DNA from: Escherichia phage V18
Reading direction: 5' to 3' (one strand)
Sequence record: NC_041937.1
DNA: 64,000 nucleotides
Part shown: one piece after another, positions 1 through 64,000 of the stretch
Numbering within the stretch: the first letter of the stretch is position 1
How the letters are laid out: every line of letters begins with the position of its first letter
Translations under genes and position numbers: made by a program
Notes under the pieces: model-generated
Told to the model about the DNA's origin: nothing
The model's input: only the letters and a program-made list of their open reading frames with translations
Database searches by the model: none

Positions 1-71
1 TTCCTGCACGGCGGTCGCGTGCTTCTTTACGAGTTTTGAAGTGTTCGTAGATGAAAATCATAACTGTCTCC

Positions 72-1007
72 TTATTTGGTGTTATTCTTTGTATCAATCA
101 GCTCACGGTATTCAATCATAGCAGGGGTGTCCCAATATTTCAAGCCTACATGCTTCAAAAGTGGATATTTCTTTTCCAATCTTGCAATATAGGCCTTCCC
201 GCATTTGACTCGGTTGGCGATTAAGATTTTGGCACGATGATTTAGCTCACTATGCTTCCACGCGGTGTTACCTTCCCACTTGTGGAAATGTGGCCGATAA
301 TTTCCAAAATCTTGCATGGGGATAATTTTCCCCAATTGTCTATACAGGCTGTCATATGAAGTTTCATTTGCTGCGCGAGTCAGTAAGAATTTCCAAGCAT
401 CCTCTTTCAACAAATGTTCCACACTCTTCTCTGTAACATACTGGCAATCAGGATCAGTCCAAAGCAGACGAGATTCTGATACCAGGTACAGATCTTCCCC
501 TTCAGGAATCTGAAGTGCCGCACGCACACGGTCATAATTTTGCTGGTAGATGTTACTCAGCTGTCCCAGCCAACAACTTCCACGTTGGATATCTCCCTCA
601 TAAGGAATGCAGTGCTTAATCTTCTTGAACTCTGCCTTAGTAATACGCTCACGACGGAAGTAACCATCCTTCTCAAGTTTTTTAACCCAATAGCCTGGCT
701 CATAATGAGTTTTTGTTTCACCTTTCTTCGCAGGTCGGCGAGGTAGCTCTGATAACAATTTGACCGTATCTGCAAAGAACGGATGGTGTGCCGCCTCTTT
801 AAACTCTTTCACCAGATCCGTGTTCCGGCAATAGAAAACGTTGCGTCCGGTGATCTCGCTTAAGTAGTTACACTTATTTCGGTTATATTTGCCGTCTCCG
901 TCGTTAAATACTAAATAGACTCCCCGTAAGAATTCTACCTTTCCGTAACAAGCGTAACCTATGCGGCCTTTATTTAAGCCGCCAGCGAAGATCTCACAGT
1001 CCCCCAA
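72..1007 (-). CDS. hypothetical protein; N-terminal acidic FNDGDG motif that may be Toprim-like; lies 5 nt downstream of the GHKL ATPase ORF in a different frame
   Basis: 311-aa ORF from track; motif MGDCEIFAGG...VFNDGDG loosely resembles Toprim E/DxDxG signatures; no HMM run. Confidence 0.45.
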   Translation of the reverse strand: MGDCEIFAGGLNKGRIGYACYGKVEFLRGVYLVFNDGDGKYNRNKCNYLSEITGRNVFYCRNTDLVKEFKEAAHHPFFADTVKLLSELPRRPAKKGETKTHYEPGYWVKKLEKDGYFRRERITKAEFKKIKHCIPYEGDIQRGSCWLGQLSNIYQQNYDRVRAALQIPEGEDLYLVSESRLLWTDPDCQYVTEKSVEHLLKEDAWKFLLTRAANETSYDSLYRQLGKIIPMQDFGNYRPHFHKWEGNTAWKHSELNHRAKILIANRVKCGKAYIARLEKKYPLLKHVGLKYWDTPAMIEYRELIDTKNNTK

Positions 1008-1012
1008 ATTTC

Positions 1013-2053
1013 CTAGACCTGTCTCTTCCCATCGTTCCCAATAAAATTCTTACCGAAGATGTGCCCGAACACTCCACTGTTCTTCATCATCTCGCGTGCT
1101 TCTGAGGATGTTTTTGCTGTTTCCAATTCCGCAACAACTTCTGCCCCACGAAGACGGATACCCTCTTTGACAAAAGCCTCCAGACGCTCTTGGAATCCAC
1201 CATCGTCGTGACCCTCTATGGTCCATTCGCGCCCAGGGTTAATATTGCAATCCCCGATAGGGATCTCTACACAGATTGCAGGGTAGTCTGTCAATGTTTC
1301 CAGAAACTTAGAGCGGTAAGGTTGGTGTCCCATCACCACACGGCTCTCATCAGAGCTGGTATAACCTTTCAGGATGGTCATTTTCCAACCATCTTTCTCG
1401 TAGTGATACTGCGCCTCAACCTTGTCACCTTCCAGCATCTTACTGGTCATAGGGTCGGTAACAGTAAACGGAAACTTTGCATAGCGTAGGCACGATGCAA
1501 TAGCAGTGCGATATTTCAGAACATGCTCTTTCTTAACATGGAACTGAACTTTTACCCCATTGTGCTCTTCAGTCTTCCGCTCGCGGATCTTGGTAACGTT
1601 TGGGATACCCTGATCCAAGAACAATAGATATGTGCTTTCAACACCATTGTGCACACTGATCACATCGAAAGTGTCCACCATGCTGAACGGAGCCTTTGAA
1701 CCAACACCTTTATTGCCAACCAGGGCGTTGCTGTTGCGTTTGGTTGACTCCCCGAGGTTCATGAAAGTGTTGCGGACCATCTCTTCTGACATGCCCAATC
1801 CAACGTCCTGCACAAAGAAGTACGGTTCAAGATCTGTAGGAGAGTGAATGATGATCGGCACATCACCCCGTCCAGACTCAACATGGGAGTCCACAGCATT
1901 AAAGATTGGTTCACGGCAGCTTGCCAGCACCTTATCTTCGTAAATCCCTTTAATGATTAGCCCAAAAGTCTCTTTGTTCAGAGAAATTGAGCCCCTGGTG
2001 ACCTCCATATTCCCGGTTAGTACCGCTTTAGTTTCATTACTGTTTACGATCAT
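1013..2053 (-). CDS. GHKL-superfamily ATPase (Bergerat-fold ATP-binding domain, GyrB/MutL/Hsp90-like)
   Basis: 346-aa ORF; N-box-like EPIFNAVDS, G1 box VQDVGLGMS, G2 box GNKGVGSKAPF in the expected order. Confidence 0.6.
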   Translation of the reverse strand: MIVNSNETKAVLTGNMEVTRGSISLNKETFGLIIKGIYEDKVLASCREPIFNAVDSHVESGRGDVPIIIHSPTDLEPYFFVQDVGLGMSEEMVRNTFMNLGESTKRNSNALVGNKGVGSKAPFSMVDTFDVISVHNGVESTYLLFLDQGIPNVTKIRERKTEEHNGVKVQFHVKKEHVLKYRTAIASCLRYAKFPFTVTDPMTSKMLEGDKVEAQYHYEKDGWKMTILKGYTSSDESRVVMGHQPYRSKFLETLTDYPAICVEIPIGDCNINPGREWTIEGHDDGGFQERLEAFVKEGIRLRGAEVVAELETAKTSSEAREMMKNSGVFGHIFGKNFIGNDGKRQV

Positions 2054-2550
2054 TTATTGCGCTCCTTGTAGTAGATATGGCTCCCGAATTGAGCTGTCCT
2101 CTGCATCTTTTTTGCCCATTTCGGTCGTACTTTGGTTGTATGGTAGTGTGTTGCTCCACCTGTTATATCCATAGCCATGTATGCAACATGGTTGTTATTA
2201 TAGACCTTTAGAAGCATCTTTGCAAGACTTTTAGCGTGATCCCATGAATCTTTTTCTGTCACCTTAAAAGTTTTGCTGTGGTTTGTCCACGAAAACTGGT
2301 TAGGTTGGTAGACAATCTTTCTTATAGTGTCTGGGTATTTGGGGTGAGATTTCCTGTTTAATGTGGCAAACCCAGATGCCAGCATACCCATCGTGCCATC
2401 CCCTCTGGCCTCCCTGTAGATATTGCATGCCAGAATGTTTTCCTTAGTATCCGATGGCTTGCAAGTATGATATACTTTTTGTTTTGGTGCTGCAACAACA
2501 GGCAGCGATAAAAATGCGCTCAAAATAATAGCAAAGATCTTAATTTTCAC
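2050..2550 (-). CDS. secreted cell-wall hydrolase, SleB/Hydrolase_2-like (candidate endolysin)
   Basis: 166-aa ORF; N-terminal signal-peptide-like MKIKIFAIILSAFLSLPVVAAP; motifs NIYREARGDG and YQPNQFSW typical of SleB-type hydrolases. Confidence 0.55.
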   Translation of the reverse strand: MKIKIFAIILSAFLSLPVVAAPKQKVYHTCKPSDTKENILACNIYREARGDGTMGMLASGFATLNRKSHPKYPDTIRKIVYQPNQFSWTNHSKTFKVTEKDSWDHAKSLAKMLLKVYNNNHVAYMAMDITGGATHYHTTKVRPKWAKKMQRTAQFGSHIYYKERNK

Positions 2551-2560
2551 AATAACTCCA

Positions 2561-2587
2561 AATAGAAAATCCCCGCCGAAGCGGGGG
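2561..2587 (-). terminator. rho-independent terminator (hairpin CCCCGCCGAAGCGGGGG then U-run on minus strand)
   Basis: GC-rich hairpin preceded on plus strand by an A-run, directly downstream of minus-strand gene 2599..2979. Confidence 0.5.
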
Positions 2588-2598
2588 TGTCTTAGAAA

Positions 2599-2979
2599 TT
2601 AATCGTAGTGTGCCAAAATCTCTCCATCGTTGCAAGTTCCCTCTACAAAGTTATGAAGATTCATGCACTCATCTTGATAGAAGAATTTACCGCTTTTCAG
2701 CCGTAGGCCAAACAACTCCGCATCTCCACGATGGCAAGCCTCTACAAGTTCATAGATTTCATACGGCAACTCTCCGTCGTCATGGAAGAACCCAGCCTTA
2801 TCGTTGACATAGATGAAGAAATAATCACTGCTGTCGCAAGCGTCTAATATTTCAAACCAGATTTCATCTACATCTTTTTCTCGGATATCGATCACGCAAG
2901 TGGAGCTGCATTCGTACTCCTTCTCTGGCTCCTCGGTCAATACCACCCGGTAGTTTCCCCGCTTACCTACTTTAGCCAT
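2599..2979 (-). CDS. hypothetical acidic protein
   Basis: 126-aa ORF with plausible RBS spacing and terminator downstream. Confidence 0.4.
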   Translation of the reverse strand: MAKVGKRGNYRVVLTEEPEKEYECSSTCVIDIREKDVDEIWFEILDACDSSDYFFIYVNDKAGFFHDDGELPYEIYELVEACHRGDAELFGLRLKSGKFFYQDECMNLHNFVEGTCNDGEILAHYD

Positions 2980-2988
2980 ACAACCCCC

Positions 2989-4173
2989 TTAAGCTTTAGC
3001 TAAAATGGCGCTAAACTCTTCACCAAACTCTTTTACAATCTTCATCAGGTTTGGGTACGCTTTGATCAGTTGAGCAACGATCTTGTCACGCCCTTTACCG
3101 ATAAGCAAGGCATTTCCTAAGGCATTAGGTTTCATCATCGCCATAAAGACTGAGAATACAAAATCTCGGTTCTCGTCCTTGAAATTTTCCCAAAGGAAAT
3201 CGAGGAAGTTTGCCACACAGCTAACAAGATCTTCGTCAGAGATACTTGCATTTTCCATCATATTGCGAATAGCGATACACCCTTCAGATCCAAGAATCCA
3301 CAAAATGTCTGGCTGCTTAGGACCTACGTATTCTTTGCAACCCCCTGCCATAATCCGACCGATTTCCGGTAAGTTGCGTTTCTTGGTGTGGTAGGTCCAG
3401 ATCTCTACCGCTGCAGTGTGACCAATAGCCCCTTGCAGAAGAACACGGGCCATAGCGTCAGAAATAATACCGCTGTCAAAATCGTGCAAGATGTCAGATG
3501 CAGCAACCCAAGATCGCGGTGTGGCAAAAGATGGACAATTAATCTCAGCCATAGCCTCATAATTATCGATAGCTGATGGAACTCTTTTCAGATACCCAAT
3601 TACAGAGGAGTGCACCCCATTAAGGAATGCGTAGTCCTCAATAAACACCTCTGCATTGCTTGTAACTTCTACAATGATAAAGCGGTTAGCCAGAGGAGCT
3701 TCGAGCGCCGAGAGAACCGCACCATCTGTAGAACGGTTACCCGCAGCCACAAAAACAGAGCCTTTAGGGAATGCATAGGTGCCGCACTTGTGGTCGAGCA
3801 TAATCTGCATTGCAACCTTTTGCAGATAGTTATCTGCATGAGTAAGCTCATCCAGAAAGATAATCCCGCTCCAGTCCGGATCTGCAGGCCAAAATTCTGG
3901 AATTGCAAACACTGTACGTGTAGTTCCATCCGCTTCTACAGGGATAGGTAGCCCAGATAAGTCGGCAGGATCTTTATCCGACAGTCGCACGTCAACCAGG
4001 TTGTCATCTCGCTCACCGAACATATTATCGGCGATCTGCTTCATTACCTGGCTCTTCCCCACACCCATTGGTCCTAAAATCAGGACAGATCGGTTATGAC
4101 GCTGGGCAAACTGAATGATAGCTGGCAACTCACGGACAGTGATTTGACCACTTTCAAATACGTTTCTTGACAT
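2989..4173 (-). CDS. MoxR-like AAA+ ATPase (CobS/AAA_5-like)
   Basis: 394-aa ORF; Walker A LILGPMGVGKSQ, Walker B IIFLDELTHA, overall MoxR-like layout. Confidence 0.7.
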   Translation of the reverse strand: MSRNVFESGQITVRELPAIIQFAQRHNRSVLILGPMGVGKSQVMKQIADNMFGERDDNLVDVRLSDKDPADLSGLPIPVEADGTTRTVFAIPEFWPADPDWSGIIFLDELTHADNYLQKVAMQIMLDHKCGTYAFPKGSVFVAAGNRSTDGAVLSALEAPLANRFIIVEVTSNAEVFIEDYAFLNGVHSSVIGYLKRVPSAIDNYEAMAEINCPSFATPRSWVAASDILHDFDSGIISDAMARVLLQGAIGHTAAVEIWTYHTKKRNLPEIGRIMAGGCKEYVGPKQPDILWILGSEGCIAIRNMMENASISDEDLVSCVANFLDFLWENFKDENRDFVFSVFMAMMKPNALGNALLIGKGRDKIVAQLIKAYPNLMKIVKEFGEEFSAILAKA

Positions 4174-4355
4174 TAGTAAAAGTCCTCTACTTGTGTGTAA
4201 GTGTTTTCAAAGTTTTCCAAAACAGATGTCACATCGGATCTGTCAATATCGTACACAACTTCCCAGTTGTATGCAACCCTTTCTGCTGTCGCCTCTTCAG
4301 GACTTAGCCGCCTGCTGGGATGAAAGAATGCAATATCTGTGGGTAACTTTGTCAA
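4173..4355 (-). CDS. small hypothetical protein
   Basis: 60-aa ORF, start overlaps stop of upstream gene; codon usage similar to neighbours. Confidence 0.3.
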   Translation of the reverse strand: MTKLPTDIAFFHPSRRLSPEEATAERVAYNWEVVYDIDRSDVTSVLENFENTYTQVEDFY

Positions 4356-4440
4356 AATTTAACTCTTTTTCTGCACAAAGTTCGTGTTTCTGGTATAACA
4401 TGTTTATTACTCTTCTAAGCGGCATCCCTGCCCCCACCTG

Positions 4441-4821
4441 CTAGAATGCAGTTCGAATCCAGATAAGGTTCTTATCTGCCCAATCATAGAGGCAAGTCAT
4501 TGCGCTATTGAATTGCTCACACGGAGGATAATCTTCTTCCATCTGGCGCATAGCAGAGCCTTGCGGGTAAATATCCCGTGCTGCAAGCCACGCATCGTAG
4601 TCATCCACGGTATCGAAGTAGTATACAACATCCTCCAACTCAGGATCGAACTTTGAATTATCAGGATCCAGTTGTTCAGGGAACTTGGAGCGTAACTTGC
4701 CAGCCACAATGCTTGCCAACTCGCTAACATGCTTATTGTCCCACTCTACTAGTTTCCCGTCTTCAGCGATGCGTCCTAACCACTGATCATGAAGGTCAAC
4801 TGTTGTCTTCCACCGGGCCAT
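4441..4821 (-). CDS. hypothetical protein
   Basis: 126-aa ORF in co-directional gene string. Confidence 0.45.
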   Translation of the reverse strand: MARWKTTVDLHDQWLGRIAEDGKLVEWDNKHVSELASIVAGKLRSKFPEQLDPDNSKFDPELEDVVYYFDTVDDYDAWLAARDIYPQGSAMRQMEEDYPPCEQFNSAMTCLYDWADKNLIWIRTAF

Positions 4822-4823
4822 TA

Positions 4824-5081
4824 TCAGTCCACCTCTTCTTCTCGTTGCAGTTCAAGATACCCGTAGGTCTGGATATCTTCAAGGGTGTGGAAATCCCCAT
4901 CTGCCGCTAAGGCACGAACAACTTGGCACAAAACTTTATGAGGAACTTCATCCAGACCCAGATTCAGTGCAGGGAACACCTTATCTAAGTCAACAAAATA
5001 AACGAACTGTAGCTCACCAGCTTCAAAAGGTGTATCTTCAATAAACATCTTCTCGGCATTAGTCAAGATCTGCACTTTCAT
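4824..5081 (-). CDS. hypothetical protein
   Basis: 85-aa ORF tightly packed with neighbours. Confidence 0.4.
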   Translation of the reverse strand: MKVQILTNAEKMFIEDTPFEAGELQFVYFVDLDKVFPALNLGLDEVPHKVLCQVVRALAADGDFHTLEDIQTYGYLELQREEEVD

Positions 5082-5458
5082 TATTCTGCCTCCTCTTCTT
5101 TTTCTTCGGCGTTAGTTTCAGTGCTACCCCACTCTGGAGTTTCCACCTCGATAGTAAACTCACGCACTACACGGTAATTGCCCATGAGGCGCTCCACTTC
5201 GTCAAGGTTTATGGAGAGGCCATTGGCAACCAGGTCTGCAGCACCCTCTTCTACCAGGTAGTCCAGATTGGCTTCCAAAGCTTCAGGCTCAAACCCTGTC
5301 AATGCAATCAGATAACCTTTCCCTTCATCAGGGAGGACAATACAGCCCAACTGATTTTCTTTAAAAAGGCAGTGACCATCATTATTGATTGGGTGTTCAT
5401 TGCAGTAAATAGCTGCACGATAAGTAACTTTAGACATCGGTAAGGCCTCCTTAGGCAA
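5081..5458 (-). CDS. hypothetical acidic protein
   Basis: 125-aa ORF; ATGA-type overlap with next gene. Confidence 0.45.
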   Translation of the reverse strand: MPKEALPMSKVTYRAAIYCNEHPINNDGHCLFKENQLGCIVLPDEGKGYLIALTGFEPEALEANLDYLVEEGAADLVANGLSINLDEVERLMGNYRVVREFTIEVETPEWGSTETNAEEKEEEAE

Positions 5459-5729
5459 TTGTCATTTTACACTCTTGAAATTTTAACACAAGACGGTGAT
5501 TGTGTCTAGTGTCTAAAAAGATTTTTTCAACCATCAGGCACACGGTATAACCGTCCATCTTGTTAACAACAAAATCTCCAGGGTGAGGGAGGATGTCTCC
5601 CGGGTTGGGGAAACATAGTCCGCTCAAGAAGGCATCGTCGGTGGTAGACTTAATGGATTTCCACACGCTATCTGCCTGAACATTCTCACCCACATAGTAT
5701 ACGCTACCACATGTCTTCATCATAGTCAA
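5451..5729 (-). CDS. hypothetical protein
   Basis: 92-aa ORF (track start is TTG; an ATG two codons in is an alternative start). Confidence 0.4.
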   Translation of the reverse strand: MTMMKTCGSVYYVGENVQADSVWKSIKSTTDDAFLSGLCFPNPGDILPHPGDFVVNKMDGYTVCLMVEKIFLDTRHNHRLVLKFQECKMTIA

Positions 5730-5922
5730 ATCTCCGCGTAAATTAAACTGGAATCAGTATACTTCTTTAATGGGTAAATATCCTGTCCATAGATGCAGTC
5801 ATTAAACACCTCATCTACCCAAAGGCTACACTTATATCCCATCATTTCTAAAACACCCATCTCTTCTTCGGTAAACTTATCACCGCTCTTGCAAGATGTC
5901 AATACCTCATTCTGTACTCTTG

Positions 5923-6609
5923 CTACCTCGAAGCGGTATTGGCGATCAAATACTCCCCTAAAGGGTGTGCGGCATTAAAGATGCACAGTGGGCGGTTGAC
6001 GTAATAGTCTCCAGGTGTATAAAAATTATTGAGGTCTTTCACTAGAACATTCTTATCAGTCACTTCATTTATAACATCATGCATATCGCACATCTTTATA
6101 TGTTTGAGGATTCCATCCCCCATCACAAAATAAAAACTTGCTGAGGCACTTTCGGCATAGATCTTACTAGATCCGTTGTAGTTGTATTTTACTCGGATGC
6201 TAACGGGGGTTTTTCCTGTCGCGTTAGCCATCATCCAAAGAAATGGCAGCTCATACTTCTCCTCTGAGGAAACAAAAGGTGAAGTAGCCAGAGATCGAAA
6301 ACCTCCAGAGAAGTTGAAAGTTACAGAACCGCTCCGGCGGTATGATACCGCGTATTCTACTTTTATATCGACATACCCGTTGGAATAGGTGTGTCCTTCA
6401 TTATCTAAATATGTCCACTTATCAGACCCAGATACCAATCTACGTTCAATCACCTTCATCACTATAGGAATTAGTGGGTTGGTACAAACCGCTTTTGAAG
6501 TAGCTTTAGCATCTAGAGCCTCGTAAATTGCAGAAAGGATATCTCCAGCTGAGAGATTGGTTGTTATATCATGTTGCCACCTGGTGCTAAAACTGTTAAG
6601 ATTTGCCAT
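5923..6609 (-). CDS. hypothetical protein
   Basis: 228-aa ORF, first gene leftward of the divergent promoter region. Confidence 0.5.
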   Translation of the reverse strand: MANLNSFSTRWQHDITTNLSAGDILSAIYEALDAKATSKAVCTNPLIPIVMKVIERRLVSGSDKWTYLDNEGHTYSNGYVDIKVEYAVSYRRSGSVTFNFSGGFRSLATSPFVSSEEKYELPFLWMMANATGKTPVSIRVKYNYNGSSKIYAESASASFYFVMGDGILKHIKMCDMHDVINEVTDKNVLVKDLNNFYTPGDYYVNRPLCIFNAAHPLGEYLIANTASR

Positions 6610-6649
6610 GAGTAAGTGCTCCTATGTTAGTTTTCTTTCGAATGGGTGC

Positions 6650-6720
6650 ACTATATCTGGAATTTAGAGTAAAGTCAACACGTTTTTGATGTTGACATCT
6701 GTTGAGACAATTGATAAGAT
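6650..6720. promoter_or_regulatory. divergent back-to-back sigma70-like promoters sharing a palindromic -35 core
   Basis: Palindrome GTCAACA-n9-TGTTGAC (6674..6696). Plus strand: TTGACA 6692..6697, 17-bp spacer, TAAGAT 6715..6720. Minus strand: TTGACT (rc of 6674..6679), 17-bp spacer, TATAGT (rc of 6650..6655). Confidence 0.4.
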
Positions 6721-6751
6721 TTCTTCACTTACAGAGCACGAGAGACAACTC

Positions 6752-6844
6752 ATGAATCTTGAAAAATATTATACACCAGAAGAGTTAGAGCGCCTGCTCA
6801 AAAATATAGACGCAAACAGAATAATGCACGGAAACGAGATATAG
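6752..6844 (+). CDS. small ORF (30 aa) in leader of plus-strand block
   Basis: ATG..TAG ORF MNLEKYYTPEELERLLKNIDANRIMHGNEI downstream of predicted promoter; weak RBS; below ORF-track size cut-off. Confidence 0.25.
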   Translation: MNLEKYYTPEELERLLKNIDANRIMHGNEI

Positions 6845-6905
6845 AGTTCGACCTGTCGTGGGAAGAATACCTCCTATTTGGTAAAAAACTTTTAGGAGAA
6901 GGGGT

Positions 6906-7727
6906 ATGCGACTATACCTTATACCTTTCGACATGCACACAGATGAAAACGGGCTGGGAAATCCTTTCTACCCATCTCTGGAGCGGATAGATGATGAAGG
7001 TCCTTACGCAATTGATAATTGTTGTGTGGTAGGGTTGAGGTGCAACGCTCTGAAGGACTGTCTGGTAGATAAAAAGACCGCAATCCTGATTAAAGACAAA
7101 ACTGATCGAAAAATTGTCCAGCAGATGATGCTACATCTGAGCGAAGAGCGTATGGAGAAGTTGAAAGGTGATTATACTTTTGAAGATTTCATCTTGCAAT
7201 ACGGGACAGAAGAAGATAAACTAGCACTTTTTGACGAAGAGGAAGAAGATATGTCACCAATGCAGGACTTTAAAAATTTCATGGCTGATCGTGCAGCCAA
7301 CAAACACATTTCAGACATCGTAAACGAAACTGTGACAGAAGAAATTGAAGAACAGAACTCTGAAGAGGAAAAAGAGCCTCAGAAGGTCGAAGAGGAGATT
7401 GCAGAAGAGGTTCCTGCACTGCCTGATGATGTTGAGGTTGCTAAGGCTTACACTTTCTATTGTCAAACGTTCTACGATGCAGGTATGAAAGTTGATCTGT
7501 CGTTCAGCCAATTTAAGAGTACGTATATTCGCAAATGCTGTGCTTTAACTGGTGAACGTCTAGGAGCGGGACTTAAACCCCTGTTGGTGACCGACTGGAA
7601 TAAAGGTTTCACTAAAGGAAACTTTATGGTAGTATCTCCAATTATGGAGAAAGCTATGACAGATCTTATGAAAACCACCCGCATGACAATGACCGAGTTG
7701 GCAGGTATTTTCAAACACGTTAAATAA
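6906..7727 (+). CDS. hypothetical protein with central poly-acidic tract
   Basis: 273-aa ORF; strong RBS AGGAGAAGGGG upstream of ATG. Confidence 0.45.
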   Translation: MRLYLIPFDMHTDENGLGNPFYPSLERIDDEGPYAIDNCCVVGLRCNALKDCLVDKKTAILIKDKTDRKIVQQMMLHLSEERMEKLKGDYTFEDFILQYGTEEDKLALFDEEEEDMSPMQDFKNFMADRAANKHISDIVNETVTEEIEEQNSEEEKEPQKVEEEIAEEVPALPDDVEVAKAYTFYCQTFYDAGMKVDLSFSQFKSTYIRKCCALTGERLGAGLKPLLVTDWNKGFTKGNFMVVSPIMEKAMTDLMKTTRMTMTELAGIFKHVK

Positions 7728-7760
7728 TGACAGGGGCCATTGGCCCCTTCTGGAGTTTTA

Positions 7761-9221
7761 ATGGATAGCAGAAGTTCAGAAATCATTGCCTCACAGAAAG
7801 ATGATGCCCTGAGAATGTTGCAGGCTGCACGTATGTATCTCCTTGAAAAGCTGCCGTTTTATGGCACGCTACTGTCAGGGTTGCAGTTCGTAGAAAACCA
7901 CACATGGTGCTCTACCATGGCAACCGACCATAAACGCATCTATTACAGTCCTGAGTTCATTATGGGGTTGGCTGATGAACGCAAGGCTATTCTTAAGACC
8001 TCTCTAACTGGCGAGCAGTTTGAAATGGCTGAAGTTTTCTATTCACCCAAATCTGTGAAAGAGGTGGCCTTCCTTCTGTCACATGAGGTGGGGCATATTA
8101 TCTGTGATCACCTGGTCCGTGGTAAAAGCTTTGAGCCGGAACTGTTCAATATTGCTTGTGATCACGTTATCAACACAGGTCTTGTGGTTGACTTTAGCAA
8201 GCCTCCTTGTGTTTTCTTCCCGAAGGGGAAAAGCACTACGTTTGTGAAAGGTAAGCCTTTTGGCTTCTTAGCCAGCTGCTACTGCGACATGAAGTTTCAT
8301 GGATGGATTGCTGAGAACGTCTATGCAGTTCTTGATAAGCAAAGAGATCAGAATAACGGTAAAAGTAAGAGCGGTAAAGGTGAGAACTCTCAAGAGGATA
8401 AGCGACAAACCGATGATCACATGAGTGGGAACGGTGGCACCAGTGATGATCTTGGAAAGGCTATGGGATATAATCAGCCACAACCTGTAATCAGCCAATC
8501 TGATAAAGATCAGGCCATGCAGGACTCTGGTGACATGCTGGAGGCAGCAATGCAAGCTTCCGGAGGTCGTTGCCCTGAGGCGGTGCGTGAGTTTGTCAAG
8601 AACAGAGGTAAGCCTGTAATCAACTATATAGACATCATTAAGCAACGCATGTTGTCTAAACGAAAGGCTGAACTGACCTACAGAAAACCTGGTCGCCGAT
8701 CTGGGTCTTTGACCAGCACAATGCGAAAAGTTGGGGCTATAAACAAGAACCAGCACGTTATTGTTCCCGGTCGTAATCCGGAAAACACTATAGATATTGT
8801 GGTGGCTTTAGACGTTTCTGGCTCGATCTCTCAAAGAACTTTAAAGAAAATGTTCAATGAAATCACCGGATTGTGCAATCTGTATAAAGAGTTTAAGGTT
8901 ACAATGTTCTGTTGGTCAACTGAGGTTGGAGAGGTTAAAGTATACACTCGCGGTAACATAGATGAGATGATCAACTATGAGGTCCACTCAACATGGGGCA
9001 CAACAGCTGCTTGCGTGTTCGAGTATCTGGATGCCAACATACCGAATGCAAAAGATGTCATCGTCCTGACCGACCTATACTTTGAGCATAACTTTGAACA
9101 AAAGGCTGTTGACAACAAGTGGAAAAAGTACGATACTTTATGGGTTCTCACCGAGGGGTATAATAAAAATTATATCCCGAGCTTTGGGAAAACTGTAGAA
9201 TTAATCGAGTACGCCAAGTAA
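7761..9221 (+). CDS. vWA-domain protein with N-terminal putative zinc-metallopeptidase domain (DUF2201-like)
   Basis: HEVGHIICDH (HExxH) and MIDAS-like VVALDVSGSIS; start moved to ATG 7761 with GGAG RBS (track start 7740 lies inside a hairpin). Confidence 0.65.
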   Translation: MDSRSSEIIASQKDDALRMLQAARMYLLEKLPFYGTLLSGLQFVENHTWCSTMATDHKRIYYSPEFIMGLADERKAILKTSLTGEQFEMAEVFYSPKSVKEVAFLLSHEVGHIICDHLVRGKSFEPELFNIACDHVINTGLVVDFSKPPCVFFPKGKSTTFVKGKPFGFLASCYCDMKFHGWIAENVYAVLDKQRDQNNGKSKSGKGENSQEDKRQTDDHMSGNGGTSDDLGKAMGYNQPQPVISQSDKDQAMQDSGDMLEAAMQASGGRCPEAVREFVKNRGKPVINYIDIIKQRMLSKRKAELTYRKPGRRSGSLTSTMRKVGAINKNQHVIVPGRNPENTIDIVVALDVSGSISQRTLKKMFNEITGLCNLYKEFKVTMFCWSTEVGEVKVYTRGNIDEMINYEVHSTWGTTAACVFEYLDANIPNAKDVIVLTDLYFEHNFEQKAVDNKWKKYDTLWVLTEGYNKNYIPSFGKTVELIEYAK

Positions 9222-9227
9222 GAGAGG

Positions 9228-9494
9228 ATGTTATTTATGGCAACAGAGGTAGTAATCAAAGCTGAACGCCCAGTTAAAAAAGCTATCAACACGTTCCCTG
9301 TGGGAACCATTGTGAGCATGATCACAGAGTCAGGCCGTGTATCTACGCTGCTGATTGTGAAATCTGCATGTTCTTCTTGTGTGTGGGCTTACGATCTGGA
9401 CGAGAAAGAACTAAAAGATTTTGTTGGGGAGCTGAAAGCAACCGAGCTCGATGCTCGTATCGAAGTATTTGGTGAAACTATGGAGGAAGAGTAA
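9228..9494 (+). CDS. small hypothetical protein (member of tandem trio)
   Basis: 88-aa ORF. Confidence 0.4.
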   Translation: MLFMATEVVIKAERPVKKAINTFPVGTIVSMITESGRVSTLLIVKSACSSCVWAYDLDEKELKDFVGELKATELDARIEVFGETMEEE

Positions 9495-9757
9495 TGACCA
9501 CGAAAATCACTATTGCAGAACCGAAAGCTAACACTCAACCCATCGAAAAATTTAAATGCGGTGAGGTGGTAACATTTACACCAGATAATGAAGATGCTAA
9601 GATTTTCGCCATGGTCACAGCTGAGTGGATGTGCGACAACACCACACAGGTTCTGCGTTTTGACACCTACCTTACAGATGAAATCAGGAACGATAAGATC
9701 GTGACTGGTGTAGATACTGAAATTATTTTCTACAAGAGCTTTTTAGAGGGTTTCTAA
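9494..9757 (+). CDS. small hypothetical protein (member of tandem trio)
   Basis: 87-aa ORF. Confidence 0.4.
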   Translation: MTTKITIAEPKANTQPIEKFKCGEVVTFTPDNEDAKIFAMVTAEWMCDNTTQVLRFDTYLTDEIRNDKIVTGVDTEIIFYKSFLEGF

Positions 9758-9758
9758 T

Positions 9759-9995
9759 ATGGCGAAAATTCGTAAATTATCCAACAAGCAGGTTGTGAAA
9801 GATTTTGAACCAGGAGAGATTCTGTATGTTCGTGATGCAGATGACGAAGGAGAAGATCTTGTCATGCTGCTAGGGCACGCTGCTGAGGACGGATGCATCC
9901 AGGCTGTTTTTCTTGAAACAGCTATGGTGCACTGGATAGAGCTGGACATGAAAGCACGAAAACCTAAAGCAGAAATCCTGATTTACGAAGATTAA
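9759..9995 (+). CDS. small hypothetical protein (member of tandem trio)
   Basis: 78-aa ORF. Confidence 0.4.
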   Translation: MAKIRKLSNKQVVKDFEPGEILYVRDADDEGEDLVMLLGHAAEDGCIQAVFLETAMVHWIELDMKARKPKAEILIYED

Positions 9996-10011
9996 CAAAA
10001 AGGAGAGAGCC

Positions 10012-10461
10012 GTGTTGAGCAAACGTGAATGCGACAGCATTAGCCTGAATTCTTATAAGAAACAATGGTTTGGGGTAGAAGTTTGCCGACTGCGGCTAGG
10101 CTCCTACCTGAACTTCGTTTATTACGAGAGCGACAGTCGTATCGTTTCTTATGAAGTGTTCTACACTAAGAACACATTCGAACTGCGCCGTAAAGTAGAG
10201 GGAGGGAGAACTACCACCCAGAATAATTGGGAAACTATTCTGCCTCCAGATGTTATAGGAAGTCCCCTGAATGTATCTGAAGATGAAAATCTTATGGTTC
10301 ATGCTATGATGGGACTTGACAGCTTAGAGCTGGCGATCTATGATATGTCCATCGAAGCAGTTAAGCTGGACTACATCGAAAACACTTTAGAGGAAGGTAT
10401 CAAGAAGTTTCTCAGTGAGAAATTAAAAGATCACTTTCATAAGGAGCTATACCTGTTATGA
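10012..10461 (+). CDS. hypothetical protein
   Basis: 149-aa ORF. Confidence 0.45.
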   Translation: MLSKRECDSISLNSYKKQWFGVEVCRLRLGSYLNFVYYESDSRIVSYEVFYTKNTFELRRKVEGGRTTTQNNWETILPPDVIGSPLNVSEDENLMVHAMMGLDSLELAIYDMSIEAVKLDYIENTLEEGIKKFLSEKLKDHFHKELYLL

Positions 10462-10703
10462 AGACCCGTAAAGAACGTAACAAAATTTTACCTGGGGCTC
10501 TCGAACACCTGATGAAGTGCAGATCTATTTGGCACTCTGCCAAGGAAGGGCAGAAGGTGGTTGTGGTTAGTGACAATACCAACCCGTTTGGAGATTATAC
10601 CACCATGATGGCCCCATATGTCCGTGATGGCGTTGTGGAGGTGGTCCCTTACAACGGTCTGCATGAACGTCACTTTGAAAGCACTTTGCTAGTGGAGCTA
10701 TAG
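10458..10703 (+). CDS. hypothetical protein
   Basis: 81-aa ORF, ATGA overlap with upstream gene. Confidence 0.4.
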   Translation: MKTRKERNKILPGALEHLMKCRSIWHSAKEGQKVVVVSDNTNPFGDYTTMMAPYVRDGVVEVVPYNGLHERHFESTLLVEL

Positions 10704-10705
10704 TC

Positions 10706-11272
10706 ATGGCGGTCAATGTGGCTTACAACACAGGAAAGCTTGACAGAGACATTGGGTGTCTTGTCCTTTCAGATACAGAAGAGTATTGGGGCTATGGGTT
10801 GCTGTCAGACCCACACCCGAGCAACCTTGTATCAACAGTGCTATACCGCTACGACCCTGTGCCAACGGTACACGACAAAGACATTCACGACCTTCGGATT
10901 AAGTGTTTGGAAGATCTGCTGAACAATGGTTGCAACGATCTGCGGGTAGCCAAAGAGAAGCTTACAAACATTCACAAAGAGGAAGTGATGAGCACCCTCA
11001 GTAAGAGATCAGTGCACAAAAAGATGATGCTGAACTTTGCAATGGGTATCTACATGGATGGGTATAAGGGAGGTGATCCGATTCTCAAGCTTCGCTGCCC
11101 GACATTGTGGGAAAGAGTGGTTGACAGCAAGGACGGTACTGCCCTGCTCGAACTCCACACTGCAGGTTGGATTTGGCGGTATGTAGACGGATACCCTCTG
11201 TGGGCATGTGGACCTGGGGAATTTGTTGACAGGCCTAGTGCGGTGGTGGACTTACTATTGCAGTTTGAATAA
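10706..11272 (+). CDS. hypothetical protein
   Basis: 188-aa ORF. Confidence 0.5.
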   Translation: MAVNVAYNTGKLDRDIGCLVLSDTEEYWGYGLLSDPHPSNLVSTVLYRYDPVPTVHDKDIHDLRIKCLEDLLNNGCNDLRVAKEKLTNIHKEEVMSTLSKRSVHKKMMLNFAMGIYMDGYKGGDPILKLRCPTLWERVVDSKDGTALLELHTAGWIWRYVDGYPLWACGPGEFVDRPSAVVDLLLQFE

Positions 11273-11329
11273 AAAGGTGAGTTATAAGGTATTCATACAC
11301 CTACCAACAATACAACAGGAGAGACTGAG

Positions 11330-11605
11330 ATGACGAAAGAAGAGGCCGACGTATTAGATTTTGCACTAGAGGCTACGCAGGAGGCTTTGGTGTTAGCTTG
11401 GAAAATGAACCAGCGTGCTGCAGAATGCAACCGCCGCATTAATGAGATTCTGGGCATGTCCATGTATGATTTCACTATGCATGCTGGAGAGATTCCTGAA
11501 TTAACTGCAGAGATGAATGATCTTGACAATAAAATCAATATCATTCTGAAGACAGCAGAAACAACTCACCAAACCACCCGTAAATTTATCAACGAGAAGG
11601 TGTGA
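11330..11605 (+). CDS. hypothetical protein
   Basis: 91-aa ORF. Confidence 0.45.
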   Translation: MTKEEADVLDFALEATQEALVLAWKMNQRAAECNRRINEILGMSMYDFTMHAGEIPELTAEMNDLDNKINIILKTAETTHQTTRKFINEKV

Positions 11606-11794
11606 ATATGGACTACAGCTACTGCGGGGAAGAAGTCCCTTTTAATTACAGCAATCTTACCACGAGCAATCCATATGAGACTCGCCACGCACGCACATCA
11701 TTGCCATTGACTTTGATGGAACGTTTAATGCGAGCCCTTTCATCTTCTCCCGCCTGACAGGGATCTAAAGAAGGAGGGGTGGACAGTCTACCTT

Positions 11795-12070
11795 GTGACT
11801 TTCCGATTCATTACTCAAGACAATGTAGACATTGAGTATTGGCGCAAGGAGCTCGATGTTGGTGTGTTTTATACTGGTGGTGTTCAGAAGGCAGCCTATC
11901 TGGCGCAGTTTGATATCTACCCAGATATCTGGATTGATGATTCTCCGGCATGTATTCCGGCTAAGAATCAGTTAGAGTTTGCAATGAAGGAGATCGAGTA
12001 TAAGTCTGAGGCTAAGCGGAACGGATGGCCCTTTATTATTGAAGATTACCCAGATCCTGAACCGGAGTAA
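11795..12070 (+). CDS. hypothetical protein (GTG start)
   Basis: 91-aa ORF; GGAGGGG about 15 nt upstream. Confidence 0.4.
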   Translation: MTFRFITQDNVDIEYWRKELDVGVFYTGGVQKAAYLAQFDIYPDIWIDDSPACIPAKNQLEFAMKEIEYKSEAKRNGWPFIIEDYPDPEPE

Positions 12071-12299
12071 GAGCCATGAGGCGAAGATATCATTACCTGA
12101 TGTGGAAGTTATATCAAAATGCTGCCAAAGCCTATCATACCATGTTTGGCAATGACGATCACTACATCATGTTACATCTCACCGCTATTGAGCATCACAA
12201 TGAGTGGATTCATGCAATCGTGGCAGGTGATAAAGACTTTAAGTAAAAATATGCCTTAAAACGCAAAAGGACATAGCTTTCTAGACGGAGACTGATTAA

Positions 12300-12680
12300 A
12301 TGTGCAAGTGTAAATCCTATAATTGGAAAGTGAAAGGTGCCAAGCATCCAAATGTTATCGTTGATGTGCCTAAAAAGCTCCGTGACGGCAAAAAACGTGT
12401 GTGCCTTGATAAGTGCATGGTTAAGCCTATTATGAGTCTATGGGCAGCAGGATTGAAAACTCTAAACTGCTGCTGTGGTCACAACAAAGATGTTCCAAGC
12501 ATCATTATCCCAGAAGATGCAGACCCTAAAGCTTATGCCAAAATACTGACCCGCTACCCAAGCACCTTTCTGATCGGAAAATGGTATCACGATGAACTTC
12601 AATGGTGGATAGCGTACGGTAGTGTAGGTGCTGCTTTTGGCTTCCCAGCTTTGTCAGAGCGCTACGTCAAAGCGTCATAA
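12300..12680 (+). CDS. hypothetical Cys-rich protein
   Basis: 126-aa ORF with CKCK, CLDKC and NCCCGH motifs; possible metal-binding. Confidence 0.45.
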   Translation: MCKCKSYNWKVKGAKHPNVIVDVPKKLRDGKKRVCLDKCMVKPIMSLWAAGLKTLNCCCGHNKDVPSIIIPEDADPKAYAKILTRYPSTFLIGKWYHDELQWWIAYGSVGAAFGFPALSERYVKAS

Positions 12681-12805
12681 TCTGTTTTAAGGCCTCAAAC
12701 GAGGCCTGTGCCTTCATAAATTGCCCTACCTTATGTGATTACCCTCCTGAACAAAATACCTCCCCAAAATCGTTTAAAATTAAGCTTGACCCCAACATCA
12801 GATCT

Positions 12806-13252
12806 ATGTATGATTATCTCACCAACCAAACAGGGGAGATCGTCATGGATAATCTTGCAAGTGTGAACGTCGAAATTGTTAAACTAAAGTTTTTGGGATT
12901 TCGAGACCCTAATTCTTTAACAGCCATACTAATGGATACCCACTTCACGCCAGGGAAAGAGTACACCGCCTTCCGTTATATTTGTGGAGATCACGAATCA
13001 GCTTATAGTGTGAATACAAACCTCGGCGAGGGATATTTCATCAGAGATATCACAGATCACTTATGGGGAATGTGGGAGTTGGTGGAAGAAGAGAATAAAT
13101 CCCTTCCTAAAGAGATTTGGGTGCACACCTTCCACACAGGTAAGTTTGGAGGTACGGAACATAAGTCTATCCACTATGATGAAGAAAGTGCCATCAAACA
13201 ACAAGCTGTGCTTGGTGGATCTGTAGAAAAATTTGTTAAATGCGAGGACTGA
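12806..13252 (+). CDS. hypothetical protein
   Basis: 148-aa ORF. Confidence 0.45.
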   Translation: MYDYLTNQTGEIVMDNLASVNVEIVKLKFLGFRDPNSLTAILMDTHFTPGKEYTAFRYICGDHESAYSVNTNLGEGYFIRDITDHLWGMWELVEEENKSLPKEIWVHTFHTGKFGGTEHKSIHYDEESAIKQQAVLGGSVEKFVKCED

Positions 13253-13255
13253 GAA

Positions 13256-13456
13256 ATGGCTGATTTTTGTAAAGATTGCTCTGAAGAGTTGTTTGGCTTT
13301 GACTGCAAAGATTTGGAAGGTCTGATCACTGAGGATCAGTGGAAGGAAGGCTATGCAGCACCTGTTATTTGTGAAGGTTGTGGCTATACTTATGTTGACC
13401 ATAAAGGTAAGCGCGTCAAGCCGTCTGAAGATGGGGCATGTTGGGAGTATTACTAA
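13256..13456 (+). CDS. small zinc-ribbon-like protein
   Basis: 66-aa ORF with two CxxC pairs (CKDC ... CEGC). Confidence 0.45.
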   Translation: MADFCKDCSEELFGFDCKDLEGLITEDQWKEGYAAPVICEGCGYTYVDHKGKRVKPSEDGACWEYY

Positions 13457-13469
13457 CTATAAAAAGAAA

Positions 13470-13493
13470 GGGGCCAAACGGCCCCTTTTTTTT
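13470..13493. terminator. bidirectional rho-independent terminator
   Basis: GGGGCC-AAAC-GGCCCC hairpin flanked by A-run upstream and T-run downstream, between convergent genes. Confidence 0.6.
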
Positions 13494-13502
13494 ACCCCCT
13501 TG

Positions 13503-14495
13503 TTAACGAGAAAAGGTTGCGTAGGCTTCTAGACGATACTGCTGGTCACCAGGGAACATAACACCTATAGAGGCTGTCCCTAGAATCCTGCCTTCCTTTC
13601 CAGACTCCATTCTGAACCCTACCCATCCTGAACTCCTTGCAGCCTCGATGTTGTCGCTATACCCGAAAGTGGCAAGATCGTCAACACCAGCCCCAAACAG
13701 CAACTGAAGCTGACTTCTAGGAAGCCCTATAATTTCAGGAATATACGCACCAAAGTACACCATCTGCCCTACCTTAGGACCGCTGCCGTACTCCATCGGT
13801 TTGCTTGTAGAGAAAGTCTTCATACCAGAAGTACCTGCCGGATTAGGGTATGCCCCGTTTGTTGCTGTACCTATCCACATTCTCCACTGTGGTGCCATCT
13901 GTTTGACAGTAAACGATGTTGAAGACGTTTTGCGGCCTGCATCATCTGTAACTACAAACCTTATAGTGACATTCCCAGGAGCTTTAAATGTTACCAGTCC
14001 TGTGGTAGCATCCACTGTTGCAATGTTGGTATTACTACTTTCCCAAGTCTTTCTGATTCCTGGCACATTGGAAGGGGTAATAGAAGGTTCCTGCATCTGC
14101 AGTTTACCACCTACAATCCCTATCCCGTTTCCTGGATTATACAACGCACCAACCTCGTCTACAATGTTACCTGCCTTGAGACTGTACTTTTTAGAGAAGT
14201 TGTAAGTGCCGTTATATGTGTGTGTCCCTGAGAAGGTTACATCTGCCTTGCCGTTGGAGATGCAAACCAAAGCATACTTCCTGTCAGGCAACTGTGCCCC
14301 AGTTTCTGGGTGAGTTTTACCAACCTGGAACACACTCGGGTCAGTGGAGTCATGGCTATCACTAATGGAGTTTGGGCCACCCATCAGCTGTGACAAACAA
14401 TTCCTTACCCATGTCCAGTTATTATCACTGGAGAAGTCCACAGTCAAATCGAATACAACCCACTCATTTGGCTTCCATACAGGAGTTGTAATCAA
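13503..14495 (-). CDS. structural protein with bacterial Ig-like (Big_2-type) domain
   Basis: 330-aa ORF; segment ATVDATTGLVTFKAPGNVTIRFVVTDDAGRKTSSTSFTV resembles Ig-like domains. Confidence 0.5.
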   Translation of the reverse strand: MITTPVWKPNEWVVFDLTVDFSSDNNWTWVRNCLSQLMGGPNSISDSHDSTDPSVFQVGKTHPETGAQLPDRKYALVCISNGKADVTFSGTHTYNGTYNFSKKYSLKAGNIVDEVGALYNPGNGIGIVGGKLQMQEPSITPSNVPGIRKTWESSNTNIATVDATTGLVTFKAPGNVTIRFVVTDDAGRKTSSTSFTVKQMAPQWRMWIGTATNGAYPNPAGTSGMKTFSTSKPMEYGSGPKVGQMVYFGAYIPEIIGLPRSQLQLLFGAGVDDLATFGYSDNIEAARSSGWVGFRMESGKEGRILGTASIGVMFPGDQQYRLEAYATFSR

Positions 14496-15175
14496 CTTAC
14501 CAACAGAAGGGTTGGAGACTGTTCAGTGATCAGGGCAGAGTATGCCAGAGTGCCTAACTGCATGGTCTGGCTTGCTGTCCTCACTACCTTAGAATCAACA
14601 TCTGTGAAGTTGTTGATGATTTGGAATGTACCATAAGTGTTTTTACAGGTAATTCTGGCGTTCAGTGTGTCAATCTTCCTCACATCTGCCATAGCAGTGT
14701 TAGACACAGAGAAGTCAGAAGCTCTAGCCGAGTTTGCTGCAACAGCTGGATCAACGTTGAGAGTTGCGTTGAACTGGCAGGCAGGAGTAACCAGTAGCTT
14801 GTTATCACCTATTTGCTTCCATGAAACACTTTGAACAGGGAGATTCCATTTAATACCTGAGAAAACTTTAGCAACCCTTGGTCCCAGAGCTCCAGTCCTG
14901 TTGTCTTTACAGCTCATGGACATGGTGATCGTTGACGGAGTGGCCTGACCAAACAATTGCTGTGCTTTTGCAGAGGACATGGTGTAGAAATTGTCCTTAA
15001 CAAACTCATCAGCCGCTAACGATCCGTCAGATCTCCACCATTGCACCTGGTAGCCTGTCTTATCCCAGCCACCAACCTGCTTCAAGTCCTCCCAAGAGAT
15101 TTCCAGATCCCCAGTGGTAGGTTGATTGCCGCAGTTCCCGGTGTTCCAGATGACCATATTGGGATATCGAACCAC
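14492..15175 (-). CDS. hypothetical tail-associated protein (start uncertain; 94-nt overlap with upstream ORF)
   Basis: 227-aa ORF from track. Confidence 0.4.
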   Translation of the reverse strand: MVRYPNMVIWNTGNCGNQPTTGDLEISWEDLKQVGGWDKTGYQVQWWRSDGSLAADEFVKDNFYTMSSAKAQQLFGQATPSTITMSMSCKDNRTGALGPRVAKVFSGIKWNLPVQSVSWKQIGDNKLLVTPACQFNATLNVDPAVAANSARASDFSVSNTAMADVRKIDTLNARITCKNTYGTFQIINNFTDVDSKVVRTASQTMQLGTLAYSALITEQSPTLLLVS

Positions 15176-16047
15176 GCTGGTTTAACAGACTGCACTGCGT
15201 TAGGTCCTATTGCAGCAGCAAGTTGTTGACCCATCAATACGCGAGTATCTTTCACATAACCCCACTCGATCATAGACCCAGAGTAACCCTCTTTCTTATA
15301 CGCGGATGACCCATTCAAGTGAATAAGTCTACTTGTGCCGAAGTTATACGCCCCACCACCATTATCATCTGCAAAATTGTATATGATTCTATCCCTAATA
15401 TCTTTCCATGCCCTACCGCCAATCTCGTAGTCATGGTCATAGCATCTTTGCAGCGTTGTCCAGCAGATGATTGCCATCCTTCTACCGTTACTGAAGCCGA
15501 AAGCCTGATCGTTAAGCTCTCTCCACAAGTAGCAGTTGGTGGTCCACATGGCTCTGTGAATGTTGTACCAGTTTATAGATTTGGCAGAGTTGTTCCACTG
15601 AGTTCCGGGTAATTCAGGCCATACTGCATTAACCAGCATGTCCTCTGTCCCTGCATCTATCAAGAAGCCTCTCACCTTCTTACCCATACCTACTCTGTCT
15701 TTGGCAATCCATGCGCCAAACAATCTCAGTTTTGGACCGTAAACATCCTCTTCGCGATGCTCAAGAGAAACATACTTTAGATATACCGTAGGGTCACCGT
15801 AGGTGTCGGATATTCTTTTATCCCCTGCATATGGTGAGTCTGCAAACTGGTAGTGCAGAGCAACTTCAAAAGGATGTGTGGATGTTCCGTTTTCTGCAAG
15901 AACTTGCTTCCCGATCAGATCGCATTTAATAATCATCACGACACGTTTGTACCCCCAGGTTAACGGAACAACAAACGGAATCAGGCAGTTCACCAGGTCC
16001 CCAGAATATTGCTCCGGAACAGTTGTAGAACCACTTGTTAGGATCAT
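15082..16047 (-). CDS. hypothetical tail-associated protein
   Basis: 321-aa ORF, ATGA overlap with upstream gene. Confidence 0.45.
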   Translation of the reverse strand: MILTSGSTTVPEQYSGDLVNCLIPFVVPLTWGYKRVVMIIKCDLIGKQVLAENGTSTHPFEVALHYQFADSPYAGDKRISDTYGDPTVYLKYVSLEHREEDVYGPKLRLFGAWIAKDRVGMGKKVRGFLIDAGTEDMLVNAVWPELPGTQWNNSAKSINWYNIHRAMWTTNCYLWRELNDQAFGFSNGRRMAIICWTTLQRCYDHDYEIGGRAWKDIRDRIIYNFADDNGGGAYNFGTSRLIHLNGSSAYKKEGYSGSMIEWGYVKDTRVLMGQQLAAAIGPNAVQSVKPAWFDIPIWSSGTPGTAAINLPLGIWKSLGRT

Positions 16048-18065
16048 AGTTGTTCTTGAAGGTCTGAACCTCGTTTGCCTGTTTCAACAAGAAAACATGC
16101 CTGTCGATCAGCATATCCAGGTTGGTTAAACCACTGATTGCAAGAATAGTCCCGCATATAGTCATAATCAGAGTATTTGTTGTTTGCATCCTCGTTCCAA
16201 CACAAGTTCAGGTTGGTGCCGCCCATGCACACAATATATTCTTCAACGTATTTATCACTTCGGGTGGGAATACCTATGAACCATCTGTTAACAGGTTCGT
16301 CCCAAGCTGTGCGCTCATCTTTAACGCAGATAGCAATCCAGTCATGTGTTCCTGTTTTCTTGCACACATCGCGCTTCATACCGTAGTAGAACTCTTTAGT
16401 ATTTGGCTCAGGTGCGCTTATCAGGTAGCTCCACGCCTGGTCTGCATAGGTTCCGTTGGTGCGAGGGTCATGATCAAAGGCATACATGAGGATCCTTTCC
16501 CCACCAAGATGTTCGCCAAGAGTAACTTTGACATTCACATCGCCGTAACCGTTGCGAACAACATCCATATTGTCAATAGAGATGCCTCTAGGGGTGTAGG
16601 CAATTTTCAGTGAGTTATCCTCACTAGTGCCACCAAGGGTGATCCCTATGTTATTTGTTGTCCCGTCGGCATATCTTACTGTAGCTTCCCAGCGTATTCC
16701 GAAATATCCTGCATCATGGCTAACAATTTTCAGTGTACGAGCACCAGAGTTAGGTTTTCCAGGATCAGGCCAAGGGTTTGGGTGTTCGTGAACAGTCAAC
16801 GATGTCCCGTTTTGTTCATTGACCTGCAACATTTTACCACCTCTGCCGTTTGGGTTGAACTCCCATAAGGCCTGTGTCTGCACCAAGTTATCATAGGTAT
16901 TTCGTCGCTGATTATAAATCTCTTGGGTAACATCATAAGTTACTGATCCAGCATCCATTCTGTGGAGTCTGACCATATACGATGTATCCCCTTCTACTGC
17001 AGGCTGAGCCGCATTCAGCCCAAAGTATACAGTATCATTAACATGGAACTGTTTGTTTCTACCGGCAGTATGCCATTTACCATCAGACGGGTACGCTGGG
17101 ACGATAGTGTTCCAGTTCAAAGTCCTTGTTGTGTGGGTTCTGCCTGTGCCATGTTTGTCATGATAGGTTCTGTTAACATTTCTGTTATATTGGGTAACAA
17201 CAACTTCGTTGGCCCCGCCGTGGTTCCAGTTGGTGGAGAATTGGTAATTTGCATCTGTAACAACCGTGCCTGCAGCATTTACCAGCTCAATCTTGTCAAT
17301 AATGAACGTAGCCCCTTCTGGCTGAGGCTTCAATTTCATCTTGACCGTGTCACCAATGTAAATATTGCTAACGCTGCTAACACCGTTAACGTCGAAAATA
17401 TCATCAACACCCCAACTATCTACCGGGACATTTTTATACCAATTCTCCGGAATCTCTGTGAACCCTTGGCTGTTAAGTCTGCCGCCAAAGAGGTTATTAG
17501 ATCCTGAAAAACTACCACGTGGTATTCCTGACCACCAAAGCTTTCCATTTACCACACAGAATGTGCCTAAGAAACCTTCCCTGTGGATCCCTTGAAAATA
17601 AACGCTTTCTGTCCAACTTACTGGCTCTGTCTGTTCAACAAACTTAGCTGTTGCCAGCGCTCTGTAATGAATAAAATTGGCCCTAGGGTTGTTGTTTGCA
17701 GATTGAGCACCAATATCATTACACAAGTTGCGAGAGAATCCACGATACTGCTTAGTGCCATTGTTGAAGAAAATGCCACTTGTGCCGTACCCACGAGCCA
17801 TTATTACCTCATGAACATTCCAGGCTGTTTCGCTCGGATAGTTTATAGGGCTACGATCCCCAGTGCGGCACTCTCCGAACTTGTTATAGCCAGTAATATT
17901 AAGCTGACCATCATCAAAAAGTATAGCTAAGCTATTTACATAGGATACTGTGTTGCTTGTACCATCACTGTTGTCTATTGGGTATGACAGAACAGCAAGT
18001 TCCTTAATTCCACCCCTCTTATCGAGGAAATGACGACCAAGTTTTAGCAAAGGGATTGGAAGCAT
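16044..18065 (-). CDS. large tail fibre/tailspike-like protein
   Basis: 673-aa ORF rich in G/N/T/S/Y; position in fibre cluster. Confidence 0.5.
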   Translation of the reverse strand: MLPIPLLKLGRHFLDKRGGIKELAVLSYPIDNSDGTSNTVSYVNSLAILFDDGQLNITGYNKFGECRTGDRSPINYPSETAWNVHEVIMARGYGTSGIFFNNGTKQYRGFSRNLCNDIGAQSANNNPRANFIHYRALATAKFVEQTEPVSWTESVYFQGIHREGFLGTFCVVNGKLWWSGIPRGSFSGSNNLFGGRLNSQGFTEIPENWYKNVPVDSWGVDDIFDVNGVSSVSNIYIGDTVKMKLKPQPEGATFIIDKIELVNAAGTVVTDANYQFSTNWNHGGANEVVVTQYNRNVNRTYHDKHGTGRTHTTRTLNWNTIVPAYPSDGKWHTAGRNKQFHVNDTVYFGLNAAQPAVEGDTSYMVRLHRMDAGSVTYDVTQEIYNQRRNTYDNLVQTQALWEFNPNGRGGKMLQVNEQNGTSLTVHEHPNPWPDPGKPNSGARTLKIVSHDAGYFGIRWEATVRYADGTTNNIGITLGGTSEDNSLKIAYTPRGISIDNMDVVRNGYGDVNVKVTLGEHLGGERILMYAFDHDPRTNGTYADQAWSYLISAPEPNTKEFYYGMKRDVCKKTGTHDWIAICVKDERTAWDEPVNRWFIGIPTRSDKYVEEYIVCMGGTNLNLCWNEDANNKYSDYDYMRDYSCNQWFNQPGYADRQACFLVETGKRGSDLQEQL

Positions 18066-18085
18066 TGTGTTCTCCAGATAAGAAA

Positions 18086-18108
18086 ACCGCCCCGTCAGGA
18101 GCGGTTAG
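18086..18108 (-). terminator. putative terminator hairpin
   Basis: AACCGC...GCGGTT stem downstream of 18114..19859. Confidence 0.4.
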
Positions 18109-18113
18109 ATATA

Positions 18114-19859
18114 TTAACGTTGTGCAATTACTACGTCTACGATATCACCAACACCACAATACGTTAATTGCAGCAAGGTAACACTGTTAGCCTTGTTGTT
18201 AATAACAGGTGTTGCCGACAGGATAGCATACTTATCGTGCAAAGTCACGTTGTGACCTACAGCATCCTGAATTACATAGATAACCGCAGTGAATGGATAA
18301 GGTTTATCTTCCGCTGATGTCCCAGGCCACTGTCCTATTGTAAAATCCCCTTTCGCGTGGACAACATACATACTGGCCTGCCCGTTAGGTGTCCATGTCC
18401 CACTGGACGCGTCAACCTCCTCTAAATCAAAATCTACCTTTCCTGCGTGGAAAGTAGGGGCAGTAATGGTTTTACCAGCCTCAATTTCTTGAGAGGTGGT
18501 TATCTTACCGCTGGAGTTAATGCCATTACAAACAAAGTTGACATTAGAGAAGTCTGGCAGCCACCCAGTCACTGTGCCGGATATTTCAAGGTTGTGAAGG
18601 TAGGTGGTGCCCGTCCCTGCTGCGTTTAAACTAACATCTCCATTTACCTGCAAGTTTCGGGTAACGTTGCAGTTTTCAGAGTTTGCAGTTGTTGCAGCTA
18701 AAGTGGTGGTTGTCAGCTCGGTAATTGTACCTTTATTAGCTGTAAGCCCTTCTCCTTCAAAAGTTGCACGCTCATTAACTCTTAAGGTATTCAGAGCTAT
18801 GTTTTGGATAGAGGCTGTACCTCGAATAACTACAGATCCACCAACCTCCAAATCGCCATTTATCAATGCGTCACCCGTGCTTTCAATATAGCTAGGGTAG
18901 ATCATGGTGCCATCGACAGAGTAGGTTATCCCTGTAACAGTACCTGTCACCTCAAGGTTCTTAACCCTGGTGGTCCCATCGACCTGCAATGTCGGTTCGG
19001 TTGCTGCCTTCATGGCATTACCACGAATGTACACGTAGTCAAAAAAGTTATTACCTAGACCATCAAAATGTACATCGTTATTATTAGCCACTGGTTTCCC
19101 AGAAGTTATAGTGTCAGCTATAATCCTGTGGGTAGACACTTCATGAGGTTGCAGCTCTGTGCTTCTCCAGTCTGCATGCTTAGGATCACTCCACGCAAAA
19201 GTAAGTGTAGAAGTATTTGCCGTGAGGATTAGGTTCCTGAAGCGTGCAGTAGAATCTGCTCCATTAACAGGCCCATGTAAGGTGAGTGTGCCCCCGACTA
19301 TGGTGTTAGCAAGTTCTGTAAGACCTTTTACCACCAAAGACCCTACAGTAACTTTCATCCCCTCCATGGCTTCAAATATGCTATCCACATAGTCAACAAC
19401 AAACTCTGTGTTTGCTATAGACTCAGACTTATCGTCCATTGGAGGCGTAGGTACTCGCGGGTCACCTTCGAACCTCGGACTGTTAAGTTTTGCGTAGTAT
19501 TTTGCCATTACTGCAGAATCGGTATATAATCTCCAGTTTGGAGATTGTGAAGGATCTGCTGGCATTCTAACCGGGTTAGATTTTGATGCTGCGGGAGCGT
19601 ACCACCACTGAGGGCCTGTGTCCCCCTTAAACTCGTACAGCTGGTTAAAAACTGTTGTGGATGCACCATACGCCCAAGGGATCGGTGGCGTTTTAAAATA
19701 AAGGGTGTCAAGCATGGCTTTTCGTACCGTAGGGATGGTGGTCCCATCCTCTACGACAACTTCATCCACAGCGTTACCGTTGACAATCAGGTGCAAACGT
19801 TCAGAATCAACAATTACTTGATCTACCGCCTGCTCAAAGCTTGTCATGTCTTGCGCCAT
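18114..19859 (-). CDS. tail fibre/tailspike protein
   Basis: 581-aa ORF with repetitive beta-rich segments (NLEVTGTVTG..., NLEISGTVTG...). Confidence 0.55.
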   Translation of the reverse strand: MAQDMTSFEQAVDQVIVDSERLHLIVNGNAVDEVVVEDGTTIPTVRKAMLDTLYFKTPPIPWAYGASTTVFNQLYEFKGDTGPQWWYAPAASKSNPVRMPADPSQSPNWRLYTDSAVMAKYYAKLNSPRFEGDPRVPTPPMDDKSESIANTEFVVDYVDSIFEAMEGMKVTVGSLVVKGLTELANTIVGGTLTLHGPVNGADSTARFRNLILTANTSTLTFAWSDPKHADWRSTELQPHEVSTHRIIADTITSGKPVANNNDVHFDGLGNNFFDYVYIRGNAMKAATEPTLQVDGTTRVKNLEVTGTVTGITYSVDGTMIYPSYIESTGDALINGDLEVGGSVVIRGTASIQNIALNTLRVNERATFEGEGLTANKGTITELTTTTLAATTANSENCNVTRNLQVNGDVSLNAAGTGTTYLHNLEISGTVTGWLPDFSNVNFVCNGINSSGKITTSQEIEAGKTITAPTFHAGKVDFDLEEVDASSGTWTPNGQASMYVVHAKGDFTIGQWPGTSAEDKPYPFTAVIYVIQDAVGHNVTLHDKYAILSATPVINNKANSVTLLQLTYCGVGDIVDVVIAQR

Positions 19860-19868
19860 GATTTCTCC

Positions 19869-20135
19869 TTAAGCTTTTTGCTCTTCGTTTTTAACGTGGT
19901 CAGGGTGCTGGCAACCCCACCGGAGCGAGATGAATTTGCTAATAAGCTGGGGGCAAGCTACTGAAGGTGCATATATCCACGCATACCATTCGGGAAGCGT
20001 ATCATTGTACCCCATATGAATAAACACCCCAGTCATCACCGCCATGCCTATGTTCGACCATAGCTTAGATTGGGACACTTTCGTAGGGTCATCAGATGCC
20101 GCAACCAGCCCCCATAAAAACTGAGTTAGTTTCAT
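19869..20135 (-). CDS. small membrane protein
   Basis: 88-aa ORF with hydrophobic segment LWSNIGMAVMTGVFIHM. Confidence 0.4.
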   Translation of the reverse strand: MKLTQFLWGLVAASDDPTKVSQSKLWSNIGMAVMTGVFIHMGYNDTLPEWYAWIYAPSVACPQLISKFISLRWGCQHPDHVKNEEQKA

Positions 20136-20146
20136 TTACCCTCTTT

Positions 20147-21190
20147 TTAAGCATAAGATATAGTGATCCATTGACCATTTACAAGTTTTTGGATAGCACC
20201 TGTCCAGTAATCACCTTGATAAGGGTGTTTATAAGCGTAGTTACCAGAGCACATCACATGTCCAGGGTAGACTCTTGACTCTCTGTAGGTGGTTTTGAAA
20301 CGGTTTGCTATCCTTACATCATCAACCCCTCTGCTGGGCATAGGGATAGTAAGGTTACCACTACCGTCTGCGCTGTTACCATTTACCCTGCGGACCACGT
20401 TTCTTCCACCAACTGTTGCATATTGGCCCCTGACGGTTTCATCGTTACAATCAACTCTTTCACCTATTTGAGCGCTTCCGCAGGATTGTTGTCCGTTAAC
20501 AGTAGCTCTTGGTATCGTGACCGCATTGGCATTTGCAGAGGAACTTTTTGCATCGTTGCATTCAAGATTTCCTTGGATAGCCAGTCTTGCACGGTTGGCA
20601 GTTATAGCATTGAGCTTCATAGCCGAAAACACAGGCTGCCCACCAGAAGGTTGAAATCTCCAACGGAACCCGTCTATTTGGTGAGAAGGATCATCAAGAT
20701 CTGTGCCGTCAGCACCACCGATGTTGTCCATAATCCAGAAATCCATTGTCGTCTTGTCTGGAGTTATGGTGGTATATATTGCCGCACTGTCTGTTGACGC
20801 AGATGCAAACTCGATTCTTTGAAGACCTAAAGTTTGAGTCTGAGTCATTATGTCTCCCGACTTGTCAATATATAGATCGTCCATTTCTTCAGGCGAGTAT
20901 ACATTGAGAACTTGACGTGCAGCAGCTTTGTCTGGAACGTCTGCTAGATTATTAGTGACCCTTAAGAATCTATTATCCCATCCTGGGACAACATCTTCTG
21001 TTAAATGCTTTAACCACGCAGAAAGCATGTGAAGTTCAAAGTTAACAACTTCACATGCCACTCTTTGTGTCATATCCCAACCTTTCAATCTCTCTTCTTT
21101 TTTTGGTTGAGACTTATTCAATTCTCCCGTATTTTCAAGCACAACATCCTGATTGGCCCAAATATCAAGAGGGATAACTGGTTTAGTCAT
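20147..21190 (-). CDS. short tail fibre/receptor-binding protein (paralog B)
   Basis: 347-aa ORF; N-terminus MTKPVIPLDIWANQD and C-terminus QKLVNGQWITISYA shared with 22205..23244. Confidence 0.55.
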   Translation of the reverse strand: MTKPVIPLDIWANQDVVLENTGELNKSQPKKEERLKGWDMTQRVACEVVNFELHMLSAWLKHLTEDVVPGWDNRFLRVTNNLADVPDKAAARQVLNVYSPEEMDDLYIDKSGDIMTQTQTLGLQRIEFASASTDSAAIYTTITPDKTTMDFWIMDNIGGADGTDLDDPSHQIDGFRWRFQPSGGQPVFSAMKLNAITANRARLAIQGNLECNDAKSSSANANAVTIPRATVNGQQSCGSAQIGERVDCNDETVRGQYATVGGRNVVRRVNGNSADGSGNLTIPMPSRGVDDVRIANRFKTTYRESRVYPGHVMCSGNYAYKHPYQGDYWTGAIQKLVNGQWITISYA

Positions 21191-21279
21191 CGCGTTCTCC
21201 TGAGAAAATTCCTTAGGACTATTTTAACACTTTAGAGAACAAAATGCAAGAACGGAGTCCTTTCCGTTCCGACCTTTGT

Positions 21280-21594
21280 TTACCTTTTACTATGCTCTAC
21301 GAGCATGTGCAAAATCTTTTGTACATCAGCTCGGATGCCGGAAACATCTGTCCTGACATCCTGCTTAAGGTCGTTAATATCGGCCTCTAGCTTGCTTAAC
21401 CGGGTCTCGATAACGGAATCAAGTCTATCTTTTGTAACCATACTGTTTTTCACTAAGATGAGGTCTTTCTCCAGTTCATCCAACCTCTTGGAAATGCCTT
21501 TCCATTTGGTGTGCCACTGGTTGAAAGCCCATACACAGATCGGGACAACGGTACCCATGCAGATACCGTACAATGCCGCCAAATCCAACTCCAC
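21280..21594 (-). CDS. small protein with N-terminal transmembrane segment and coiled coil
   Basis: 104-aa ORF; hydrophobic LAALYGICMGTVVPICVWAF followed by heptad-like region. Confidence 0.4.
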   Translation of the reverse strand: MELDLAALYGICMGTVVPICVWAFNQWHTKWKGISKRLDELEKDLILVKNSMVTKDRLDSVIETRLSKLEADINDLKQDVRTDVSGIRADVQKILHMLVEHSKR

Positions 21595-21605
21595 AACACC
21601 TCCTC

Positions 21606-22190
21606 TTAGAGGGTAGGTCGCTCCGGGAAGAAAATGTCAGGGGCTTTAGATGTATCTATTTCAAGAAGTTTTACCCTGTACATTTTCAAATCTCTGATGT
21701 TGCGTTTCTGGTCATCAGTAAGATCATATTCAAGGTCAATCATGTCTTGATAGGCACCAATTCTAGCAGTAGCCCAAGCAAGTTCTGTCTCTATGACACC
21801 CTCTGCCTGTTGAACAAAGAATTCATTGTCTGTGACAAATTCATCACCAACTAAACGCAAAGCGTCGTGGTGAAGCATAATGTTTTCTGGTACCTCTTCT
21901 TTTTTGGCGATAACCACACGAAGACCTGGAGCAGGCCATAAGGCATCAGGTTCTTCTGTAGATGTCTTAAGAATTCCCTTCTCGTCAACAAGTAGGAAGA
22001 TACACCCCGGATTTTCTTGTCGTAATGTTCGTGACTGCACATACCAATCGCCATCATCATTACGTAAAAAATACCCAGTGTATGCGGTGTAATCCTCAAC
22101 CTCTTGAGGGGTCAGCTCCTTGGTTTCCTTGTTGGCGTAGTATTCGCCAGATCCCGGTTGGTAAAGTTTAAACTCTTGAAGTATTTTCAT
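21606..22190 (-). CDS. tail fibre assembly protein (Tfa-like chaperone)
   Basis: 194-aa ORF; C-terminal YRVKLLEIDTSKAPDIFFPERP resembles the conserved Tfa C-terminus; sits between fibre genes. Confidence 0.6.
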   Translation of the reverse strand: MKILQEFKLYQPGSGEYYANKETKELTPQEVEDYTAYTGYFLRNDDGDWYVQSRTLRQENPGCIFLLVDEKGILKTSTEEPDALWPAPGLRVVIAKKEEVPENIMLHHDALRLVGDEFVTDNEFFVQQAEGVIETELAWATARIGAYQDMIDLEYDLTDDQKRNIRDLKMYRVKLLEIDTSKAPDIFFPERPTL

Positions 22191-22204
22191 GCTAGTCCTC
22201 CGAT

Positions 22205-23244
22205 CTATGCATAATTAACAGTGATCCATTGACCATTTACAAGTTTTTGTAAAGGTCCTGCCCAGTAAGTTGAACCACGCATCTCTTTTTTGTCACCGAA
22301 ATGCCAGCCTGTGACAACGTAGCCGTTGCGGATTGGAGATTCAGAAACGCCGTCCACAAGTCTTGCACCGATTCTGATGTCTTGCACACCCGTCTGCGGG
22401 ATAGTGATCGTTACATCACCGTTACCGTTAGCCGTCACTCCGTTCACAGAGCGAACCACATTTCTGTTACCTACAACACAGTGCTGGCTTCTTACAACCA
22501 TACTGTCACAACTTGCACCACCATTAACATATACTGACCCAGCCGTCAACTGACTAGCCACATTACAGTTGGTGAATGTTGCGGTATTGCTGATAGTAAG
22601 GTTATTGCACCTCATGTTATCGACAGCTTCAACATTGCCTACCACTTTCAACAGCGCACGGTTAGCAGTGATCGCGTTAAGGTACATCAAAGTGAACTCT
22701 GGATTAATATCCGGCTGAGTTGGCTGGAATCTCCAACGAAACGCATCTATTGTAGATGTACCACCATCATCAAACGACCCAATATTATCACTTAACCCAA
22801 AGTCGAGAGTTGTCTTATCTGGGCCAATAGTTGTCTCTATCCAAGCCTTATCTGTCTCGGCAGCTTTAAAGTTGATACGTTGCAAACCCAATGGGCCTGT
22901 CATTGTATCACCTGTAACTTTTACATACCTGGCGTCTGCCTCTTCCTTGGTAATAATCCCAAGGTTTCTACGGGCAACAGGAATGTTCAAAAGATCACTC
23001 AAGTTATTATCACGTACCAGATAACGGCCTTCTTGAGCGGGGATCTGCTCGTCAGCAATGTATTTTGCCCAAGTTCCGAGCATATTGAAAATATAGTTAA
23101 GTTCTTCACATGAGGGCTTTTGACCAAGATCCCAACCTTTTCTCCACAAATCATCAATCGGGCGTAGCTGTTCTGTCTGTGGGTGTTAGGCAGAACCTGA
23201 TCCTCCTCTGCCCAAATCTCTAATGGAAAACTAGGTTTTGACAT
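22205..23244 (-). CDS. short tail fibre/receptor-binding protein (paralog A), apparent frameshift near 23180..23190
   Basis: ORFs 22205..23149 and 22999..23244 in different frames; together they align with paralog B from N-terminal PLxIWA motif to C-terminal KLVNGQWIT; shift maps to a CCC run. Confidence 0.5.
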
Positions 23245-23256
23245 TTTATCTCCTGA

Positions 23257-25329
23257 TTATGAGAAGTCTGGCGGGACAACATCTTCTACATACCCTTTCA
23301 GAGCAACCTGCCCCATATGAAGCACGGTAGAATCTCTAGCGGTAACAGTGATGCTGTCAGACATTACTTGCGGGTATGCCCACACATACTGTTTTACCTC
23401 AGGGTATCTATACTCTATAGTTGCCATGTTTCCGCAAATACATCTCCATAAAAATTCTTGGTAATTCCTAGTTGGGTCGTAGCCATATACCGGAGCAAGC
23501 TCTTTACTAGGAACGAACCCTGCAAGGTATTGTATTTCAGACGGTTGCCAACCTAACTTAACGATAGGTATGTTTACAGACTCTTTTGCCTTTTCAATAC
23601 CTCCCTGCATCACCCAATCGTAGCACTCGGTGCAGAAGAAATCAAGAGCACCTGCTTCCTTTTTATATTGGTCAGCAAGGTTCAGCTTTTGTGTAAGCTC
23701 AGTTTCCATAATGGTTGGGAAAAACAACAAAGCTGTCATCTGAGCTGATGCAGCGTGTGCCTTTATTGCCTTTGAAATAGCCGCAATACGAGCGCCAAGC
23801 TTACCACGACAAAATGCTACATACTTGTCGTAAACACCGCCAGTTTTAGGATCGTCAATAGTCCCAATATCTAATGCATACTCACCTGTCTCATCATAAA
23901 ACGCCTGCTTTGTAGGATAATCATAAATACAAGGTCTACGAGTATCGGTATTGTACCACCACCACGGTTCACCAACCTGCATAATCACTGGCAGGTTGTT
24001 TCTCATAGCGGCTGATGCAAAATTCTTAAATACTGCAGTAAGGAAATTCATACCCTCTTCAATGGTTGGAGACAGGAGGTAGCTACAAGGTGTATACCCT
24101 GTTTTAGCGTAGTTATCGTTCCAGTCTCTTTGGGTCCATTCCAACGGGCAGGCATCGCTGAAAAGCTCAAAACTTACAGATTGCATAACGTCGAAGTTAT
24201 GTCGTTTGGCATTGTACATAAAATCATCATGCCATTTATAAGCTGCAGCGTTTAGCGCTCCTGTTCTGTTTATAGACCATTGAGTTCCTGACCATGTGTA
24301 GTCATAATAATGACTCATACCAACATAATGGTTTATGGTTCCGGTATAGCCCAGACGCTTGATATTGTTCAACACCCTTAAAGGAGATACGTTCCACATG
24401 TCGTCATATGCGGTGCAGATCCCAACGTCGTGCTCTCTCACCTGAATATTGTTAAGTTGCATCATTTTCCAGCCTGTGTCTGGCTGAAGCAGATCTAGGC
24501 GCAACTCACACTCTACATTTTCCGTTCTCGGGTCTGTGCTATTACTTACCCAGTCTTTAGGCATGAGCGGTATTAAAATCCTTCTCACCTGCCGAGGATC
24601 AACACCCATCATGCTGTTATTCTGGTCCATCCCGACGCAGTCCTCAAAATCAATATGAATTTCTGCAACATTCTTATCCTCTGAGATGCTGACAGCATAT
24701 TGAGCTAAAGGAACATAGATGATTGTGCCATCAACAAGGTCTACAGTCATAATCATCTTTTCAGGAGTGGAGAAGTTGCTGGCGTTGGTTATTGACATTC
24801 TGAACCAAAGCTTGGTGTTTCTCATCTCATAGTGATCATCGAACCCAATACCGAAATGGTCATACTTGTCAACTGTTTCCCAAATGCACCCAGCCATACC
24901 TCCATATGTTCTTGACACTAAACGGTTAATACAACAGTTGTTATCTGCAACAATACAGGTACTTTCAGTCTGCTGAGTAGTTGTAACCCAATACCTTGGG
25001 TGGAACATTCTCTCCTCGACAGTATCCCAAGATATCCTGTCAAGATTCTCATCTGAAACTATTGTACATTTCGCCCTTTGTGTCCCAATCATCACCCCTT
25101 GGGATTTTGATGAAAACTCCATAAAGAAGCTTCTTGGCAACCTATTGGGTAATTTGTCAACAATTTCCACCGGGATCTCAATACTGGTTGCCCCAATTGG
25201 GATAGTTACATCGCCCTCAACATGATTATAATCCCTACCAGGAACAGCAGTATCCTGAACTGTTCGGTAATGAAACTGTGCGGCCATTGTAGAGTAATCA
25301 CGGTAAGGTTTAAAAACAGCTGTTGCCAT
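23257..25329 (-). CDS. large tail-associated protein with Calx-beta-like N-terminal domain
   Basis: 690-aa ORF; DYNHVEGDVTIPIGATSIEIPVEIVD resembles Calx-beta motif. Confidence 0.5.
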   Translation of the reverse strand: MATAVFKPYRDYSTMAAQFHYRTVQDTAVPGRDYNHVEGDVTIPIGATSIEIPVEIVDKLPNRLPRSFFMEFSSKSQGVMIGTQRAKCTIVSDENLDRISWDTVEERMFHPRYWVTTTQQTESTCIVADNNCCINRLVSRTYGGMAGCIWETVDKYDHFGIGFDDHYEMRNTKLWFRMSITNASNFSTPEKMIMTVDLVDGTIIYVPLAQYAVSISEDKNVAEIHIDFEDCVGMDQNNSMMGVDPRQVRRILIPLMPKDWVSNSTDPRTENVECELRLDLLQPDTGWKMMQLNNIQVREHDVGICTAYDDMWNVSPLRVLNNIKRLGYTGTINHYVGMSHYYDYTWSGTQWSINRTGALNAAAYKWHDDFMYNAKRHNFDVMQSVSFELFSDACPLEWTQRDWNDNYAKTGYTPCSYLLSPTIEEGMNFLTAVFKNFASAAMRNNLPVIMQVGEPWWWYNTDTRRPCIYDYPTKQAFYDETGEYALDIGTIDDPKTGGVYDKYVAFCRGKLGARIAAISKAIKAHAASAQMTALLFFPTIMETELTQKLNLADQYKKEAGALDFFCTECYDWVMQGGIEKAKESVNIPIVKLGWQPSEIQYLAGFVPSKELAPVYGYDPTRNYQEFLWRCICGNMATIEYRYPEVKQYVWAYPQVMSDSITVTARDSTVLHMGQVALKGYVEDVVPPDFS

Positions 25330-25892
25330 TAACCCTCCTGTCTAGTTGCGTTTACTGTAATACTTTCACAATAAATGGTTGTGGTGTCCCAATCAGGTCT
25401 TACGTCAGGAACATACAGCAAAGTAGCCAGCCCACCAACTCCGAATTGGTTTTCTTCCCACACTGATCCGAAGCCAAGAGCTGTAGAGTCCCCTTCAAAA
25501 CCAAAAGCTTGCCCTTGCGATTCTGTAAGACGCAAATGACAAGGCAATGGTAGCATATCTAAGATCTGATCGATAGACTGCAATATGTCAAAGCAAGTTT
25601 TTCTAATATTTATGTCAAACCGGAAGTTGTCTCCTTTCCACGTATCGAAATTGTCTCTTCCGAACAATTGTCGCAAGGTGGAGATGACATCTTCACGAGT
25701 CCCGCCCCTTGATGCTGCGGCCTGCTGAATAATTAGTGTGGCACGAAAATCAGCATCTGAAAGTCCATTCCTAAGAATACCAAGTTGATTACCAACTTCG
25801 TCAAGGTATCTTCCGCTGGCATTGTTAAGCAATCTTCCTTCAGCCAAACCTACCAGCATCTTATCAACATCCTCCAACCTTTTAAGGTACAC
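25329..25892 (-). CDS. hypothetical baseplate/tail protein
   Basis: 187-aa ORF coupled to neighbours. Confidence 0.4.
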   Translation of the reverse strand: MYLKRLEDVDKMLVGLAEGRLLNNASGRYLDEVGNQLGILRNGLSDADFRATLIIQQAAASRGGTREDVISTLRQLFGRDNFDTWKGDNFRFDINIRKTCFDILQSIDQILDMLPLPCHLRLTESQGQAFGFEGDSTALGFGSVWEENQFGVGGLATLLYVPDVRPDWDTTTIYCESITVNATRQEG

Positions 25893-26025
25893 GGTTAAGA
25901 ATGTGACTAAATTAACCTTCTCAGCCAGAAAATCTCCAGGCAGGTAGTCAAGACCTCCCTGAACAAAATCTGGCAGAGTGTGGATGTGGTTAACATCGAC
26001 TTAATCTCTGCCATATCTCGCCGCC

Positions 26026-27516
26026 TTAAATAGTTTGTTGGAAAGTTATATTACTTTCGTCAAGGTCAAACACCTCGGTCATGTTCGCAACAATATCGTT
26101 TGTAGTGTAAGCTTCATCAGAAGCTCCTACTGGTTTAACTTGAATTACCAGTCTATTAAATCTGCCTATTGACACAGCAGCAGATGCAGCACCGACCAAT
26201 TGGATATTATACAACGTATCTGCAACATCCAGTCCGTTAACAACCTGTAAAAGAGCCTCTATAATAGCATCTTTTTCGGTTGTGGAAAGCGCAGCACCGG
26301 AGTAGGTAATTCTTACATCTAGGCGGTAGGTATTTGCCTTGGAGTAATAAATTCTTTCAGTTTGACCGTCAGATGTAGTGACATCGTAGAAAATATTACC
26401 ATAAGTCCTGTTCGTACAGGCTATAGTTTGGTAAAGTGCTTGGCAAATGTCCTCCGTTGCACCACCAAACACAACCACTTGGAACTTGTAAGGAGGTATA
26501 CCTTTAGCATCAGTTTTATCAGTGTTGTTGGAGAACACTCTCACTTTCTCAACACCTTTCACCTCGCTTACAGCGCTAAGGATTGCAGGACGGGTAGCCT
26601 TAGATGTTAACTGTTTTGTGCTGGAAGCTCTTAAGCGATACTCTGAGTCTTTCTCAACATCTCTGCCCTCATTGAATCTTTCTCGGTTGGTAAGCTTGAT
26701 AAATCCACTGGGTGTAGGAGACATTGTTGTTACGGTTTCTGCCTCTCTTGACAGCTCACCAGCCTCGTTAGCGATAACATCCAGGGTGATAGTTCTTTCC
26801 CCTACAATCGGGGATACTCTGAAATCTACTCTACTATTAAGTCCAACTTGATCAAGATTCGAATTGTACCCTATCCACAACGTTCCTGTCAACATATCGA
26901 TCTGAATCAAATCGTCGTTCAACAGGGTTGTATTATCGACAATAAACTGCTTAATCTCTCCGTAAAAGCTTGGCAGATCAGAAGAGTCCAGAGACTTATC
27001 TGTTAAAACCAGACTTTTTGTTTTGATACTTCCATCTGTCTGGTTGGTAATTTGAAAGTTGTATTTACCAATCCTTAGGTCTGGAGCATTTATTCTGTGA
27101 GCAATAAGATTCCCTGCTACTTGCACATCGTTGCTAAGCACAAAGTTGCCACTGTCCAGCGTATAAGTTTTGGAATCATAAATCATATTGTACGGCACAG
27201 TTGTGTTGATTGTCAACTGACAGGTGCCTGATGATTTAGAACGGCCTCTTCGGTAAATACCCTGTCTTCCAAGAAGCTCATCCAGGTAAATACCTTCTGC
27301 CCCATACAGCGTCTGTGATGCGTATACAGATGCTGCCATAAGAATAAGTTGATACTCTCGCTCGTTGAAGATAGTGGTCAGCTTATCTGCAACGGAGTTA
27401 CTCTGTACGTTGAAGTTTTCGCCAAAAGCACGGATCAGGCTTTGCTTAGTTTCAACGATTAGGTCATTTAGGGTTGGTATAACGAAACCAGCCTCTGTCA
27501 ATCCATACTTAGCCAC
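26026..27516 (-). CDS. baseplate J-like (gp6-like) protein, tentative
   Basis: 496-aa ORF; N-terminal pattern resembling Baseplate_J family; assignment from memory only. Confidence 0.45.
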   Translation of the reverse strand: MAKYGLTEAGFVIPTLNDLIVETKQSLIRAFGENFNVQSNSVADKLTTIFNEREYQLILMAASVYASQTLYGAEGIYLDELLGRQGIYRRGRSKSSGTCQLTINTTVPYNMIYDSKTYTLDSGNFVLSNDVQVAGNLIAHRINAPDLRIGKYNFQITNQTDGSIKTKSLVLTDKSLDSSDLPSFYGEIKQFIVDNTTLLNDDLIQIDMLTGTLWIGYNSNLDQVGLNSRVDFRVSPIVGERTITLDVIANEAGELSREAETVTTMSPTPSGFIKLTNRERFNEGRDVEKDSEYRLRASSTKQLTSKATRPAILSAVSEVKGVEKVRVFSNNTDKTDAKGIPPYKFQVVVFGGATEDICQALYQTIACTNRTYGNIFYDVTTSDGQTERIYYSKANTYRLDVRITYSGAALSTTEKDAIIEALLQVVNGLDVADTLYNIQLVGAASAAVSIGRFNRLVIQVKPVGASDEAYTTNDIVANMTEVFDLDESNITFQQTI

Positions 27517-27586
27517 GTCACTCCTCCGGTATGAAAATCTCTACAAGGTATTTTACCAAATTTTGTAACAATAGTCAATCTGAGCA

Positions 27587-27612
27587 TAAAAATAAACCCC
27601 GCCGAAGCGGGG
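27587..27612 (-). terminator. rho-independent terminator (CCCCGCCGAAGCGGGG motif)
   Basis: Hairpin plus U-run on minus strand downstream of 27622. Confidence 0.5.
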
Positions 27613-27621
27613 CTTTAAAGG

Positions 27622-30365
27622 TTAGTCGTGAGACTCGTTCCAAGGTCCCTGGAAGCTAGAGTTTGAACGACTTACTATCACAGTAGGACAGGATATTGTA
27701 ACACCTGTTACAGCTGAGGTGGACCAGCGTGTGTAAATTTCAACAATAATGTCTATGGTTTGTTCACCCAGCCCTGTTATCCCGACTGCACACATACCAT
27801 CGTTATCGTTACCATACTTCTTGCCGTTAAGCTTAAAGAAGAATGTTACGTTCTTGCCTTGGCCTTGAACGTTATCCACGTATCTCCATCTCCAACGGCA
27901 AACCTGCTGCCGAGAGTTGTATACTGGAGGACAGTCACCGTAGGTCTTGTGTGCAACTATTGCACCTTCGAACTGGTTAGCACGGATAACGGAAGCTTCT
28001 ACACGTCCACGGAATGTACCTCCTGTTGCATCTATGGTTCCTCTAAAGCTACCATTGTTGGCATAAACATCTCCACGGAAGGTACCACTGGTGGCGTTAA
28101 CTGCCCCTGTGAAGTTACCTGCACTAGCGTTGATGTTACCTTTCACCCACACATCCATAAACTGGGCGTGCCCGTTCTTGTTAATATACCAACCGTATTT
28201 ATGGTACCCGTTGCCATCGTAGTTGTTTGACGAAATCTCTTGTGCGATCTTGGCAGAGGAGATCGTGCCATTCTCTATAAAAGCGTCTTTCAAGAACGCT
28301 TGGTTGTTCTTGATTGCGAAAGCAAGGGTTGCTGTTCCATTGCCGGGGTTGTATACCGCAAAATTGTTTGCACTAACCATGAAGTAGGATTGAACTTGGC
28401 CCCCAGACCCTTCCATCCCCAACTGGATACCTGCAACATATTTAAGCAGCGTGCAGCGCATTCTACAAACTGAGAACTACCAAAAGCGTTTGTGGTTCGA
28501 ATATACCAATAATAAACCTTATCGTTCTGCAGACCTTCAGATGTCCAAGTTGAACCAACACCCATACGGGTGGCGTTTGAAGTAACGGTTGCATCGCTGG
28601 TGTCGGGCAACCTTGTCATACCAGATGTCCAAAAGTCATACTGGGTGCTTACACTTGCTAAATCCCTGCTGTGTGGAATCAAGGTGATAGCAAAGTATCC
28701 CTGCTTAACCTCTACAGAAACAGGAGCTTCAGGTGCCTGAATGTTAAACTCGCAGTACGCTTCTGGAGATACACCACCTTTATAAGATGTTGCAACCACG
28801 GTTGCTGTGTATGATCCTTTGGTCAAGCCTTCTACTCGGACAAACTGCTCAACTGTCTGTGCTGTCCAAACAATCTCTCCGTTCTTTCTTACCTGCACAA
28901 TATTTTGAGCGTAAGTTCCAACGTTGTCCCAAGCCAAAACACCGTGAGTTACTTCCCCGGCTTGGAGAACGGAATATCTGAAGTTTTGCGGTTGAGCTAC
29001 ACCAGATGGAGATATCGGAATATCTACATTGCCAGAATCCGGAAGTTGCCCTGTGGCATCATTCCACTCTTTAGCATCTTGACGAAGTTTTACCTTGACA
29101 CCACCCTTTTTGGTAAACTCCCATTCAAGAACCCTCATTTCTTGGCCCACTATACCAATACTTGGAAGGTTCATTGTAACGTAACGACCAGGTTTAAATT
29201 TAAAACCCCGCATATTGCAGGTGACTTCAATAATCCTGCCAGCTCTAGCGCGTCTTAAGAAGATTGCAGAAACACGCTGAGCTTGATAAGGGCTGGTAAC
29301 AAAGCGATAGTCTATATCGATTATCTTTCTTTCTCCATCCTTCTCTATCCACTCTGGGACAAACACTGATGGAAAATCTGTTTCAGAATACCCTTTAGTC
29401 GGACTGGTGAATCTGCCAGTTATTGTGTTGGATCTTTTGTCAAACGAGGCTTCCGGATAGATCTTGACCTCACCACAGACACAGTCCTCACTCAGTGTCA
29501 TTGTTGCTGGACCATAATATGCACCTACCAGCAGTCCATACTTACCAGCTACATAACTGAGATCTGCACCACAAGCTTTCAGCATTTCTGCCATAATACT
29601 TGCTGGAGCCTCATCCATGTCGAACTCACCATTGATGGTGTAACGGCGCTCACTAGTTCCGTCCGCGTTTCTTACCGCCTCATCGCATATGTTGGCAGCC
29701 TCCTTGAAGGACTCCCAGTTGATGGTTTCGTCAGGACATTTAAGGTACGTTCTTAAATAATCTAGAATCACCAAGGCCGCGTTATTGGTATACACCTCTT
29801 TACTGATACGAGGATCATAGCATTTTTTACCAACCTTGACGAGTGTAACGTTTGGCAACCCAAAAGGGAACTTGTTAGGGTCAAACCTGAAGCTGGCACG
29901 TAGCCAACTGATCCCTCTACCTATCATGTCTGGTGACCACGATGGGCAGTGTGTACCCATGAAAGGATCAGATGTTTTTCTGTCGTTATGTAGCTCCCAC
30001 GATACCAAATCTCCATACGAGGAAATAGGATTACCGTCGATAAGTATGTCCTCTATACCTTCCAGAGGGTGATTGGCAAGAACAATAGCACAATGGAGGG
30101 TTCTGTCGCTATCCTGCTCCAAAAACGCAAGCAATCCAGATGTGCGTGTCTTTCCATACACTACAGAGCAAGGTGCAGCAGAAGATCTGAGAAGCTTTTG
30201 TCTATCTTGCTGACTTCTGTAAGATTTGTTGCCCTCAAAAATCTTATCCAAAGTTCTGGTGGTCACAGTGTTCAGGCTGTCAGCCAGAGCTGCCTTGGAT
30301 GCGTTCCAGTCATAACTTGAAGATCTTGCAGAAGCAACGATGTTATCAATCATTGCAATTGGCAT
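27622..30365 (-). CDS. lambda J-like tail tip/host specificity protein, interrupted by a frameshift near 28440..28465
   Basis: 28290..30365 carries APEAPVSVEVKQGYFAITLIPH and YYWYIRTTNAFGSSQFVE, closely matching my recollection of lambda J; 27622..28461 in another frame continues with KYVAGIQLGME... and fibre repeats. Confidence 0.6.
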
Positions 30366-30802
30366 TAATACCTCCAGACATCAACAACGATAGAATCTTT
30401 CATGTCGAACATAAAGACCCCTTTATCACCTTTCGCCCAAATCTGGTTGTTCCAGAACACACCAGCGGTGAGCCCGTTCAGACCTTCGAAAATAACAATA
30501 TCGCCACGCTGAACCTGTTTAGGAGTACCCAGTCGAGTCATAAAGAGATCAAAAATAGTAGGCAGGTGTGTAGTTTTGAAACGAAGCATGCACCATCTTT
30601 TGCTTTCCAACTCTGTTTTATACGTTCCTTCGAAGTTGGAAAGAAAATCTGTTCCGTATTGGGCATCAACACACTTAGCTGCAAAGGTGCAACAATCGTG
30701 GAATCCCCATTCAAAAGGTATGGTGGCCTCTTCGTCAAACACTTTCCACAATCTTTCTTGCCAATCCACTAAACGAGGGTGTGTGCTCATTAAACCTCCC
30801 AA
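30365..30802 (-). CDS. NlpC/P60-like tail-associated peptidase, tentative
   Basis: 145-aa ORF; FHDCCTF motif around candidate catalytic Cys; immediately upstream of J-like gene. Confidence 0.45.
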   Translation of the reverse strand: MGGLMSTHPRLVDWQERLWKVFDEEATIPFEWGFHDCCTFAAKCVDAQYGTDFLSNFEGTYKTELESKRWCMLRFKTTHLPTIFDLFMTRLGTPKQVQRGDIVIFEGLNGLTAGVFWNNQIWAKGDKGVFMFDMKDSIVVDVWRY

Positions 30803-31356
30803 ATGATCGGGCGGCTCGCCACCTGATCCACATATTTAAAAAATCTGTCATTATCGTTTCTTGAGCTGTGGCTTTCCTCCGTGTACCGATAAGGAAAACC
30901 TCTTAACCAGCTGTTGAAGATGGAAGAGATGGATATGGACAAAGCACTATTCTCTCCTGTCTGAATAGCCATATCTGTTATAAGGCCGTCAAACAAGCCA
31001 TTAGTTGTGACAGGCAGACCATTCTCCATAGCGGTAATGTACAACGTGGCACGACAACCAGAATACTCCGTCTTCAGCAGATCACCCACATACTTAGGAT
31101 CAAACCCGTTTAATGTTGCTACCACAGACCCGAAGTTGGTGGCATCTTTCTCAGACACAGCAGTTAATGTTGCTGATCCACCTATCCCTATAAAATGTTG
31201 CCCCTCAATTACCACAACACCAGTGCCTGAGCACACCCTGACAGTTCCTGTCGGTAGCTCCAGCTTTGCAGCAATTAAGATCTCAACACCATCAAGCTCC
31301 AGCTTTTCAAGAAATAAATTATCTAATGGCGCTCTGATCATCTTAGAAATCCTCAA
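30790..31356 (-). CDS. minor tail protein
   Basis: 188-aa ORF in distal tail module. Confidence 0.4.
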   Translation of the reverse strand: MRISKMIRAPLDNLFLEKLELDGVEILIAAKLELPTGTVRVCSGTGVVVIEGQHFIGIGGSATLTAVSEKDATNFGSVVATLNGFDPKYVGDLLKTEYSGCRATLYITAMENGLPVTTNGLFDGLITDMAIQTGENSALSISISSIFNSWLRGFPYRYTEESHSSRNDNDRFFKYVDQVASRPIIWEV

Positions 31357-31368
31357 AGAAGTTGATAA

Positions 31369-31932
31369 CTATATTATCACCTTTTTGCATAGCATCGACT
31401 TTTTGCTTAATTTTATAAATATCTCTGATATGAAACCTACCTTCGGAGATTGAGTTATTATCTTCATGGTGTCCCCTGCGGCAATAGGTTTTCTAAGTCT
31501 TGGCGATATGCTTATAACAGCAGACCCAACACCATCACTACGCACTGGAGCTGTTACCACTTTCAATTCATCATTGACAGATATTTTATCTCCAGCTCTG
31601 GCTATGTCTCTGTTTGGCTCCCATCCGACCGTCTTCAAAAAATCGTCGTTACCAGTAGGCCCAAGGGCGATTGGCTCATTAGCTGTTACTGAGTGACCGT
31701 AAGTTTTAATAAGAAAGATGTTCCCATCTTTATACACCTGATCAACAAAGCTCTTAAGCTCTAGCAACTGTGACTCGCTGATATTGGAAACTGTCAAAGT
31801 GCCTTTCCAGTTAGGTGTGGCATAGGTTACTTTTTGCGTTTTACCTGTAAACGGACTTTTAAACGTAACAATATCTGCCAGCAGCTCCAATCTAATATCT
31901 GGAAGATATCTAGGCCTTTCCCATAAAAACAT
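31369..31932 (-). CDS. minor tail protein
   Basis: 187-aa ORF in distal tail module. Confidence 0.4.
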   Translation of the reverse strand: MFLWERPRYLPDIRLELLADIVTFKSPFTGKTQKVTYATPNWKGTLTVSNISESQLLELKSFVDQVYKDGNIFLIKTYGHSVTANEPIALGPTGNDDFLKTVGWEPNRDIARAGDKISVNDELKVVTAPVRSDGVGSAVISISPRLRKPIAAGDTMKIITQSPKVGFISEIFIKLSKKSMLCKKVII

Positions 31933-31994
31933 TGTGCCTCCAGGTTAAACAATCATGATAGTTATTTTACCAGATTTTAAGTTAATACGCAATA

Positions 31995-32024
31995 CAAACA
32001 AAAAGCCCCCGCCGAAGCGAGGGC
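31995..32024 (-). terminator. rho-independent terminator (variant of CCCCGCCGAAGCGGGG motif)
   Basis: Hairpin GCCCCCGCCGAAGCGAGGGC plus U-run on minus strand, just downstream of 32032. Confidence 0.45.
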
Positions 32025-32031
32025 AAAACAG

Positions 32032-33064
32032 TTACTTCAGTTTCTCTTGCAACCCAGTAACAACCTCTGTCAATTTTTTAACCTGCTCCTCAAGGGCGGT
32101 TATTTTATCATCCTGCTCCCTGCAAACCTGGACAAGCAAGCCTGTTACAGCTGCGTAATCCACGCTGTAGAATCTTTCCTCTGTTATCAAAGGAGTTCCA
32201 TCTTGATCAGGGTTTGGGATTTCCTTTCTTTGCACGAAAGAGCTAACTGCTTCCGGCAGCGCTTCAAGCACCTCTTGTGCTATAACACCTGCATAAGGCA
32301 TACCATTCTCTTTCAAGGTGTAGGTATAACCCTTCATCTTACGGATAGCTTCTAACGCATCAGGAATAACAACTATGTTATCTTTCAGGTCTCTGTCAGA
32401 ACTCTGATTGACAGATGTGCAATTCACAGCACCGTTTACAGAAAGATATCTTGATTTATCCGGCAAGGTACCGCAATGCCATACATAAGCTGATTGAGAC
32501 TCGTCAAGAACCTTAAACTCTAGCACGTTTGGACGAGTCCCTGCACTGCCGTTGCCCCAATAATGCTGCCATCTGGAAAGCGTAGTTTCCAGAAAATGCC
32601 ACAGACAACCCGCCAACAACCATTGAACCTTCAGGTCCGTTGACGTTGCCAGCCAGTATTTTGGATGGGTTGTTAGGCCCAAACTGGTTGTTCCAGTCTG
32701 CACCAGTATGACATACAAAACCACCCGGTGCTGAGAAAGTGCCATCTTTGTTGAAGTTGTAGAATCTATGAGCTGTGCCTACAACATCGCGAACGATAAC
32801 TTGACCAGCTTCCGGAGTAGATCTGAACTCTGCCTGGCCTTGCAGTCTTGCACCATTACCACATTTAGAGGTAAAGGTGTTGTTGATCAGATCCTCTGTT
32901 CCTTCTGATGCAGCTTGGAACCCTGCGTTAGAGAACAGTGCTTTTCTAGTGGTCTGACTACCAGGACAAATGTAGTCAATACCGTCTGCCCAAAGCTCGA
33001 CTTTAGGCATGTTCATTTTGCTCATCACTGCATAGCGTTCAGGAGTCCCCAGGTAGTGCCACAT
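32032..33064 (-). CDS. tail fibre distal segment with C-terminal intramolecular chaperone (peptidase S74-like) domain; internal frameshift
   Basis: ORF 32513..33064 and ORF 32032..32745 overlap in different frames; C-terminal SSDRDLKDNIVVIPDALEAIRKMKGY...VIAQEV matches the S74 autoproteolytic chaperone signature. Confidence 0.5.
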
Positions 33065-33163
33065 AGTTCCACCACCAGTGTAGAAACCTGATGTTCCTTT
33101 GAACTCAACCAGAGGTCTGGTGTTTGTTACATCATCACCTTTGATTGCAAGACTTGGAAAGAA

Positions 33164-34963
33164 TCACCTCTGTCTGTCCAGCCACCAGTTCTGTAGTGAC
33201 ACTGTAGTGTAGCACAGTTCATTGGGTCCCCCTACAGTCCTGGCACTGGTACCACCACAAGCTATCGGTAGTGGTTCCCATTTGGCTTTCCGGTTGTTAT
33301 AAACACCCCATTCCAAACTGCCGTTACCGGATTCGTCCATCCCGCCATCCCAGATGACCATCTTGGCGGCTTTCTTAGATCCCCAGAAACCTCTTTCTGC
33401 TCCTGAACTGCGGATCCATTCTCCAAGTCCCCAGTTTGCCAGCTGACCGTTCAGATCACCAACCTGCATATATTTAGGACAATCTAAGACCCCATCCTCA
33501 CGGAAGCCTAAATATCTATGAGTTTCAGATCCTTTTGCGCCTTTGTGCAGGTGGATTGTCAACCAAGCCTTATTGTCGTTTCTTACCTCAGAGTAGATCC
33601 TATACCCATGCTCAAGGACACCGTCAGCGCTGTATTTGTCCCCGTTAACAATACCTGATGCTGACTTAACATCAGCAGAACTTTGAGACAGGTAAAGGTG
33701 CCCAAAGGTAGGGGAGTTTCTAGACCCGAGACCGATGTGTGCTCTAAAGGTATCATCGTTACGAGGTCTGACCATCGGCTGCCATGCAGTCCACTGATTT
33801 GTGTTGGCCTGGTAGGTTCTCAAATACCAAACATCTACGTTAGAGAATGGATAGTATTCCTGACGACAACCTGTACCGCCGTTAGCATTGTTCTGCCAAA
33901 CAATCAAGTGACCAGCACCAGAACCTGCAGGGTAACCATTTGCCTCAGTTGCATAGGCAGTCATCGGCTGGTAGTACACACCATCCTGATTACCAGTTAA
34001 GTTATTGATATTGAAATTTGGCTCAAGGGCTGCACGTTGCTTATAGAAAGCCCCCAAGTTAATGCGTGAACCTGCGGCATCCCTGGCACCTGTGCCGCCT
34101 TGCTCTATAGCAAGAGGTTGCCACGAAGCTGTTTGTTGGTTCCACATACCCCAACGGCCTGTTGCATCAAGCTGCAAGTACCCTGCTGTGTTTAAATCAT
34201 CTCCAGCACGGATAACTGTTCTTGTTGGGTTGTTTGCCTCTAGGCGTTTAAATTCATCACGAAGTGCTATTCTTTTTGTTGTTGCTACACCGTTGGTTAC
34301 TGCAATGGTATACATGGCTCCGGTGGTAGCGCCACGGAAAATACCATCAACAGTTGTAGTATCACGACGAGATACCACACCATTCAGAAATTTTTCACCA
34401 GCTGCTACAGAAGGGTAGTTGGTAGTTCTTCCCTCTTCAATAACTGCAGGGCCAACAAAGTTATCAAGGTGAATAACATCGCCTACAGTGTGCACTGTAC
34501 CAAAATCTACACGCTGTGCAAGGGCTTTAGCATCGTTAGCTGTCTGAACAGTAACATCCATTACATCCTGGACAGACTGCCCTTCGGCTGTCATAATCAT
34601 AGATGCGCCAATGGTAGATTCCAGCTCCTCCCTTAAGGACGGATCTGTATATACCATCCATGCAGCGTCAGTAATCCCACCATCGGAGTACGGTGAAGAT
34701 AGTGCAGGGACAGTGTGTGGAAATTCGCCTTTCCAACGCAGGTAGAGGTCTTCCTCTTCGAAGTAGGCAAAATCCATTGGGCCGTTTAACTTACCACCTT
34801 CCTTAAAGGAGATTACATGAGAAACAGTCCCATCCACATGGACAACATCGCCAATTTTTACACGACGAGTCAGGTCTGGTTGTTGAACAACCAGGTAATC
34901 ATCCTCTGTCACTGCGGTAGTGGCAGGAAGAGATTCAATTCTGACAACTTTAATATCAGCCAT
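33164..34963 (-). CDS. tail fibre protein (N-terminal anchor plus shaft)
   Basis: 599-aa ORF; N-terminal DDYLVVQQPDLTRRVKIGDVV shared with 37598..38266; ends at a TGA that is in frame with the downstream fibre segment. Confidence 0.55.
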   Translation of the reverse strand: MADIKVVRIESLPATTAVTEDDYLVVQQPDLTRRVKIGDVVHVDGTVSHVISFKEGGKLNGPMDFAYFEEEDLYLRWKGEFPHTVPALSSPYSDGGITDAAWMVYTDPSLREELESTIGASMIMTAEGQSVQDVMDVTVQTANDAKALAQRVDFGTVHTVGDVIHLDNFVGPAVIEEGRTTNYPSVAAGEKFLNGVVSRRDTTTVDGIFRGATTGAMYTIAVTNGVATTKRIALRDEFKRLEANNPTRTVIRAGDDLNTAGYLQLDATGRWGMWNQQTASWQPLAIEQGGTGARDAAGSRINLGAFYKQRAALEPNFNINNLTGNQDGVYYQPMTAYATEANGYPAGSGAGHLIVWQNNANGGTGCRQEYYPFSNVDVWYLRTYQANTNQWTAWQPMVRPRNDDTFRAHIGLGSRNSPTFGHLYLSQSSADVKSASGIVNGDKYSADGVLEHGYRIYSEVRNDNKAWLTIHLHKGAKGSETHRYLGFREDGVLDCPKYMQVGDLNGQLANWGLGEWIRSSGAERGFWGSKKAAKMVIWDGGMDESGNGSLEWGVYNNRKAKWEPLPIACGGTSARTVGGPNELCYTTVSLQNWWLDRQR

Positions 34964-34998
34964 TCTTTCTCCTGAAAGGGGGCAAACAGCCCCCTATG

Positions 34999-37596
34999 TT
35001 AAAGGTACAATCCACGGTATTGAGCATAAAGGCCTAGACCGCGAAGGATTTCGCCAGAGTGATAGCCAACCGGGTCAGAAACTGCCCAGCAGCCGTTTAA
35101 AATATTATCCCCATTAATGAAGTGGTGCTTTTGCAGTAGCTTCACACAGGCTTCCACAACAATATCTATTTGAGGTATTGTCTCTGAATACCCGCAAAGA
35201 CCTAGCCAGCAGCAACCTGCAAGCCATTCACCTACCACCCACATCCTGTCTCCTCTGTCCTGATAAGAATATCCCCCAGAGGTGTTAAAGTCTGTAGGCA
35301 GATTTCCTGAATGAGATGACTGGAATCTGTTGAGGAACCATGCCCATTTCTGGCAGAACAGGAATAGTCTTTCATCAACAGGTTCTTTATGTTTCTTGAG
35401 CTCATATATTGTGCGGCACGCAGCAACAAAAGATCTTGACTGGAGCTTAGAGTTATCTACCATCTCCCACCAACCAGTCAACCCTTCATTACCTCTTTGC
35501 CATACATAACGTGAGGCAACTGGACCCTCTGTCTTAAATGTATTATTATACCAGACTTGAGCGTCATACAGAAAGCCTATTGTATTTGACAATCTATGGC
35601 GATCTATGTTTTCTGCACCCATGCAGTAGACTGCTGGGTATTGCATGCCAGGGTAGGGCCAATTTGGCTTTTCCTCTAAGAGATAGTTTTCCTTATCTAT
35701 CATCTTTCCGGCAGGGAACACACCCGGTGTGTGCCTGTATGCACCTTGCTTGTAGTTTCTGACATAGCAATCTCCAACCTTAGCGGTTGATTCTGTCTTG
35801 CTTGCCATCCATACACTAAACCAGATTAGATAAGCATCCCTATCTGCAATATAGAATTGCGGCAGCGTGTTGACGCAATATAGATCAAACAAGCCATTAC
35901 CTATCTGCCTGTCGCTTAGGCTGAAATCTACAGAGGTGAGCCCCTTAGGATTAGCAAAGAAAGGTTTAATCTCTTCTTCGGTGTGGTGAGGTTGTGTCGG
36001 ATCTAGTTTGAAATCTCCTAGAGTAAGAGTTTCTGTTATCCATTGTCCATTAGTGGCATATAGATCAGCATACCATAACCACCTGTCTTTGTCAAGAAAT
36101 TTGACCCTTACCATCTCATCATCTGATCGATAAGTTACTGAGTTTAAAGAAACCTCTCTTCCAAAATTGAAAGTTACTTTACCTCTTGCTATATTACAAC
36201 GGGTGAAGTTGTCAGAGTGGTTGTAAATGTCGGTATCATACTGCATACTGACACTAGCGCCACCGCTCACGGCAATGTTTTCCTCTTTAGGTAAGAGATA
36301 CGGATTACCGTCTTTACCAACCACCTCTACAAAATCAGTAACCTTGGCAACTGTTTCTGTTACCTCTGCCCCTCCAAAAGGGACACCTATTCTGTACTGT
36401 TTTTTGTTATTGTTACCATCATTAAGGATGAAATGTGGTTGGAACAGAACCCCTTCTCCTCCGAAATTCATAACAATTTCAGCATCTCTGCCTATTTTGT
36501 ATGTAGTCCCTTTTTGGATTATTTCGCAAGGCTGGCGTGCGTTCATTCTAAAATTGATATATCCGTCACTATCCCTACTCATGACAGGTACTGTTCCTGC
36601 AACTAGACAAGTGCCATCTGTGAACGGGGCCTTAATCAACGTGGTCTTTCTGAACAGCTTGTCGTAGGCATTTATATCACTAAAATTAAGCAACTTATTG
36701 TAAGACTGCTTAAACGCGGTGTAATACTTTTCCTCACCTGTCAAGGTATAGAGTTGATAGCAAGCGTCACACCACATCTCTTCCCCGTCTAACTCTGTGG
36801 CTTGATTGTCTGCAACCACATTTATAGGATTTACAATTACAGGGGATCCAGCAGGTATCACCGATCCACCCTGCTCTTGTGGCAATCTCACACAGTAGGT
36901 CACCTTGTGGCTGCCTGTAACACCCTTATCCTGCAGTTGGATTGTGCCGAACTCTGCAGACGTATGACCACTATCGGCTATGCTACCGTTGGCCCAATAG
37001 CGGTTACCATCCCATGCTATATACCACTCAACCCACCAACTTAACCCGGATGTTGTCCAATCTGGGTTAGCATCTGTGCCACCGTAAACATCAGAGTCTA
37101 CAGTGTTTCTTCCTAATACACCGTTATATGCTTGAAATGCCTTGTCCAGGTATTCCCCCCATGTCGGAGATCCAGCTGGGATTTTTCCTCTACCATTGGT
37201 AAAAGATACCACCACATCTTTAAACCCACCATGTGATGGAACCCCATCTGTGGATAGAGGGTAGTGGGACAATCTTTGCATTTTACTTTCTACTGCATAT
37301 GCACCCAAAAGATGACTATTGTAAGCTTCCCAAGCATCTTTTGCCCTATCCAAGTAGAAATCGCTTTTCGATGCCCTGTATGCTTCAATGTACCCCAGAA
37401 TCAACACAGCTTGGGACTCATGCATTGCCCAATCATTATTTATCTTATTACCTGCCCACCCTGCAGCTATAAGACCATCAGGGTTTACTAGCTTATTTTG
37501 TGTGGGAGTGTTGGTAATACCTGTGTTGTTATCGAGGCACTTCCTGTGCCCCTCAATCATCTGAAATACGTTATCAATGTTGTGTTGAATACGCAT
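34999..37596 (-). CDS. large tail-associated protein, possible polysaccharide-degrading domain
   Basis: 865-aa ORF; enzymatic assignment is a guess from composition. Confidence 0.45.
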   Translation of the reverse strand: MRIQHNIDNVFQMIEGHRKCLDNNTGITNTPTQNKLVNPDGLIAAGWAGNKINNDWAMHESQAVLILGYIEAYRASKSDFYLDRAKDAWEAYNSHLLGAYAVESKMQRLSHYPLSTDGVPSHGGFKDVVVSFTNGRGKIPAGSPTWGEYLDKAFQAYNGVLGRNTVDSDVYGGTDANPDWTTSGLSWWVEWYIAWDGNRYWANGSIADSGHTSAEFGTIQLQDKGVTGSHKVTYCVRLPQEQGGSVIPAGSPVIVNPINVVADNQATELDGEEMWCDACYQLYTLTGEEKYYTAFKQSYNKLLNFSDINAYDKLFRKTTLIKAPFTDGTCLVAGTVPVMSRDSDGYINFRMNARQPCEIIQKGTTYKIGRDAEIVMNFGGEGVLFQPHFILNDGNNNKKQYRIGVPFGGAEVTETVAKVTDFVEVVGKDGNPYLLPKEENIAVSGGASVSMQYDTDIYNHSDNFTRCNIARGKVTFNFGREVSLNSVTYRSDDEMVRVKFLDKDRWLWYADLYATNGQWITETLTLGDFKLDPTQPHHTEEEIKPFFANPKGLTSVDFSLSDRQIGNGLFDLYCVNTLPQFYIADRDAYLIWFSVWMASKTESTAKVGDCYVRNYKQGAYRHTPGVFPAGKMIDKENYLLEEKPNWPYPGMQYPAVYCMGAENIDRHRLSNTIGFLYDAQVWYNNTFKTEGPVASRYVWQRGNEGLTGWWEMVDNSKLQSRSFVAACRTIYELKKHKEPVDERLFLFCQKWAWFLNRFQSSHSGNLPTDFNTSGGYSYQDRGDRMWVVGEWLAGCCWLGLCGYSETIPQIDIVVEACVKLLQKHHFINGDNILNGCWAVSDPVGYHSGEILRGLGLYAQYRGLYL

Positions 37597-37597
37597 C

Positions 37598-38266
37598 TTA
37601 GATAGCTCCTGCGATAATCAGTGCCCCGTACCAAGTTAACCCGTTGTCGTAGGTTTCCAACTTGAAAATATCTGTTGCACCAGCTGTAAATGTTAGGATA
37701 GGATCTCTTCCGTAGGACCATTTAACATTATCAGGCCAATAGACTTTGTTGCCGCCAGAGGTCTGAGTAATGCATACGGTTATAGTTCTCGCCACCCCTT
37801 CAAGACCTTCTGCTTGATTTTCAAAAGAGATTGTGGTATTTGAAGTTAGTCGAACCTTAAAGGTATCCGCAACTTCAAGATCCATATCAAGCTGACCACC
37901 GATAGATCCGTAATCAACTATTCTGCCAGAAGAAGTTGCAGCAAGCTCACCAAAAACAGACCAGGCATTTGCAGACACACCCCCAGCACCCTCTACAGTG
38001 GAGTCTGGGAGGATTATTTTAGGATAATCCCCGTTCCACGTGTAGTAGCGCTTAGTCTCTGGGTCATAAGCAAAGTCCTTCTTGCTCTTAAGATAACCAC
38101 CCTCTGTGAAATAGACTATCTTAGTGATACTAAGATCGTTGACAACATCGTCAATCTTAGCCTTTCTTGTCCCATCAGTCTGGTTGACAACCAAGAAGTC
38201 ATCACTCAGGACTGTTTCTGCATCTTCAAGATCTGGAATTGGTATTGTAGGATAAGCTACAGCCAT
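37598..38266 (-). CDS. tail protein with fibre-type N-terminal anchor domain
   Basis: 222-aa ORF; N-terminus similar to 599-aa fibre; stop is 1 nt from next start. Confidence 0.45.
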   Translation of the reverse strand: MAVAYPTIPIPDLEDAETVLSDDFLVVNQTDGTRKAKIDDVVNDLSITKIVYFTEGGYLKSKKDFAYDPETKRYYTWNGDYPKIILPDSTVEGAGGVSANAWSVFGELAATSSGRIVDYGSIGGQLDMDLEVADTFKVRLTSNTTISFENQAEGLEGVARTITVCITQTSGGNKVYWPDNVKWSYGRDPILTFTAGATDIFKLETYDNGLTWYGALIIAGAI

Positions 38267-38275
38267 GATTTCTCC

Positions 38276-38992
38276 TTAGTTAACATCAATAGCACGACCA
38301 GACTGGTTGGCAATAGCCTCATCGTTGGAGGTAGCAATAACACCAGAGTATTCGCGCTCATCTGGAGCAAGCGTCCAGGTATTGCGGTTAATGGTTTGTT
38401 CTGCCTCAGTCATCAGCAGATCTTTATCCTGAGTCAACAGAGAGCCTACAGGGATCGGGTTTTCCATCTCAGGACCAGCATACTGGTTCCACCATGTGGC
38501 ATCTCCGGTTCTAGGCAATCTGAAGTTGATCAGATAGTACAGTTTATTAGCCCACTTAATCCAACCCTCATCATCACAAAGAGAGGTTGTCCCAGAATCA
38601 GGTTGTGGGTAGGTGAACTGATCAAGACCTACGAAAGCCAGTCTTACAATCTCGTTCTCTTTGGTAACAACCTCAAAGAACGCTTGGTATGTTCTCGATC
38701 TTCGATCCATGGTGGACTGGAAGTTTATGATGTTTAGCACATCCGGCTCTTGTCTTGCCACTTCCATGATCTTGTTATCAAGAACAGTCTTCATGACCTT
38801 CTTACTGAGAAAGTCCATATAAGGGAAGCCAAACAGCTCGTCGAAGTACCAGCTCCCCTTCCACGTATTAAACCTCATCCACAAGCGCTGGCGCAGACTT
38901 ACCTGGTTTGAATCTATCAACTCAAGACCTTTGTCTATCGCCAAATCGCCTGTCTGTGGGTCCATCAATATATCACTATAAAGCGTAGCCAT
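38276..38992 (-). CDS. baseplate wedge protein, T4 gp25/GPW-like
   Basis: 238-aa ORF; LYSDI...TWKGSWYFDELFG matches the gp25 signature LYSDI...TRKGSRPFDPEFG. Confidence 0.65.
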   Translation of the reverse strand: MATLYSDILMDPQTGDLAIDKGLELIDSNQVSLRQRLWMRFNTWKGSWYFDELFGFPYMDFLSKKVMKTVLDNKIMEVARQEPDVLNIINFQSTMDRRSRTYQAFFEVVTKENEIVRLAFVGLDQFTYPQPDSGTTSLCDDEGWIKWANKLYYLINFRLPRTGDATWWNQYAGPEMENPIPVGSLLTQDKDLLMTEAEQTINRNTWTLAPDEREYSGVIATSNDEAIANQSGRAIDVN

Positions 38993-39004
38993 GAAAGCCC
39001 TCTA

Positions 39005-39682
39005 TTAGTGTGGTCCACTTGTCTCGCCATCAGGGCAAGAGTGGGTATGACCTTTATATTCTGCATAGAATGAATCCAAATCCACACCAGCAGCAGTTAT
39101 AATTCTACCAGATGGGTCTATTGTGGCACCATTCATTCTGATATTTCCATCCACAGCAGCTCGCAAATTGGCAGCCCCATTAGTGAAAGAAAACTCCCCA
39201 CTGCTGTCGCACCGTAATGTCCCACCAGGTGTTTGAAGCTCAAAATCGCCAGAAGGTGTCAGTTTAAAATAAACCCTATCATTCCATAACTCTACGTTAT
39301 CAGGATCGATCTGTAAAGAGTTTGAGTCTGAATGAACAGAGGTGATTGCCCACCCTGGAAACAGGCCGTGAGTTTGTTGATCGTCGTTATTGTTTTCATT
39401 TCTCTCTGAAAACTGCAATCCTACAACATCTCCGGCCTTAATAGGAAGTGTTAACCTTGCCTTTCCGCTGTTTGCAGACATCACCTGAATTGGAACGTCA
39501 TAGATAAGAGGGTATCTCTCCACATCTCCGTCATCAAACGTGGTTTCAGCTATTGGCTGCACGGCTGCAGAAGGAATACTGTAGTCAACACTGACAACTC
39601 TGGCCCTGATGCTGGTGTGGTAGTCCCTCATTATTTTTTCTATAAAGGATCTTACAGCAGCGTCTTTCCTATTTATTGCCAT
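39005..39682 (-). CDS. baseplate central spike-like protein (gpV/gp45-like), tentative
   Basis: 225-aa ORF; OB-like N-terminal region and His-rich C-terminal tip GHTHSCPDGETSGPH. Confidence 0.4.
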   Translation of the reverse strand: MAINRKDAAVRSFIEKIMRDYHTSIRARVVSVDYSIPSAAVQPIAETTFDDGDVERYPLIYDVPIQVMSANSGKARLTLPIKAGDVVGLQFSERNENNNDDQQTHGLFPGWAITSVHSDSNSLQIDPDNVELWNDRVYFKLTPSGDFELQTPGGTLRCDSSGEFSFTNGAANLRAAVDGNIRMNGATIDPSGRIITAAGVDLDSFYAEYKGHTHSCPDGETSGPH

Positions 39683-39866
39683 TATACCTCCTCAGTTTTG
39701 TCAACAACTCCACCCACTGTTTCCCCAAGGCCAAGCTCTGTAGTGTAATCACCGCCTTCTATGGTGCCCTTATGATGCACCGTGATCACCTTATAGAAGC
39801 CTGTATATTGCTTGCTTTTAAGATAAATAGTGGACTCTGGGAGGATAGCTCCGTTAAGGCATGTGG

Positions 39867-40679
39867 TTACAGTAAGACCGACATCCTCTCTCGGGTTTTT
39901 CTTTTTCTTACGTGTGCCACCTTTCGCAGCAGCTTTAGCTTTTCGTTTTTTAGCAGGCTCGGGGTTTTTAGGGTGGGAGATCCGTGCATCCCAGACTCTG
40001 CACTTATTTCAAACACAGAGTCCTTGAACCTTTTTCCAACCTTGGTCCAATACAAAGCCCCATCCTGAACGCTAAATGTGGAGTTGGTCAGTCTTGCAAA
40101 CCTGCGGAGGTTCTCTGCAGTGTTTCCAGAGAAAGCCATAGAGTATTGCAAAGTCTGGTTTCCAAAACCAACAACCCTACCTTTTGGCAAGTTCATATCC
40201 TTCAGTAGGTCATTAAGCACAGAGTTCAGAGGTGTGCCTTTCTGATAAGATCTTGTGCTTTGGCACTTAATGATGTTCTCAGTACCATCCCCGAAGATGA
40301 ACTTAGTTTTTCTGGTCGGACCTTCCCATCTGTCTTCAACAAACTCTACAGTTCCGGAGAATATCAACTGGTTCTCATCATCATAGCCAGCTTCAAACAT
40401 AACTGCAAGGGCATCAGCCTGATGCATATCCAGATAGTTAACTGTATCGTCAGACAGGTTGTAAACTGTCACATAACCTTTGTTTGGCTCTTTGGTATTG
40501 TCCTTTTGTATGTCAAACTCTATATTGGCGGCACCAGTGTCTGAGCTAACTTCATAAACTCCGGAATCACTCTCCCCTTTCTTTTCAACAGATTTTGGGA
40601 TATTGGTTTTTGATTTACCGCCATGCTCTACCGGACGACCAAACAATAATCGCCATGTTCTACGTCTGTACTCTGCCAT
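39867..40679 (-). CDS. baseplate/tail structural protein
   Basis: 270-aa ORF. Confidence 0.4.
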   Translation of the reverse strand: MAEYRRRTWRLLFGRPVEHGGKSKTNIPKSVEKKGESDSGVYEVSSDTGAANIEFDIQKDNTKEPNKGYVTVYNLSDDTVNYLDMHQADALAVMFEAGYDDENQLIFSGTVEFVEDRWEGPTRKTKFIFGDGTENIIKCQSTRSYQKGTPLNSVLNDLLKDMNLPKGRVVGFGNQTLQYSMAFSGNTAENLRRFARLTNSTFSVQDGALYWTKVGKRFKDSVFEISAESGMHGSPTLKTPSLLKNEKLKLLRKVAHVRKRKTRERMSVLL

Positions 40680-41059
40680 TATTCTAACCCTTGCTGTTCC
40701 TTGTAAAGATCAACCGGGGTGCCGTATACAAGTTGTAGCTCAGATCTCGCCCCAAGGTTATATCTTCCAACCCTACCCCAATATTGATCGTCTTTAAACG
40801 ACAGCGCCATCAGTCTACCTTTCGGTAAATCATCTCTGTAATGCAGTCCGTCTAAAATATCTTGACAAGCTGTTACTTTTCTGGTTACTAAAGGGCTGTC
40901 ACCTACTGGACCAAGAGATAACCACCAGGACTCATCCCTCTCATTCCATTGCATACGCATTTCATACGTTTCATTGTCTAAAACAACACGCATGGTTTGA
41001 TCAGGAAAGCCGTCAATGTCCCACACAAAGGTGATTATGCACCAATCTTTAAGCTCCAT
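40679..41059 (-). CDS. structural protein
   Basis: 126-aa ORF. Confidence 0.4.
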   Translation of the reverse strand: MELKDWCIITFVWDIDGFPDQTMRVVLDNETYEMRMQWNERDESWWLSLGPVGDSPLVTRKVTACQDILDGLHYRDDLPKGRLMALSFKDDQYWGRVGRYNLGARSELQLVYGTPVDLYKEQQGLE

Positions 41060-41071
41060 TATACGCTCCCC

Positions 41072-41983
41072 TTATTTCCCGTTAACTTTGTCGTAGTTTC
41101 CCTGTTCAGATGGGACTATGGTAGAAGGTCTTCCATATTCCTGATAATACCAATCCGCAGCCGATTGGGTAACACCGTTTTCATCTGTCCACATCATAGA
41201 TTTATATGGCTGCCACTCCTCTGCAGCATTTGTGGATGCAGTGTCTGCAAATGCCCCTGTGTCCCTCTTGTTACCTACGTTACTACCATTCTTACAGTCG
41301 TTGACAGCACCTTTTTGTTGGGTCTTGCCTACTTTCTTAGGGTTGCTGTATACGGTTGCATTAACAACCTTGTTCAAGTAGAATGTGCGGAACTCTGTAA
41401 GTTCTACATCAAACACCATTGCAGCACCTTCACCAACAGACTTGCTGGCAGAAAGGCTGGTTATGATGTAGTTCTCAAGAAGTCTCTCCTCGGTAACCAA
41501 AGAAACCAACTGTCGCTTATTAATGATCTCAGTCAAAGCCTCCAGTGCGGCACCTGGTCGCATAGATGCTGCAGGGTTTTTAGAGTCAGTATTCCTATCG
41601 ATGTAGTTTTGCTCATAGATTATATGTGGGGATGTATTTACCCTACCAGTAAAAGAAAATACACCATCTTTAATCACAGCGTGGTCTGACAGGGTAGATT
41701 TATCTTCCACCGCAAACCCCGTCTTATCAACAGAGTGTTTGAAAGAGTAATTCTCAACCTGATCGAAGATAATGGCAAGATCGTTAGTGAAGTTTTTACC
41801 CTTCATCTCTATGTTGCGACCGCCATAGTTAAGACCGCTGACAAACATAGTGTACTTTACATCGCTTTCGGTTTGCTGCTCTGCCTTTTCAGCCTTTGGA
41901 GATTTAACCTCTCGAGGCTTGTACAGGTCTTTTTCATCAACTATGTTACTTTGCATAACCTCTCCAGGACACTCCGATACCAT
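41072..41983 (-). CDS. structural protein
   Basis: 303-aa ORF. Confidence 0.4.
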   Translation of the reverse strand: MVSECPGEVMQSNIVDEKDLYKPREVKSPKAEKAEQQTESDVKYTMFVSGLNYGGRNIEMKGKNFTNDLAIIFDQVENYSFKHSVDKTGFAVEDKSTLSDHAVIKDGVFSFTGRVNTSPHIIYEQNYIDRNTDSKNPAASMRPGAALEALTEIINKRQLVSLVTEERLLENYIITSLSASKSVGEGAAMVFDVELTEFRTFYLNKVVNATVYSNPKKVGKTQQKGAVNDCKNGSNVGNKRDTGAFADTASTNAAEEWQPYKSMMWTDENGVTQSAADWYYQEYGRPSTIVPSEQGNYDKVNGK

Positions 41984-42022
41984 TTAAATATTGTATCATA
42001 AAATAGCCGTTTTTACAACACT

Positions 42023-42049
42023 GATAAAATAAAGGGGGCCAGAGCCCCT
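42023..42049 (-). terminator. putative rho-independent terminator
   Basis: AGGGG-n7-CCCCT hairpin plus U-run on minus strand downstream of 42060. Confidence 0.45.
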
Positions 42050-42059
42050 GCACAGTTTA

Positions 42060-43559
42060 TTACCAAAGGTCGGTAGACATGAAGTTGATATCTTTGCTGT
42101 TCTCCCACTCAAGTTTTGCATCAAGTATTTTGCTAAACTCACCCTCATCTATGGAAAGCGTGATTTTCCCATCACTGATCTCTAAAGGTAGCATTTCCAT
42201 AGTTCTTAATTGAGAAGCAAAACCAGGGCCACCTGGCAACGGAAGAGTCCCGCCCGGCAAAGTGTCCAAAGGATTAACAAACCCGTTACCTCCCGATATG
42301 ATATCTTTGCGAATCATATCGCTGATAGTATCCAGTTGCTGATTTCTTTCACTCAGTGGGTTGAAACGGTCATTAAATAATTCCCCGGCGCTTAATATTG
42401 TACCGATAATGCCCAGCTTGCCGAGCAGACCAACTTTACCACCAGGTGTCTTGAGGCCACCTCCACCTTTTCCTGCCGCGCCACCACTACTAGATCCTTC
42501 TGCAGTAGCGGCACCCGCTGCTCCAGCTGCACCCCTTAGAGAGTTAAGGAATTTAAAGGTTTTTACAAGCATAGATGCCATGACAAAACCTTTTGTTAGG
42601 GCGTTGACTACCAGCATGATGGCAGCAGCAAACCCTGCCCATTTAGCATAGCTAAAGGTGTCATGAAGCTCTTCAGAATATTCCTTCGTCTTAGCTGTTA
42701 TGAATCCCCATTTAATCCCCCATTCAAGGAAAAACATGCGGATCTTGACTATAGTGTTGTTTAGTTCACCAACTACCCAGTTAAGGCCTCTCACAAACCC
42801 ACTAACAAAATCACCAGAGGCATCCCACACAAATTGCAGAGTCTCACCAGTGCGGATTAATGTATAATAGAACTCTGTTAGTTCGTCAGACCAACGGGTG
42901 AACAGTTTCTGACGAGTCAGTTCGATGAAGGTTTTCAGTCTGTTTTCTGCCAGCACGTTAGACTTCTGCATTCTTTCATAACCAGCTGCAGATGCCTCGT
43001 TCATGTACTTAGCCACATACTTCATGATCTTGGCTGTTTTAACCTCACCTTTCTTCATCATGTCCATGAACTGATCCATGGATAGTTCAGAAAGACCAAA
43101 AGCCTCTTTAGTGGCCTTGATAAAAGGTTCGTATGCACCAGGCAAGGCTTCAGCAAGTTGTTGCTTCAGTTCTTCGGACATTACTTGTCCCTTGCCAAGC
43201 ATCTGTTGGATTGCCATAATACCGCGCTGGTATTTTACCTCATCAGCACCATAAGCAGCAGCATACTGGGAGTATGCAGAAAACAGCTCATGCACTTCCT
43301 GATTTGTCATCTGGTTTTTGGCGTTTACCGACATCTGGGCGTAACCTTGAAGACCAGATTTGAGATCAAAACCAAGACGCATAGCCTCTTGCTGGACAAA
43401 CGCAACCTCACTGTTGGCTTTGTTTGGATCTCCAGTAACAGCAGTAAGAGCAGCACTTGCCCCCTCCATCATGTGACCGGATCTGTTAACCGCAGCAAAT
43501 CCAGAAAAAGCTGTATACGCAGCTGTTGCATTAATAACAGATCTACGTAAGTCTCTCAT
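42060..43559 (-). CDS. tape measure protein (C-terminal part or whole)
   Basis: 499-aa ORF; helical, Gly/Ala-rich internal tract, position between chaperones and baseplate. Confidence 0.5.
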   Translation of the reverse strand: MRDLRRSVINATAAYTAFSGFAAVNRSGHMMEGASAALTAVTGDPNKANSEVAFVQQEAMRLGFDLKSGLQGYAQMSVNAKNQMTNQEVHELFSAYSQYAAAYGADEVKYQRGIMAIQQMLGKGQVMSEELKQQLAEALPGAYEPFIKATKEAFGLSELSMDQFMDMMKKGEVKTAKIMKYVAKYMNEASAAGYERMQKSNVLAENRLKTFIELTRQKLFTRWSDELTEFYYTLIRTGETLQFVWDASGDFVSGFVRGLNWVVGELNNTIVKIRMFFLEWGIKWGFITAKTKEYSEELHDTFSYAKWAGFAAAIMLVVNALTKGFVMASMLVKTFKFLNSLRGAAGAAGAATAEGSSSGGAAGKGGGGLKTPGGKVGLLGKLGIIGTILSAGELFNDRFNPLSERNQQLDTISDMIRKDIISGGNGFVNPLDTLPGGTLPLPGGPGFASQLRTMEMLPLEISDGKITLSIDEGEFSKILDAKLEWENSKDINFMSTDLW

Positions 43560-44395
43560 GCATCGCCTAGTGTAAGCGTTTGGCTGGTGGCACTTTTAAA
43601 TCCAGACTGCAGTGCTGACAGGTGGGCGTTAAAGGTTGACTTTTTCATCTCCCCGCGAGCAAACCTGGACTCTAACTCTGAGTATCCTGGCAAGCTTCCA
43701 CGGAATCCGGCCCCATACTTGGCAGAAAGTCTTATCGCGGAGTTGTAGAGGTGGGTTCTTCTTGCCTCACGATCCGACATAAGCCTATTATCCATACCAG
43801 CTTTACCGTCCCTTCTTAGCTGTCTATGATAACGATTCATAGCAGCTGTCTGAGCTTTTACAAGATTAGGGTCGGAAGCCACACCACCCATATTAGGGTT
43901 ACCGGGGATATATTTGAAAGCTTTGGCATTAGCCAGAACTCTTGCCTTAGGTGCCTTATAACCGCCGTAAGACACTGGTGCAGATTTGGCAGCCTTTTTG
44001 GCCTCTTTAGCTTGCTGCTGGTAGAACTTACGCATCCTAGCCATTTCTGGATTTTTAGCGGTAAGATTACCTACAGCTTGTTTACGTCTCGCATTCTCCC
44101 TACGTTCTATTGCAGCCCTTACTGCAGCCTCTTTCTTGGCCTGTGCTACGCTCTCCCTGTGCAGCTTAGCATTTGCCTGAGATTGCTGTCTGGCAACCCG
44201 CTGCATTGTCTGCTGGGTTTTAACAGCTACCGCCTGCCATCTACTCATGGGGTTGGCTGAGTTAAAATCCTCACCTAGTTTCCTGAACTCCCTCCCAATA
44301 CTGCGAATTTTCTCTACAGCTTTTTTGTAGGAGGAGTTCTCTATCTCAAAGCCAATCTTGTTGACTGTTGTGGCAACTATTTTGTTTGTAGCCAT
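43556..44395 (-). CDS. basic coiled-coil protein, possibly N-terminal part of tape measure
   Basis: 279-aa K/R/A/Q-rich ORF; ATGA overlap with 42060..43559. Confidence 0.45.
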   Translation of the reverse strand: MATNKIVATTVNKIGFEIENSSYKKAVEKIRSIGREFRKLGEDFNSANPMSRWQAVAVKTQQTMQRVARQQSQANAKLHRESVAQAKKEAAVRAAIERRENARRKQAVGNLTAKNPEMARMRKFYQQQAKEAKKAAKSAPVSYGGYKAPKARVLANAKAFKYIPGNPNMGGVASDPNLVKAQTAAMNRYHRQLRRDGKAGMDNRLMSDREARRTHLYNSAIRLSAKYGAGFRGSLPGYSELESRFARGEMKKSTFNAHLSALQSGFKSATSQTLTLGDA

Positions 44396-44402
44396 GGTTT
44401 CC

Positions 44403-44445
44403 TCATAATAAAAAGGGCCAGATCCCAGAAAAGGAATCCGGCCCT
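44403..44445 (-). terminator. putative terminator hairpin
   Basis: Imperfect 9-bp stem plus U-run on minus strand downstream of 44450. Confidence 0.4.
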
Positions 44446-44449
44446 TAGA

Positions 44450-44698
44450 TTATCCTCTCCTGCGCTTAGCTTTCGCAGCAGCTGCGGCAGCCTTCTGCTC
44501 CCGCTCCATTTCCCTGTTTTGGACGGTATCTAGGAATTCTTCGATATCAAGATACTCACAGAGCTTCAGGAAATACGCCATATCTGCAAGATTTAGCGAT
44601 TCAAAATTTTCCCCTTTGAAATTCTTGAGCACCCTGCACCAAAGAAAGTCGAACCAGTTGAGTGAACTGTTCTTGGCTGCCCACTCACTGGCCCTCAC
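44450..44698 (-). CDS. tail assembly chaperone, tentative
   Basis: 82-aa ORF downstream of 157-aa ORF, in the position of a chaperone pair. Confidence 0.35.
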   Translation of the reverse strand: MRASEWAAKNSSLNWFDFLWCRVLKNFKGENFESLNLADMAYFLKLCEYLDIEEFLDTVQNREMEREQKAAAAAAKAKRRRG

Positions 44699-44709
44699 AA
44701 CAACCTTAC

Positions 44710-45183
44710 TTATTCCTGCTCTTCCGGAGTCTGATCCAGGTTGTTCACCTGCTGAATCATACCCATCTGCTGTAACATCTCCAGAAGGCTTCCTAAACCG
44801 TCTTGTGTGAAAAAACAGCCGTAGTTAACCTCCAGAACCTTACCTGCCAGCTTAATCATCTCCAGCAGATGCCCTGCAAACACAACATCTGGGTTAAGCT
44901 TATCCACACCATCTACGGTAATATCTTCGAACAAGATTTTAAATAACTCTTCAATAGAGCTATCATCAAGTTCTTGGAACAGGTAAGCCAGAGCAGTAGG
45001 AAGGACCTCTGCCATATTCTGACCACCAGAGATAATAGATCCACCGATAGCACCTAGCGGGACAGCCACAATCTTACCGATTTTAGGCATGTTTTTCATT
45101 GCTTTCATCGGTCCCCAGTGGGTGATCACAAAGTTGTGCCCTGCTAAATCAATCTCTGTTGTAGGTCTAAAGTTTATAGCCAT
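44710..45183 (-). CDS. tail assembly chaperone, tentative
   Basis: 157-aa acidic ORF between tube and tape measure genes. Confidence 0.4.
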   Translation of the reverse strand: MAINFRPTTEIDLAGHNFVITHWGPMKAMKNMPKIGKIVAVPLGAIGGSIISGGQNMAEVLPTALAYLFQELDDSSIEELFKILFEDITVDGVDKLNPDVVFAGHLLEMIKLAGKVLEVNYGCFFTQDGLGSLLEMLQQMGMIQQVNNLDQTPEEQE

Positions 45184-45299
45184 TTTATAGCATCCTTATT
45201 AGTCATGTTGTGCACCATATTTGTGTATTTTACCATGATTATGGTGCATTGTCAATTTAACCTTTCAAGCAATTCAAGAACGTGTGTCAAAACCATAAA

Positions 45300-45327
45300 A
45301 GCAAAAAGCCCCACCCGAAGGTGAGGC
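45300..45327 (-). terminator. rho-independent terminator after tube gene
   Basis: 8-bp stem (one mismatch), CGAA loop, U-run on minus strand. Confidence 0.5.
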
Positions 45328-45345
45328 TTATGCTAAAGTGTGCCC

Positions 45346-45819
45346 TTAGATAATACCTGCAAGACCTGCGAGGCCAGTAAGAGCACCAGTGATGTTATCA
45401 CGGTTGAGCCATGCATCCAGAATACCGATATCCCAGTCCAGCTGACCTACTTCGGTTCCGTAAGTCAGGTCAGGCTGTTTCTGGATCCAACCAATTGTGG
45501 AAATACCAGGGCCCTGGCTACCTTCCAGCAGAACCGGGAAGAATACCAGGCCAGTAATCGATGCCTGTTTCTGCCAGTCAGAAAGGTAAGCGTTCCATAC
45601 AGAAGTGTTCTGCAAAGACACGGTCATAACACCAGATTGGTTACGAGACAGAGCTGCAGACATTTCACCATCCACACCGACGTGAGGATAAATGTTGTCT
45701 TCGTTTCTTGAAACAACAATCTTGGTGTCAGCAGCGAAGCCAGTGACACGCTGCTGCATCAGATACAGTTTGACCTTTTTAGGGTCATACGCATAAGGAG
45801 TTAAAATTTGAGTTTCCAT
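45346..45819 (-). CDS. tail tube-like protein
   Basis: 157-aa ORF, codon usage of a highly expressed gene, directly downstream of sheath-like gene. Confidence 0.5.
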   Translation of the reverse strand: METQILTPYAYDPKKVKLYLMQQRVTGFAADTKIVVSRNEDNIYPHVGVDGEMSAALSRNQSGVMTVSLQNTSVWNAYLSDWQKQASITGLVFFPVLLEGSQGPGISTIGWIQKQPDLTYGTEVGQLDWDIGILDAWLNRDNITGALTGLAGLAGII

Positions 45820-45829
45820 CTAGGCTTCC

Positions 45830-47206
45830 TTATTCAGTCATTGCAACAGCATTGGTGGATTTAGAACCAACTTTGTCCAGAAGGACGTTGATCCGGATAC
45901 GAACGAAGTGCAGGGCGTTGTTATACACCAGTTCTACTTTCACACCTTCCAGAACACGAGCAGCCAACTGATTGGTTGGAATCTCTGCACGTTTAGGAAC
46001 TGTGATGATCGGGTCGTAGAACACATTGTTGTCTTCGTCAAAACCTGTCAGGATCGCACCATTCTTAATGCCAGTGTTGATTGGGTTGTTCATCAGGACA
46101 GACTTGATAACCGGAAGATCATCATCAGACATCTTCATGCTTAAACCCATGTTGGAGCGACGATGCATGTACCCAAACATAGATTCTTCAGATCTGAACT
46201 TGATCCAGTGTGCAAAACGAATAGCGTCTGCATACTGACCTGAAGCACACTTGCCTTCCCAGAAAGCACCAACACCGTTAATCATTCTGTAGAAGTTAAC
46301 GTGGTTTTCCCAAATCGCCATACGCTGAGTTAAAGTCATAGATGGTGCAATCACACCCGGCATCTGTTTTAAGTGCAAGCTGTCACCGTAAGACGGATCG
46401 TTGGATGCCATAGCGCCTACGATACCACCCTCTGGAAAATCTTTATCAGCACGAGGATCGTACATGCCAACACTGTCATATTGTGCAGCCATCAGTTTGG
46501 TGGCAATGTTATTATCTTTACCAGTCACATCTTCTGCAGTAGAGTAGACATGCAGCTTGTAGTTAGCCTGAGCCCACTTAGCACATGCTTCAATGTCGGT
46601 GTGGTCTTCATGGCACAGGAAGTACCAATTGTCACGCTCAGCATTGATCTTATCAACTACTGTAGAAGGTTTTTCAGCATTGGCGATATTTTTGATTGTA
46701 TAGTTACCAGTATGGTAACCAACAGTACAGTCACCCGTGATGGTGATAACACCTTCAGAAGCCTCTACAGTGATATCGTCCAAGTTATCATCTGCTTCGA
46801 TTTTAGTCTTCATTGACTCTGCAATCTGAGTTGCACCTGTTCCACCAGAGATAGGCACTATCAAAGAAGTATTGTAGCTACCTTTTGCAATAGTCATTAC
46901 GACATCGGTATCAGCTGCGGCAGCAATACCTTTAAAATCTACAGTGGTCTTTTCTTTGGCCTGTCTGCCGATCATAACGTATTGTGGAGGGAATACACCA
47001 CCAAAAGCTTTTGCTGCAAACTCATACGCTGCAGAGCCTTGTGCGAAACCATCTTCCACCATCTGATCCAGCTCTGCATATACGCGAGCTCGCTCAGTAA
47101 AGTTGTTGTGGATAGCGATGAACAGGGGAGTTTCGAAACCTACAGTGTCAATAGGCTGGGTTCCGAGGTTAACTGTAACATCTACCACTTTATCTAAATA
47201 TGGCAT
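45830..47206 (-). CDS. tail sheath-like protein
   Basis: 458-aa ORF, codon usage of a highly expressed gene; order large protein, 157-aa protein, chaperones, tape measure; gp25-like gene supports a contractile tail. Confidence 0.5.
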   Translation of the reverse strand: MPYLDKVVDVTVNLGTQPIDTVGFETPLFIAIHNNFTERARVYAELDQMVEDGFAQGSAAYEFAAKAFGGVFPPQYVMIGRQAKEKTTVDFKGIAAAADTDVVMTIAKGSYNTSLIVPISGGTGATQIAESMKTKIEADDNLDDITVEASEGVITITGDCTVGYHTGNYTIKNIANAEKPSTVVDKINAERDNWYFLCHEDHTDIEACAKWAQANYKLHVYSTAEDVTGKDNNIATKLMAAQYDSVGMYDPRADKDFPEGGIVGAMASNDPSYGDSLHLKQMPGVIAPSMTLTQRMAIWENHVNFYRMINGVGAFWEGKCASGQYADAIRFAHWIKFRSEESMFGYMHRRSNMGLSMKMSDDDLPVIKSVLMNNPINTGIKNGAILTGFDEDNNVFYDPIITVPKRAEIPTNQLAARVLEGVKVELVYNNALHFVRIRINVLLDKVGSKSTNAVAMTE

Positions 47207-47445
47207 TTGTTTCCTCTTAATATCTGTGCACGGATATCAAACACGCAGTGTAATCATTACACTACACAATTATAACGATTACTGACCACTGTCTGTAACC
47301 GCTTTACCAGAATTGGGTGAAGGGAAGTGTGTGGTTATTTCAGCCTTAATTCCCTGAAGATCCTCAAAAGCCCCAATGTCTGTTTCAACAAACCTTACGT
47401 TAAATGTCAGCATCACAGTGGCTCTATTTTCATACGTCTGCTTAT

Positions 47446-47829
47446 TCAACGGCACTCTTTGAGGTGAGATTGTTGAATTGTTAGAGTAGGCAAAGCACGA
47501 TCCAGAGGGAAATACTTATCATAAAACATTGGAAGGTTTATTGCTTGCAATACTCTGCTAAGTGCAGCATATGCCCTGCCACGATAAGCTGTTAGCAGAT
47601 AGGTAACAGTGTAACTGTGGGTGACACAAGCATTACCCTCCGCATCTTGAAACTCATTATCTTCCCAAGTGGTAGGATTGATCGCCAAGGTTTGTAAAAG
47701 TACAAACTCACCTTCCGGCTTCGGTATGGTAGAGCTTTCTGCCAGAACTACAGTTCTTCCTGTGGCAACCTTGACGAGCTTAGCAATGGTTGTTTCAAGA
47801 TCAGAAAAAACTTTTTCGAAAGCTTCCAT
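47446..47829 (-). CDS. neck/tail completion protein
   Basis: 127-aa ORF. Confidence 0.4.
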   Translation of the reverse strand: MEAFEKVFSDLETTIAKLVKVATGRTVVLAESSTIPKPEGEFVLLQTLAINPTTWEDNEFQDAEGNACVTHSYTVTYLLTAYRGRAYAALSRVLQAINLPMFYDKYFPLDRALPTLTIQQSHLKECR

Positions 47830-48254
47830 CAGTTTTCTCCTTCAGGCTCTTCTACCACAAAAAATCTATATCTCCCACCACCAGAGGTAACATATGCATC
47901 GCATTTTAAAACGGTAAACCATTTCAAGTCACCACGGATGTCAGGAAGTTGAATTTGATCAGCCATTGCATATGTTCCTTCATCCGGACTATACAACTTG
48001 GTTGAGGAGTAAACTGTAAAAGCCTCGTACTGTCTGTCACCTTCAGGATTTATTTGAGAGGAGTAATCTTTAGCTGCCCTTCCTGTCAACGGCTGCACAA
48101 CACACTCTAAGACATCAAACTCTTCATACTCAAGCTCTAACCCCTCGTTGGCAAAAGGACCACCAACTGTTTTGTTATACACTCTGTGGCGACCTTTGAA
48201 TGTTTTACGAGGTATTAGTCTGTTCTTTCCTATCAGCTTATAACCTGCTGCCAC
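47829..48254 (-). CDS. neck/tail completion protein
   Basis: 141-aa ORF. Confidence 0.4.
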   Translation of the reverse strand: MAAGYKLIGKNRLIPRKTFKGRHRVYNKTVGGPFANEGLELEYEEFDVLECVVQPLTGRAAKDYSSQINPEGDRQYEAFTVYSSTKLYSPDEGTYAMADQIQLPDIRGDLKWFTVLKCDAYVTSGGGRYRFFVVEEPEGEN

Positions 48255-48269
48255 TCAACCCCCTTATTT

Positions 48270-48740
48270 TTACTGTCCGATTTTAAAGGTTGCAGATTCA
48301 AGCAGCACATCGTAATGCCGCATAGCCTCGTTGAAGCCCTTTTCTTGTGCCCACTGCTCACTAACAGTAGGATTACTAAACTGCCCAGCCTCAATAACAA
48401 ACTGGATAGCTTTGGCCCCTGTGTCCCCCATCTGCTTAAGAATAGCCTCTGCACTTGATCCTCTAGCCATAGCTCTCAACAATTTTTCTGTCAAGGTCTG
48501 TAGTTGAGCACTGTGAAATGCAAAGGCTGTCTCCATGAAATTGCGAACAGGCAGCCCGTTCCAACCGAAGTTGTGAATGGCTGCCAATGTTGCCATATTT
48601 AAGCCTGACGGGTGAGGTTCGTCATAAAAGCCGTAGGTTATTGTTTTGCTTTCAAGTCTCACAAGATCTTTGTAGAAGCGATCTAAACGCTTTAGGTTGA
48701 ACCTTGTTTGACACTTAACCTTTAGCATTATATCCCTCAC
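48270..48740 (-). CDS. head-tail joining protein
   Basis: 156-aa ORF. Confidence 0.4.
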   Translation of the reverse strand: MRDIMLKVKCQTRFNLKRLDRFYKDLVRLESKTITYGFYDEPHPSGLNMATLAAIHNFGWNGLPVRNFMETAFAFHSAQLQTLTEKLLRAMARGSSAEAILKQMGDTGAKAIQFVIEAGQFSNPTVSEQWAQEKGFNEAMRHYDVLLESATFKIGQ

Positions 48741-48781
48741 TAATGTATTTTACCACAAAGATACATCAAAAGCAACAGTTT

Positions 48782-49402
48782 TTAAAAACTGCGTTTGCGT
48801 CTTGGGTGGCGAGGAGGTTGATTATTTAGACCACTGATAGGTGTAATCCCCTGGACATCAAACGGTCCGTTGCTGTTTTCATTAAATTTAACCCGAATTC
48901 CTTCGTCTACACGAACACCACCAATGATAATCATTCTGCTGTAAGCATCCAGTTCAGAATCTACATAGTCAGGGTGTGCCAGCAGCCAATCAAGGAAATC
49001 TTTCCATTGGGCGTAGGAAGATCCACCACGAATCTCTATGGTCTCATCACCTATTTTTTCCAGACGGGAAGTTATACTTGCATTACCGCTGGACACTTCC
49101 TGCATCATCAGCCACCGCACAAGCTGCACAAGCACATTGTACTTAAGCAGAGGTAGCTTATCAGGGTCTGCTGGATAATTTAGTTTCAGCTTCTCCATGT
49201 CAAGGAATGTTTTAATTACCTCGTCAGGGAGGGTTTCCTCATCAACATTGCCAAGCAACAACCTCATAATATTAATAAGGGGTTGGTCTGGATCAGGTTC
49301 CGGAGGTACAGGATCTTCTTTTGGTGGTTCTTCTGGGGTATCAACTACACCATCATGGTTAGGCGGGGACGGGATAATCTCTTCATCTTCATACCATGCC
49401 AT
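48782..49402 (-). CDS. hypothetical head/neck protein
   Basis: Start moved to ATG 49402 (MAWYEDEE) with GAGG RBS; track start 49459 overlaps a hairpin. Confidence 0.4.
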   Translation of the reverse strand: MAWYEDEEIIPSPPNHDGVVDTPEEPPKEDPVPPEPDPDQPLINIMRLLLGNVDEETLPDEVIKTFLDMEKLKLNYPADPDKLPLLKYNVLVQLVRWLMMQEVSSGNASITSRLEKIGDETIEIRGGSSYAQWKDFLDWLLAHPDYVDSELDAYSRMIIIGGVRVDEGIRVKFNENSNGPFDVQGITPISGLNNQPPRHPRRKRSF

Positions 49403-49461
49403 TTGAAAATACCTCGTAAAAATAAAGCCCCATTCCTGATTTGGAAGGGGCCTTAACAAAA

Positions 49462-49914
49462 TTATGCCAGTGCAGCCTCAAAATCTTTCATCATATTTTG
49501 GAAAGTTTTTGCCTTACTTAAGGTAACACCGTACTCTTTGGCGAAGGTTTGGAGTGCATCTTTTGAACCACTTTTGTCATCTTCGTTGTTAAGAGCTGCT
49601 GCCTGCTGTAGTATGGCATCAACATCACTGCGAGAAGATCTTGATTCTTGTGCCTGTTCAGGATCCTGCTCAGTGCCTTCCTCAGGTACAGTCGGGCCTT
49701 GAGATTCTTCACCACCACCAGGTTCAGTAGGACCTACAGGCGGCTCCGGCTCTGGTTCAGGCGGTGGAGCTACCGTAGAGGTCAGTCCAAGATTCACAAC
49801 CTGAGAACGTTTCTTAGGCCACTCAATGGTGAAAGTTTGGGTATCTTCTTCATAAACAATGCTGCATTGCTCATCGTTTATGGTCACTTTTTTAGGCATC
49901 CCTACAGGTCCCAT
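49462..49914 (-). CDS. Pro/Glu-rich head-associated protein
   Basis: 150-aa ORF. Confidence 0.4.
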   Translation of the reverse strand: MGPVGMPKKVTINDEQCSIVYEEDTQTFTIEWPKKRSQVVNLGLTSTVAPPPEPEPEPPVGPTEPGGGEESQGPTVPEEGTEQDPEQAQESRSSRSDVDAILQQAAALNNEDDKSGSKDALQTFAKEYGVTLSKAKTFQNMMKDFEAALA

Positions 49915-50306
49915 AGATGGCCCTCTGCCACGGAAACTTGGAAAGCAGCGTCTACCTCTTTAAACACTGACGGGGTGAGTGTAATATTGACATCCCCGCT
50001 TTGCAGTGTTAAAGTGCTTTCATCAAGGTTCTCTGTGAAGAACAGAAGAATAACACCCATACGGATAGTTGAAATACCAGTATCAATTGGCAGGCCTGTA
50101 TGTTTTGCAATCTTCTCGAAGAAGTCTACAATCGTTCTGCATGGATAGTGAACACTGCCAATAACGAACTCTGTTGGTGGCAGCAAGGCTGATAAACCGA
50201 CATTGATTTCTGGATTATATTGTGCTAAAAATTGATAAAAACTTAACTGATTGTTGAAAACTCTTAATAGAGGATCATACTCAACTGGGTAGACGGTTCG
50301 CTTCAC
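49902..50306 (-). CDS. head completion/connector protein
   Basis: 134-aa ORF. Confidence 0.4.
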   Translation of the reverse strand: MKRTVYPVEYDPLLRVFNNQLSFYQFLAQYNPEINVGLSALLPPTEFVIGSVHYPCRTIVDFFEKIAKHTGLPIDTGISTIRMGVILLFFTENLDESTLTLQSGDVNITLTPSVFKEVDAAFQVSVAEGHLWDL

Positions 50307-50326
50307 GGGACACTCCTGTTAAACCC

Positions 50327-50362
50327 TAATAAATAAAAAGGGGAGGGGGAGAACCCCCTCCC
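50327..50362 (-). terminator. strong rho-independent terminator after capsid gene
   Basis: GGGAGGGGG-AGAA-CCCCCTCCC hairpin plus long U-run on minus strand. Confidence 0.55.
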
Positions 50363-50387
50363 CATATGGGATGAATCACCTCAGTGA

Positions 50388-51212
50388 TTATTCACCACCT
50401 TTCAGAGTTGCTTTAACAACCAGCTCTGGACGGGTGTTAACTGCCAGCATGGAAGTTTCAGATTCAATCTTCTCTTCACGCAGGTATGCAGAGTGTTTAT
50501 ACCACATGTACAGTTCCTGTGCTGGAGTGTTTGCTTCGTTAACATCGTCTGCCGGAGCAAAGTGCAGCTGGAACATCTGATCAATACCCATCGGCAGAAT
50601 GCGAGCTTCTTTCTTAGGAATATTGCCAGAGATATCTTCGATAAAGGTGATACCTTTATGCTCAAACACACGGTATACGCTGTCTTGACCGCCAGCACCC
50701 AGACGGCGACGCAGAGGTTCCTGAGCAGAGCCGTAATAGGTGTATGCCAGTTCTACCAGAGGGTCATACTGACAGGTTGTGTCACCAGGTGCATAGGATT
50801 TACCCAGAATAGCCTGGAACAGCGCTTTCTCACGCAGTGCTTCATGAGAAACACGGATACGGCGAACAACGCGGGTTACTACGTCCTGAACAGTTTTCGG
50901 AGCATCAGGTGTGAAGTAACGACGGAAGTTCTGAACATCTGCTGCGGTGATGCCTTTGTCCAGAGGGAAGAACGGGATGTTCAGGTTTTTAACCTGAGCA
51001 CGTTCACTACCAACGTAGTTACGCTCACCACCACGACGGCGTGCCGGAATGTCGGTTACAACTTCATCAACACGCTCAATCTGAGCAATTGTTGAGGTGC
51101 CGAGACGGGTTTCGAACAGATCCATACCAGTAATCAGGCGGAATTGACGCGGAACAAGGTCCAGAGTAGCACCTAAATCAACAATGCCAAATTCATCTTT
51201 ACGAGTAATCAT
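50388..51212 (-). CDS. putative major capsid protein
   Basis: 274-aa ORF, codon usage of a highly expressed gene, strong terminator downstream, position after portal/scaffold; short for an HK97-fold capsid protein. Confidence 0.45.
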   Translation of the reverse strand: MITRKDEFGIVDLGATLDLVPRQFRLITGMDLFETRLGTSTIAQIERVDEVVTDIPARRRGGERNYVGSERAQVKNLNIPFFPLDKGITAADVQNFRRYFTPDAPKTVQDVVTRVVRRIRVSHEALREKALFQAILGKSYAPGDTTCQYDPLVELAYTYYGSAQEPLRRRLGAGGQDSVYRVFEHKGITFIEDISGNIPKKEARILPMGIDQMFQLHFAPADDVNEANTPAQELYMWYKHSAYLREEKIESETSMLAVNTRPELVVKATLKGGE

Positions 51213-51296
51213 TTATTTCTCCAAAGTAAAATTGTAGCCAGCATCGCTAGAATCAACTTTGCCGAGCACGATATCAGAATATTGAGCGGTAATCAT
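51213..51296 (-). CDS. 27-aa upstream ORF duplicating the capsid gene initiation region
   Basis: GAAATAAATGATTAC occurs twice (51205..51219 and 51289..51303); uORF MITAQYSDIVLGKVDSSDAGYNFTLEK ends TAA immediately before the capsid ATG. Confidence 0.3.
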   Translation of the reverse strand: MITAQYSDIVLGKVDSSDAGYNFTLEK

Positions 51297-51380
51297 TTAT
51301 TTCCCCCGTTAAACTCTTATGCTTCAGCAGATCCAGATACTCTTTAGTTTTGGTTGCGTCCCTTGATCAGGTTCCCTTCT

Positions 51381-51728
51381 TTATCGAAGAGATCCCAGCC
51401 TACCAATACAAGACTCTGCGTCAGCTTGCGCCCATTCCCAATCAGGATGCTCTTTAGCCCAAGCCTCCTCTTCAATCTCAAAACCAAGCATGTGTGCAAG
51501 TGCTTTAGCATCATCATACCACATATCGAAGAAACGACGCAAGTATTCTTCAAAACTAAGCTCCACAGTAACTTGGCGAAGTGCCTTAACAATATCGTCT
51601 GTTAACTGCTCAGGCTTAAGATCACTCTTCATCAAAAGAGATACAGGTCTGTTGTTAGCGCTATAGCCTTGCGCCTTATGGCACAGGGCAATCCCCTTCT
51701 CTTTAATAGTAATCGTTTTTTCAGACAT
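51381..51728 (-). CDS. head protein (decoration or scaffold-associated)
   Basis: 115-aa ORF between scaffold/protease-like and capsid genes. Confidence 0.4.
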   Translation of the reverse strand: MSEKTITIKEKGIALCHKAQGYSANNRPVSLLMKSDLKPEQLTDDIVKALRQVTVELSFEEYLRRFFDMWYDDAKALAHMLGFEIEEEAWAKEHPDWEWAQADAESCIGRLGSLR

Positions 51729-52159
51729 TATTCATTGCCCTCTTCTACAACACTGATCCCGAAGTTTACGTTGGTAATTTCACCAGTTTCTTCATCAACA
51801 TTACCTGTTGCCTGAATGCTTAGGCCACCAACAATGCCAGCCTTCTTAGCTTCCCATAATTCAGGATTATTGTATTTAACTTTAGCAACCCAAGAGCCAG
51901 CCTTGATGACCTGCTCAGTGCCAATTACTACAACATCAAACTCTTCTTGAATCCACGTCTTTTCAATAGTGAAAGCATCTGTAGAGGTCAAGTGAAAAAG
52001 GTTTTCAGAAACTAGGCCTGCGGCGTATGCTGCGTCCCAATTATCTTTAGCCTTTTTGATGGTGTCTTTACTCATCCACTCACCGTGAGCATCTTTAGTG
52101 TCAGGTTCGTAGATGATTTCGTAGGAAATCATTTCTTCCTGTGGCATCTTATTCCTCAT
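51728..52159 (-). CDS. head scaffolding or maturation protein
   Basis: Start moved to ATG 52159 (MRNKMPQ...) to avoid 88-nt overlap with portal. Confidence 0.4.
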   Translation of the reverse strand: MRNKMPQEEMISYEIIYEPDTKDAHGEWMSKDTIKKAKDNWDAAYAAGLVSENLFHLTSTDAFTIEKTWIQEEFDVVVIGTEQVIKAGSWVAKVKYNNPELWEAKKAGIVGGLSIQATGNVDEETGEITNVNFGISVVEEGNE

Positions 52160-52214
52160 GTGGATTATTTTATCACGCCAAAGGAGGTTTTGCAACCCCC
52201 TGTGTTGATAATTT

Positions 52215-53771
52215 TTAATTTTCCATGTTGGATATGGAATTATCTCTGGTTGATGACATCTTAGAAGTGCCGTTGCCAGTGGATCCTGCAGCCATTCCAT
52301 CACCAGCCCTACTAATGTCCTGGCCCAAGAGCTTCATCAGCTCTTCCTGATCCATGTCCTCGTCAAATCTTTCATCAAACCCGCCTACTTCAAGAATCTT
52401 ATTAATTACTGCAGGAGTTTTTGGCAAGTAACCTACAGCACCGATCCTCTGGACAAACTTGGAGAAGCTCTCCATATCCACTTCTTCAATCAGACCAGGT
52501 TTCAGTTTAGGCATATCATCATCTTCAAGGATGATACCATTCAATGCCAGAAGCTGTGGAATAAGATCTTTATTGAAGGCCTCAGTGATAATATCTATAT
52601 CACGCTGAACAAAATGACCATGGATAGACTGTTTTGACTCAGACAGAGAGAAGGATCCAACGTTATCGTTACCGAGGTTAATAAAGCCAGCACCGAAACG
52701 GTCAAGGATCGCCTTCTTACGGGCATCAATCAAATCTTTAGTGGAATACTGCTTACCCATACCGTCAACCCCCTTCAGGGTCATGGAGTAAAGCTCTTTA
52801 CCAGACTTATCTCTATCAGACGGAAGTATAAAGAAACTTTGCTCACCACTATGGGCGTTTGCTGCGTCAAGCATAAGGTCTGCAACCATTCTCCCTTCCA
52901 TTGAATTCGGGTCAATGCTGGCCTTGTTCAAAATATTGGAAGGAATTTTCAGCTCAAGCACACCACCAAGGTCTTTAGAACAGCCAACAACCTCAAGGTT
53001 TTCAATCAGAACTTTCTCACGGAAAGATCTGTAGCAACCTATCATCGGTGACACACCTGCAGGGTTAGATTCTGTTCCTGACAGGGTCATGAGCATAAGC
53101 TTTTTAGCAGGGATGAAAATTTCAGGCTCATTAAAGCCTTTTGAAGGCATTGCAGCAAGAGGTCCAGCCCAGCGTGCATTTTGAGTGTTTAGAAATGCAT
53201 TAGGTGATTGATAAATACCTGTCAGTGTTCTGCTATTCTTGTCAAAGACAAACGGCTCTGATCTGGACAAACTGGCCTGAGGTCGGAATGCAATTTTATC
53301 AATAAGAAGCATCCCGGCATATTTACCTTCTTTCTCTCTGCGGTATACTTTCTCAAACAGTGAAAAACCATACTCGTTAAAGGTAGCTGCGCTTCTTGCA
53401 ATATCTCGAAGAGTTTGTTGGTTTGCCAAATTACGCAAAGAATACTCTATAAGCTCGGCAGCTTTCTTAGAGTCTTCACTTTTAACATTATAAAGGATCT
53501 TAAAATCATTGAATGCTTTCGTGATGAAAACATATTTTGTATCTAAGGCAGTAGCAACTGTGGAATCACATTTCATAGTCTCCACTGTAGCAATCAGCTG
53601 AGGCCAACGCAATTCCTCAACCATCATAGATTGCGATTCTGCCATAATTTGGGAAAGTGCGCCAGAACCGATCTCACTCATACGAACATTATGAGTTGGT
53701 GCGCCTGCGTTCCCAGATTTATTCACAGTTTTGGCTGTGGCGTTGTGTTTCCTGCGGTTCTTTTTGGACAC
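52215..53771 (-). CDS. portal protein
   Basis: 518-aa ORF directly downstream of terminase large subunit. Confidence 0.6.
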   Translation of the reverse strand: MSKKNRRKHNATAKTVNKSGNAGAPTHNVRMSEIGSGALSQIMAESQSMMVEELRWPQLIATVETMKCDSTVATALDTKYVFITKAFNDFKILYNVKSEDSKKAAELIEYSLRNLANQQTLRDIARSAATFNEYGFSLFEKVYRREKEGKYAGMLLIDKIAFRPQASLSRSEPFVFDKNSRTLTGIYQSPNAFLNTQNARWAGPLAAMPSKGFNEPEIFIPAKKLMLMTLSGTESNPAGVSPMIGCYRSFREKVLIENLEVVGCSKDLGGVLELKIPSNILNKASIDPNSMEGRMVADLMLDAANAHSGEQSFFILPSDRDKSGKELYSMTLKGVDGMGKQYSTKDLIDARKKAILDRFGAGFINLGNDNVGSFSLSESKQSIHGHFVQRDIDIITEAFNKDLIPQLLALNGIILEDDDMPKLKPGLIEEVDMESFSKFVQRIGAVGYLPKTPAVINKILEVGGFDERFDEDMDQEELMKLLGQDISRAGDGMAAGSTGNGTSKMSSTRDNSISNMEN

Positions 53772-53873
53772 AAGCTTTACCCCTCAAAACAGTATAACAA
53801 AATAGCCCTCATGTTAGAGGGCTAGTATCTCCGATTACTCTATTCTACCACATCTAATTAAGATTGGCAACAC

Positions 53874-55429
53874 TTAGATAAAACGCTTGAACATAGAAGG
53901 TGATGAGATTGATGGAATCACACAAGGAAGTGCTACCTCCTCTTTCTCCAGGAAATTAATCGCAGAAGCTACACAGTCGGCCCAGTCGTCTTTTCTGTTA
54001 AATGTTGATCTTTCCCCGTTGAATTTTTCAAGTTCAGTCAGAAATGCTTCCAGAGTATCAGGATGGAAACTGGATTTTACAATCCTCACCATTCCTTGTT
54101 GGGCAAGATTGGCAAAAGGTGAGAACCTTGTCAGTTTAGATTTGTTGGAAGGCATTGGGTCTTCTTCAACCCTAAACCCTTCGGCAAGCAAGGATCTGGA
54201 GGAGGTTAAGAACTCACTCTTACCTGCCTGACCGGGGTCCACAGAGAATACGATTATACAATCATCACCATCAAACTGCGCCTGTTTCCTGATGATCACA
54301 TCTCGTTCACCAGCCTTTTTACAGAACTTGCCTTCCAGACCTGTGGAATACCTCCCGTCATCCACGTTCTCAGGACAATAATCCCCGGACAGGTAATAAA
54401 AGCCGTCGCTATCTTTACTTACCTTGACACTGGCGGTAAAGTCAGGAAATTTATTACCGGAAGTTCTCTCGGTTCCTGCTTTATCCCATGCCCTGCAAGA
54501 CACTGATCCAAGGGGTACTCTATCGGCATCACGAAGGAAAGATCTTTGAAAATAGTTTGCACCCTCAGGCTTTGCAAACCAGTTACCATGGAGAAGCTGA
54601 GCTTTTTCAAGCTCGGGCAGACCTTCAAGGAAAGCAAGGTATTCTGGGTTGTCTCTTAAGCAGACAGGATTATCGAAGATTGTTGCGCCTATAAACGAGA
54701 ATGACAACGGTCTCGGCTTGATCTCTACACCCAGTCCGTTAACCGTGGTGTATTTCTCTATCAACTCTTCTTTAGAGTCTCCCCAGATAAATTCACCGTC
54801 GCGTCGGATAAAATATCTTTTCTTACCGCATTTCTCCGGATCTGGATACCCTTCATCGTCCAACCACCACCTAACCAGTTTGGCAAGCATGTGTTCTGAA
54901 TCGGGGTTACAGCTGATAACCATTCTTGATGGATACTTTGACTGAGATCTCAGACGAGACATCAGATAGTCTATCTGCTCCCATTCGAACTGCGTGCCTC
55001 ATCGAAGCAAACCAAGCAAACCATGGTATACTCAAGCCCTTGATGGTTAAGCTTATCTTGTACATACTCCATGTGGCAGTATTTTACAACAGCTCCCTTT
55101 TTGCTTCTATCCCACTTGCCAGTGTTCGGATCAAACCGTGGAAAAATGAACTTATGATCCTTCTCTCTGAACTTTGGCTTAATGTTTTCAGGCAGATCAC
55201 TATAAATAGCTACTGCTTTAGGCCATAGTCCACCCTCACCTTCCAACTGTGGGGTTGTTCTTCGGAACATAACCACAGAGCTGTGGGGGTCATCAATAAT
55301 TTTAAGTGGCATCAATTGCAAGAGGAACGACTTGCCAGACCCTGCGGCACCGCCGATTACCAAAATATCTGCATCGTTTTCGAGGATCATCTTCTGCTTT
55401 TCAGAACACGGTCCGTAAATCTTAGACAT
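53874..55429 (-). CDS. terL: terminase large subunit, split by apparent frameshift at about 54975..54998
   Basis: N-terminal ORF 54971..55429 has Walker A GGAAGSGKS and Walker B LVCFDEA; C-terminal frame is open from 54998 (QFEWEQIDYLMSRL...) and continues in ORF 53874..54962. Confidence 0.7.
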
Positions 55430-55716
55430 TAACCTCTCTCCTTTGGAAACAGTGTTCTAATATAGTCTTGCAAAATGATCAATTTAGCTCTATCATTGCT
55501 ACAAGACAGATTATTATCCCTCATAATGCCAGAATTCACTGCATCTGGCGCACCTTTCTTCAAAGGCATAGCTTTAGCAGGTGGTTTCATGGCACCTTCC
55601 GGGGGTTTAACAATCAACCTTCCTACATCAGGAGGGTCAATCTTGTATTCTCTCTCAACGCTGGTTGCACACCCACATAATAACAAGCAAACAATAAACA
55701 GTGTAGCAACTCTCAT
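55429..55716 (-). CDS. o-spanin (Rz1-like outer-membrane lipoprotein)
   Basis: 95-aa ORF; signal sequence with lipobox-like LLLCGCA; Pro-rich mature region. Confidence 0.5.
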   Translation of the reverse strand: MRVATLFIVCLLLCGCATSVEREYKIDPPDVGRLIVKPPEGAMKPPAKAMPLKKGAPDAVNSGIMRDNNLSCSNDRAKLIILQDYIRTLFPKERG

Positions 55717-56111
55717 TGATCCTCCTGATTGATACTCTCATTATAAATATCTATAAGCTGATCAGGAAGTGTTGACTTCTTGCCTTCAGGTGACTGGAGG
55801 TAGATAATCTGCTTTTCTTTACCTGCCTTCTCAGCCATATTTAATTTATCCTGCAGATCAGAAAGGGATTTTTCAAGGTTTTTAACCTCCTCTGCGTGGC
55901 CCATTTTAATTTTGTCGGCCTGCTTTTGTTGCTGATCAAGGATCCGTTCCCACTTTAACTCTGTTGCTGACACACCCTCTTGGTAGGCTTCATTAAGCTT
56001 AGAGTTAAACCAATATACGGCCCCAAGATAAGCTGTACCTAGCGCAGCTGCAAAAACTAAACCTTTTATGATCCCTCTATACCTACTCAGCCATGTTAAA
56101 ACTGAAATCAT
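55713..56111 (-). CDS. i-spanin (Rz-like)
   Basis: 132-aa ORF; N-terminal transmembrane segment then coiled coil; ATGA overlap with o-spanin. Confidence 0.55.
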   Translation of the reverse strand: MISVLTWLSRYRGIIKGLVFAAALGTAYLGAVYWFNSKLNEAYQEGVSATELKWERILDQQQKQADKIKMGHAEEVKNLEKSLSDLQDKLNMAEKAGKEKQIIYLQSPEGKKSTLPDQLIDIYNESINQEDQ

Positions 56112-56119
56112 TTTAAGGC

Positions 56120-56155
56120 TCCAGAAACGAAAAAACCCCGCAGCTATACAGCTAA
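56120..56155 (-). terminator. rho-independent terminator
   Basis: Composite hairpin CCCCG...CGGGG then TTTTTT on minus strand, downstream of 56210..56485. Confidence 0.45.
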
Positions 56156-56209
56156 CGGGGCGGGTTAAAATTGAGTAACCTAAATAGATCGAAACTAACT
56201 AAAAGGAGA

Positions 56210-56485
56210 CTAATACTTATCGAGCACTCGGTGGATGATTCTAACAGTAACTGCATTTTCATTCATCAAGTATGCATCTACATCTCTGTAAATATAAAAC
56301 TTCTGCTCACTATCAACAACACAAGCTACTGCCCCTTCAGAGTTGTCTTCAAAAAAGACCACCACTGCATCGCAGCTGAGTTCATGATATGACTCTCGAA
56401 GATTTACAGCCAGAGGATTGAAATCGTCACGAAAATCTACAGTATGGGTTGGATTTACACGCTCTACAATTTTAAGTGTATACAT
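56210..56485 (-). CDS. hypothetical protein
   Basis: 91-aa ORF. Confidence 0.4.
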   Translation of the reverse strand: MYTLKIVERVNPTHTVDFRDDFNPLAVNLRESYHELSCDAVVVFFEDNSEGAVACVVDSEQKFYIYRDVDAYLMNENAVTVRIIHRVLDKY

Positions 56486-56531
56486 TTTAAAGGTTCCTTT
56501 TGTTTATATATGTTTAAAGTATAACTGAAAG

Positions 56532-56608
56532 TGGTCTCCACGGAGTGATTCGAACACTCGACCTCCTGATCCCAATGGTTTATCTCTACCAAGCTGAGCT
56601 ACGCGGAG
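56532..56608 (-). tRNA. tRNA-like gene, possible anticodon TGG (Pro), anticodon stem does not pair as read
   Basis: Good acceptor stem, TTCGAAT T-loop and encoded CCA; putative anticodon loop ATTGGGA but flanking stem unpaired. Confidence 0.45.
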
Positions 56609-56619
56609 TATTTATTATT

Positions 56620-56694
56620 TGGTGGCCCTGGGTGGAATTGAACCACCGTCTGGCGATTATGAGTCGCTTGCTTGAACCTTCCAGCTACAGGGCA
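56620..56694 (-). tRNA. tRNA-Met/Ile-like (anticodon CAT)
   Basis: T-arm GGTGG-TTCAATT-CCACC, anticodon loop CTCATAA, encoded CCA; position 1:72 mismatched. Confidence 0.55.
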
Positions 56695-56770
56695 TGGTGC
56701 TGATAGCAGGACTCGAACCTGCAACCTATTGATTACAAATCAATTGCACTACCAATTGTGCTACATCAGC
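56695..56770 (-). tRNA. tRNA-Thr (anticodon TGT)
   Basis: Clean cloverleaf: 7-bp acceptor, D-stem GCAC/GTGC, anticodon stem ATTGA/TCAAT with loop TTTGTAA, T-arm GCAGG-TTCGAGT-CCTGC, CCA encoded. Confidence 0.7.
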
Positions 56771-56775
56771 AAAAA

Positions 56776-56860
56776 GGTGCTAGGTGATGGAATCGAACCA
56801 CCTATGTATTCAACGACCAATAGATTTACAGTCTACACCGCTACCTCTACGGGATAACTC
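56776..56860 (-). tRNA. tRNA-like sequence, Tyr-like anticodon arm (GTA) with long variable region; no acceptor stem found
   Basis: Anticodon stem-loop GTAGA-CTGTAAA-TCTAT and T-arm with TTCGATT loop present; 5' and 3' ends do not pair. Confidence 0.3.
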
Positions 56861-56867
56861 CCCAATT

Positions 56868-56942
56868 TGGCACCCCGTACTGGACTCGAACCAGTGTCAA
56901 CGGCTTAGAAGGCCGCTGCTTTATCCACTAAGCTAACAGGGC
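56868..56942 (-). tRNA. tRNA-Arg (anticodon TCT)
   Basis: Acceptor GCCCTGT/ACGGGGT (with G-U pairs), anticodon stem GCGGC/GCCGT with loop CTTCTAA, T-arm ACTGG-TTCGAGT-CCAGT, CCA encoded. Confidence 0.65.
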
Positions 56943-57038
56943 ACTGGGTGGCTTTCTTTTACACCTTAGCCGCCAGAAAAGGTGGGAGACCATGTTTACA
57001 ATATTACACTGTTAAGCAAAGTTTGTCAAGAAAATATT

Positions 57039-57377
57039 TTAGCTATTGCTAACAGGTTGTATTTCTGTGGTAAATGGCATAAAAGGTGCTGGTTTTTCAG
57101 CCTCTTCTACTACCACCTCTTCCTCTTCACCAAACATCTCATCATATTCTTCCTGCATTCGGTCTGCCTTATCAAGAACATACTCTGCAATGCTTTGACG
57201 AATATTTTGTTTGGTTTTCGGGTCCAACATCAGCTCTCTTAAAACTTTGTGAGCTTCTGGAACCATCGCTATAAAAGATTCCTTCATATCAAGGATGTTC
57301 TTCTCTAGCTGAATGGCGTTGGACTCCTCTTTCAGAGGTCTGCCTCTACGGCGACGCTTTTTAGTTGTATCCGCCAT
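57039..57377 (-). CDS. AT-hook-like DNA-binding protein
   Basis: Start moved to ATG 57377 with GGAGGA RBS; N-terminus MADTTKKRRRRGRPLKE contains an RGRP AT-hook-like motif; acidic C-terminus. Confidence 0.4.
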   Translation of the reverse strand: MADTTKKRRRRGRPLKEESNAIQLEKNILDMKESFIAMVPEAHKVLRELMLDPKTKQNIRQSIAEYVLDKADRMQEEYDEMFGEEEEVVVEEAEKPAPFMPFTTEIQPVSNS

Positions 57378-57721
57378 GTTTCCTCCATTATCACGTGATA
57401 GGTGGATTTTATCACAGCAAATACTGATTGTCAAGTTCGCCGCAGGGGTGTATTCCCTGCGACTTGCCCAGCGTCCTGGACCAGCAAGACCCAACAAGTG
57501 GGTTACCAGAGCACATTACCGCGCTTTGGCTCGACCTTATTACAGGTTGGCTGGGGTCACATCGTCATGTGCTGGCTGCCCCTACCATTTTAAGTGTGGT
57601 GCACTATCAAGCCCTCTAAGGGGAACTCAGTCTTCTCCGAACCCTGTTTCAAAACATCCGGAGATAAAGCCATCAAATTCATCTTTAAATCGGATATTCA
57701 TCATGATACACGAAAACAACC

Positions 57722-57964
57722 TCATTGTAAAGCACAAATAAATAAAACATACTTAATTTGTTTGTTATCAGGCTCAGGGTAGAAGTAGAAGATCTTGCTA
57801 TCACCGATCTGAACACCACCATCCCAACAGCATAGCCCATAACCCGTATTCATACAAGCTAAGTCGTTGGCAAAATCTATTGCATCATCCAGTGCACGAA
57901 ATTCACCTTCATCTTCTAAATAATCCTCATTCATGGAACGAAAAACGAGCTTAACCTTAAACAT
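57722..57964 (-). CDS. hypothetical protein
   Basis: 80-aa ORF. Confidence 0.3.
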   Translation of the reverse strand: MFKVKLVFRSMNEDYLEDEGEFRALDDAIDFANDLACMNTGYGLCCWDGGVQIGDSKIFYFYPEPDNKQIKYVLFICALQ

Positions 57965-58240
57965 AGCATTACCTGTAGACCTCGTAAGTTAAAATTGTAT
58001 CACATCATATTGCAGATCTTATCAGGTAACATTATTTTTGTCAACAGATTCCGGCCTTATCCCCTCCTGTCTGCATATTCTTTAATCGCAACCTCATCTG
58101 CATTGGCGACTAAATCTTCAAAGTAACTCTCAAGCTCCTCGTCAATGTCAGGAAACCAACTCTTTTTCCTGTCAGTGTGAATCGCAGACTTGTTGAACTT
58201 ATTACAGTTCTTTGCTACCGGATTGTTCATTAATCACCCC

Positions 58241-58819
58241 TCAGCGTTCATAATAAATCTTATTTAACATTACCTCATCCTTTGCAGAGAGAATACCGAG
58301 ATATGCATCACCGAACCTACCTGCAACAACCTCTACATGATACATCACTTCGTTAATATCGTCAAGAGTGATAACTGGATGACCGTATCTCTCTGAGTAT
58401 TGTCTCAGAGTGCGATGTAGGGAATCATCATCGTAGGCAGACTTTTTAATATCACAAACACGACGAATAGCCTTGATGTCGAAAAACCCTGTGCGATACC
58501 AACCAAGAAAAAGGTTTCGTACAGTGTCAACACCTACATCAACACCGTCAAGAACCTTATCTACAAGATAACTGTCATCCTTTGGACCTGCTTCCTTAGT
58601 GCGAATGTAGTTGCCATCTTTTCCAGGTGACATCTCCTTCTCATCACCAACCTGAATACCATCATTTGGTGGTGTTAACCACTTATCCGGATGCTTACGA
58701 TCACGAGCGTTAGAATGATTACGCTGGAAACCTGGCTTCCACTTGAAAGTTTTCTCCATCTGTTCTTCATTCTGATAACGTTTTGCAATCTTTTCACGGT
58801 CATCTTTGCGTGGACTCAT
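58241..58819 (-). CDS. hypothetical protein
   Basis: 192-aa ORF. Confidence 0.45.
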   Translation of the reverse strand: MSPRKDDREKIAKRYQNEEQMEKTFKWKPGFQRNHSNARDRKHPDKWLTPPNDGIQVGDEKEMSPGKDGNYIRTKEAGPKDDSYLVDKVLDGVDVGVDTVRNLFLGWYRTGFFDIKAIRRVCDIKKSAYDDDSLHRTLRQYSERYGHPVITLDDINEVMYHVEVVAGRFGDAYLGILSAKDEVMLNKIYYER

Positions 58820-58924
58820 AGCTGCCTCCTCTTCAAGTTATAGAAAAACTCACTGTATCGCTTTGTAACGAGCTTTTCTATCAAACTGGTGCGATTGCCT
58901 TACCTGGTATAGTTTATATAGCTG

Positions 58925-59190
58925 TGGAGCGATTTAGGGGCCTTCTTGTCCGTTTCCACACATAAACTTCATCCAAGCTCGCGCGGGAGACTCTCAACCG
59001 ACTCCTTACGGCGCTGGCAAGCTTTCGTCGGTGGTCCACATCAGTGCTCGGCCTTTGGCCTGCGCTATCGCTTCGCTCCCACACATGTTAACAGACCTGC
59101 ATGTATGCACTTCTGTTATTGTGTGCACCCGGGAGGCCCGGCATCTCGCCCCTCGTAGCGAGTGCCAATGAAGGGCCGACACTACCCGTA
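58925..59190. other. GC-rich non-coding island, possible structured RNA or origin-associated element
   Basis: About 260 bp visibly richer in G+C than flanking DNA; several short hairpins (CCGGG-AGG-CCCGG, CTCGC-n8-GCGAG); only ORF is a low-complexity 70-aa frame without RBS. Confidence 0.3.
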
Positions 59191-59320
59191 GTAAGTAATA
59201 AATTTAAAACATAGTACTTAGGATCTAGTATATTCTACATAAGTTAAGTATATGTACTTAGTACCATAAGTACTAGATCTTTTATTTTTTATTATTTAGT
59301 TATTTTAGTTATATTCTTTA

Positions 59321-59383
59321 TGTGTCCGTATCACGGACAGTTAGTGTCCGTATGACGGACAGTAGTGTCCGTATCACGGACAG
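59321..59383. repeat. three tandem 21-bp repeats, each containing the palindrome GTCCGT-ATC/ATG-ACGGAC (iteron/operator array)
   Basis: Units at about 59323, 59344 and 59365, read directly from sequence; AT-rich region with inverted repeats GATCTAGTA/TACTAGATC (59222..59279) lies just upstream. Confidence 0.6.
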
Positions 59384-59457
59384 TTACTAACCTCTGTTCC
59401 ATAGCGAACATAAAACATACGAATCCTTATAGTACAGATATTTAAGTTTTTACTGGT

Positions 59458-59808
59458 CTAACCAGTTGTTGACATTCGAATAACTTCTTCTGGTGGCAAA
59501 ACTTTGGAAAATGTGCATCTTTTACCTCTCCCTTGTGTGGATATTTCAACCACTCCTGCACATTCTAAAGTTTTAACGCACGCTGCTGCTTTTGTTTTCT
59601 TTATCCCAATATCTGCTGCAATTTTCCTTGTGCTGGGCGTGAAGCGTGAATTTCCTCCAAGCTTATACCAGTTGTGCAGGTAGCAGTATACGATCTTGTC
59701 ATATAAGTCAAGAACAACAACCTCACCAGTTGTGTCATTCAAAACTTTTGACATAGACAGTATTTCAAGGGGGACTTTAAGATATAGCAGCTTATCCCCA
59801 TCTTTCAT
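59458..59808 (-). CDS. winged-helix/HTH DNA-binding protein
   Basis: 116-aa ORF; STRKIAADIGIKKTKAAACVKTLECAGVVEI resembles wHTH recognition region. Confidence 0.45.
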   Translation of the reverse strand: MKDGDKLLYLKVPLEILSMSKVLNDTTGEVVVLDLYDKIVYCYLHNWYKLGGNSRFTPSTRKIAADIGIKKTKAAACVKTLECAGVVEISTQGRGKRCTFSKVLPPEEVIRMSTTG

Positions 59809-59855
59809 ATCTCCTGATTCTCCTTGTGTGGCAATTTTCTTTAAAATAGCAGGGA

Positions 59856-60410
59856 TTACTCCCCGCTGTCAATAGCAAGACTCATTGCAATACGGTATGC
59901 CTCTTCTAATGGTAAGAGTCTCCCCCACACATCCCAACCGACATCAAACTGCCTGCCAAACAACTGCTGTGTGGTTCCGTGAGCATGACCGAACAGTTGG
60001 ACCGATCCGTGAGGCTTTCTGTTCCACTTTGCAAACTGGTAATGGCTCATACAGATCAAATTCTTGTTGTGGCGAAGCTCGTAATAATCTACAACCTCAT
60101 GACCGAACTCTTTCATAATTCTGACAGTCGTCCTTGTGTCATGGTTACCACGAACAAGAATAATATGTCCGTTCAACATATTTAGAACATCTGGGAGCAA
60201 TTTGTTAATATTCTTATCATTAGTGCACGCAATATCTCCTAAGTGAAACACAGTGTCTGCAGGTGACACAACAGAGTTCCACTTGGTGATGATCCCCGCA
60301 TTCATACTGTCAAGATTGTGATCATACTGAGATCTGTGTTTTTGACATGAGTCAAACTCCATGACCCGCTGGTGGAGAAAGTGTGTGTCGCTTGTTACAA
60401 AGTATTTCAT
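59856..60410 (-). CDS. calcineurin-like metallophosphoesterase (RNA-repair-type phosphatase candidate)
   Basis: Start moved to ATG 60410 with GAGGA RBS; motifs DTHF, GDI and GNHD in canonical order. Confidence 0.6.
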   Translation of the reverse strand: MKYFVTSDTHFLHQRVMEFDSCQKHRSQYDHNLDSMNAGIITKWNSVVSPADTVFHLGDIACTNDKNINKLLPDVLNMLNGHIILVRGNHDTRTTVRIMKEFGHEVVDYYELRHNKNLICMSHYQFAKWNRKPHGSVQLFGHAHGTTQQLFGRQFDVGWDVWGRLLPLEEAYRIAMSLAIDSGE

Positions 60411-60417
60411 ACATTCC

Positions 60418-60885
60418 TCATTTAAGTTTAATGCAGTTTTTAAGCTGGCGTTCCATACGATCCACAACCCTGTCTGGAACATCATGAATGCTTTTACTAC
60501 CATGGCGGTTTTCAACCACGATTACGGTATAACTATACCCATGACTGATCGCCATGTCAATATATTCTTGCACATATTTTTCTTTTGTAAATGTATTACT
60601 TACCACGATACGGTCGTATCCCATACGCATCATATCTTCTACGTTATCTTTGCACCATTTTGCTGCAAGTGTTACTTTACTTGCATCCCAGTTGTAATTT
60701 CCATCATCGTCGTACCAGAACATGTCGTTCTCAAAATGTGGATACAGACCTTCTAAAGATAGCGCACTTGCCAGTGTTGATTTGCCAGACCCTGGTAGAC
60801 CACGCACGATATATAGCATTTTAGACATAGTAATCCTCCGTTTTAATTTCAACGATAGTATACCTAACTGTTTTGTTAATTTCAA
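60418..60885 (-). CDS. P-loop kinase (polynucleotide kinase-like)
   Basis: 155-aa ORF; Walker A GLPGSGKST at N-terminus as in T4 Pnk-type kinases. Confidence 0.6.
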   Translation of the reverse strand: MKLTKQLGILSLKLKRRITMSKMLYIVRGLPGSGKSTLASALSLEGLYPHFENDMFWYDDDGNYNWDASKVTLAAKWCKDNVEDMMRMGYDRIVVSNTFTKEKYVQEYIDMAISHGYSYTVIVVENRHGSKSIHDVPDRVVDRMERQLKNCIKLK

Positions 60886-60946
60886 GTGTTGACACTAGGT
60901 TATTTGTGTGGCAGGATAGACTGACAAAATGACAAATGAGGAACGT

Positions 60947-61606
60947 ATGATGAAGTATTTTAATGCAGACGACCTAGTTGACAAAGGTCTTGTAACCAGC
61001 AGATATTACACAGATCTTGGGTTAAAGATCTATAAATATGCCAGAAAAGTATTTTACAACAATTTATGGCATTTGTCCCCTCGTTTACTGGAGTGCCGAG
61101 GCATTGTTGTCGGTAATGAAGGAAATGTTGTGGCATGGCCCTTCACAAAAGTGTTTAACTTGGGAGAAAACTCCACCAACCTGTCTGACAATAAGCTTGT
61201 GACGGCGGTAGAGAAAAAGAACGGATTCCTTGGTGTGGTATCATCTCATAAAGGTGAACTATTGTTCTCAACAACCGGATCTCTTGATTCTCCATATTGT
61301 AACCTCGCAAAGGAAACCATCCAGGAGCAATGTGGTAATTTAGATCTTATCAAGAAGGTTATGGGCAATGAAAACATGACATTCATGTTTGAAATTTGTC
61401 ACCCTTCAGATCCGCATATTGTTCAGGAAGATCATGGCGCATATTTGATAGGTTGCAGGTATAATGATTCTGGAATAATGCTACCAGAGGCAGCTTTAGA
61501 TGGGATTGCCAAATACCTTGGTGCAAAACGTCCTCACACTGTGCGTGAAATTCCGTTCAGCTATGCAAAAGAATTGGCTGCAGAAACAAGAGGTGAAGGT
61601 ATATGA
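60947..61606 (+). CDS. putative RNA ligase / nucleotidyltransferase
   Basis: Start moved to ATG 60947 with GAGGA RBS; candidate motif I EKKNGF; assignment tentative. Confidence 0.4.
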   Translation: MMKYFNADDLVDKGLVTSRYYTDLGLKIYKYARKVFYNNLWHLSPRLLECRGIVVGNEGNVVAWPFTKVFNLGENSTNLSDNKLVTAVEKKNGFLGVVSSHKGELLFSTTGSLDSPYCNLAKETIQEQCGNLDLIKKVMGNENMTFMFEICHPSDPHIVQEDHGAYLIGCRYNDSGIMLPEAALDGIAKYLGAKRPHTVREIPFSYAKELAAETRGEGI

Positions 61607-61863
61607 TTCGTAAGCCTTACTATCCTTATGATCTGCAGCTGAAGATTAAGTCTCCATACTATCTGGCACGGAAGGCCGTAATGAGGGGTAAAGCTTGGAA
61701 GATTTGGGATGATGATATCTTTAAACGTGTTGACGAAGAGTTTTACGGCATGGTAAACTTCATTCGTAGCAATTACACAGAAGATGTGTGGAACTGCCTC
61801 CTGGAGCAGGAACGCCGTGAGATACTTGACTGCTATTTCCACAACGAGGACTATATGCAATGA
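61603..61863 (+). CDS. small hypothetical protein
   Basis: 86-aa ORF, ATGA overlap with upstream gene. Confidence 0.4.
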   Translation: MIRKPYYPYDLQLKIKSPYYLARKAVMRGKAWKIWDDDIFKRVDEEFYGMVNFIRSNYTEDVWNCLLEQERREILDCYFHNEDYMQ

Positions 61864-62042
61864 AGAAGTGGAAAGTTCTTTTTAATCACTCCAGAGAAAC
61901 GTCAAATTATGGGCTCCCAGACGCTATTTGGCTAAAGAATTCCTCCGAGTTTATGGATTTTATTAACGATAATAGAAAGCTCTACAGACGCGTTTCTGAG
62001 TGGCATATGGACAACGACCTTGGAGAGGTGTTCGAAGGGTAA
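61860..62042 (+). CDS. small hypothetical protein
   Basis: 60-aa ORF. Confidence 0.35.
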   Translation: MKKWKVLFNHSRETSNYGLPDAIWLKNSSEFMDFINDNRKLYRRVSEWHMDNDLGEVFEG

Positions 62043-62211
62043 GACTGTTTTATTGCGCTTGGAAGAGCTATTTGTATTTGGTAAGCCTCCTGTAGTTGAC
62101 AACGTGAAGATTTTCGTGCATACTTCTAACCCATCAGCGGCTCGTAAATTCATGCTTGCGGCTGACTCGTTTAAAAAGTTTGGAATAGAGATTAAACAAA
62201 ACATCTACTGA
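62020..62211 (+). CDS. small hypothetical protein
   Basis: 63-aa ORF overlapping previous. Confidence 0.3.
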   Translation: MERCSKGKTVLLRLEELFVFGKPPVVDNVKIFVHTSNPSAARKFMLAADSFKKFGIEIKQNIY

Positions 62212-62219
62212 GGACACTT

Positions 62220-62921
62220 ATGCGACGACTGATTGTTATCTCCGGTGCTGGTTTGAGTGCTGAATCTGGTATTCCCACTTTCCGATCTGGTAGCACTGCA
62301 ATGTGGGAGAATTTCAGCATCGATGAGGTGTGCAACATCCACACCTTTGCCAAGAACTACTATAAGGTGCATGACTTTTACAATGCACGTCGTGTAGCTT
62401 TAGGCAGTGTTGAGCCTAACCTTGCACATCTTCGGATCGCTGAGTGGTATTCCCGCTGGTCTGGTCGTGTGATCAACCTTACCACCAATGTAGATGATTT
62501 GCTGGAGCGTGCTGGTGTAAAACATGAAGATATTTTACATGTCCACGGGTATTTGCCAGAAATAGTCTATGAGGACGATGAAGGAAGTGACGTCATTAAG
62601 GACATTGGATACTCTGAGGTAGACGCAGGAAAGTATACCTGGGTTAAGCCTAATGTGGTGTTCTTCGGAGAAGTAGCTCCGAAGTATACAGACATGTATG
62701 ACCTGTTGACTTCTCTTACGAGCAATGATATGGTTATCCTTGTAGGGTGCTCCAACACAGTTATCAATTTTAACTGGGAGCATCTAGAGGAGAATGGCAT
62801 TTCACGTAGTGATATTTACCAGTATGAGGATCGCGGCATCCCAGTTTGGTTTAACGGTGCGGTTGATGCCTTCTCTGATAAAACATTCATTGAGACTGTA
62901 GAAAACTTTATGGAACTTTAA
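62220..62921 (+). CDS. Sir2-family NAD-dependent protein deacylase/ADP-ribosyltransferase
   Basis: 233-aa ORF; GAGLSAESGIPTFRS N-terminal sirtuin signature, HG dyad, VFFGE motif. Confidence 0.7.
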   Translation: MRRLIVISGAGLSAESGIPTFRSGSTAMWENFSIDEVCNIHTFAKNYYKVHDFYNARRVALGSVEPNLAHLRIAEWYSRWSGRVINLTTNVDDLLERAGVKHEDILHVHGYLPEIVYEDDEGSDVIKDIGYSEVDAGKYTWVKPNVVFFGEVAPKYTDMYDLLTSLTSNDMVILVGCSNTVINFNWEHLEENGISRSDIYQYEDRGIPVWFNGAVDAFSDKTFIETVENFMEL

Positions 62922-62934
62922 AAGGAGAACTTTA

Positions 62935-63648
62935 ATGCTGAATACTAAATTAATTGACAACCTGGAAAAACTATCCCAACCTGAAAACTACCTTTGGTCT
63001 GCCAACTGGGTGGAAAACTGGAACCGTGTGGCAGCTAAAGTGAAAAAATCATACACACCATTCGAATTACAGCTTAGCTTCATTGAGGAAGAGTTCAATG
63101 AAGTTTTGGAAGAGCTGGAGAAAGGTGATGGTGGAGATCACCTGCTAAAAGAGGCCTGCGATCTTCACGTTGTCACAAGTTATGCCGCTTATCTTGTTAA
63201 TGACAATCACGAAAAGTGGTCAAGCCTGTTTGATAATCCACAGGGTCTTAAGTTCAAGATCGGTGAGTTCTATGATACCCTGATCGCTGCGAAAAACACA
63301 CCTAAGCAAAGAGCGTCAGCTTACCGCTTAGCGGAGTTGTCAACAGCTTTGCTGTTCCAGCTTCGCGGCGATGTGTGCGGGATGATGCGTAAGGTTCTCA
63401 AATCGAATGACAGTAAGTTTGCACGGGTCAACCATCTACGGTATTCACACGGTGCCAGTGCAGATATGCCTGCTGAACAACTCATCGAGTTGGAGATTAA
63501 AGATCTTGAGCGACGCTTTGATGGTAGATATGAAGGTTTTGTTGCTAAGGAAGAGTTCTACAACGGTAATAAAGTTATCATATTCCTTGACAGTAAAGGT
63601 AAGATCATGAAGCCTTCGAGCTTCAAGGATGTAACAGAGTATATTTAA
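62935..63648 (+). CDS. MazG-like nucleotide pyrophosphohydrolase domain protein
   Basis: 237-aa ORF; EEEFNEVLEELEKGDGGDHLLKEACDLHVV matches MazG-type acidic helix motif. Confidence 0.5.
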   Translation: MLNTKLIDNLEKLSQPENYLWSANWVENWNRVAAKVKKSYTPFELQLSFIEEEFNEVLEELEKGDGGDHLLKEACDLHVVTSYAAYLVNDNHEKWSSLFDNPQGLKFKIGEFYDTLIAAKNTPKQRASAYRLAELSTALLFQLRGDVCGMMRKVLKSNDSKFARVNHLRYSHGASADMPAEQLIELEIKDLERRFDGRYEGFVAKEEFYNGNKVIIFLDSKGKIMKPSSFKDVTEYI

Positions 63649-63650
63649 CA

Positions 63651-63680
63651 ACATAGCCGGGATTACCCGGCTTTACTTGT
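63651..63680 (+). terminator. putative rho-independent terminator
   Basis: AGCCGGG-ATTA-CCCGGCT hairpin followed by T-rich tract. Confidence 0.4.
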
Positions 63681-63711
63681 TGTGGAAAGTATGCAAGTGA
63701 GGAAGATAGTT

Positions 63712-64000
63712 ATGTACAAGCACTCTAGAGATCTTGAAAACGATGCTGTGTTTGGGGATCAGATGAAAGAGTTGGTTAAACTCATAGGCAGGATAGAGGA
63801 TAAGTTTGACACTAAGATCTACATCGACAGCAAAGTATTCAACCACAAAATATGGACAAATCTGTGTGTTGGACTACATGGAGATAAAGATGTGGTAAAT
63901 TTAGTTGTAATTAAGTTCATAGTGTGGCAGAATAAAACTATAAATTATTACGATCCACACCTTCTTGTTTACCCGATAAAAGACCTATTAGATAAGGAGG
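63712..64000 (+). CDS. hypothetical protein (partial, runs off window)
   Basis: ATG 63712 preceded by GAGGA RBS; frame open to window end. Confidence 0.4.
   Translation, partial: MYKHSRDLENDAVFGDQMKELVKLIGRIEDKFDTKIYIDSKVFNHKIWTNLCVGLHGDKDVVNLVVIKFIVWQNKTINYYDPHLLVYPIKDLLDKE

Follow-up and report, generated by a model that had tools for sequence, protein, structure and literature searches.

Dispersed lysis genes in a Vequintavirus genome, with a spanin pair beside the large terminase and a Sec-type SleB-like hydrolase beside rIIA

The window, the whole 64,000-nucleotide stretch of DNA analysed here, is part of an rV5-like myovirus genome of the genus Vequintavirus. Its lysis genes are very likely scattered in a T4-like manner: a spanin pair lies beside the large terminase gene (TerL), the lysin and a putative holin would be encoded past the right end, and a SleB-like hydrolase probably has an accessory function. 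The sequence-only reading had described the lysis genes as dispersed, and for phages of this type that description holds. All the features it named were found at the positions it gave.

CM1, FV3 and LL12 share ~98% nucleotide identity with the window and are colinear with it by blastn, which places window position 64000 at LL12 69904. Gene for gene, the window matches rV5 and LL12 (PMC3606486, PMC6658697) in gp66/gp67, the spanins beside TerL; in gp2, the cell-wall hydrolase beside rIIA; and in gp29 and gp31 of the fibre cluster. It differs from rV5 in ending short of gp89, the lysin gene, and of gp129, the putative holin gene, and in having a shortened tRNA cluster. It also carries many frameshifts and deletions, and reads as a damaged or draft copy.

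The lysin of this genus is encoded beyond the right end of the window. In rV5 (by its Table S3), FV3, LL12, naswa and CM1, a 156-aa lambda-R-type lysin gene directly follows the DNA ligase gene; in LL12 it is gp90, at 71587..72057. The rV5 gp89-type lysin matches lambda lysozyme 1AM7 with E=3.4e-56, and its hydropathy profile has no N-terminal hydrophobic segment and no signal sequence. By synteny, the lysin gene would lie at the window equivalent of ~65.7–66.2 kb, ~1.7 kb past position 64000 and 9.6 kb from the spanins; its presence in this genome is thus probable from the gene order of five relatives. LysECP26, which is 156 aa long and shares 98% identity with the rV5 lysin, has been purified and is lytic in vitro (PMC9728275). 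The peptidoglycan step is most likely carried out by a soluble lambda-R-type transglycosylase homologous to rV5 gp89 and LysECP26. A classical holin-endolysin cassette elsewhere in the genome would speak against dispersal; the relatives do have an endolysin elsewhere but no such cassette, so the dispersed arrangement stands.

Since this lysin lacks an export signal, a hole-forming holin would be needed. The only published candidate is rV5 gp129, a putative holin of 78 aa with two TMDs, whose homologue is expected by synteny ~25 kb past the window's right end. A hydropathy scan of the remaining FV3 proteins also recovers a 78-aa two-TMD protein of the gp129 type. In the window itself no canonical holin is recognisable by homology, in agreement with the sequence-only reading, which had nonetheless offered two small membrane proteins of the fibre cluster as possible candidates:

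19869..20135, minus strand: 88-aa small protein (rV5 gp29; module member 'C'; phrog_1322)
21280..21594, minus strand: 104-aa protein (rV5 gp31; module member 'A'; phrog_5345)

Both ORFs exist and are conserved, and they belong to a conserved membrane-protein module of the tail-fibre cluster; neither has a holin-family match or an adjacent endolysin gene. Their PHROG labels are 'membrane protein' or unknown, and their neighbours are tail-fibre genes. The 104-aa protein has a clear N-terminal TMD (residues 5-23) and a C-terminal part that is helical, charged and coiled-coil-like; the charges flanking the TMD suggest an N-out/C-in topology with a long helical tail. Its homologues occur in Certrevirus, Mydovirus and a PVP-SE1-like Salmonella phage. 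The 88-aa protein matches phrog_1322 ('membrane protein') with E=2.7e-32, has no Pfam or NCBIfam family and is only weakly hydrophobic: its peaks average ~1.07 over 17 residues, and gp29 is without a TMD entry in rV5 Table S3.

It is unlikely that one or both of these proteins act as a holin or a holin/antiholin pair, placed like T4 gene t, which adjoins gene 38. Both genes belong to the late strand block, some holin is required by the soluble lysin, and the TMD of the 104-aa protein and the two moderately hydrophobic stretches and charged C-terminal tail of the 88-aa protein are compatible with such a function. Both are also kept across the Vequintavirinae genera, where in genera other than Vequintavirus they flank a polytopic membrane protein of 152-157 aa. 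However, Pfam and NCBIfam scans place neither in a holin family, no PHROG matched by either is annotated as a holin, and 'holin' appears in 0 of the 40 records listed among the 367 phage records matched by the 88-aa protein, whose hydropathy is in any case weak. In the alignment of its homologues, the invariant Trp, Gly, Glu and Arg positions (a W/G/E/RWG motif) suit a specific binding or assembly protein better than a fast-evolving holin. Both stay closely syntenic with the genes for fibres and baseplate, in Phapecoctavirus as well, and this fits fibre assembly or receptor masking, for which T5 Llp is the comparison case, equally well or better.

More broadly, no holin family in Pfam, NCBIfam or PHROGs was matched by the 88-aa, 104-aa or gp129-type proteins or by a 62-aa two-TMD protein of Certrevirus, and Pfam scans of five homologues of the 88-aa protein gave no holin. 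A sub-threshold XhlA match of the 104-aa protein (E=0.012) was rejected as noise. The Certrevirus two-TMD protein shows no homology to gp129 or to the 88-aa protein.

The SleB-like gene lies at the other end of the window, beside the rII genes:

1..61: start of rIIB, at the window's left edge
72..2053, minus strand: rIIA, frameshifted in the window, beside the SleB-like gene
2050..2550, minus strand: SleB/CwlJ-like cell-wall hydrolase with a Sec signal peptide (rV5 gp2 homologue; PF07486)

The sequence-only reading had placed a signal-peptide SleB-like protein here, and both features are confirmed. Residues 51-161 match the Pfam family Hydrolase_2 (PF07486) with 69.5 bits against a cut-off of 27, and the protein also matches phrog_938. 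The Glu of 'YREARG' (E47), which we take to be the catalytic Glu, is invariant in an alignment of rV5-type, Certrevirus and T5-type homologues. In the match to PDB 4F55 (E=9e-6), it aligns with 'YGESRG' of 4F55/4FET. The N-terminus, MKIKIFAIILSAFLSLPVVA/A (the slash marks cleavage), has a basic n-region, a strongly hydrophobic core of 17 residues (IFAIILSAFLSLPVVAA, Kyte-Doolittle 2.29) and a V-V-A/A cleavage site, and was called a signal peptide by rule-based reading; the corresponding sites in homologues are SQA/S and SFA/K. A signal peptide and toxicity in E. coli have also been reported (PMC7344957).

Several related assignments were considered and set aside. The protein does not have the character of a SAR endolysin, since its core scores 2.29, contains 6/17 Ala or Ser and no Gly, and is followed by a canonical cleavage site. 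Nor is it spore SleB proper: it scores 45 bits against the TIGR02869 equivalog, whose cut-off is 236.5, and only the C-terminal catalytic part aligns. It shares with Bacillus SleB (PDB 4F55/4FET; TIGR02869) the Hydrolase_2 catalytic domain family and the conserved Glu, but lacks the N-terminal peptidoglycan-binding domain. As the setting is a Gram-negative, non-spore-forming organism, SleB is a domain relative and not an orthologue. An antisense two-TMD ORF at 1953..2174 (plus strand) occupies the non-coding strand of the SleB-like/rIIA junction, is unannotated in relatives and appears spurious. A conserved pairing of the SleB-like gene with a T5.083-like gene was also rejected, because window 2599..2979 has no relationship to the gene that precedes the T5-type SleB-like gene.

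The SleB-like gene overlaps the rIIA start by 4 nt, and rIIA is co-directional. In rV5 the gene shares transcription unit 10-1-238-164 with rIIA, rIIB and replication genes. T5-like and phAPEC8-like phages carry signal-peptide homologues in addition to other annotated enzymes of lysis, indicating an accessory role. Most likely the protein is exported by Sec and acts as a distinct periplasmic hydrolase, its gene forming one block with rIIA/rIIB and its role in lysis being accessory. The sequence-only reading had called it the only clear murein hydrolase candidate. This is correct inside the window, where Pfam scans of ten proteins of the tail, baseplate and tape measure revealed no other murein-hydrolase domains, but not for the genus, given the lysin beyond the right end. 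The further proposal that this protein, some 53 kb from the spanins, is the candidate endolysin and relies on Sec-dependent export is not supported, given the lambda-R-type lysin without a signal sequence in five relatives.

It would still be conceivable, but is quite improbable, that the SleB-like protein is the principal endolysin, exported early by Sec and unleashed on membrane depolarisation like Lys44 (of fOg44) or the SAR endolysins. The Hydrolase_2 domain is genuine, the presumed catalytic Glu is conserved, and a canonical signal peptide is present in all the divergent homologues. CR3_087 has been described as 'implicated in host lysis' (PMC7344957), and RefSeq names the FV3 protein 'endolysin'. 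The SleB-like gene is kept in all Vequintavirinae genera, whereas the type of 'classical' lysin varies by genus (PMC7344957; PMC11370258); this conservation, together with the reported toxicity in E. coli, means that a real role in lysis is possible. In the Certrevirus phages CB7 and POP17 (PMC7344957), which have an orthologous signal-peptide hydrolase (46% identity), spanins beside TerL and no lysis cassette, the gene is followed by an overlapping ORF for the 62-aa two-TMD protein, resembling a lysin-holin pair. In the window, however, the gene downstream is rIIA; no small membrane protein adjoins the gene in Vequintavirus, and no homologue of the 62-aa protein was found in that genus. Against a principal role are also the separate lambda-R-type lysin of the genus, with its close homologue LysECP26 lytic in vitro, and the company of rIIA, rIIB, MoxR and replication genes, outside the late unit. 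The coexistence of T5-like signal-peptide homologues with other lysis enzymes points the same way, and the CPT curators call the SleB-like protein 'hypothetical' and gp90 the 'endolysin'. It is similarly doubtful that the fibre-cluster 104-aa and 88-aa proteins form a Vequintavirinae lysis-timing module (holin/antiholin), and/or that the SleB-like protein provides a second, holin-independent peptidoglycan route in rV5-/T5-like phages. The preferred assignment is an accessory periplasmic hydrolase acting beside a soluble lambda-R-type lysin.

The spanin genes are found between the terminase gene and the tRNA cluster:

53874..55429, minus strand: large terminase, its start overlapping the o-spanin stop (TAATG)
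55429..55716, minus strand: o-spanin, an Rz1-like outer-membrane lipoprotein of 95 aa (phrog_1267, lipobox)
55713..56111, minus strand: i-spanin, Rz-like, 132 aa (phrog_4297, TMD, composition)
56129..56161, minus strand: intrinsic-terminator-like hairpin with a U6 tract (sequence, RNA fold)
56535..56942, minus strand: shortened tRNA cluster, with Met, Thr and Arg intact
56535..56608, minus strand: degenerate tRNA-Pro-like gene within the cluster
56786..56852, minus strand: tRNA fragment within the cluster

On sequence grounds, 55429..56111 is the i-spanin/o-spanin pair of the published 'rv5' family, listed under the 'Separated' architecture (PMC6139136), with a predicted spanin function. The i-spanin matches phrog_4297 ('Rz-like spanin') with E=7.5e-50. 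It has a single N-terminal hydrophobic segment, with its peak at residues 14-32 (Kyte-Doolittle 1.76) and the core GLVFAAALGTAYLGAVYWF at 17-35, followed by a periplasmic part of 97 aa that is 34% charged and contains no Cys. Its counterparts in LL12, Murica and naswa are annotated as i-spanins, and the CPT annotations name the pair i- and o-spanin. The o-spanin matches phrog_1267, also labelled 'Rz-like spanin', with E=1.3e-22, and its N-terminus, MRVATLFIVCLLLCG/C16, fits a PROSITE-type lipobox pattern (L-L-C-G/C16) with Ala and not Asp at +2. The mature protein of 80 aa has 9 Pro (11%) and one further Cys (C72), and the Murica o-spanin is 100% identical to it over the whole protein. The i-spanin stop and o-spanin start overlap as ATGA at 55713..55716, so that the o-spanin gene is directly downstream and not embedded, and the TAATG overlap then joins it to TerL. 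The two spanin genes and the large terminase gene form a translationally coupled series.

A separated Rz/Rz1-like pair beside terminase, as proposed by the sequence-only reading, is upheld by the PHROG matches, the TMD, the lipobox and the ATGA overlap. Its placement between terminase and the tRNA cluster is likewise correct, with tRNA genes at 56620..56942 and one 91-aa ORF between the tRNAs and the spanins. That the two ORFs instead encode packaging-linked proteins such as a small terminase is barely credible: they are directly upstream of TerL and coupled to it, a frequent TerS position, and no TerS is annotated among the relatives examined, but an N-terminal TMD in one and a lipobox signal in the other make a spanin pair and are unlike a cytoplasmic DNA-binding TerS, both proteins have strong PHROG spanin matches, and spanins beside TerL are documented in VP4 and SP6 (PMC7344957).

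As in lambda Rz/Rz1, one partner of the spanin pair is an inner-membrane protein whose TMD is N-terminal and the other a small, Pro-rich lipoprotein of the outer membrane; the mechanism is presumed to be the same. The window genes differ in being separated and not embedded; the i-spanin has no Cys, whereas lambda Rz has two, and the mature o-spanin contains a single Cys. The two pairs show no detectable sequence similarity apart from their PHROG family labels. The i-spanin would be a type II protein of the inner membrane and the o-spanin a lipoprotein of the outer membrane. Binding between their periplasmic C-termini is expected to bridge the envelope, and after peptidoglycan degradation the pair would finish lysis by fusing or disrupting the outer membrane.

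The hairpin at 56129..56161 folds with -17.1 kcal/mol (z=-2.5), lies immediately upstream of the i-spanin RBS (GGAG, 56120..56123) and corresponds in position to a terminator annotated in Murica. No late-promoter motif was found between this terminator and the i-spanin start, so we can only infer how the spanins are expressed. They belong to the late, minus-strand unit and, with the hairpin immediately upstream, are probably made at a modest level by read-through. Downstream, a 9-nt tandem duplication and a 1-nt deletion break TerL into two ORFs in the window.

The overall arrangement is similar to that of T4, whose lysis genes e, t, rI and pseT.2/pseT.3 are unlinked (cited in PMC3606486 and PMC7344957). 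In both, lysin, holin and spanin genes are spread over a large myovirus genome, the spanins are separated with a stop/start overlap, and rIIA and rIIB are present. The rV5-type lysin, however, is of the lambda-R type and not the T4 E type, no homologue of T or RI was detected, and the rV5-type spanins are of another sequence family and lie beside TerL.

Published accounts (Kropinski 2013; Buttimer 2020; the LL12 announcement) already describe the dispersal of the lysis genes, the signal-peptide SleB-like protein, the spanin position beside TerL and the absence of a recognised holin. The present results thus have little weight as a discovery: the arrangement is in print for rV5, LL12 and the Certrevirus phages, and the spanin family has been catalogued. 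They do carry a caution: choosing the only candidate in a window as the endolysin failed here, because the real lysin of the genus lies 1.7 kb past the window edge. The rV5-like phages are a therapeutically used group.

The spanin pair beside the large terminase gene (TerL) is present as the sequence-only reading described, as two minus-strand ORFs. The features of this region are:

53874..55429, minus strand: TerL, in two ORFs (54971..55429 and 53874..54962)
55429..55716, minus strand: o-spanin, 95 aa
55713..56111, minus strand: i-spanin, 132 aa
56129..56161: G+C-rich hairpin followed by U6
56535..56608: tRNA-Pro-like gene
56620..56942: tRNA genes

Both spanin ORFs match PHROG spanin families (E=7.5e-50 for the 132-aa ORF and 1.3e-22 for the 95-aa ORF), and their orthologues in Murica and LL12 carry i-/o-spanin annotation by CPT curators. 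The i-spanin has a single N-terminal hydrophobic segment, followed by a highly charged 97-aa part without Cys. The o-spanin begins with MRVATLFIVCLLLCG|C, a lipobox match that puts the cysteine at position 16 and Ala at +2, and the mature protein is 80 aa long, with 11% Pro and one additional Cys. The three genes overlap at their junctions, i-spanin stop with o-spanin start in ATGA, and o-spanin stop with TerL start in TAATG. The separated architecture includes the 'rv5' family in the spanin survey by Kongari et al. (PMC6139136), and the spanins adjoin TerL, outside any cassette, according to Buttimer et al. (PMC7344957).

The hairpin (-17.1 kcal/mol, z=-2.5) lies directly before the i-spanin ribosome-binding site and carries a terminator annotation in Murica. 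The late-promoter motif proposed by the rV5 authors, TGGTAAAATA, is enriched in the window at one mismatch or fewer (19 matches seen, 6.2 expected), with 16 of the 19 on the minus (late) strand, for example at 27549..27558, 31963..31972, 45226..45235 and 48746..48755. Since no match at this stringency lies between the terminator and the spanin start, spanin expression is probably driven by read-through.

The neighboring tRNA cluster (56535..56942) is shortened, with about 370 nt of CM1 missing between short repeated tRNA-like segments. The missing part is the tRNA-Tyr region in CM1, and Murica and LL12 also have Ser and an odd tRNA there. In the tRNA-Pro-like gene, which was missed by ARAGORN and has an Rfam score of 32 bits, the anticodon stem has lost its 5' half to an 8-nt block change. 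The TerL break (54995..55020) consists of a 9-nt tandem duplication (GGTTTGCTT) and a 1-nt deletion within a GGG run, and coincides exactly with the TerL intron position of LL12 and naswa. The rV5 TerL is likewise reported to be interrupted. The break could be what intron loss or a homing-site change left behind, or it could be a sequence error.

The region 53800..58000 is covered completely, at 97.6–98.5% identity, by Vequintavirus members among GenBank phages (megablast), including Shigella phage CM1, Escherichia phages FV3, naswa and LL12-type Murica, and further members of this genus of rV5-like myoviruses with a genome of about 136 kb. LL12 and FV3 are colinear with the window, starting at their conventional position 1 (local blastn). 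The left end contains:

1..61, minus strand: 5' end of rIIB, start codon at 59..61
72..2053: rIIA
2050..2550, minus strand: SleB-like cell-wall hydrolase with a signal peptide

The window opens inside rIIB, so the source sequence continues across the point where the rV5, FV3 and LL12 genomes are conventionally opened, and the SleB-like gene shares one co-directional block with rIIA and rIIB. On comparison with FV3 or Murica, 12 of 47 genes need at least two reading frames, including rIIA, TerL, tape measure, hub and several fiber genes. The same comparison shows internal deletions in the major capsid (MCP), gp58, gp61 and gp37 genes, and the head-decoration gene is missing from the window. Examples of affected stretches are 72..2053, 13503..18065, 27622..30365, 32032..34963, 39685..40679, 42060..44395 and 50388..51728. 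Overall the window resembles an rV5-like genome that is either defective or of draft quality, which makes ORF calls for long genes unreliable. Neither spanin ORF is damaged, nor is the SleB-like ORF.

The SleB-like protein had been proposed as the endolysin, and this is not borne out, as the genus has a separate lambda-R-type lysin (LL12 gp90, rV5 gp89). LL12 gp90 is encoded at 71587..72057 on the plus strand, right behind the DNA ligase gene. Since window position 64000 corresponds to LL12 69904 (local blastn), the lysin is predicted at window-equivalent ~65683..66153, 1.7 kb past the window end and 9.6 kb from the i-spanin. The ligase–lysin synteny also occurs in FV3, naswa, CM1 (the closest relative) and rV5 (gene table). 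At 156 aa, the lysin lacks a hydrophobic segment at its N-terminus; its match to lambda lysozyme 1AM7 has E=3.4e-56. gp89 is called 'an obvious lysin' in the rV5 paper (PMC3606486), and the near-identical LysECP26, when purified, lysed 29 of 29 Gram-negative strains (PMC9728275).

Directly downstream of the lysin, outside the window, is LL12 gp91 (rV5 gp90; 17122..17328 of the LL12 stretch L003), a 68-aa member of phrog_4641 with an N-terminal hydrophobic segment. Its FMAA|C14 fits a lipobox when read by eye rather than by a computed pattern match. It may be a small lipoprotein and is not holin-like. The gap between the lysin and the gp91 homologue holds an HNH endonuclease gene in FV3 and a 253-aa hypothetical gene in CM1.

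The SleB-like protein is, as had been noted, the only clear murein hydrolase candidate inside the window, and no second one turned up when ten tail and baseplate proteins were scanned with Pfam. It matches Pfam Hydrolase_2 (69.5 bits, threshold 27) and the SleB catalytic domains 4F55/4FET, whose 'YGESRG' Glu aligns with its 'YREARG' Glu, a residue invariant across rV5-type, Certrevirus and T5-type homologues. Orthology to spore SleB was rejected, since the full-length match scores 45 bits where 236.5 are required and the N-terminal binding domain is absent. The N-terminus has a basic n-region, a 17-residue strongly hydrophobic core and a V-V-A|A site, and reads as a cleavable Sec signal, not a SAR domain. 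The signals of homologues are unrelated yet equally canonical, ending in SFA|K in Certrevirus and SQA|S in the T5-type. Signal-peptide homologues are found in T5-like, phAPEC8-like and PAK_P-like phages; T5-like T5_ev219 encodes a 149-aa hydrolase (2438..2887 of stretch L010) that carries a canonical signal peptide of its own, MKAALLLVAALTFSFSSQA|S.

In Vequintavirus the SleB-like gene overlaps the rIIA start and has the same direction as rIIB, MoxR and replication genes; in rV5 it belongs to transcription unit 10-1-238-164, not the late unit. Buttimer et al. (PMC7344957) describe the protein as conserved across every Vequintavirinae genus, equipped with a signal peptide and toxic in E. coli. 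They also report that the Certrevirus gene is followed by an overlapping two-TMD ORF, an order confirmed here in POP17. Sequence comparison found no Vequintavirus homologue of this 62-aa protein. Together with the rIIA/replication unit and the signal-peptide homologues elsewhere, these points make an accessory role in the periplasm the likely one for this hydrolase, with a true second route to lysis as a minority possibility.

rV5 gp129 (78 aa, basic C-terminus) has been published as a putative class II holin and is the only protein given two TMDs by both TMHMM and Phobius (PMC3606486). A hydropathy scan of the remaining FV3 genome recovered its homologue at FV3 94416..94652 (26417..26653 of stretch L006), about 25 kb past the window end. 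gp129 is confined to the genus Vequintavirus (116 matching records), and FV3-type and CM1/rV5-type proteins share only ~54% identity though the genomes are >90% identical. Such rapid divergence would be compatible with a holin and proves nothing.

Two small proteins in the tail-fiber cluster had been suggested as possible holins. They are members A and C of a module that in relatives also includes B:

A, ~104-112 aa: TMD and helical tail; in the window 104 aa, 21280..21594, minus strand
B, 152-157 aa: polytopic
C, 86-91 aa: invariant W/G/E/LRWG; in the window 88 aa, 19869..20135, minus strand
Module loci: window 19869..21594 (without B); relatives L012 1684..2761, L013 1694..2767, L015 1689..2758

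A clear TMD at the N-terminus of the 104-aa protein is followed by a long, helical and charged tail; the 88-aa protein is only weakly hydrophobic, its family having an invariant Trp, Gly and Glu plus the LRWG motif. Both are conserved throughout Vequintavirinae, and the 88-aa family also occurs in Phapecoctavirus, adjoining a baseplate wedge gene. Neither matched a holin family in Pfam, NCBIfam or PHROGs, and for the 88-aa protein none of the 40 records listed among 367 matches is named 'holin'. In Certrevirus, Mydovirus and a PVP-SE1-like Salmonella phage, A and C flank the membrane protein B, in the order tail fiber, fiber-assembly protein, A, B, C, tail fiber; Vequintavirus lacks B and has a 347-aa fiber gene between A and C instead. 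This synteny would fit fiber assembly or receptor masking at least as well as lysis. T4 t adjoins gene 38, and by this analogy a lysis role for the two proteins is possible.

In the proposed mechanism, the i-spanin (N-in, C-out) would join the lipidated o-spanin late in infection, in complexes that span the envelope. An unproven holin would permeabilize the inner membrane and release the soluble lambda-R-type transglycosylase, and, once the peptidoglycan mesh is removed, the spanins would disrupt the outer membrane. What is demonstrated of this scheme is the homologies, the synteny and the sequence features, together with the activity of the lysin's homologue in vitro; its other steps are inferred by analogy with lambda and T4. 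As an arrangement it is not new, since the rV5, LL12 and CB7 papers and the spanin survey between them contain every element; the sole correction needed is that the window edge hid the real lysin of the genus.

Follow-up and report, generated by a model that had tools for sequence, protein, structure and literature searches.

The tRNA cluster in the window and in its relatives

The stretch of the V18 sequence that was analysed (64,000 nt; hereafter the window) carries five tRNA-like elements on the minus strand of positions 56532-56942 (Table 1). Sequence comparison places the window in Vequintavirus (rV5-like E. coli myophages), with about 98% identity to many isolates, and its lineage differs by 1.4-2% from all phages in the databases. 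A segment of 701 bases that includes the cluster matched more than 100 Vequintavirus records at about 97% identity, among them Escherichia phage rV5, FV3, slur16, APECc02 and Murica; the match in each relative was split into two pieces spanning 1103 bases, i.e. about 400 (402) extra bases are present there.

The cluster of the relatives comprises seven elements, tRNA-Arg(TCT), tRNA-Tyr(GTA), tRNA-Ser(TGA), a 99-nt tRNA-like element, tRNA-Thr(TGT), a CAT-anticodon tRNA and tRNA-Pro(TGG), as compiled from annotation and from ARAGORN runs on rV5_ev147, slur16 and six metagenomic or Logan contigs. Six tRNAs were reported for rV5 (Kropinski et al. 2013; PMC3606486), and seven in the announcement of the Murica genome (PMC4591320). 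The complete cluster serves AGA, UAY, UCA, ACA, AUA/AUG and CCA codons, and supplies the conserved 99-nt tRNA-like RNA in addition. In some relatives (locus L012, positions 2500-2720; also L013, L014 and L005) a 127-nt insertion was observed between tRNA-Arg and tRNA-Tyr; these relatives also bear a divergent tRNA-Tyr allele, for which there was no ARAGORN call and a Rfam score of 39 bits in L005.

The window shares with the rV5 group the genomic position of the cluster (between small genes downstream of terminase and a 112-aa gene), its strand, the gene order, and 97-100% nucleotide identity over the retained parts. However, only tRNA-Arg, tRNA-Thr and a CAT tRNA shortened at its 5' end are left as genes. 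tRNA-Ser is absent; tRNA-Tyr has lost its 3' end and the 99-nt element its first 57 nt, so that the two latter persist as remnants; tRNA-Pro is a scarred remnant, and the CAT tRNA has lost its G1.

ARAGORN called three tRNAs in the whole window (Arg-tct, Thr-tgt and cat), and the same three genes were found with Rfam model RF00005 at its gathering cut-off (29 bits). tRNA-Arg, which is identical in rV5_ev147 and slur16, and tRNA-Thr matched model positions 1-71 above this cut-off. A sensitive scan of positions 56400-57100 added two weak matches, a Pro-like (56535-56608) and a Tyr-like element (56786-56852), neither of which was called by ARAGORN. In the Pro-like element the 18-nt anticodon arm was passed over by Infernal as a local end; the Tyr-like element scored 26.1 bits, below the cut-off, and matched model positions 10-63 only. 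Minimum free energy (MFE) folds of the Pro-like element kept the acceptor and T arms and formed no anticodon stem, and those of the Tyr-like element had no acceptor stem. The folds of the two odd elements were not more stable than those of shuffled sequence (z -0.8), whereas their intact homologues in relatives folded into cloverleaves. Low-scoring matches to Plastid-ycf2 and other Rfam families at the locus were rejected as antisense images of the tRNAs; all were under their respective cut-offs.

An initial annotation, made from the window's letters alone, had listed a cluster of five members at these positions: clean cloverleafs for tRNA-Arg and tRNA-Thr, a CAT tRNA that folds apart from a 1:72 mismatch, a first element with good acceptor and T arms and an unpaired anticodon stem, and a fourth, Tyr-like element without an acceptor stem. 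ARAGORN, Rfam and the MFE folds bear out these coordinates and descriptions element by element, and ARAGORN did not return five canonical tRNAs. The count of five needs amendment: five tRNA-like elements are present, but the ancestral cluster had seven, and the fourth element is a fusion of two of them.

Table 1. Coordinates and evidence for the elements of the tRNA cluster, the segments missing from it, and related features (window positions unless a locus is named)
Feature	Position or length	Strand	Remarks
tRNA-Arg(TCT)	56868-56942	-	intact, CCA encoded; ARAGORN; Rfam 67.8 bits
First 46 nt of tRNA-Tyr(GTA)	56818-56863	-	identity to relatives in alignment A1
Last 42 nt of 99-nt tRNA-like element	56776-56817	-	identity to relatives in alignment A1
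tRNA-Thr(TGT)	56695-56770	-	intact; ARAGORN; Rfam 76.2 bits
CAT-anticodon tRNA	56620-56694	-	G1 lacking; ARAGORN; Rfam 51.1 bits
tRNA-Pro(TGG) remnant	56532-56608	-	Rfam 32.1 bits; alignments A1 and A2; fold
8-nt scar ATAAACCA within tRNA-Pro remnant	56576-56583	-	replaces CGCCTGAT
Missing: 3' end of tRNA-Tyr	41 nt		
Missing: spacer tRNA-Tyr/tRNA-Ser	114 nt		
Missing: tRNA-Ser	91 nt		
Missing: spacer tRNA-Ser/99-nt element	98 nt		
Missing: 5' part of 99-nt element	57 nt		
99-nt tRNA-like element with long extra arm, relatives	L001 1878-1976	-	
HNH gene inside tRNA-Pro, relatives	L005 1259-1600; also L008-L010	-	
Head-gene lesions relative to rV5_ev147	50764-50767, 51227-51231, 51321-51394		

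Derivation of the altered elements

The Tyr-like element is, as judged from alignment A1 (MAFFT), a chimera, with the first 46 nt of tRNA-Tyr joined to the 3'-terminal 42 nt of the 99-nt element. Identity between the window and the relatives extends from the 5' end of tRNA-Tyr (GGGGAGT...GTAAATCTATTG) until ...TCTATTG, a part that comprises the acceptor 5' strand GGGGAGT, the D arm, the anticodon arm and the initial bases of the variable region; the intact tRNA-Tyr of the relatives has 87 nt. Past this point the window runs straight into GTCGTTGAATACATAGGTGGTTCGATTCCATCACCTAGCACC, the 3' 42 nt of the 99-nt element, and from GTCGTTGAATACATAGG onward it matches that element of the relatives exactly; this second part holds the 3' strand of the variable arm, the T arm and the acceptor 3' strand ACCTAGC, followed by ACC. 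The junction lies between 56818 and 56817, and no bases are shared across it. The DNA missing here amounts to 401 nt (41+114+91+98+57; Table 1) and includes tRNA-Ser; no copy of it was detected elsewhere in the window, i.e. a translocation was not found. GGGGAGT and ACCTAGC, being derived from different genes, were never partners, and thus they do not pair and no acceptor stem forms. This arrangement is the product of a blunt 401-bp deletion, which starts in the variable region of tRNA-Tyr, ends in the variable arm of the 99-nt element and takes out tRNA-Ser.

The fusion was not found in phage records, of which the best 60 all span the junction in two pieces, and the exact junction sequence gave 0 matches in IMG/VR, JGI metagenomes and GTDB genomes. 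tRNA-Ser is retained in every relative retrieved. Recombination between tRNA-Tyr and the 99-nt element, whose T arms are similar, was considered as the cause of the deletion and was rejected: BLAST HSPs overlap by 34 nt at the junction, reflecting the T-arm similarity, but MAFFT places the junction upstream of the T arms, in the variable regions.

Both parents of the chimera are, as far as sequence covariation indicates, structurally constrained in the relatives. In the divergent natural tRNA-Tyr allele, changes in the acceptor and anticodon stems are compensatory, and the 99-nt element, which is present at full length in 123 of 124 phage records (Vequintavirinae) and folds into a clean cloverleaf (z -3.7), differs between Vequintavirus (rV5-type) and Avunavirus (Av-05-type) by two compensatory stem changes, in the acceptor and the variable arm. 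Its anticodon loop is TTTTTAA in the rV5-type and TTTATAA in the Av-05-type, i.e. UUU versus UAU, and its 3' end is ACC-T, not CCA. The element is labelled tRNA-???(atcc) by ARAGORN, and its annotation in databases is inconsistent (Lys, OTHER, TERM, ??? or none).

The element with the unpaired anticodon stem is identified by alignment as a remnant of tRNA-Pro(TGG), in which the acceptor arm, most of the D arm, the anticodon loop, the 3' strand of the anticodon stem and the T arm are intact. The replacement covers positions 25-32 of the tRNA and eliminates the 5' strand of the anticodon stem: the relatives read GTAGAG-CGCCTGAT-TTGGGATCAGG, with a Rfam score of 64 bits for the intact gene, and the window reads GTAGAG-ATAAACCA-TTGGGATCAGG, with 32 bits. 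The scar differs from the sequence of the relatives at all eight bases and leaves the length of the tRNA unchanged. Stem positions 27-31 versus 39-43 (AAACC/TCAGG) form none of five pairs. The scar is the sole 8-nt block of dense mismatch in positions 39001-64000; other dense blocks relative to rV5_ev147 were observed at 61877-61884 (7 adjacent differences) and 62054-62058 (5).

A query of 121 nt around the scar retrieved about 14 records that match its flanks at 98-100% identity, in two pieces spanning 467 nt. These records, which include 241Ecol014PP, navn, and the 'Campylobacter phage' entries A142, A141, A140, A13b, A147, C7 and C9, along with others, carry an allele in which positions 25-31 of tRNA-Pro (CGCCTGA) give way to a 353-nt insert. 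The insert reads ATAATCAAAG-ATG...CTACCATAA-C, codes for a 113-aa HNH protein (PF01844, phrog_2255), and is identical in the four genomes examined (241Ecol014PP, A142, navn and C7). An intron-containing tRNA-Pro (group I) was considered and rejected, as 7 nt of the tRNA are overwritten rather than interrupted; a 342-nt ORF takes up the 353-nt insert, and no intron family was found by Rfam at locus L005, which has the HNH allele. The HNH protein is a putative homing endonuclease, for which the intact tRNA-Pro gene may be the target.

The replacement in the window starts at the same base after GTAGAG as in the known HNH allele. Of the scar, ATAA corresponds to the first 4 nt of the insert, and ACCA(T) to its 3' end (...CTACCATAAC); one T of the anticodon loop is lost. 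The HNH ORF itself was not found in the window (tblastn, and blastn of the insert), and the exact scar was absent from IMG/VR, JGI metagenomes and GTDB genomes. The tRNA-Pro remnant thus derives from the natural HNH allele, in which the insert had replaced the 5' strand of the anticodon stem, and nearly all of the insert was lost later, by the simplest route through deletion of 341 nt and of a further 5 nt (AACTT or TAACT). tRNA-Pro is already dead in the natural HNH allele of plaque-forming isolates; the loss of the HNH gene on top of this disruption is, in the collections compared, private to the V18 sequence. The origin of the Pro-like element from an HNH allele was not visible to the initial annotation, since its recognition required comparative data.

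The third lesion affects the CAT tRNA, which starts with GGCCCTG in the relatives and pairs with CAGGGCC (G1-C72). The relatives read ...CACCATGGCCCTG and the window ...CACCATGCCCTG, i.e. one G of a GG pair is lost at position 1; this loss gives rise to the 1:72 mismatch (U1.C72), and the acceptor stem has 6 bp in the fold instead of 7. The Rfam score is 51 bits, compared with 60 for the intact gene, and no G1-less variant was found in IMG/VR. Six base pairs in the stem may still suffice for a working CAT tRNA.

The literature and annotations list the phage CAT tRNA (positions 1721-1795 in L001) as tRNA-Met. In E. coli, it most resembles a CAT-anticodon tRNA that is annotated by PGAP as tRNA-Ile (ileX type); the best E. 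coli matches, in 5345 genomes, are annotated as tRNA-Ile, and the single copy checked with ARAGORN has the CAT anticodon. The phage and E. coli genes are 76-82% identical and have in common the stretch GCGACTCATAATCGC, the anticodon arm and the GGCCC/GGGCC acceptor. In tRNA-Ile2, which is charged with Ile, the CAU anticodon is modified to lysidine by TilS and reads AUA. On these similarities, the CAT tRNA is more likely a tRNA-Ile2 decoding AUA than a tRNA-Met decoding AUG.

Lesions across the window

Damage is not confined to the tRNA cluster. The window corresponds to 69,018 nt of rV5_ev147, and more than 12 blunt deletions or replacements of 60-1039 bp separate the two. The major capsid gene has an internal in-frame deletion of 186 bp (274-aa ORF at 50388-51212, versus 335 aa), most of the head decoration gene is removed by a 354-bp deletion, and in the adjacent head gene 74 unrelated bp stand in place of 640 bp; these three head-gene lesions (Table 1) should be lethal. 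The truncated capsid ORF had no entry in the protein collection. A 1039-bp deletion was found in a tail-fibre gene. A different kind of change was observed at 9252-9481, where 230 nt without similarity to rV5_ev147 replace 500 nt with two small genes; this looks like a natural cassette swap rather than damage.

Single-base indels relative to rV5_ev147 comprise 21 deletions and 10 insertions (e.g. at 1041, 11689, 11758, 43560, 47502, 54997 and 61598). Of the deletions, 17/21 are of G or C (p = 7e-4) and 17/21 lie in runs of at least two (p = 1e-3), and the deletion of G1 from the CAT tRNA has the same G/C-run context. When ORF integrity was scored, 18 of 77 reference genes were broken in the window, compared with 0-1 in five bona fide relatives, where the sole case was the known terminase intron. 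The broken genes include rIIA, polynucleotide kinase, tape measure, tail completion, capsid, decoration and terminase. Raw counts of coding indels that are not a multiple of 3 were rejected as a measure of damage; they are misleading, as bona fide relatives show 3-11 of them in a hypervariable segment.

The gene for the large subunit of the terminase is split into ORFs of 152 and 362 aa by two lesions at 54990-55015 (minus strand): a GGG run has lost one nucleotide, and 9 nt are duplicated in tandem (coding strand, GGTTTGCTT twice). Both lesions lie within a few bases of the site at which an intervening sequence is present in relatives (APECc02, L011-L014), in some of them with an endonuclease VII gene inside it. 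A second mobile-element scar was considered at this site and rejected; the window has the intron-less allele, with an insert-free exon junction.

The substitutions that are specific to the window give a different picture. Their distribution over third, first and second codon positions is 138:30:18, with 142 synonymous, 43 non-synonymous and one nonsense change, and the private substitutions of the relatives follow the same pattern. This pattern has the appearance of selection, and it follows that the lineage has been under normal selection and that the indels and deletions were superimposed on it very recently or are not biological.

Cause of the lesions and comparison with known systems

Comparison with relatives accounts for the derivation of each element, and establishes that the same class of lesion, i.e. 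the loss of one base from a short G/C run or a blunt deletion of anything from tens of bp to about 1000 bp, recurs in the broken genes, essential ones included. The reading that we prefer, with a probability of about 0.85, is that of a degraded Vequintavirus cluster with three derived lesions of this window-wide class, in which the two odd elements are non-functional pseudo-tRNAs. The lesions themselves most likely represent sequencing or assembly damage, or reflect a defective template: no viable phage could be encoded by the sequence as it stands, and the tRNA lesions are alike in form to the lethal ones elsewhere. The rV5-like 'Campylobacter phage' records flagged UNVERIFIED were clean and the damage signature was not found in them; thus, no known sequencing batch explains the damage. 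That the lesions are real, and that the window represents a naturally degraded, helper-dependent or dead rV5-like genome, is rather improbable.

For the odd elements, the initial annotation had offered three options, namely pseudo-tRNAs, non-canonical tRNAs, or indel damage of the kind seen in the coding genes. The first of these is upheld, as all three anomalies are derived and private with respect to more than 100 close relatives with canonical genes. Functional non-canonical tRNAs or tRNA-like RNAs (armless, with mismatched stems, or decoys) find a basis in the good T arm of both elements, the intact anticodon arm of one, and the 32 bits that the Pro remnant still scores against RF00005. 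However, every base of the two elements is explained as a deletion product of canonical genes known from these relatives, neither element occurs in any other genome searched, their fold stability is like that of shuffled sequence, the acceptor strands of the chimera come from two unrelated genes, and the compensatory changes in relatives preserve exactly the stems that are lost here; function of this kind is therefore scarcely credible. The third option fits in that the window is damaged throughout, but a small indel underlies the 1:72 mismatch alone; the Tyr-like element is the fusion product of a 401-bp deletion and the Pro-like element the scar of an HNH insertion.

A more substantial alternative is that the cluster lesions are genuine variants of a viable lineage, with tRNA loss and endonuclease decay, and that only the frameshifts and capsid deletions are artefacts. 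tRNA-Pro is destroyed by the HNH insert in about 14 plaque-forming relatives and hence is dispensable, and the cluster is naturally polymorphic, with the 127-nt insert and the divergent tRNA-Tyr allele in some relatives. For a lineage at about 2% divergence from all others, structural variants that are natural and private are to be expected, so that being private does not by itself mark a variant as an artefact. The removal of the HNH insert is also near-exact, with 341 of 353 nt gone and end points within a few nt of its boundaries, which hints at a genuine biological deletion, as this would be improbable for randomly placed damage; to arrive at the scar from the known allele nevertheless takes two deletions (341 and 5 nt). 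The microhomology measured across deletion junctions averaged 1.3 nt, not clearly different from the 0.7 nt of random placement, and so does not tell the mechanisms apart. Against natural variation, the 401-bp deletion is blunt like the capsid, decoration and tail-fibre deletions and falls in their size class, the G1 deletion has the G/C-run context of the frameshifts, the 99-nt element is complete in all but one of the records compared, and tRNA-Ser is present in all relatives retrieved. On balance we regard natural variation of the cluster as unlikely, though to be taken seriously.

It was also considered whether the 8-nt block in tRNA-Pro could be a random multi-base substitution or a sequencing glitch with no link to the HNH gene. 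The block puts 8 nt in place of 8 nt, and two further dense mismatch blocks exist in the window; however, the chance of an agreement with both ATAA and ACCA(T) (within the last 13 nt of the insert) is about 1e-4 by our own estimate, and the flanks in the 121-nt query are 100% identical to those of phages with the HNH allele, which makes a random origin very improbable.

The preferred reading, a degraded cluster with derived lesions, adds no new kind of tRNA: the cluster itself is already known, with the tRNAs of the rV5 group published, and its non-folding members in the window are deletion remnants. Like other tRNA pseudogenes and truncated remnants, these have partial cloverleaves with a good T arm, missing or mismatched stems, and scores near or below threshold; by contrast, for the V18 elements the parent genes and exact break points are known from close relatives. 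The biological weight of the finding is small, and its value lies in quality control, as about a quarter of the genes are disrupted; features of the window should not be taken as biology ahead of a read-level check. If the lesions were real, the Pro scar would mark a rarely observed late step in the cycle of invasion, decay and loss, at which a homing-endonuclease gene has disappeared almost exactly from the tRNA gene that it had destroyed, and the 401-bp deletion would have fused two phage tRNA genes in nature.

A homing endonuclease gene in a phage tRNA region has been described with SegB of T4/T6 (PMC2330249; PMC13096335). The SegB gene and the HNH gene of the rV5 group are alike in that each is a free-standing endonuclease gene in a phage tRNA cluster and polymorphic among close relatives. 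However, SegB is of the GIY-YIG type and lies between tRNA genes, whereas the rV5-group gene encodes a putative homing endonuclease of the HNH type, replaces part of a tRNA gene and destroys that tRNA; the window, which agrees with the HNH allele in the site of replacement (25-31), the first 4 nt of the insert and the flanks, no longer carries the gene. Two features of the relatives may be of specialist interest, i.e. this natural allele, with its HNH endonuclease gene written over part of tRNA-Pro, and the conserved 99-nt tRNA-like element, whose anticodon varies between genera.

Follow-up and report, generated by a model that had tools for sequence, protein, structure and literature searches.

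What kind of element is the GC-rich stretch at positions 58925-59190 of a 64-kb window (the 64,000 nucleotides of an rV5-like phage, genus Vequintavirus, analysed here)? A first-pass annotation made from the sequence had described it as a GC-rich island unlike the surrounding DNA, and the GC profile bears this out. The GC content of 0.575 compares with a window mean of 0.442 (z = 4.3 for 266-bp windows, sd 0.031) and is attained by just 0.013% of all 266-bp windows; the 64-kb maximum lies at 58926-59191. The flanks of the island have a GC content of 40-42%, and the 129 bp immediately upstream (59191-59319) one of 19%. The conserved element proper is on the minus strand and runs from GTCGGCCC (59180) to CCCCTAAAT (58932); CCCCTAAAT was also considered as a phage promoter motif and dropped, as it is not enriched. 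We conclude that the island is a conserved, non-coding, hairpin-forming element adjoining a putative replication origin of rV5-like E. coli phages. On sequence evidence, it is a new family, whose function we infer.

The island contains ORFs of 56, 58, 70 and 46 aa. The low-complexity ORF lacking a ribosome-binding site that had been noted earlier is correct as to the presence of ORFs, though these are not strictly low-complexity; none of the four behaves as a gene, in agreement with the earlier view of the island as non-coding. The 56-aa ORF (58914-59084, minus strand) corresponds to gp074, which is annotated in rV5 and in phages of the BASEL collection, and its frame is open in 17 of 18 aligned phages with both internal indels being multiples of three. 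However, variable sites are distributed 15:21:16 over codon positions 1, 2 and 3, without a third-position excess, and translation would have to start at a GTG that lacks a Shine-Dalgarno sequence. In L003, a divergent relative, codon 42 of the frame is a stop, and the same stretch in plasmid copies (alignment A4) has gaps of 2 nt and of 4-5 nt, lengths not divisible by three. It is thus very improbable that the island encodes this small protein. The remaining three ORFs have frameshifts or stops in most relatives.

Comparison with known RNA families agreed with the initial failure to match the island by eye. With Rfam 15 at gathering thresholds nothing overlapped the island, and at E ≤ 10 the sole overlap was rli43, at 27.9 bits compared to a threshold of 100 and mostly over the AT-rich stretch; two complete plasmid-like elements that carry part of the island (see below) likewise gave no Rfam match. 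The proposal of a ribozyme or intron remnant was not borne out, there being no such Rfam match even at E ≤ 10 and no intron context. No tRNA or tmRNA was detected in the island with ARAGORN and the tRNA covariance model, the only tRNAs being at 56535-56942. Several resemblances seen by eye were dropped. A hammerhead core was rejected given an unconserved CUGAUG and a missing A9/stem II part, and Chi given a match limited to GTGG. For type I-E and I-F CRISPR repeats there were partial string matches only, the phage stem differing from the I-F-like plasmid stem and the I-E hairpin being absent. A near-consensus DnaA box was found only at 58951-58962, with the number of near-matches not above expectation, and a resemblance to integron attC ends was also set aside.

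Relatives of the island occur in Vequintavirus genomes and in 13-kb E. coli plasmids. The blastn and tblastn matches to the island and both flanking proteins were confined to Vequintavirus, and the sister genera Mydovirus and Seunavirus have no equivalent module beside the phosphoesterase gene, the syntenic place. A core-motif scan of genome contigs gave no matches, scans of viral contigs found just one divergent contig, and a metagenome scan gave 13 matches, corresponding to six true family members and seven chance matches in unrelated coding DNA. Thus the whole module, consisting of an HTH gene, repeats and the island, occurs only in Vequintavirus among phages and is shared with the plasmid-like elements. 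This distribution partly fits the horizontal acquisition suggested in the first-pass annotation. Phage and plasmid-like element alike have an island of 57% GC in a genome of 44%, indicating that GC richness belongs to the element and its stems and is no trace of a GC-rich donor.

The island is almost without variation in 18 aligned Vequintavirus copies and near-invariant across ~117 Vequintavirus genomes. It is also conserved in L003 despite different upstream DNA. There is one copy per genome, and neither the window nor the plasmid-like elements contain a second or inverted copy of the core. The conserved core of ~105 nt that is common to the plasmid-like elements (58980-59085, minus strand) has 83-85% identity to the E. 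coli plasmids, with whose copies it was aligned (A4). At its boundaries are UGUGUGGGAG (59076-59085) and CUCCCGCGCG (58980-58989), two segments able to form a helix together. The 3´ part of the island (58932-58962, minus strand) comprises two motifs, a further UGUGUGG (58956-58962) and CCCCUAAAU (58932-58940), which, by eye, recur 3´ of the core in the plasmid-like elements. In the window as a whole, TGTGTGG is enriched (25 observed compared to 10.8 expected).

The several short GC hairpins reported earlier are present, and comparison among relatives indicates that at least two are maintained by selection. Hairpin P1 (59132-59180, minus strand) is formed by GGCCC/GGGCC, GGCA/UGCC and CUCG(C)C/GGCGAG with a loop of 7-8 nt. 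For its 15 pairs, 99% of cells in the alignment are paired, compared to 35-48% in slid controls, and two pairs are altered on both sides, from G-C in the phage copies to U-A in the plasmid copy L010. Hairpin Pd (58998-59031, minus strand) has the stem CCGAC/GUCGG and a 24-nt loop, GAAAGCUUGCCAGCGCCG(U/G)AAGGA (59003-59026), in which only the U/G position varies. Its stem is 100% paired in 13 distinct sequences, with slid controls at 10-48%, even though it differs between phage and plasmid copies; two of the five pairs are changed on both sides, CCGAC/GUCGG in the phages corresponding to CUGCC/GGCAG in the plasmids. Hairpin P2 (59080-59125, minus strand; inverted repeat I3 and MFE fold), with CACACA/UGUGUG, AACAG/CUGUU and UGCA/UGCA, constitutes the island's variable part. 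The phages rV5, Murica and MaxTheCat lack 18 nt here and retain a shorter hairpin, CACACAUG/CAUGUGUG, and L003, read by eye, has a C-G pair where the window has A-U. In the MFE fold the core is closed by a UGUGUGGGAG/CUCCCGCGCG helix that needs three U-G pairs. In total, compensatory changes affect approximately four to five pairs, drawn from very few independent lineages (phages, L003 and the plasmid group).

Folding of single sequences was less telling. On both strands, and with RNA or DNA parameters, the folding energy of the window copy gave a modest z of about -2 relative to shuffled sequences, so the case for structure rests on comparison with relatives. A consensus fold of the 18 phage copies had little variation and one compensatory pair only, and mispredicted the core; the phage copies are too invariant for this purpose and comparison of phage with plasmid copies was needed. 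The compensatory changes in P1 and Pd, two pairs each, together with the near-constant Pd loop, lead us to conclude that the element probably acts as a folded single strand, RNA or DNA. The structured RNA of the first-pass annotation is therefore upheld as regards selection for secondary structure, while RNA and displaced single-stranded DNA both fit. The architecture is unusual, with hairpin modules connected through a boxC-like linker and a terminal core with one invariant loop. Nearly all of the hairpins have loops of 3-4 nt and perfect Watson-Crick palindromic arms in which G-U pairs are rare, and in this they resemble inverted repeats in DNA more than an old RNA.

The neighborhood of the island may point to a role in replication. 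Reading along the minus strand, a 116-aa winged-helix/HTH protein is encoded at 59458-59808, annotated in relatives as a replication initiation protein or transcriptional regulator. It matches PF13730 HTH_36 (E = 1.5e-5) and PHROG 12838 "replication initiation protein" (3e-80), with weaker matches to three further initiator PHROGs. The gene is followed by three tandem 21-22-bp repeats (59322-59386; family D1), each with a 17-bp palindrome TGTCCGTATCACGGACA, which are candidate sites for the adjacent HTH protein; rV5, Murica and other relatives have additional copies, and in phage nomine the repeats are annotated as repeat_region. Then comes the AT-rich stretch with long imperfect inverted repeats (59191-59319), a candidate DNA-unwinding region, and finally the island. 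Directly 3´ of the island lies a gene for a 192-aa protein (58241-58819, minus strand), preceded by an untranslated leader (58820-58905, minus strand) with a 12-bp AU-rich hairpin (58840-58881; inverted repeat I7) and a ribosome-binding site. The leader is near-identical in all phage copies including L003 and is absent from the plasmid-like elements. The 192-aa protein belongs to PHROG 12226 (unknown function). It had no Pfam match, a PDB sequence search was empty, tblastn matches were in Vequintavirus only, and the predicted structure, with a mean pLDDT of 48, was unusable. A 51%-identical homologue elsewhere has no island upstream; the island is thus not tied to that protein family.

In L003 the HTH gene is replaced by that for a different 143-aa HTH protein, which has a match to the initiator phrog_8102 (3.9e-6). 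This gene is followed by five different 20-nt repeats and another AT-rich, purine-rich stretch at the corresponding place, and yet the island is kept. The circular E. coli "plasmids" of 13.2-13.9 kb provide a further context. They encode capsid, tail and initiator-like genes and have the base composition of the phage; the capsid gene is their own and divergent, and the tail genes are related to those of Vequintavirus. The core is essentially the sole nucleotide-level similarity to the phage, other short matches to the window (44000-44035 and 49612-49646) being within coding DNA. It lies downstream of arrays of 6-10 repeats, which differ between elements, and upstream of sigma-70-like promoters of an operon encoding a 303-aa protein. 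For the 303-aa protein, a MarR-type HTH match and matches to initiator PHROGs 428 and 391 are weak and lie below curated cut-offs. The repeats are the only constant neighbor of the element, always 5´ on the same strand. In three independent contexts, the island adjoins repeats of the initiator type and an AT-rich stretch, in one orientation throughout, and it appears that the initiator gene and repeats are swapped between elements while the island stays.

We therefore favor, at a probability of roughly 35%, the possibility of a two-part replication origin in which the island, as the constant and structure-forming half, serves as a priming or loading signal. The variable half would comprise the initiator-type HTH protein, its own tandem binding repeats and an openable AT-rich stretch; the constant half would be the island, just past the AT-rich stretch and fixed in orientation. 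Upon opening of the duplex, or displacement by the first round of synthesis, the window minus strand would fold into a row of hairpins, of which the final module would present the near-invariant 24-nt loop on its 5-bp stem. This loop could be recognized by a priming or helicase-loading factor, either host PriA or DnaG or a phage gp4-like primase-helicase, and synthesis would begin on the displaced strand. Since the recognized part would be independent of the initiator, it could be kept through exchange of initiator and repeats and be shared by the phage and the 13-kb elements, which appear to depend on such phages. We infer the origin identity of the repeats and AT-rich stretch, the DNA nature of the folded strand and the priming or loading activity from several observations. 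The minus-strand order is HTH gene, three palindromic repeats, 19%-GC stretch and island; the initiator is swapped in L003 and the repeats differ in the plasmid-like elements, with the island constant; and P1 and Pd have compensatory pairs and are 99-100% paired. In addition, the strand of the island that has the orientation of the flanking genes is, under DNA parameters, the more stably folded of the two in 24 of 25 distinct copies, and this strand would be the displaced or lagging-strand template for a fork leaving the AT-rich stretch. The 57% GC in a 44% genome, in both replicons, is expected if stem stability is selected. As far as can be judged from sequence, the island has the strand-specific, structure-conserved hairpins of a single-strand initiation signal. 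Against an origin, annotation of the 116-aa protein as a transcriptional regulator is just as well founded, the palindromic tandem sites also fit an operator or partition site, and the island showed no sequence similarity to those known priming signals that could be compared. The rV5 genome paper describes only skew changes tied to the direction of transcription and no mapped origin.

Other features suit RNA better. A sigma-70-like promoter (59843-59872, minus strand; TTGACA, 18 nt, TATTTT, with TG) lies upstream of the HTH gene, in the stretch matching the annotated promoter P76 of rV5, just upstream of gp075. No promoter-like or terminator-like site was detected between it and the 192-aa gene, and the island is very probably transcribed. 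A structured RNA cut from, or acting in, an early transcript from the HTH gene to the 192-aa gene is consequently the main rival possibility, though still a doubtful one. Such an RNA could be a processed stable ncRNA, an intercistronic element that protects against Rho or RNase, an RNA polymerase-modifying signal similar to nut or rrn leaders, or an origin pre-primer. This would be consistent with the co-orientation of the element with its flanking genes in the phage and the plasmid-like elements, with the greater stability of the sense strand in 21 of 25 copies with RNA parameters, with the three U-G pairs in the helix closing the core, where GGAAG/CUUCC replaces GGGAG/CUCCC in L003 (read by eye), and with the very high conservation of the leader 3´ of the island. 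The plasmid modules also contain C(UUCG)G and C(UACG)G loops of the UNCG type. The C-GAA-G triloop is very stable in DNA, however, and since each UUCG loop is a C-GAA-G triloop on the opposite strand, loop identity cannot tell RNA from DNA. Also arguing against a structured RNA are the lack of an Rfam match, the near-perfect palindromes with almost no G-U pairs, unusual for an old functional RNA, and the variable number of modules, from 1 to 5. In the plasmid-like elements, moreover, the position of the core upstream of the operon promoters places it outside the leader of that operon. A ColE1-type primer RNA was considered and rejected, as the predicted sense transcript leaves the repeats and AT-rich stretch and enters the island, and no opposite-strand promoter-like site was seen.

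The similarity to rrn leaders deserves separate mention. The boxC of rrn leaders is UCUGUGUGGG (PMC10250234), and the linker UGUGUGGG (59078-59085) is identical to boxC of E. coli rrn leaders, and UGUGUGG at 58956-58962 is a further boxC-like motif; the complete 10-mer is found in three plasmid copies (L010, L015 and L018). The rrn leader sequence itself occurs in E. coli genomes with a median copy number of 7. In rrn leaders, boxC provides one side of a wobble-rich helix (PMC10250234), and the boxC-like linker likewise takes part in a predicted helix with wobble pairs. However, boxA is the necessary and sufficient element of the rrn/nut-type antitermination signal, and no GCUCUUUA-like string occurs in the window at the required distance of 18-19 nt 5´ of a boxC-like motif. 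Strings resembling boxA were limited to CGCUCUUUG, directly next to one plasmid module, and GCUCGUUA (58866-58873) in the phage leader, which has one mismatch to boxA and is downstream of the boxC-like motifs. Unlike rrn leaders and lambda nut sites (boxB, boxA, boxC), the island also has no boxB-like hairpin with a conserved loop, and the boxC-like motif is repeated 2-5 times. With boxC present and boxA missing, the island does not appear from its sequence to be a member of this class.

The plasmid-like elements raise two further possibilities. In these elements, modules made up of one to three hairpins have been acquired, deleted and rearranged, with (U)GUGUGG(G) at their boundaries in every case; several palindromes have common TTAGCY/RGCTAA arms, and L018 has an additional three-hairpin block between UGUGG and UUGUGGG, adjoining a promoter. 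This behavior would be expected of selfish or neutral palindromic cassettes, similar to REP/BIME or miniature inverted-repeat elements, that insert or recombine at (T)GTGTGG and are without function for the phage. We regard this as unlikely for the island, given that the core and P1 hardly change over ~117 phage genomes in which flanking intergenic DNA and even neighbor genes differ, that the 24-nt loop is kept between phage and plasmid copies with differing stems, and that each genome has just one copy, with no other in the window.

The second possibility is that the island is the pac region of a headful-packaging phage, copied by the plasmid-like elements for packaging by the helper terminase. 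Vequintaviruses are reported to package by a headful (pac) mechanism (PMC13211470). The near-exclusive similarity of plasmid-like elements and phage in the core would be explained in this way, no terminase or portal gene is annotated in these elements, and the conserved center is flanked by the repeated, enriched TGTGTGG. Satellites classically use the cos or pac site of their helper, as P4 does with P2. This reading is also less likely, and we give it little weight. Terminases read double-stranded DNA, for which compensatory changes that keep stems are unexpected. Known pac sites are usually in or beside the small terminase gene, whereas the island lies ~3.5 kb from the large terminase gene, among early genes, and its constant neighbor is the initiator and repeat set rather than packaging genes. 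The similarity to the cos site shared by P4 and P2 is that, in both cases, a large myovirus and a small element capable of plasmid life resemble each other at the nucleotide level mainly in a short non-coding stretch. The cos site, in contrast, is read as duplex at the genome end beside packaging genes, while the island has stem constraints and lies beside initiator repeats.

Known origins offer partial parallels to a two-part origin. The oriV of the IncQ plasmid RSF1010 combines a domain of iterons with hairpin priming signals, ssiA and ssiB, that can be separated from it. As in the island module, initiator repeats and an AT-rich stretch are separable from adjacent single-strand hairpin signals, and the hairpin part is independent of the initiator and so can be exchanged or retained. 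There is no sequence similarity, and the IncQ signals are two 40-nt hairpins on opposite strands read by the RepB' primase of the plasmid, whereas the island is one strand-specific array of 4-12 hairpins over 250-450 nt without a RepB'-like gene, for which priming is only proposed here. In ColE1, a primosome assembly site lies immediately downstream of the origin, on the displaced strand. Primosome assembly and G4-type signals (the phiX174 n' site, ColE1 rri and the G4 complementary-strand origin) are, like the island, multi-hairpin, GC-rich and strand-specific, lie on the displaced strand near an origin (both putative here), and are conserved in structure above sequence. They are shorter, at 55-140 nt, with established recognition by PriA or DnaG, and have no known counterpart of the conserved 24-nt loop. 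The origins of geminiviruses, circoviruses and the pT181 family similarly place variable initiator repeats beside a co-varying stem with a constant loop, but these loops are nicked by an HUH Rep, while the initiators next to the island are small HTH proteins in which no nuclease domain was detected. Finally, ColE1 RNA II resembles the transcript predicted for the island in being a highly folded, untranslated, origin-associated RNA of several hundred nt. RNA II, however, is transcribed towards the origin and processed there, whereas the island sense transcript would lead away from the repeats and AT-rich stretch, and no antisense partner was seen.

Collectively, these data describe a new conserved structured element, absent from Rfam, that links a virulent phage genus to small E. 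coli plasmids with capsid and tail genes. Found on both sides of this boundary, the element may be a handle shared between phages and the ~13-kb plasmid-like elements, and the 13.2-13.9-kb circular plasmids appear to be satellites of rV5-like phages. More speculatively, they could represent an undescribed family of plasmid-borne satellites of these virulent phages in which the core is a cis-acting, folded single-stranded handle, read by a replication or packaging factor of the helper or host, that would let the satellite use the machinery of the helper whatever its own initiator. If the plasmids are satellites, the common element is an obvious place to seek helper exploitation, and the phage-plasmid system can be set up from existing strains and phages. 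For the rV5-like phages, which are widely used in therapy and biocontrol, the island and adjacent repeats provide a concrete, testable origin candidate.

By its nucleotide matches, the window is part of an rV5-like E. coli myovirus: a blastn query of 801 bp around the island, the GC-rich stretch at 58925-59190, matched 117 phage records at 80-99% identity, all of them Vequintavirus or clearly the same phages under other names. Eighteen records (MG0656xx) are titled 'Campylobacter phage', with Campylobacter jejuni given as host, and show ~97% identity to the E. coli phage across the query; mislabelling or contaminated preparations are the probable cause. A complete rV5-like genome (CP057073.1, 137,565 bp) was deposited as a circular 'plasmid' of a cattle-faeces E. 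coli isolate; the sequenced culture may have held a carried-over virulent phage or one in a carrier state. The first-pass annotation had described the island as unlike its flanks, and the computed profile confirmed that it is an outlier. Its G+C content of 57.5%, compared with a window mean of 44.2% (z = 4.3 for 266-bp windows), is the maximum of the entire 64 kb and is reached by only 0.013% of 266-bp windows. The break is sharp, with 19% G+C in the adjoining 129 bp (59191-59319).

Other features of the window were also noted. A second GC-rich stretch (57379-57627, minus strand) reaches 53% GC, which ranks third in the window. It apparently codes for no protein, is flanked by two small genes and sits upstream of a near-consensus sigma-70 promoter (57434-57406); neither an Rfam match nor similarity to the island was found for it. 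Whole-window scans gave three tRNAs, and a focused scan added a fourth tRNA-like match above threshold (56535-56608, minus strand, 32.1 bits), where relatives annotate a tRNA-Pro just upstream of tRNA-Met in the tRNA cluster, as well as a truncated, sub-threshold match (56786-56852, minus strand, 26.1 bits), relatives having an annotated tRNA-Tyr beside tRNA-Arg. The tRNA set varies among closely related phages. The large terminase subunit (53874-55429, minus strand) is represented by two ORFs 8 nt apart, 54971-55429, in which a Walker A motif was seen by eye, and 53874-54962; the split may be genuine, or it may reflect a frameshift or a sequencing error.

Of the four ORFs (46-70 aa) that overlap the island, one is annotated (gp074 of rV5, likewise in BASEL-collection phages). 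The other three proved to be frameshifted or stopped in most relatives when 18 phage copies were aligned. The gp074 frame was open in 17 of the 18, with variable sites distributed 15:21:16 over codon positions 1:2:3; it starts with GTG, lacks a ribosome-binding site and is stopped at codon 42 in the most divergent relative. The codon-position pattern, the start and the broken frames count against a small protein gene, which we regard as very improbable. The island had no Rfam match at gathering thresholds or at E <= 10, so the earlier suggestion of a ribozyme or intron remnant was not borne out, and ARAGORN detected no tRNA or tmRNA in it.

The genes around the island are all on the minus strand. 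In that order, a polynucleotide-kinase-like gene and a phosphoesterase gene come first, followed by a sigma-70-like promoter found by consensus scan (59872-59843), a gene for a 116-aa helix-turn-helix (HTH) protein (59458-59808), three tandem 21-22-bp repeats, each with the 17-bp palindrome TGTCCGTATCACGGACA (59322-59386), an AT-rich stretch (59191-59319), the island, a very conserved 85-nt leader and a gene for a 192-aa protein with no assigned function (58241-58819). The HTH protein matched Pfam HTH_36 (E = 1.5e-5) and PHROG 12838, "replication initiation protein" (3e-80), with weaker matches to three further initiator PHROGs, and relatives such as rV5 and Murica carry additional copies of the tandem repeat. 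Consensus scans revealed no promoter-like or terminator-like site between the HTH and 192-aa genes, and, judged solely from these scans, the island is therefore probably transcribed within an early two-gene transcript. We also noted two plus-strand occurrences of the 10-mer CCTTGTGTGG upstream of the island, one inside the HTH gene (59531-59540) and one just before its ribosome-binding site (59822-59831); the mRNA form of this 10-mer, CCACACAAGG, is complementary to the UGUGUGG linkers of the island. TGTGTGG is enriched across the window (25 observed, 10.8 expected) and clusters at 58.9-61.8 kb.

In the 18 aligned phage copies, the island is nearly invariant between GTCGGCCC (59180) and CGCGCGAG (about 58978; sequences are those of the window's minus strand). 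The first hairpin, P1 (59132-59180, minus strand), has a 15-bp stem and is present in the phages and one plasmid. In that plasmid the stem departs from the phage version at two pairs, both of them compensated (G-C to U-A in each); pairing held in 99% of cells, compared with 35-48% when partner columns were slid. The second, P2 (59080-59125, minus strand), is the variable part; in rV5, Murica and MaxTheCat its tip is lost through an 18-nt deletion that leaves a shorter perfect hairpin. The core (58980-59085, minus strand) is bounded by UGUGUGGGAG and CUCCCGCGCG, which are able to pair in the computed fold with three U-G pairs; at this position a divergent 137-kb metagenomic phage contig (L003) has GGAAG/CUUCC, as read by eye, the automatic alignment shifting the gap. 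Within the core, the stem of hairpin Pd (58998-59031, minus strand) is CCGAC/GUCGG in phages; the plasmid-like elements described below have CUGCC/GGCAG instead, with two of five pairs changed on both sides. This stem was fully paired in 13 of 13 distinct sequences, compared with 10-48% in slid controls. The 24-nt loop of Pd, GAAAGCUUGCCAGCGCCG(U/G)AAGGA, is constant save one position. The compensatory changes in P1 and Pd span few independent lineages (phages, L003 and the plasmid group), and consensus folding limited to phage copies was uninformative. Collectively, the compensated hairpins, the ORF tests and the Rfam result uphold the proposal of a structured non-coding element absent from RNA databases.

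A search of complete E. coli genomes revealed the core, in one case with the first hairpin, at 83-86% identity on circular 'plasmids'. Four are 13.2-13.7 kb each (NZ_CP020521.1, NZ_CP035869.1, NZ_CP178698.1 and CP148565.1), and NZ_CP043822.1 (39,610 bp) is a head-to-tail trimer of a ~13.5-kb unit; the group also includes two metagenomic contigs (13.9 and 15.5 kb). In the trimer, core copies lie at 1490, 15020 and 28574, and one unit is partly degraded, with truncated capsid and baseplate genes. The major capsid gene of these elements gave no tblastn match among 50,697 phage records. Their baseplate-like protein is nearest to Vequintavirus (50-52% identity) and then to other Vequintavirinae (44-46%), and their tail-completion and tape-measure proteins are 44% and 28% identical to those of the window. 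Small HTH proteins are encoded as well. A further protein, of 303 aa, matches a MarR-type HTH weakly and below threshold, has weak initiator-PHROG matches and, by eye, carries a long acidic tail. The elements contain large repeat arrays and have no annotated terminase or portal gene. Their G+C content of 44.4% equals that of the phage, unlike E. coli, and that of their island is 57.2%. Gene content and composition thus point to the phage, and the elements resemble satellites of rV5-like phages or mini-phages that depend on them. Our literature search did not find a published description of them, and they apparently form an undescribed satellite-like group. A packaging signal common to helper and satellite would account for the core being the sole shared DNA but fits poorly with the stem covariation and the position of the island, and we consider it unlikely.

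The island of these elements is modular: between one and five blocks, each made up of one to three perfect hairpins, lie 5' of the core. (U)GUGUGG(G) precedes every block, and the blocks are shuffled among elements. The longest array folded far better than its shuffles (z = -4.2, 0 of 100 as good). That the island is a selfish palindrome array is likewise improbable in our estimate. Blocks have been gained, lost and shuffled (L018:4300-5300 minus strand; L010:1000-1480), always with (T)GTGTGG(G) at the bounds; L018 has an extra three-hairpin block immediately before a promoter -35 box, and several palindromes have TTAGCY/RGCTAA arms in common.

Among phage relatives, L003 was the most informative. 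Its 192-aa protein is 83% identical, and it keeps the island and downstream leader despite a different 143-aa HTH protein in place of the HTH gene product, also with initiator PHROG matches (phrog_8102, 3.9e-6), and five unrelated 20-nt repeats and a different AT-rich stretch. No such module was present beside the homologous phosphoesterase gene in Mydovirus and Seunavirus, sister genera within the subfamily. On another contig, a homologue with 51% identity to the 192-aa protein has no upstream island. The suggestion of horizontal origin was only half right: the core is shared with the plasmid-like elements and the module is missing from sister genera, but those elements are phage-like in composition.

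Only one neighbour of the island is constant: initiator-type repeats together with an AT-rich stretch, which keep to one side and one orientation in all of three independent contexts (ordinary Vequintaviruses, L003 and the plasmid-like elements) between which the initiator gene and repeats have been exchanged. This resembles the two-part origin of RSF1010, with iterons plus ssiA/ssiB, and, in another form, that of ColE1, with a primosome assembly site on the displaced strand. Given this constancy and this logic, we rank first, at a probability of roughly 0.35, an interpretation in which the island forms the priming or loading half of a two-part origin. The initiator-specific module would open the DNA, and the island, a generic structured module recognised through the invariant Pd loop, would act upon the DNA becoming single-stranded.

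Among 25 distinct copies, the gene-co-oriented strand folded better than its complement in 21 under RNA parameters and in 24 under DNA parameters, which points to this strand as the folding one and does not separate RNA from DNA. A structured RNA from the early transcript (a stable non-coding RNA, a primer, a signal that modifies the polymerase, or protection for the long untranslated stretch) is a possible reading that ranks a close second. Probable transcription, the U-G-rich closing helix of the core and the loops C(UUCG)G and C(UACG)G are consistent with it, as is the identity of an island linker to boxC of the E. coli rrn leader (UCUGUGUGGG; PMC10250234). The leader sequence was confirmed against 5,426 genomes (median 7 copies each); the defining boxA was absent 18-19 nt upstream of the boxC-like linker, and the identity is a lead only. 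Favouring DNA, nearly all local hairpins are perfect Watson-Crick palindromes with 3-4-nt loops and scarcely any G-U. Loop identity does not discriminate, since each UUCG loop is on the other strand a C-GAA-G triloop, which is very stable in DNA. A further point for DNA is that the island of the plasmid-like elements precedes the promoters of the next operon and so is not that operon's leader.

The element, whose function is inferred, constitutes a new family within a broadly familiar kind, that of structured cis elements or RNAs located at an origin-like module. The island connects a phage genus that is virulent and in therapeutic use with apparently undescribed plasmid-borne satellite-like elements and offers a defined, mutable signal for testing the phage-satellite link.

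Follow-up and report, generated by a model that had tools for sequence, protein, structure and literature searches.

The closest characterised homologue of the protein considered here is RepA of PLE, a satellite of Vibrio cholerae; its N-terminal domain is deposited as PDB 4RO3 (Barth et al., NAR 2020, PMC7145576). During ICP1 infection, RepA is required for PLE replication and is sufficient for it together with the PLE origin (PMC7145576). EMSA and genetics established that RepA binds semi-palindromic tandem iterons, and the iterons are required for replication (PMC7145576). The origin of PLE1 contains three of them, each of ca. 30 bp (PMC7145576, PMC8263062). The ICP1 nuclease Odn reuses the RepA DNA-binding domain to cut the PLE iterons (PMC8263062). 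A dimeric winged-helix N-terminal domain is also used by the staphylococcal RepA_N plasmids (pSK41, pTZ2162; PDB 4PT7, 4PQL, 5KBJ), where it binds direct repeats that contain inverted sub-repeats round a central A/T segment (PMC7145576). In these plasmids, the iterons are located inside or upstream of repA.

The lambda origin features four ~20-bp dyad-symmetric iterons, each of which is bound by a dimer of the winged-helix domain of the O protein. The AT-rich region directly after the iterons melts when the nucleoprotein complex is formed. The origin is situated inside the O gene, the C-terminal domain of O recruits P-DnaB, and deletions arise via recombination between the iterons.

The window analyzed here, i.e. 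the whole 64-kb stretch of DNA, derives from an rV5-like myovirus of the genus Vequintavirus (Escherichia phages). It contains a 640-bp intergenic region that, judging from its sequence, we are inclined to regard as a replication origin of the iteron type, served by an initiator with a DNA-binding domain only. The repeats in this region are, with high probability, the binding sites of the adjacent winged-helix protein. A “repeat_region” is tagged over the array in three GenBank records (nomine, naam, naswa), and no published description of the array, of the AT-rich tract or of an origin in rV5-like phages was found. The features of the region are collected in Table 1.

Table 1. Features of the proposed origin region, in window coordinates.
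Feature	Position	Strand	Sequence or remark
Conserved GC-rich non-coding element between AT-rich tract and next gene	58930..59195	.	~60% GC, 91–96% conserved
AT-rich tract, proposed DNA-unwinding element	59196..59320	.	lowest GC of the composite genome
Iteron adjoining the AT-rich tract (copy D)	59323..59339	.	TGTCCGTATCACGGACA
Middle iteron, hybrid of ancestral copies B and C after a 21-bp deletion	59345..59361	.	TGTCCGTATGACGGACA; from comparison with four-copy relatives
Iteron nearest the winged-helix gene (copy A)	59366..59382	.	TGTCCGTATCACGGACA
Spacer between stop codon and array	59389..59457	.	poorly conserved; 78% identity in the Aya lineage
Winged-helix gene, 116 aa, DUF6945/HTH_36 type, proposed iteron-binding protein	59458..59808	-	
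Predicted sigma-70-like promoter before the winged-helix gene	59843..59872	-	TTGACA, 18-nt spacer, TATTTT, extended -10 TG; 10/12 matches in consensus scan

The 1.1 kb around the array is 97–99% identical to many Vequintavirus Escherichia phages (top match vb_EcoM_bov10K2, MT884008.2), and the winged-helix gene and the intergenic region are present in all 117 of the 117 matching Vequintavirus phage records. The composite genome referred to below (~131 kb) is the window joined to the remainder of the genome of the closest relative. On the minus strand, genes for a polynucleotide kinase-like ATPase and a metallophosphoesterase precede the winged-helix gene, which is followed by the 640-bp non-coding stretch. 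Beyond this stretch are a gene for a 192-aa protein without assigned function, small ORFs, tRNA genes, the gene for the large terminase, and structural genes. The array marks the boundary of an early-looking three-gene block with a long unit whose last genes are late ones; in the genome as a whole, the main point of divergent transcription is at ~60886–60928.

The array consists of three palindromes of the form TGTCCGT-N3-ACGGACA, each having perfect 7-bp arms and a 3-nt center. It begins 75 bp beyond the stop codon of the winged-helix gene, on the 3' side of that gene, so its adjacency to this gene, as claimed in the earlier note, was correctly called, as was the presence of tandem palindromic units. 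When up to two mismatches were allowed, the pattern occurred only at the three array sites in the 64 kb (0.15 expected by chance), and none of 100 shuffles yielded three matches. No further copy with one mismatch or fewer was found elsewhere in the composite genome. A search of 5,426 complete E. coli genomes returned no match to the array, which is therefore not a borrowed host operator, and a scan of IMG/VR for CTGTCCG-N5-CGGACAC returned only ~120 unrelated single chance matches.

Two details of the earlier description required revision. The units had been given as three of 21 bp; three are indeed present here, with a start-to-start spacing of 22 and 21 bp, but the ancestral array is, on comparison of the relatives, one of four copies, which most relatives still retain. 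Four copies (A to D) at fixed positions and with spacings of 21, 21, and 22 bp occur in rV5, RudolfGeigy, SYGMH1, the divergent Aya lineage, and several metagenomic contigs. The window, bov10K2, nomine, and FFH2 have three copies each. The deletion junctions differ among these, and a copy was thus lost several times independently by recombination between the repeats. In 13 of the 30 best records, the region is longer by 21–25 bp, a difference in length that is consistent with four copies. The second detail is the palindrome sequence: the dyad is as described, but TGTCCG-N5-CGGACA is its invariant core. Both half-sites, TGTCCG and CGGACA, are nearly invariant; copy C and one copy A have a C in place of the T at base three of the left half-site, and this is the sole change. 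Variation is found in the 5-bp centers (TGATA, TGAGA, TCACG, CCACG, CTACG, TAATA, CAATA), and the junctions between palindromes are invariant (CTAC, CATC, CTAAC). The array can be read in two registers, as units of TGTCCG-N5-CGGACA or of GGACA-N4/5-TGTCC; either is an alternation of half-sites about one helical turn apart.

The sole match to the array in the plasmid collection was CP057073.1 (102607–102728, four copies), a 137.5-kb “plasmid” from an E. coli isolate from pooled cattle faeces. Its size and its single array match suggest that the complete genome of an rV5-like phage was deposited as a plasmid; a carrier state or contamination might account for this. Several Logan metagenomic contigs (L130, L131, L137) stop inside or just past the array, and tandem repeats evidently break short-read assemblies. 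The GenBank record MG065672.1 begins inside the array.

Promoter P76 is annotated in the rV5 RefSeq record at the position equivalent to that of the promoter in Table 1, and the quality of this predicted promoter makes early expression of the winged-helix gene plausible. In Pfam, the 116-aa protein scored 27.1 bits against DUF6945 (PF22182; cut-off 28) and 25.1 bits against HTH_36 (cut-off 25), and there was no match to Phage_rep_O or RepA_N. DUF6945 was matched at E ≤0.01 by 22 of 22 family members. PHROGs assigns the protein to phrog_12838, “replication initiation protein”, and the gene carries the same label in RefSeq; it is named “putative transcriptional regulator” in many GenBank records. 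The length is 116 aa in all relatives, and the winged-helix domain takes up the whole of it: a C-terminal domain that would recruit helicase, primase or replisome is absent. Single-sequence AlphaFold prediction gave a pLDDT of 38, and an alignment-based model was used instead. The gp77-like protein encoded downstream had no Pfam, PDB or informative PHROG match, and there is thus no evidence that it supplies the missing C-terminal function.

Direct homologue searches confined the exact family of the 116-aa protein to Vequintavirus. Distant relatives were found only by a full HMMER search (1.8 billion representatives) and by profile searches. The profile obtained from them retrieved 22 proteins, which fall into three groups: the 116-aa Vequintavirus proteins, proteins of 182–217 aa with a C-terminal extension, and Henunavirus-like proteins of 105–114 aa. 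One group of small homologues matches the Pfam entry wHTH-PRTase_assc (“wHTH-PRTase associated”). In the homologues of 195–217 aa (P0011, P0020, P0022, P0023), the C-terminal extension ends in an acidic tail, which terminates in ...PF in P0011, P0022, and P0023 (e.g. EDPDAPF, YYDTGEPF) and in ...DDEAIL in P0020. The ...PF tails may resemble the C-terminal tip of bacterial SSB, a recruiter of replication proteins.

PDB 4RO3 and the 116-aa protein were matched with an E-value of 1.8e-6 when the single sequence was used and of 3.4e-12 when the family profile was used; the latter match covered almost the full length. A tblastn search with 4RO3 of 50,697 phage records retrieved only ICP1 Odn, a second ICP1 ORF, the Vequintavirus protein (33–35% identity over 83% of the query), and gp115 of the Pseudomonas phage phiPMW. 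The PLE system and the phage locus thus share a homologous DNA-binding domain and three or four tandem semi-palindromic repeats, which are non-coding and near the gene. They are also associated with a replisome of the ICP1/rV5 type: among DNA polymerases, that of rV5 has its closest counterpart in ICP1, the phage with the replisome exploited by PLE RepA. However, PLE RepA has a C-terminal domain, whereas the Vequintavirus protein is the N-terminal domain alone (116 aa). The iterons are ~30 bp long in PLE but 21–22 bp in the phage array. PLE is a helper-dependent satellite, whereas in the present case the element belongs to the lytic phage itself, and its origin function is putative.

An AT-rich unwinding element of the kind found at iteron origins would be represented by the AT-rich tract (59196–59320), which directly adjoins the array. 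With window sizes of 80, 100, 120, and 150 bp, the lowest-GC stretch of the composite genome falls in this tract (17.5–23% GC vs. 21–26% for the runner-up); the GC fraction of 59200–59299 is 0.21. The earlier note had placed an AT-rich stretch with inverted repeats beside the array, and this description holds: in addition to the GC minimum, the inverted repeat GATCTAGTA (59222–59230)/TACTAGATC (59271–59279) was found, and it is one portion of a more extended inverted repeat (imperfect, 25 nt; 59196–59220/59267–59291). The tract also contains three GTACTTA/TAAGTAC motifs (at 59214, 59254, and 59267) and two tandem copies of TTTAGTTAT (59295–59312). The sequence GATCTnTTnTTTT at 59276–88 is one exact match to the 13-mer consensus of E. 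coli oriC, which is only weakly above chance; with one mismatch allowed, the count of this consensus in the window was no more than that expected by chance. Neither a DnaA box (TTATNCACA, one mismatch or fewer) nor an IHF consensus was detected in the intergenic region.

The cumulative GC skew of the composite genome has its global minimum 1.5 kb away from the array, at window position 60868, where the main point of divergent transcription is also located. This switch in skew coincides with the change in gene orientation and is thereby confounded, so that it lends weak support to an origin. The same switch of skew and orientation was seen in the 2013 genome paper on rV5, according to which the origin could not be defined from skew analysis.

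In Aya, the most divergent lineage compared, identity is 95.6% in the array and 95–96% in the AT-rich tract vs. 87–93% in the three flanking coding regions, and it is lowest in the spacer (Table 1). The AT-rich tract is 98–99% identical in SYGMH1 and rV5. Because the array and the AT-rich tract are better conserved than the flanking coding sequences, selection acts on the non-coding DNA itself; by this comparison, the array is under purifying selection.

These elements may be combined in the following scheme. The 116-aa protein would be made early from its own sigma-70-type promoter. Dimers of its winged-helix domain would bind the tandem dyad repeats just past the gene (four in the ancestor, three here) through the TGTCCG-N5-CGGACA core. 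The spacing of 21–22 bp amounts to about two helical turns and would place all dimers on one face of the DNA, making a single nucleoprotein complex possible. This complex would destabilise the adjoining 125-bp AT-rich tract, predicted to be the least stable duplex of the genome, and the T7-gp4-like primase-helicase and the family-A polymerase of the phage would then enter at this tract. The helicase-primase of rV5 is of the T7 gp4 type. Such helicase-primases need no loader to get onto melted DNA. Binding of the protein to the repeats, melting of the AT-rich tract, and a start of replication at this site are all inferred.

So arranged, the element resembles an iteron origin of the lambda or RepA_N type, minus one defining feature of the latter. 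In common with lambda, dyad-symmetric iterons adjoin an AT-rich region, but the lambda origin is within the O gene, whereas the phage array is outside coding sequence. In common with the staphylococcal RepA_N plasmids, a winged-helix protein is paired with repeats that have inverted sub-repeats. However, the similarity of the staphylococcal proteins to the 116-aa protein is not significant (E about 0.9), the array is 75 bp downstream of the phage gene rather than inside or upstream of it, and the 116-aa protein has no DnaD-like C-terminal domain. As the C-terminal domain is missing, the element was not placed in the RepA_N initiator family.

Homologues of the protein have repeats of their own. 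In phiPMW (NC_041880.1), three tandem 21-nt repeats (GATGGTGGACAAAATGTCCTA) are found at 2337–2413, 85–160 bp upstream of gp115. Each contains the inverted pentamers GGACA-AAA-TGTCC (three found vs. 0.15 expected). These repeats, which are not mentioned in the phiPMW paper, are a candidate origin or operator of phiPMW; next to them, immediately before gp115, is a tract rich in GATAGA. Like the Vequintavirus locus, gp115 is a small homologous winged-helix protein adjoined by three tandem repeats with the same GGACA/TGTCC pentamers, and it is flanked by polynucleotide kinase and RNA ligase genes on one side and by tRNA genes on the other. It differs in that the pentamers are in the opposite sense (GGACA-AAA-TGTCC), that the repeats precede the gene, within a divergent promoter region, and that its identity to the 116-aa protein is only 23%. 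In Henunavirus phages, a 23-bp repeat (TCAATTTGAGCATAGGC) is present twice after an AT-rich tract, just upstream of the winged-helix homologue. A four-copy palindrome array comparable to that of Vequintavirus was not found beside the 182–217-aa and Henunavirus-like homologues. That related proteins have different or related arrays next to them is as expected of cognate pairs of protein and site. By eye, five AGGTAC(A) motifs were seen at 3250–3520 of L139, in the 500 bp of divergent non-coding DNA that precede the gene of a 195-aa homologue, and two of them are within a 21-bp direct repeat (GGGACTnnnAGGTACA) beside an AT-rich run.

The earlier note had left the region as either a replication origin or a multi-operator control region. 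The origin side of this claim is the better supported, by the homology to the RepA N-terminal domain, the unique and conserved array, the AT-rich tract, and the parallel in phiPMW. The operator side fared less well: the array is away from the promoter of the gene, and a scan of the intergenic region for sigma-70-like promoters was negative. Since the array is 3' of the gene rather than at its promoter, simple autoregulation does not explain it. Several observations nevertheless count against an origin. One is that the protein, at 116 aa, lacks the C-terminal domain by which helicase or primase is recruited in initiators of the RepA_N type; another is that the small homologues of Henunavirus and phiPMW have their repeats in promoter regions, a location that fits regulators as well as initiators. 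For these two reasons, control of transcription stays a serious rival. The confounded skew switch and the negative search for DnaA boxes and IHF sites also speak against an origin.

In one form of that rival, the array-bound protein would stop early transcription of its own operon from running on into the gp77-like gene, the tRNAs, the terminase, and the structural genes; in another, the array controls a promoter in the AT-rich tract. Taken jointly, these two forms are possible but rather unlikely, at perhaps one chance in a few. The winged helix is of the generic kind seen in MarR/ArsR/CodY-type regulators, and many GenBank records carry the regulator label cited above. The repeats of Henunavirus and phiPMW are between divergent genes, beside or over the start of the homologue's own gene, and one homologue group matches wHTH-PRTase_assc. 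The location of the array between the early-looking block and the late unit, with no intrinsic terminator, would suit a block to read-through, and the record of one relative has a software-predicted promoter annotated in the AT-rich tract. However, a scan of 58820–59457 for promoters of the sigma-70-like type revealed none, and a candidate TATAAA-like box near 58915 is not conserved. Moreover, control of transcription leaves unexplained why an AT-rich tract conserved better than the genes should be attached to the array, and among characterised homologues, the closest is the domain of an initiator rather than a repressor. The roles of origin and of transcription control can also coexist, as in iteron plasmids.

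A role in packaging is improbable. The array would then be the pac site, or a late rolling-circle origin linked to packaging, and the winged-helix protein would be a small-terminase-like or accessory factor. Repeat arrays are typical of pac and cos binding sites. A headful mechanism and circular permutation are reported for the vequintaviruses, in which the pac site is unmapped, and the large terminase gene is on the same strand ca. 4.3 kb downstream of the array. The stand-alone ICP1 homologue is near a pac site and a presumed late rolling-circle origin. However, the protein is homologous to the DNA-binding domain of an initiator and matched no terminase family, and the large terminase gene is not adjacent, being separated from the array by tRNA genes and several ORFs. 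The ICP1 data are as follows. At 2852–3262, near the left end of the Vibrio phage ICP1 (MW794140.1), a further homologue of the PLE RepA N-terminal domain is encoded, which stands alone (136 aa). The nearby 1.3-kb non-coding region, which contains the pac site and the presumed late rolling-circle origin, has a single GGGACATTTTGTCCC palindrome (128–142) followed by an AT-rich run. This single palindrome may be a mere terminator or operator, which weakens the parallel.

There is only a very small chance that another host or phage protein binds the sites and that their adjacency to the winged-helix gene is coincidental, given that gene and array occur together in 117 of 117 Vequintavirus records, that the distant homologue in phiPMW has its own adjoining array with the same pentamers, and that the array was unmatched in the E. 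coli genomes. Smaller still is the chance that the 3' end of the winged-helix mRNA is where the palindromes act, as RNA or ssDNA hairpins (terminators, processing sites or stability elements) instead of as duplex sites for a protein: the array, just 3' of the gene, does fold very stably as a single strand of either sense (-22 kcal/mol, z about -6), but no U-tract follows any palindrome on either strand, the terminator scan of 58820–59457 was empty, the arm sequence is the same in all copies beyond mere complementarity, substitutions break pairing inconsistently by strand, and the same pentamers are upstream of the phiPMW homologue's gene rather than at its 3' end.

The origin reading can be extended to other phages, although this extension is speculative and we consider it somewhat doubtful. 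A stand-alone protein resembling the RepA N-terminal domain and lacking any domain for replisome recruitment would be the origin-binding protein of a wide range of lytic myoviruses, namely the rV5-like, phiPMW-like, and ICP1-like phages and their metagenomic relatives, acting on GGACA/TGTCC arrays by an AT-rich tract and relying on a self-loading primase-helicase. If this were true, the iteron-binding domains of PLE RepA and ICP1 Odn would derive from a family of phage initiators; the link to these two proteins suggests a source for the initiator domain of the satellite. If the 116-aa protein does start replication with no recruiting domain, it would count as a minimal initiator of an unusual kind. 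Phages of the rV5 type have been isolated widely, and therapeutic and biocontrol cocktails make use of them; their replication origin has never been mapped. The present candidate is compact and testable, with the protein gene, three or four iterons, and the unwinding element within ~700 bp, and it could serve as a portable, phage-dependent replicon.

The GC-rich element on the other side of the AT-rich tract is one of only three GC islands in a genome of 43.6% GC. It may be part of the origin, an RNA or another DNA element; in the extended reading given above, it might be part of the mechanism, e.g. as a primer or regulatory RNA. A 56-aa ORF is annotated in it in rV5, but the differences among relatives are almost all non-synonymous, and the ORF is therefore probably not coding. 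In rV5, 18 nt are absent at the tip of one predicted hairpin in the element. When gathering and E-value thresholds were applied, Rfam returned only a sub-threshold match to rli43 (27.9 bits vs. a gathering score of 100) in the intergenic region. No covariation or compensatory changes were found in the element, and either strand gives only modest z-scores on folding. Another non-coding island rich in GC (57438–57639, 56% GC) is located between the ORFs 57039–57497 and 57722–57964; the two islands have no sequence similarity.

The small winged-helix gene is found beside genes for polynucleotide kinase, T4-type RNA ligase 1, and metallophosphoesterase, which make up a tRNA-repair set, in several myovirus lineages (L129, L138, L139, L141, L142, phiPMW as L145, and 59458–61606 of the window). 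The winged-helix gene often has tRNA genes next to it, and its usual location is at a divergent intergenic region. Eighteen records (MG0656xx) named “Campylobacter phage” (host Campylobacter jejuni) are 96–98% identical across the region to rV5-like phages of E. coli, and their host labels look doubtful. The tRNA cluster of the window (56494–56980) is smaller than that of the closest relative. About 400 bp (bov10K2, L128 3256–3656) are gone, which truncates tRNA-Tyr, and a 6-nt replacement disrupts tRNA-Pro. ARAGORN and Rfam identified only tRNAs for Met, Thr, and Arg in the window, whereas five to seven are annotated in its relatives.
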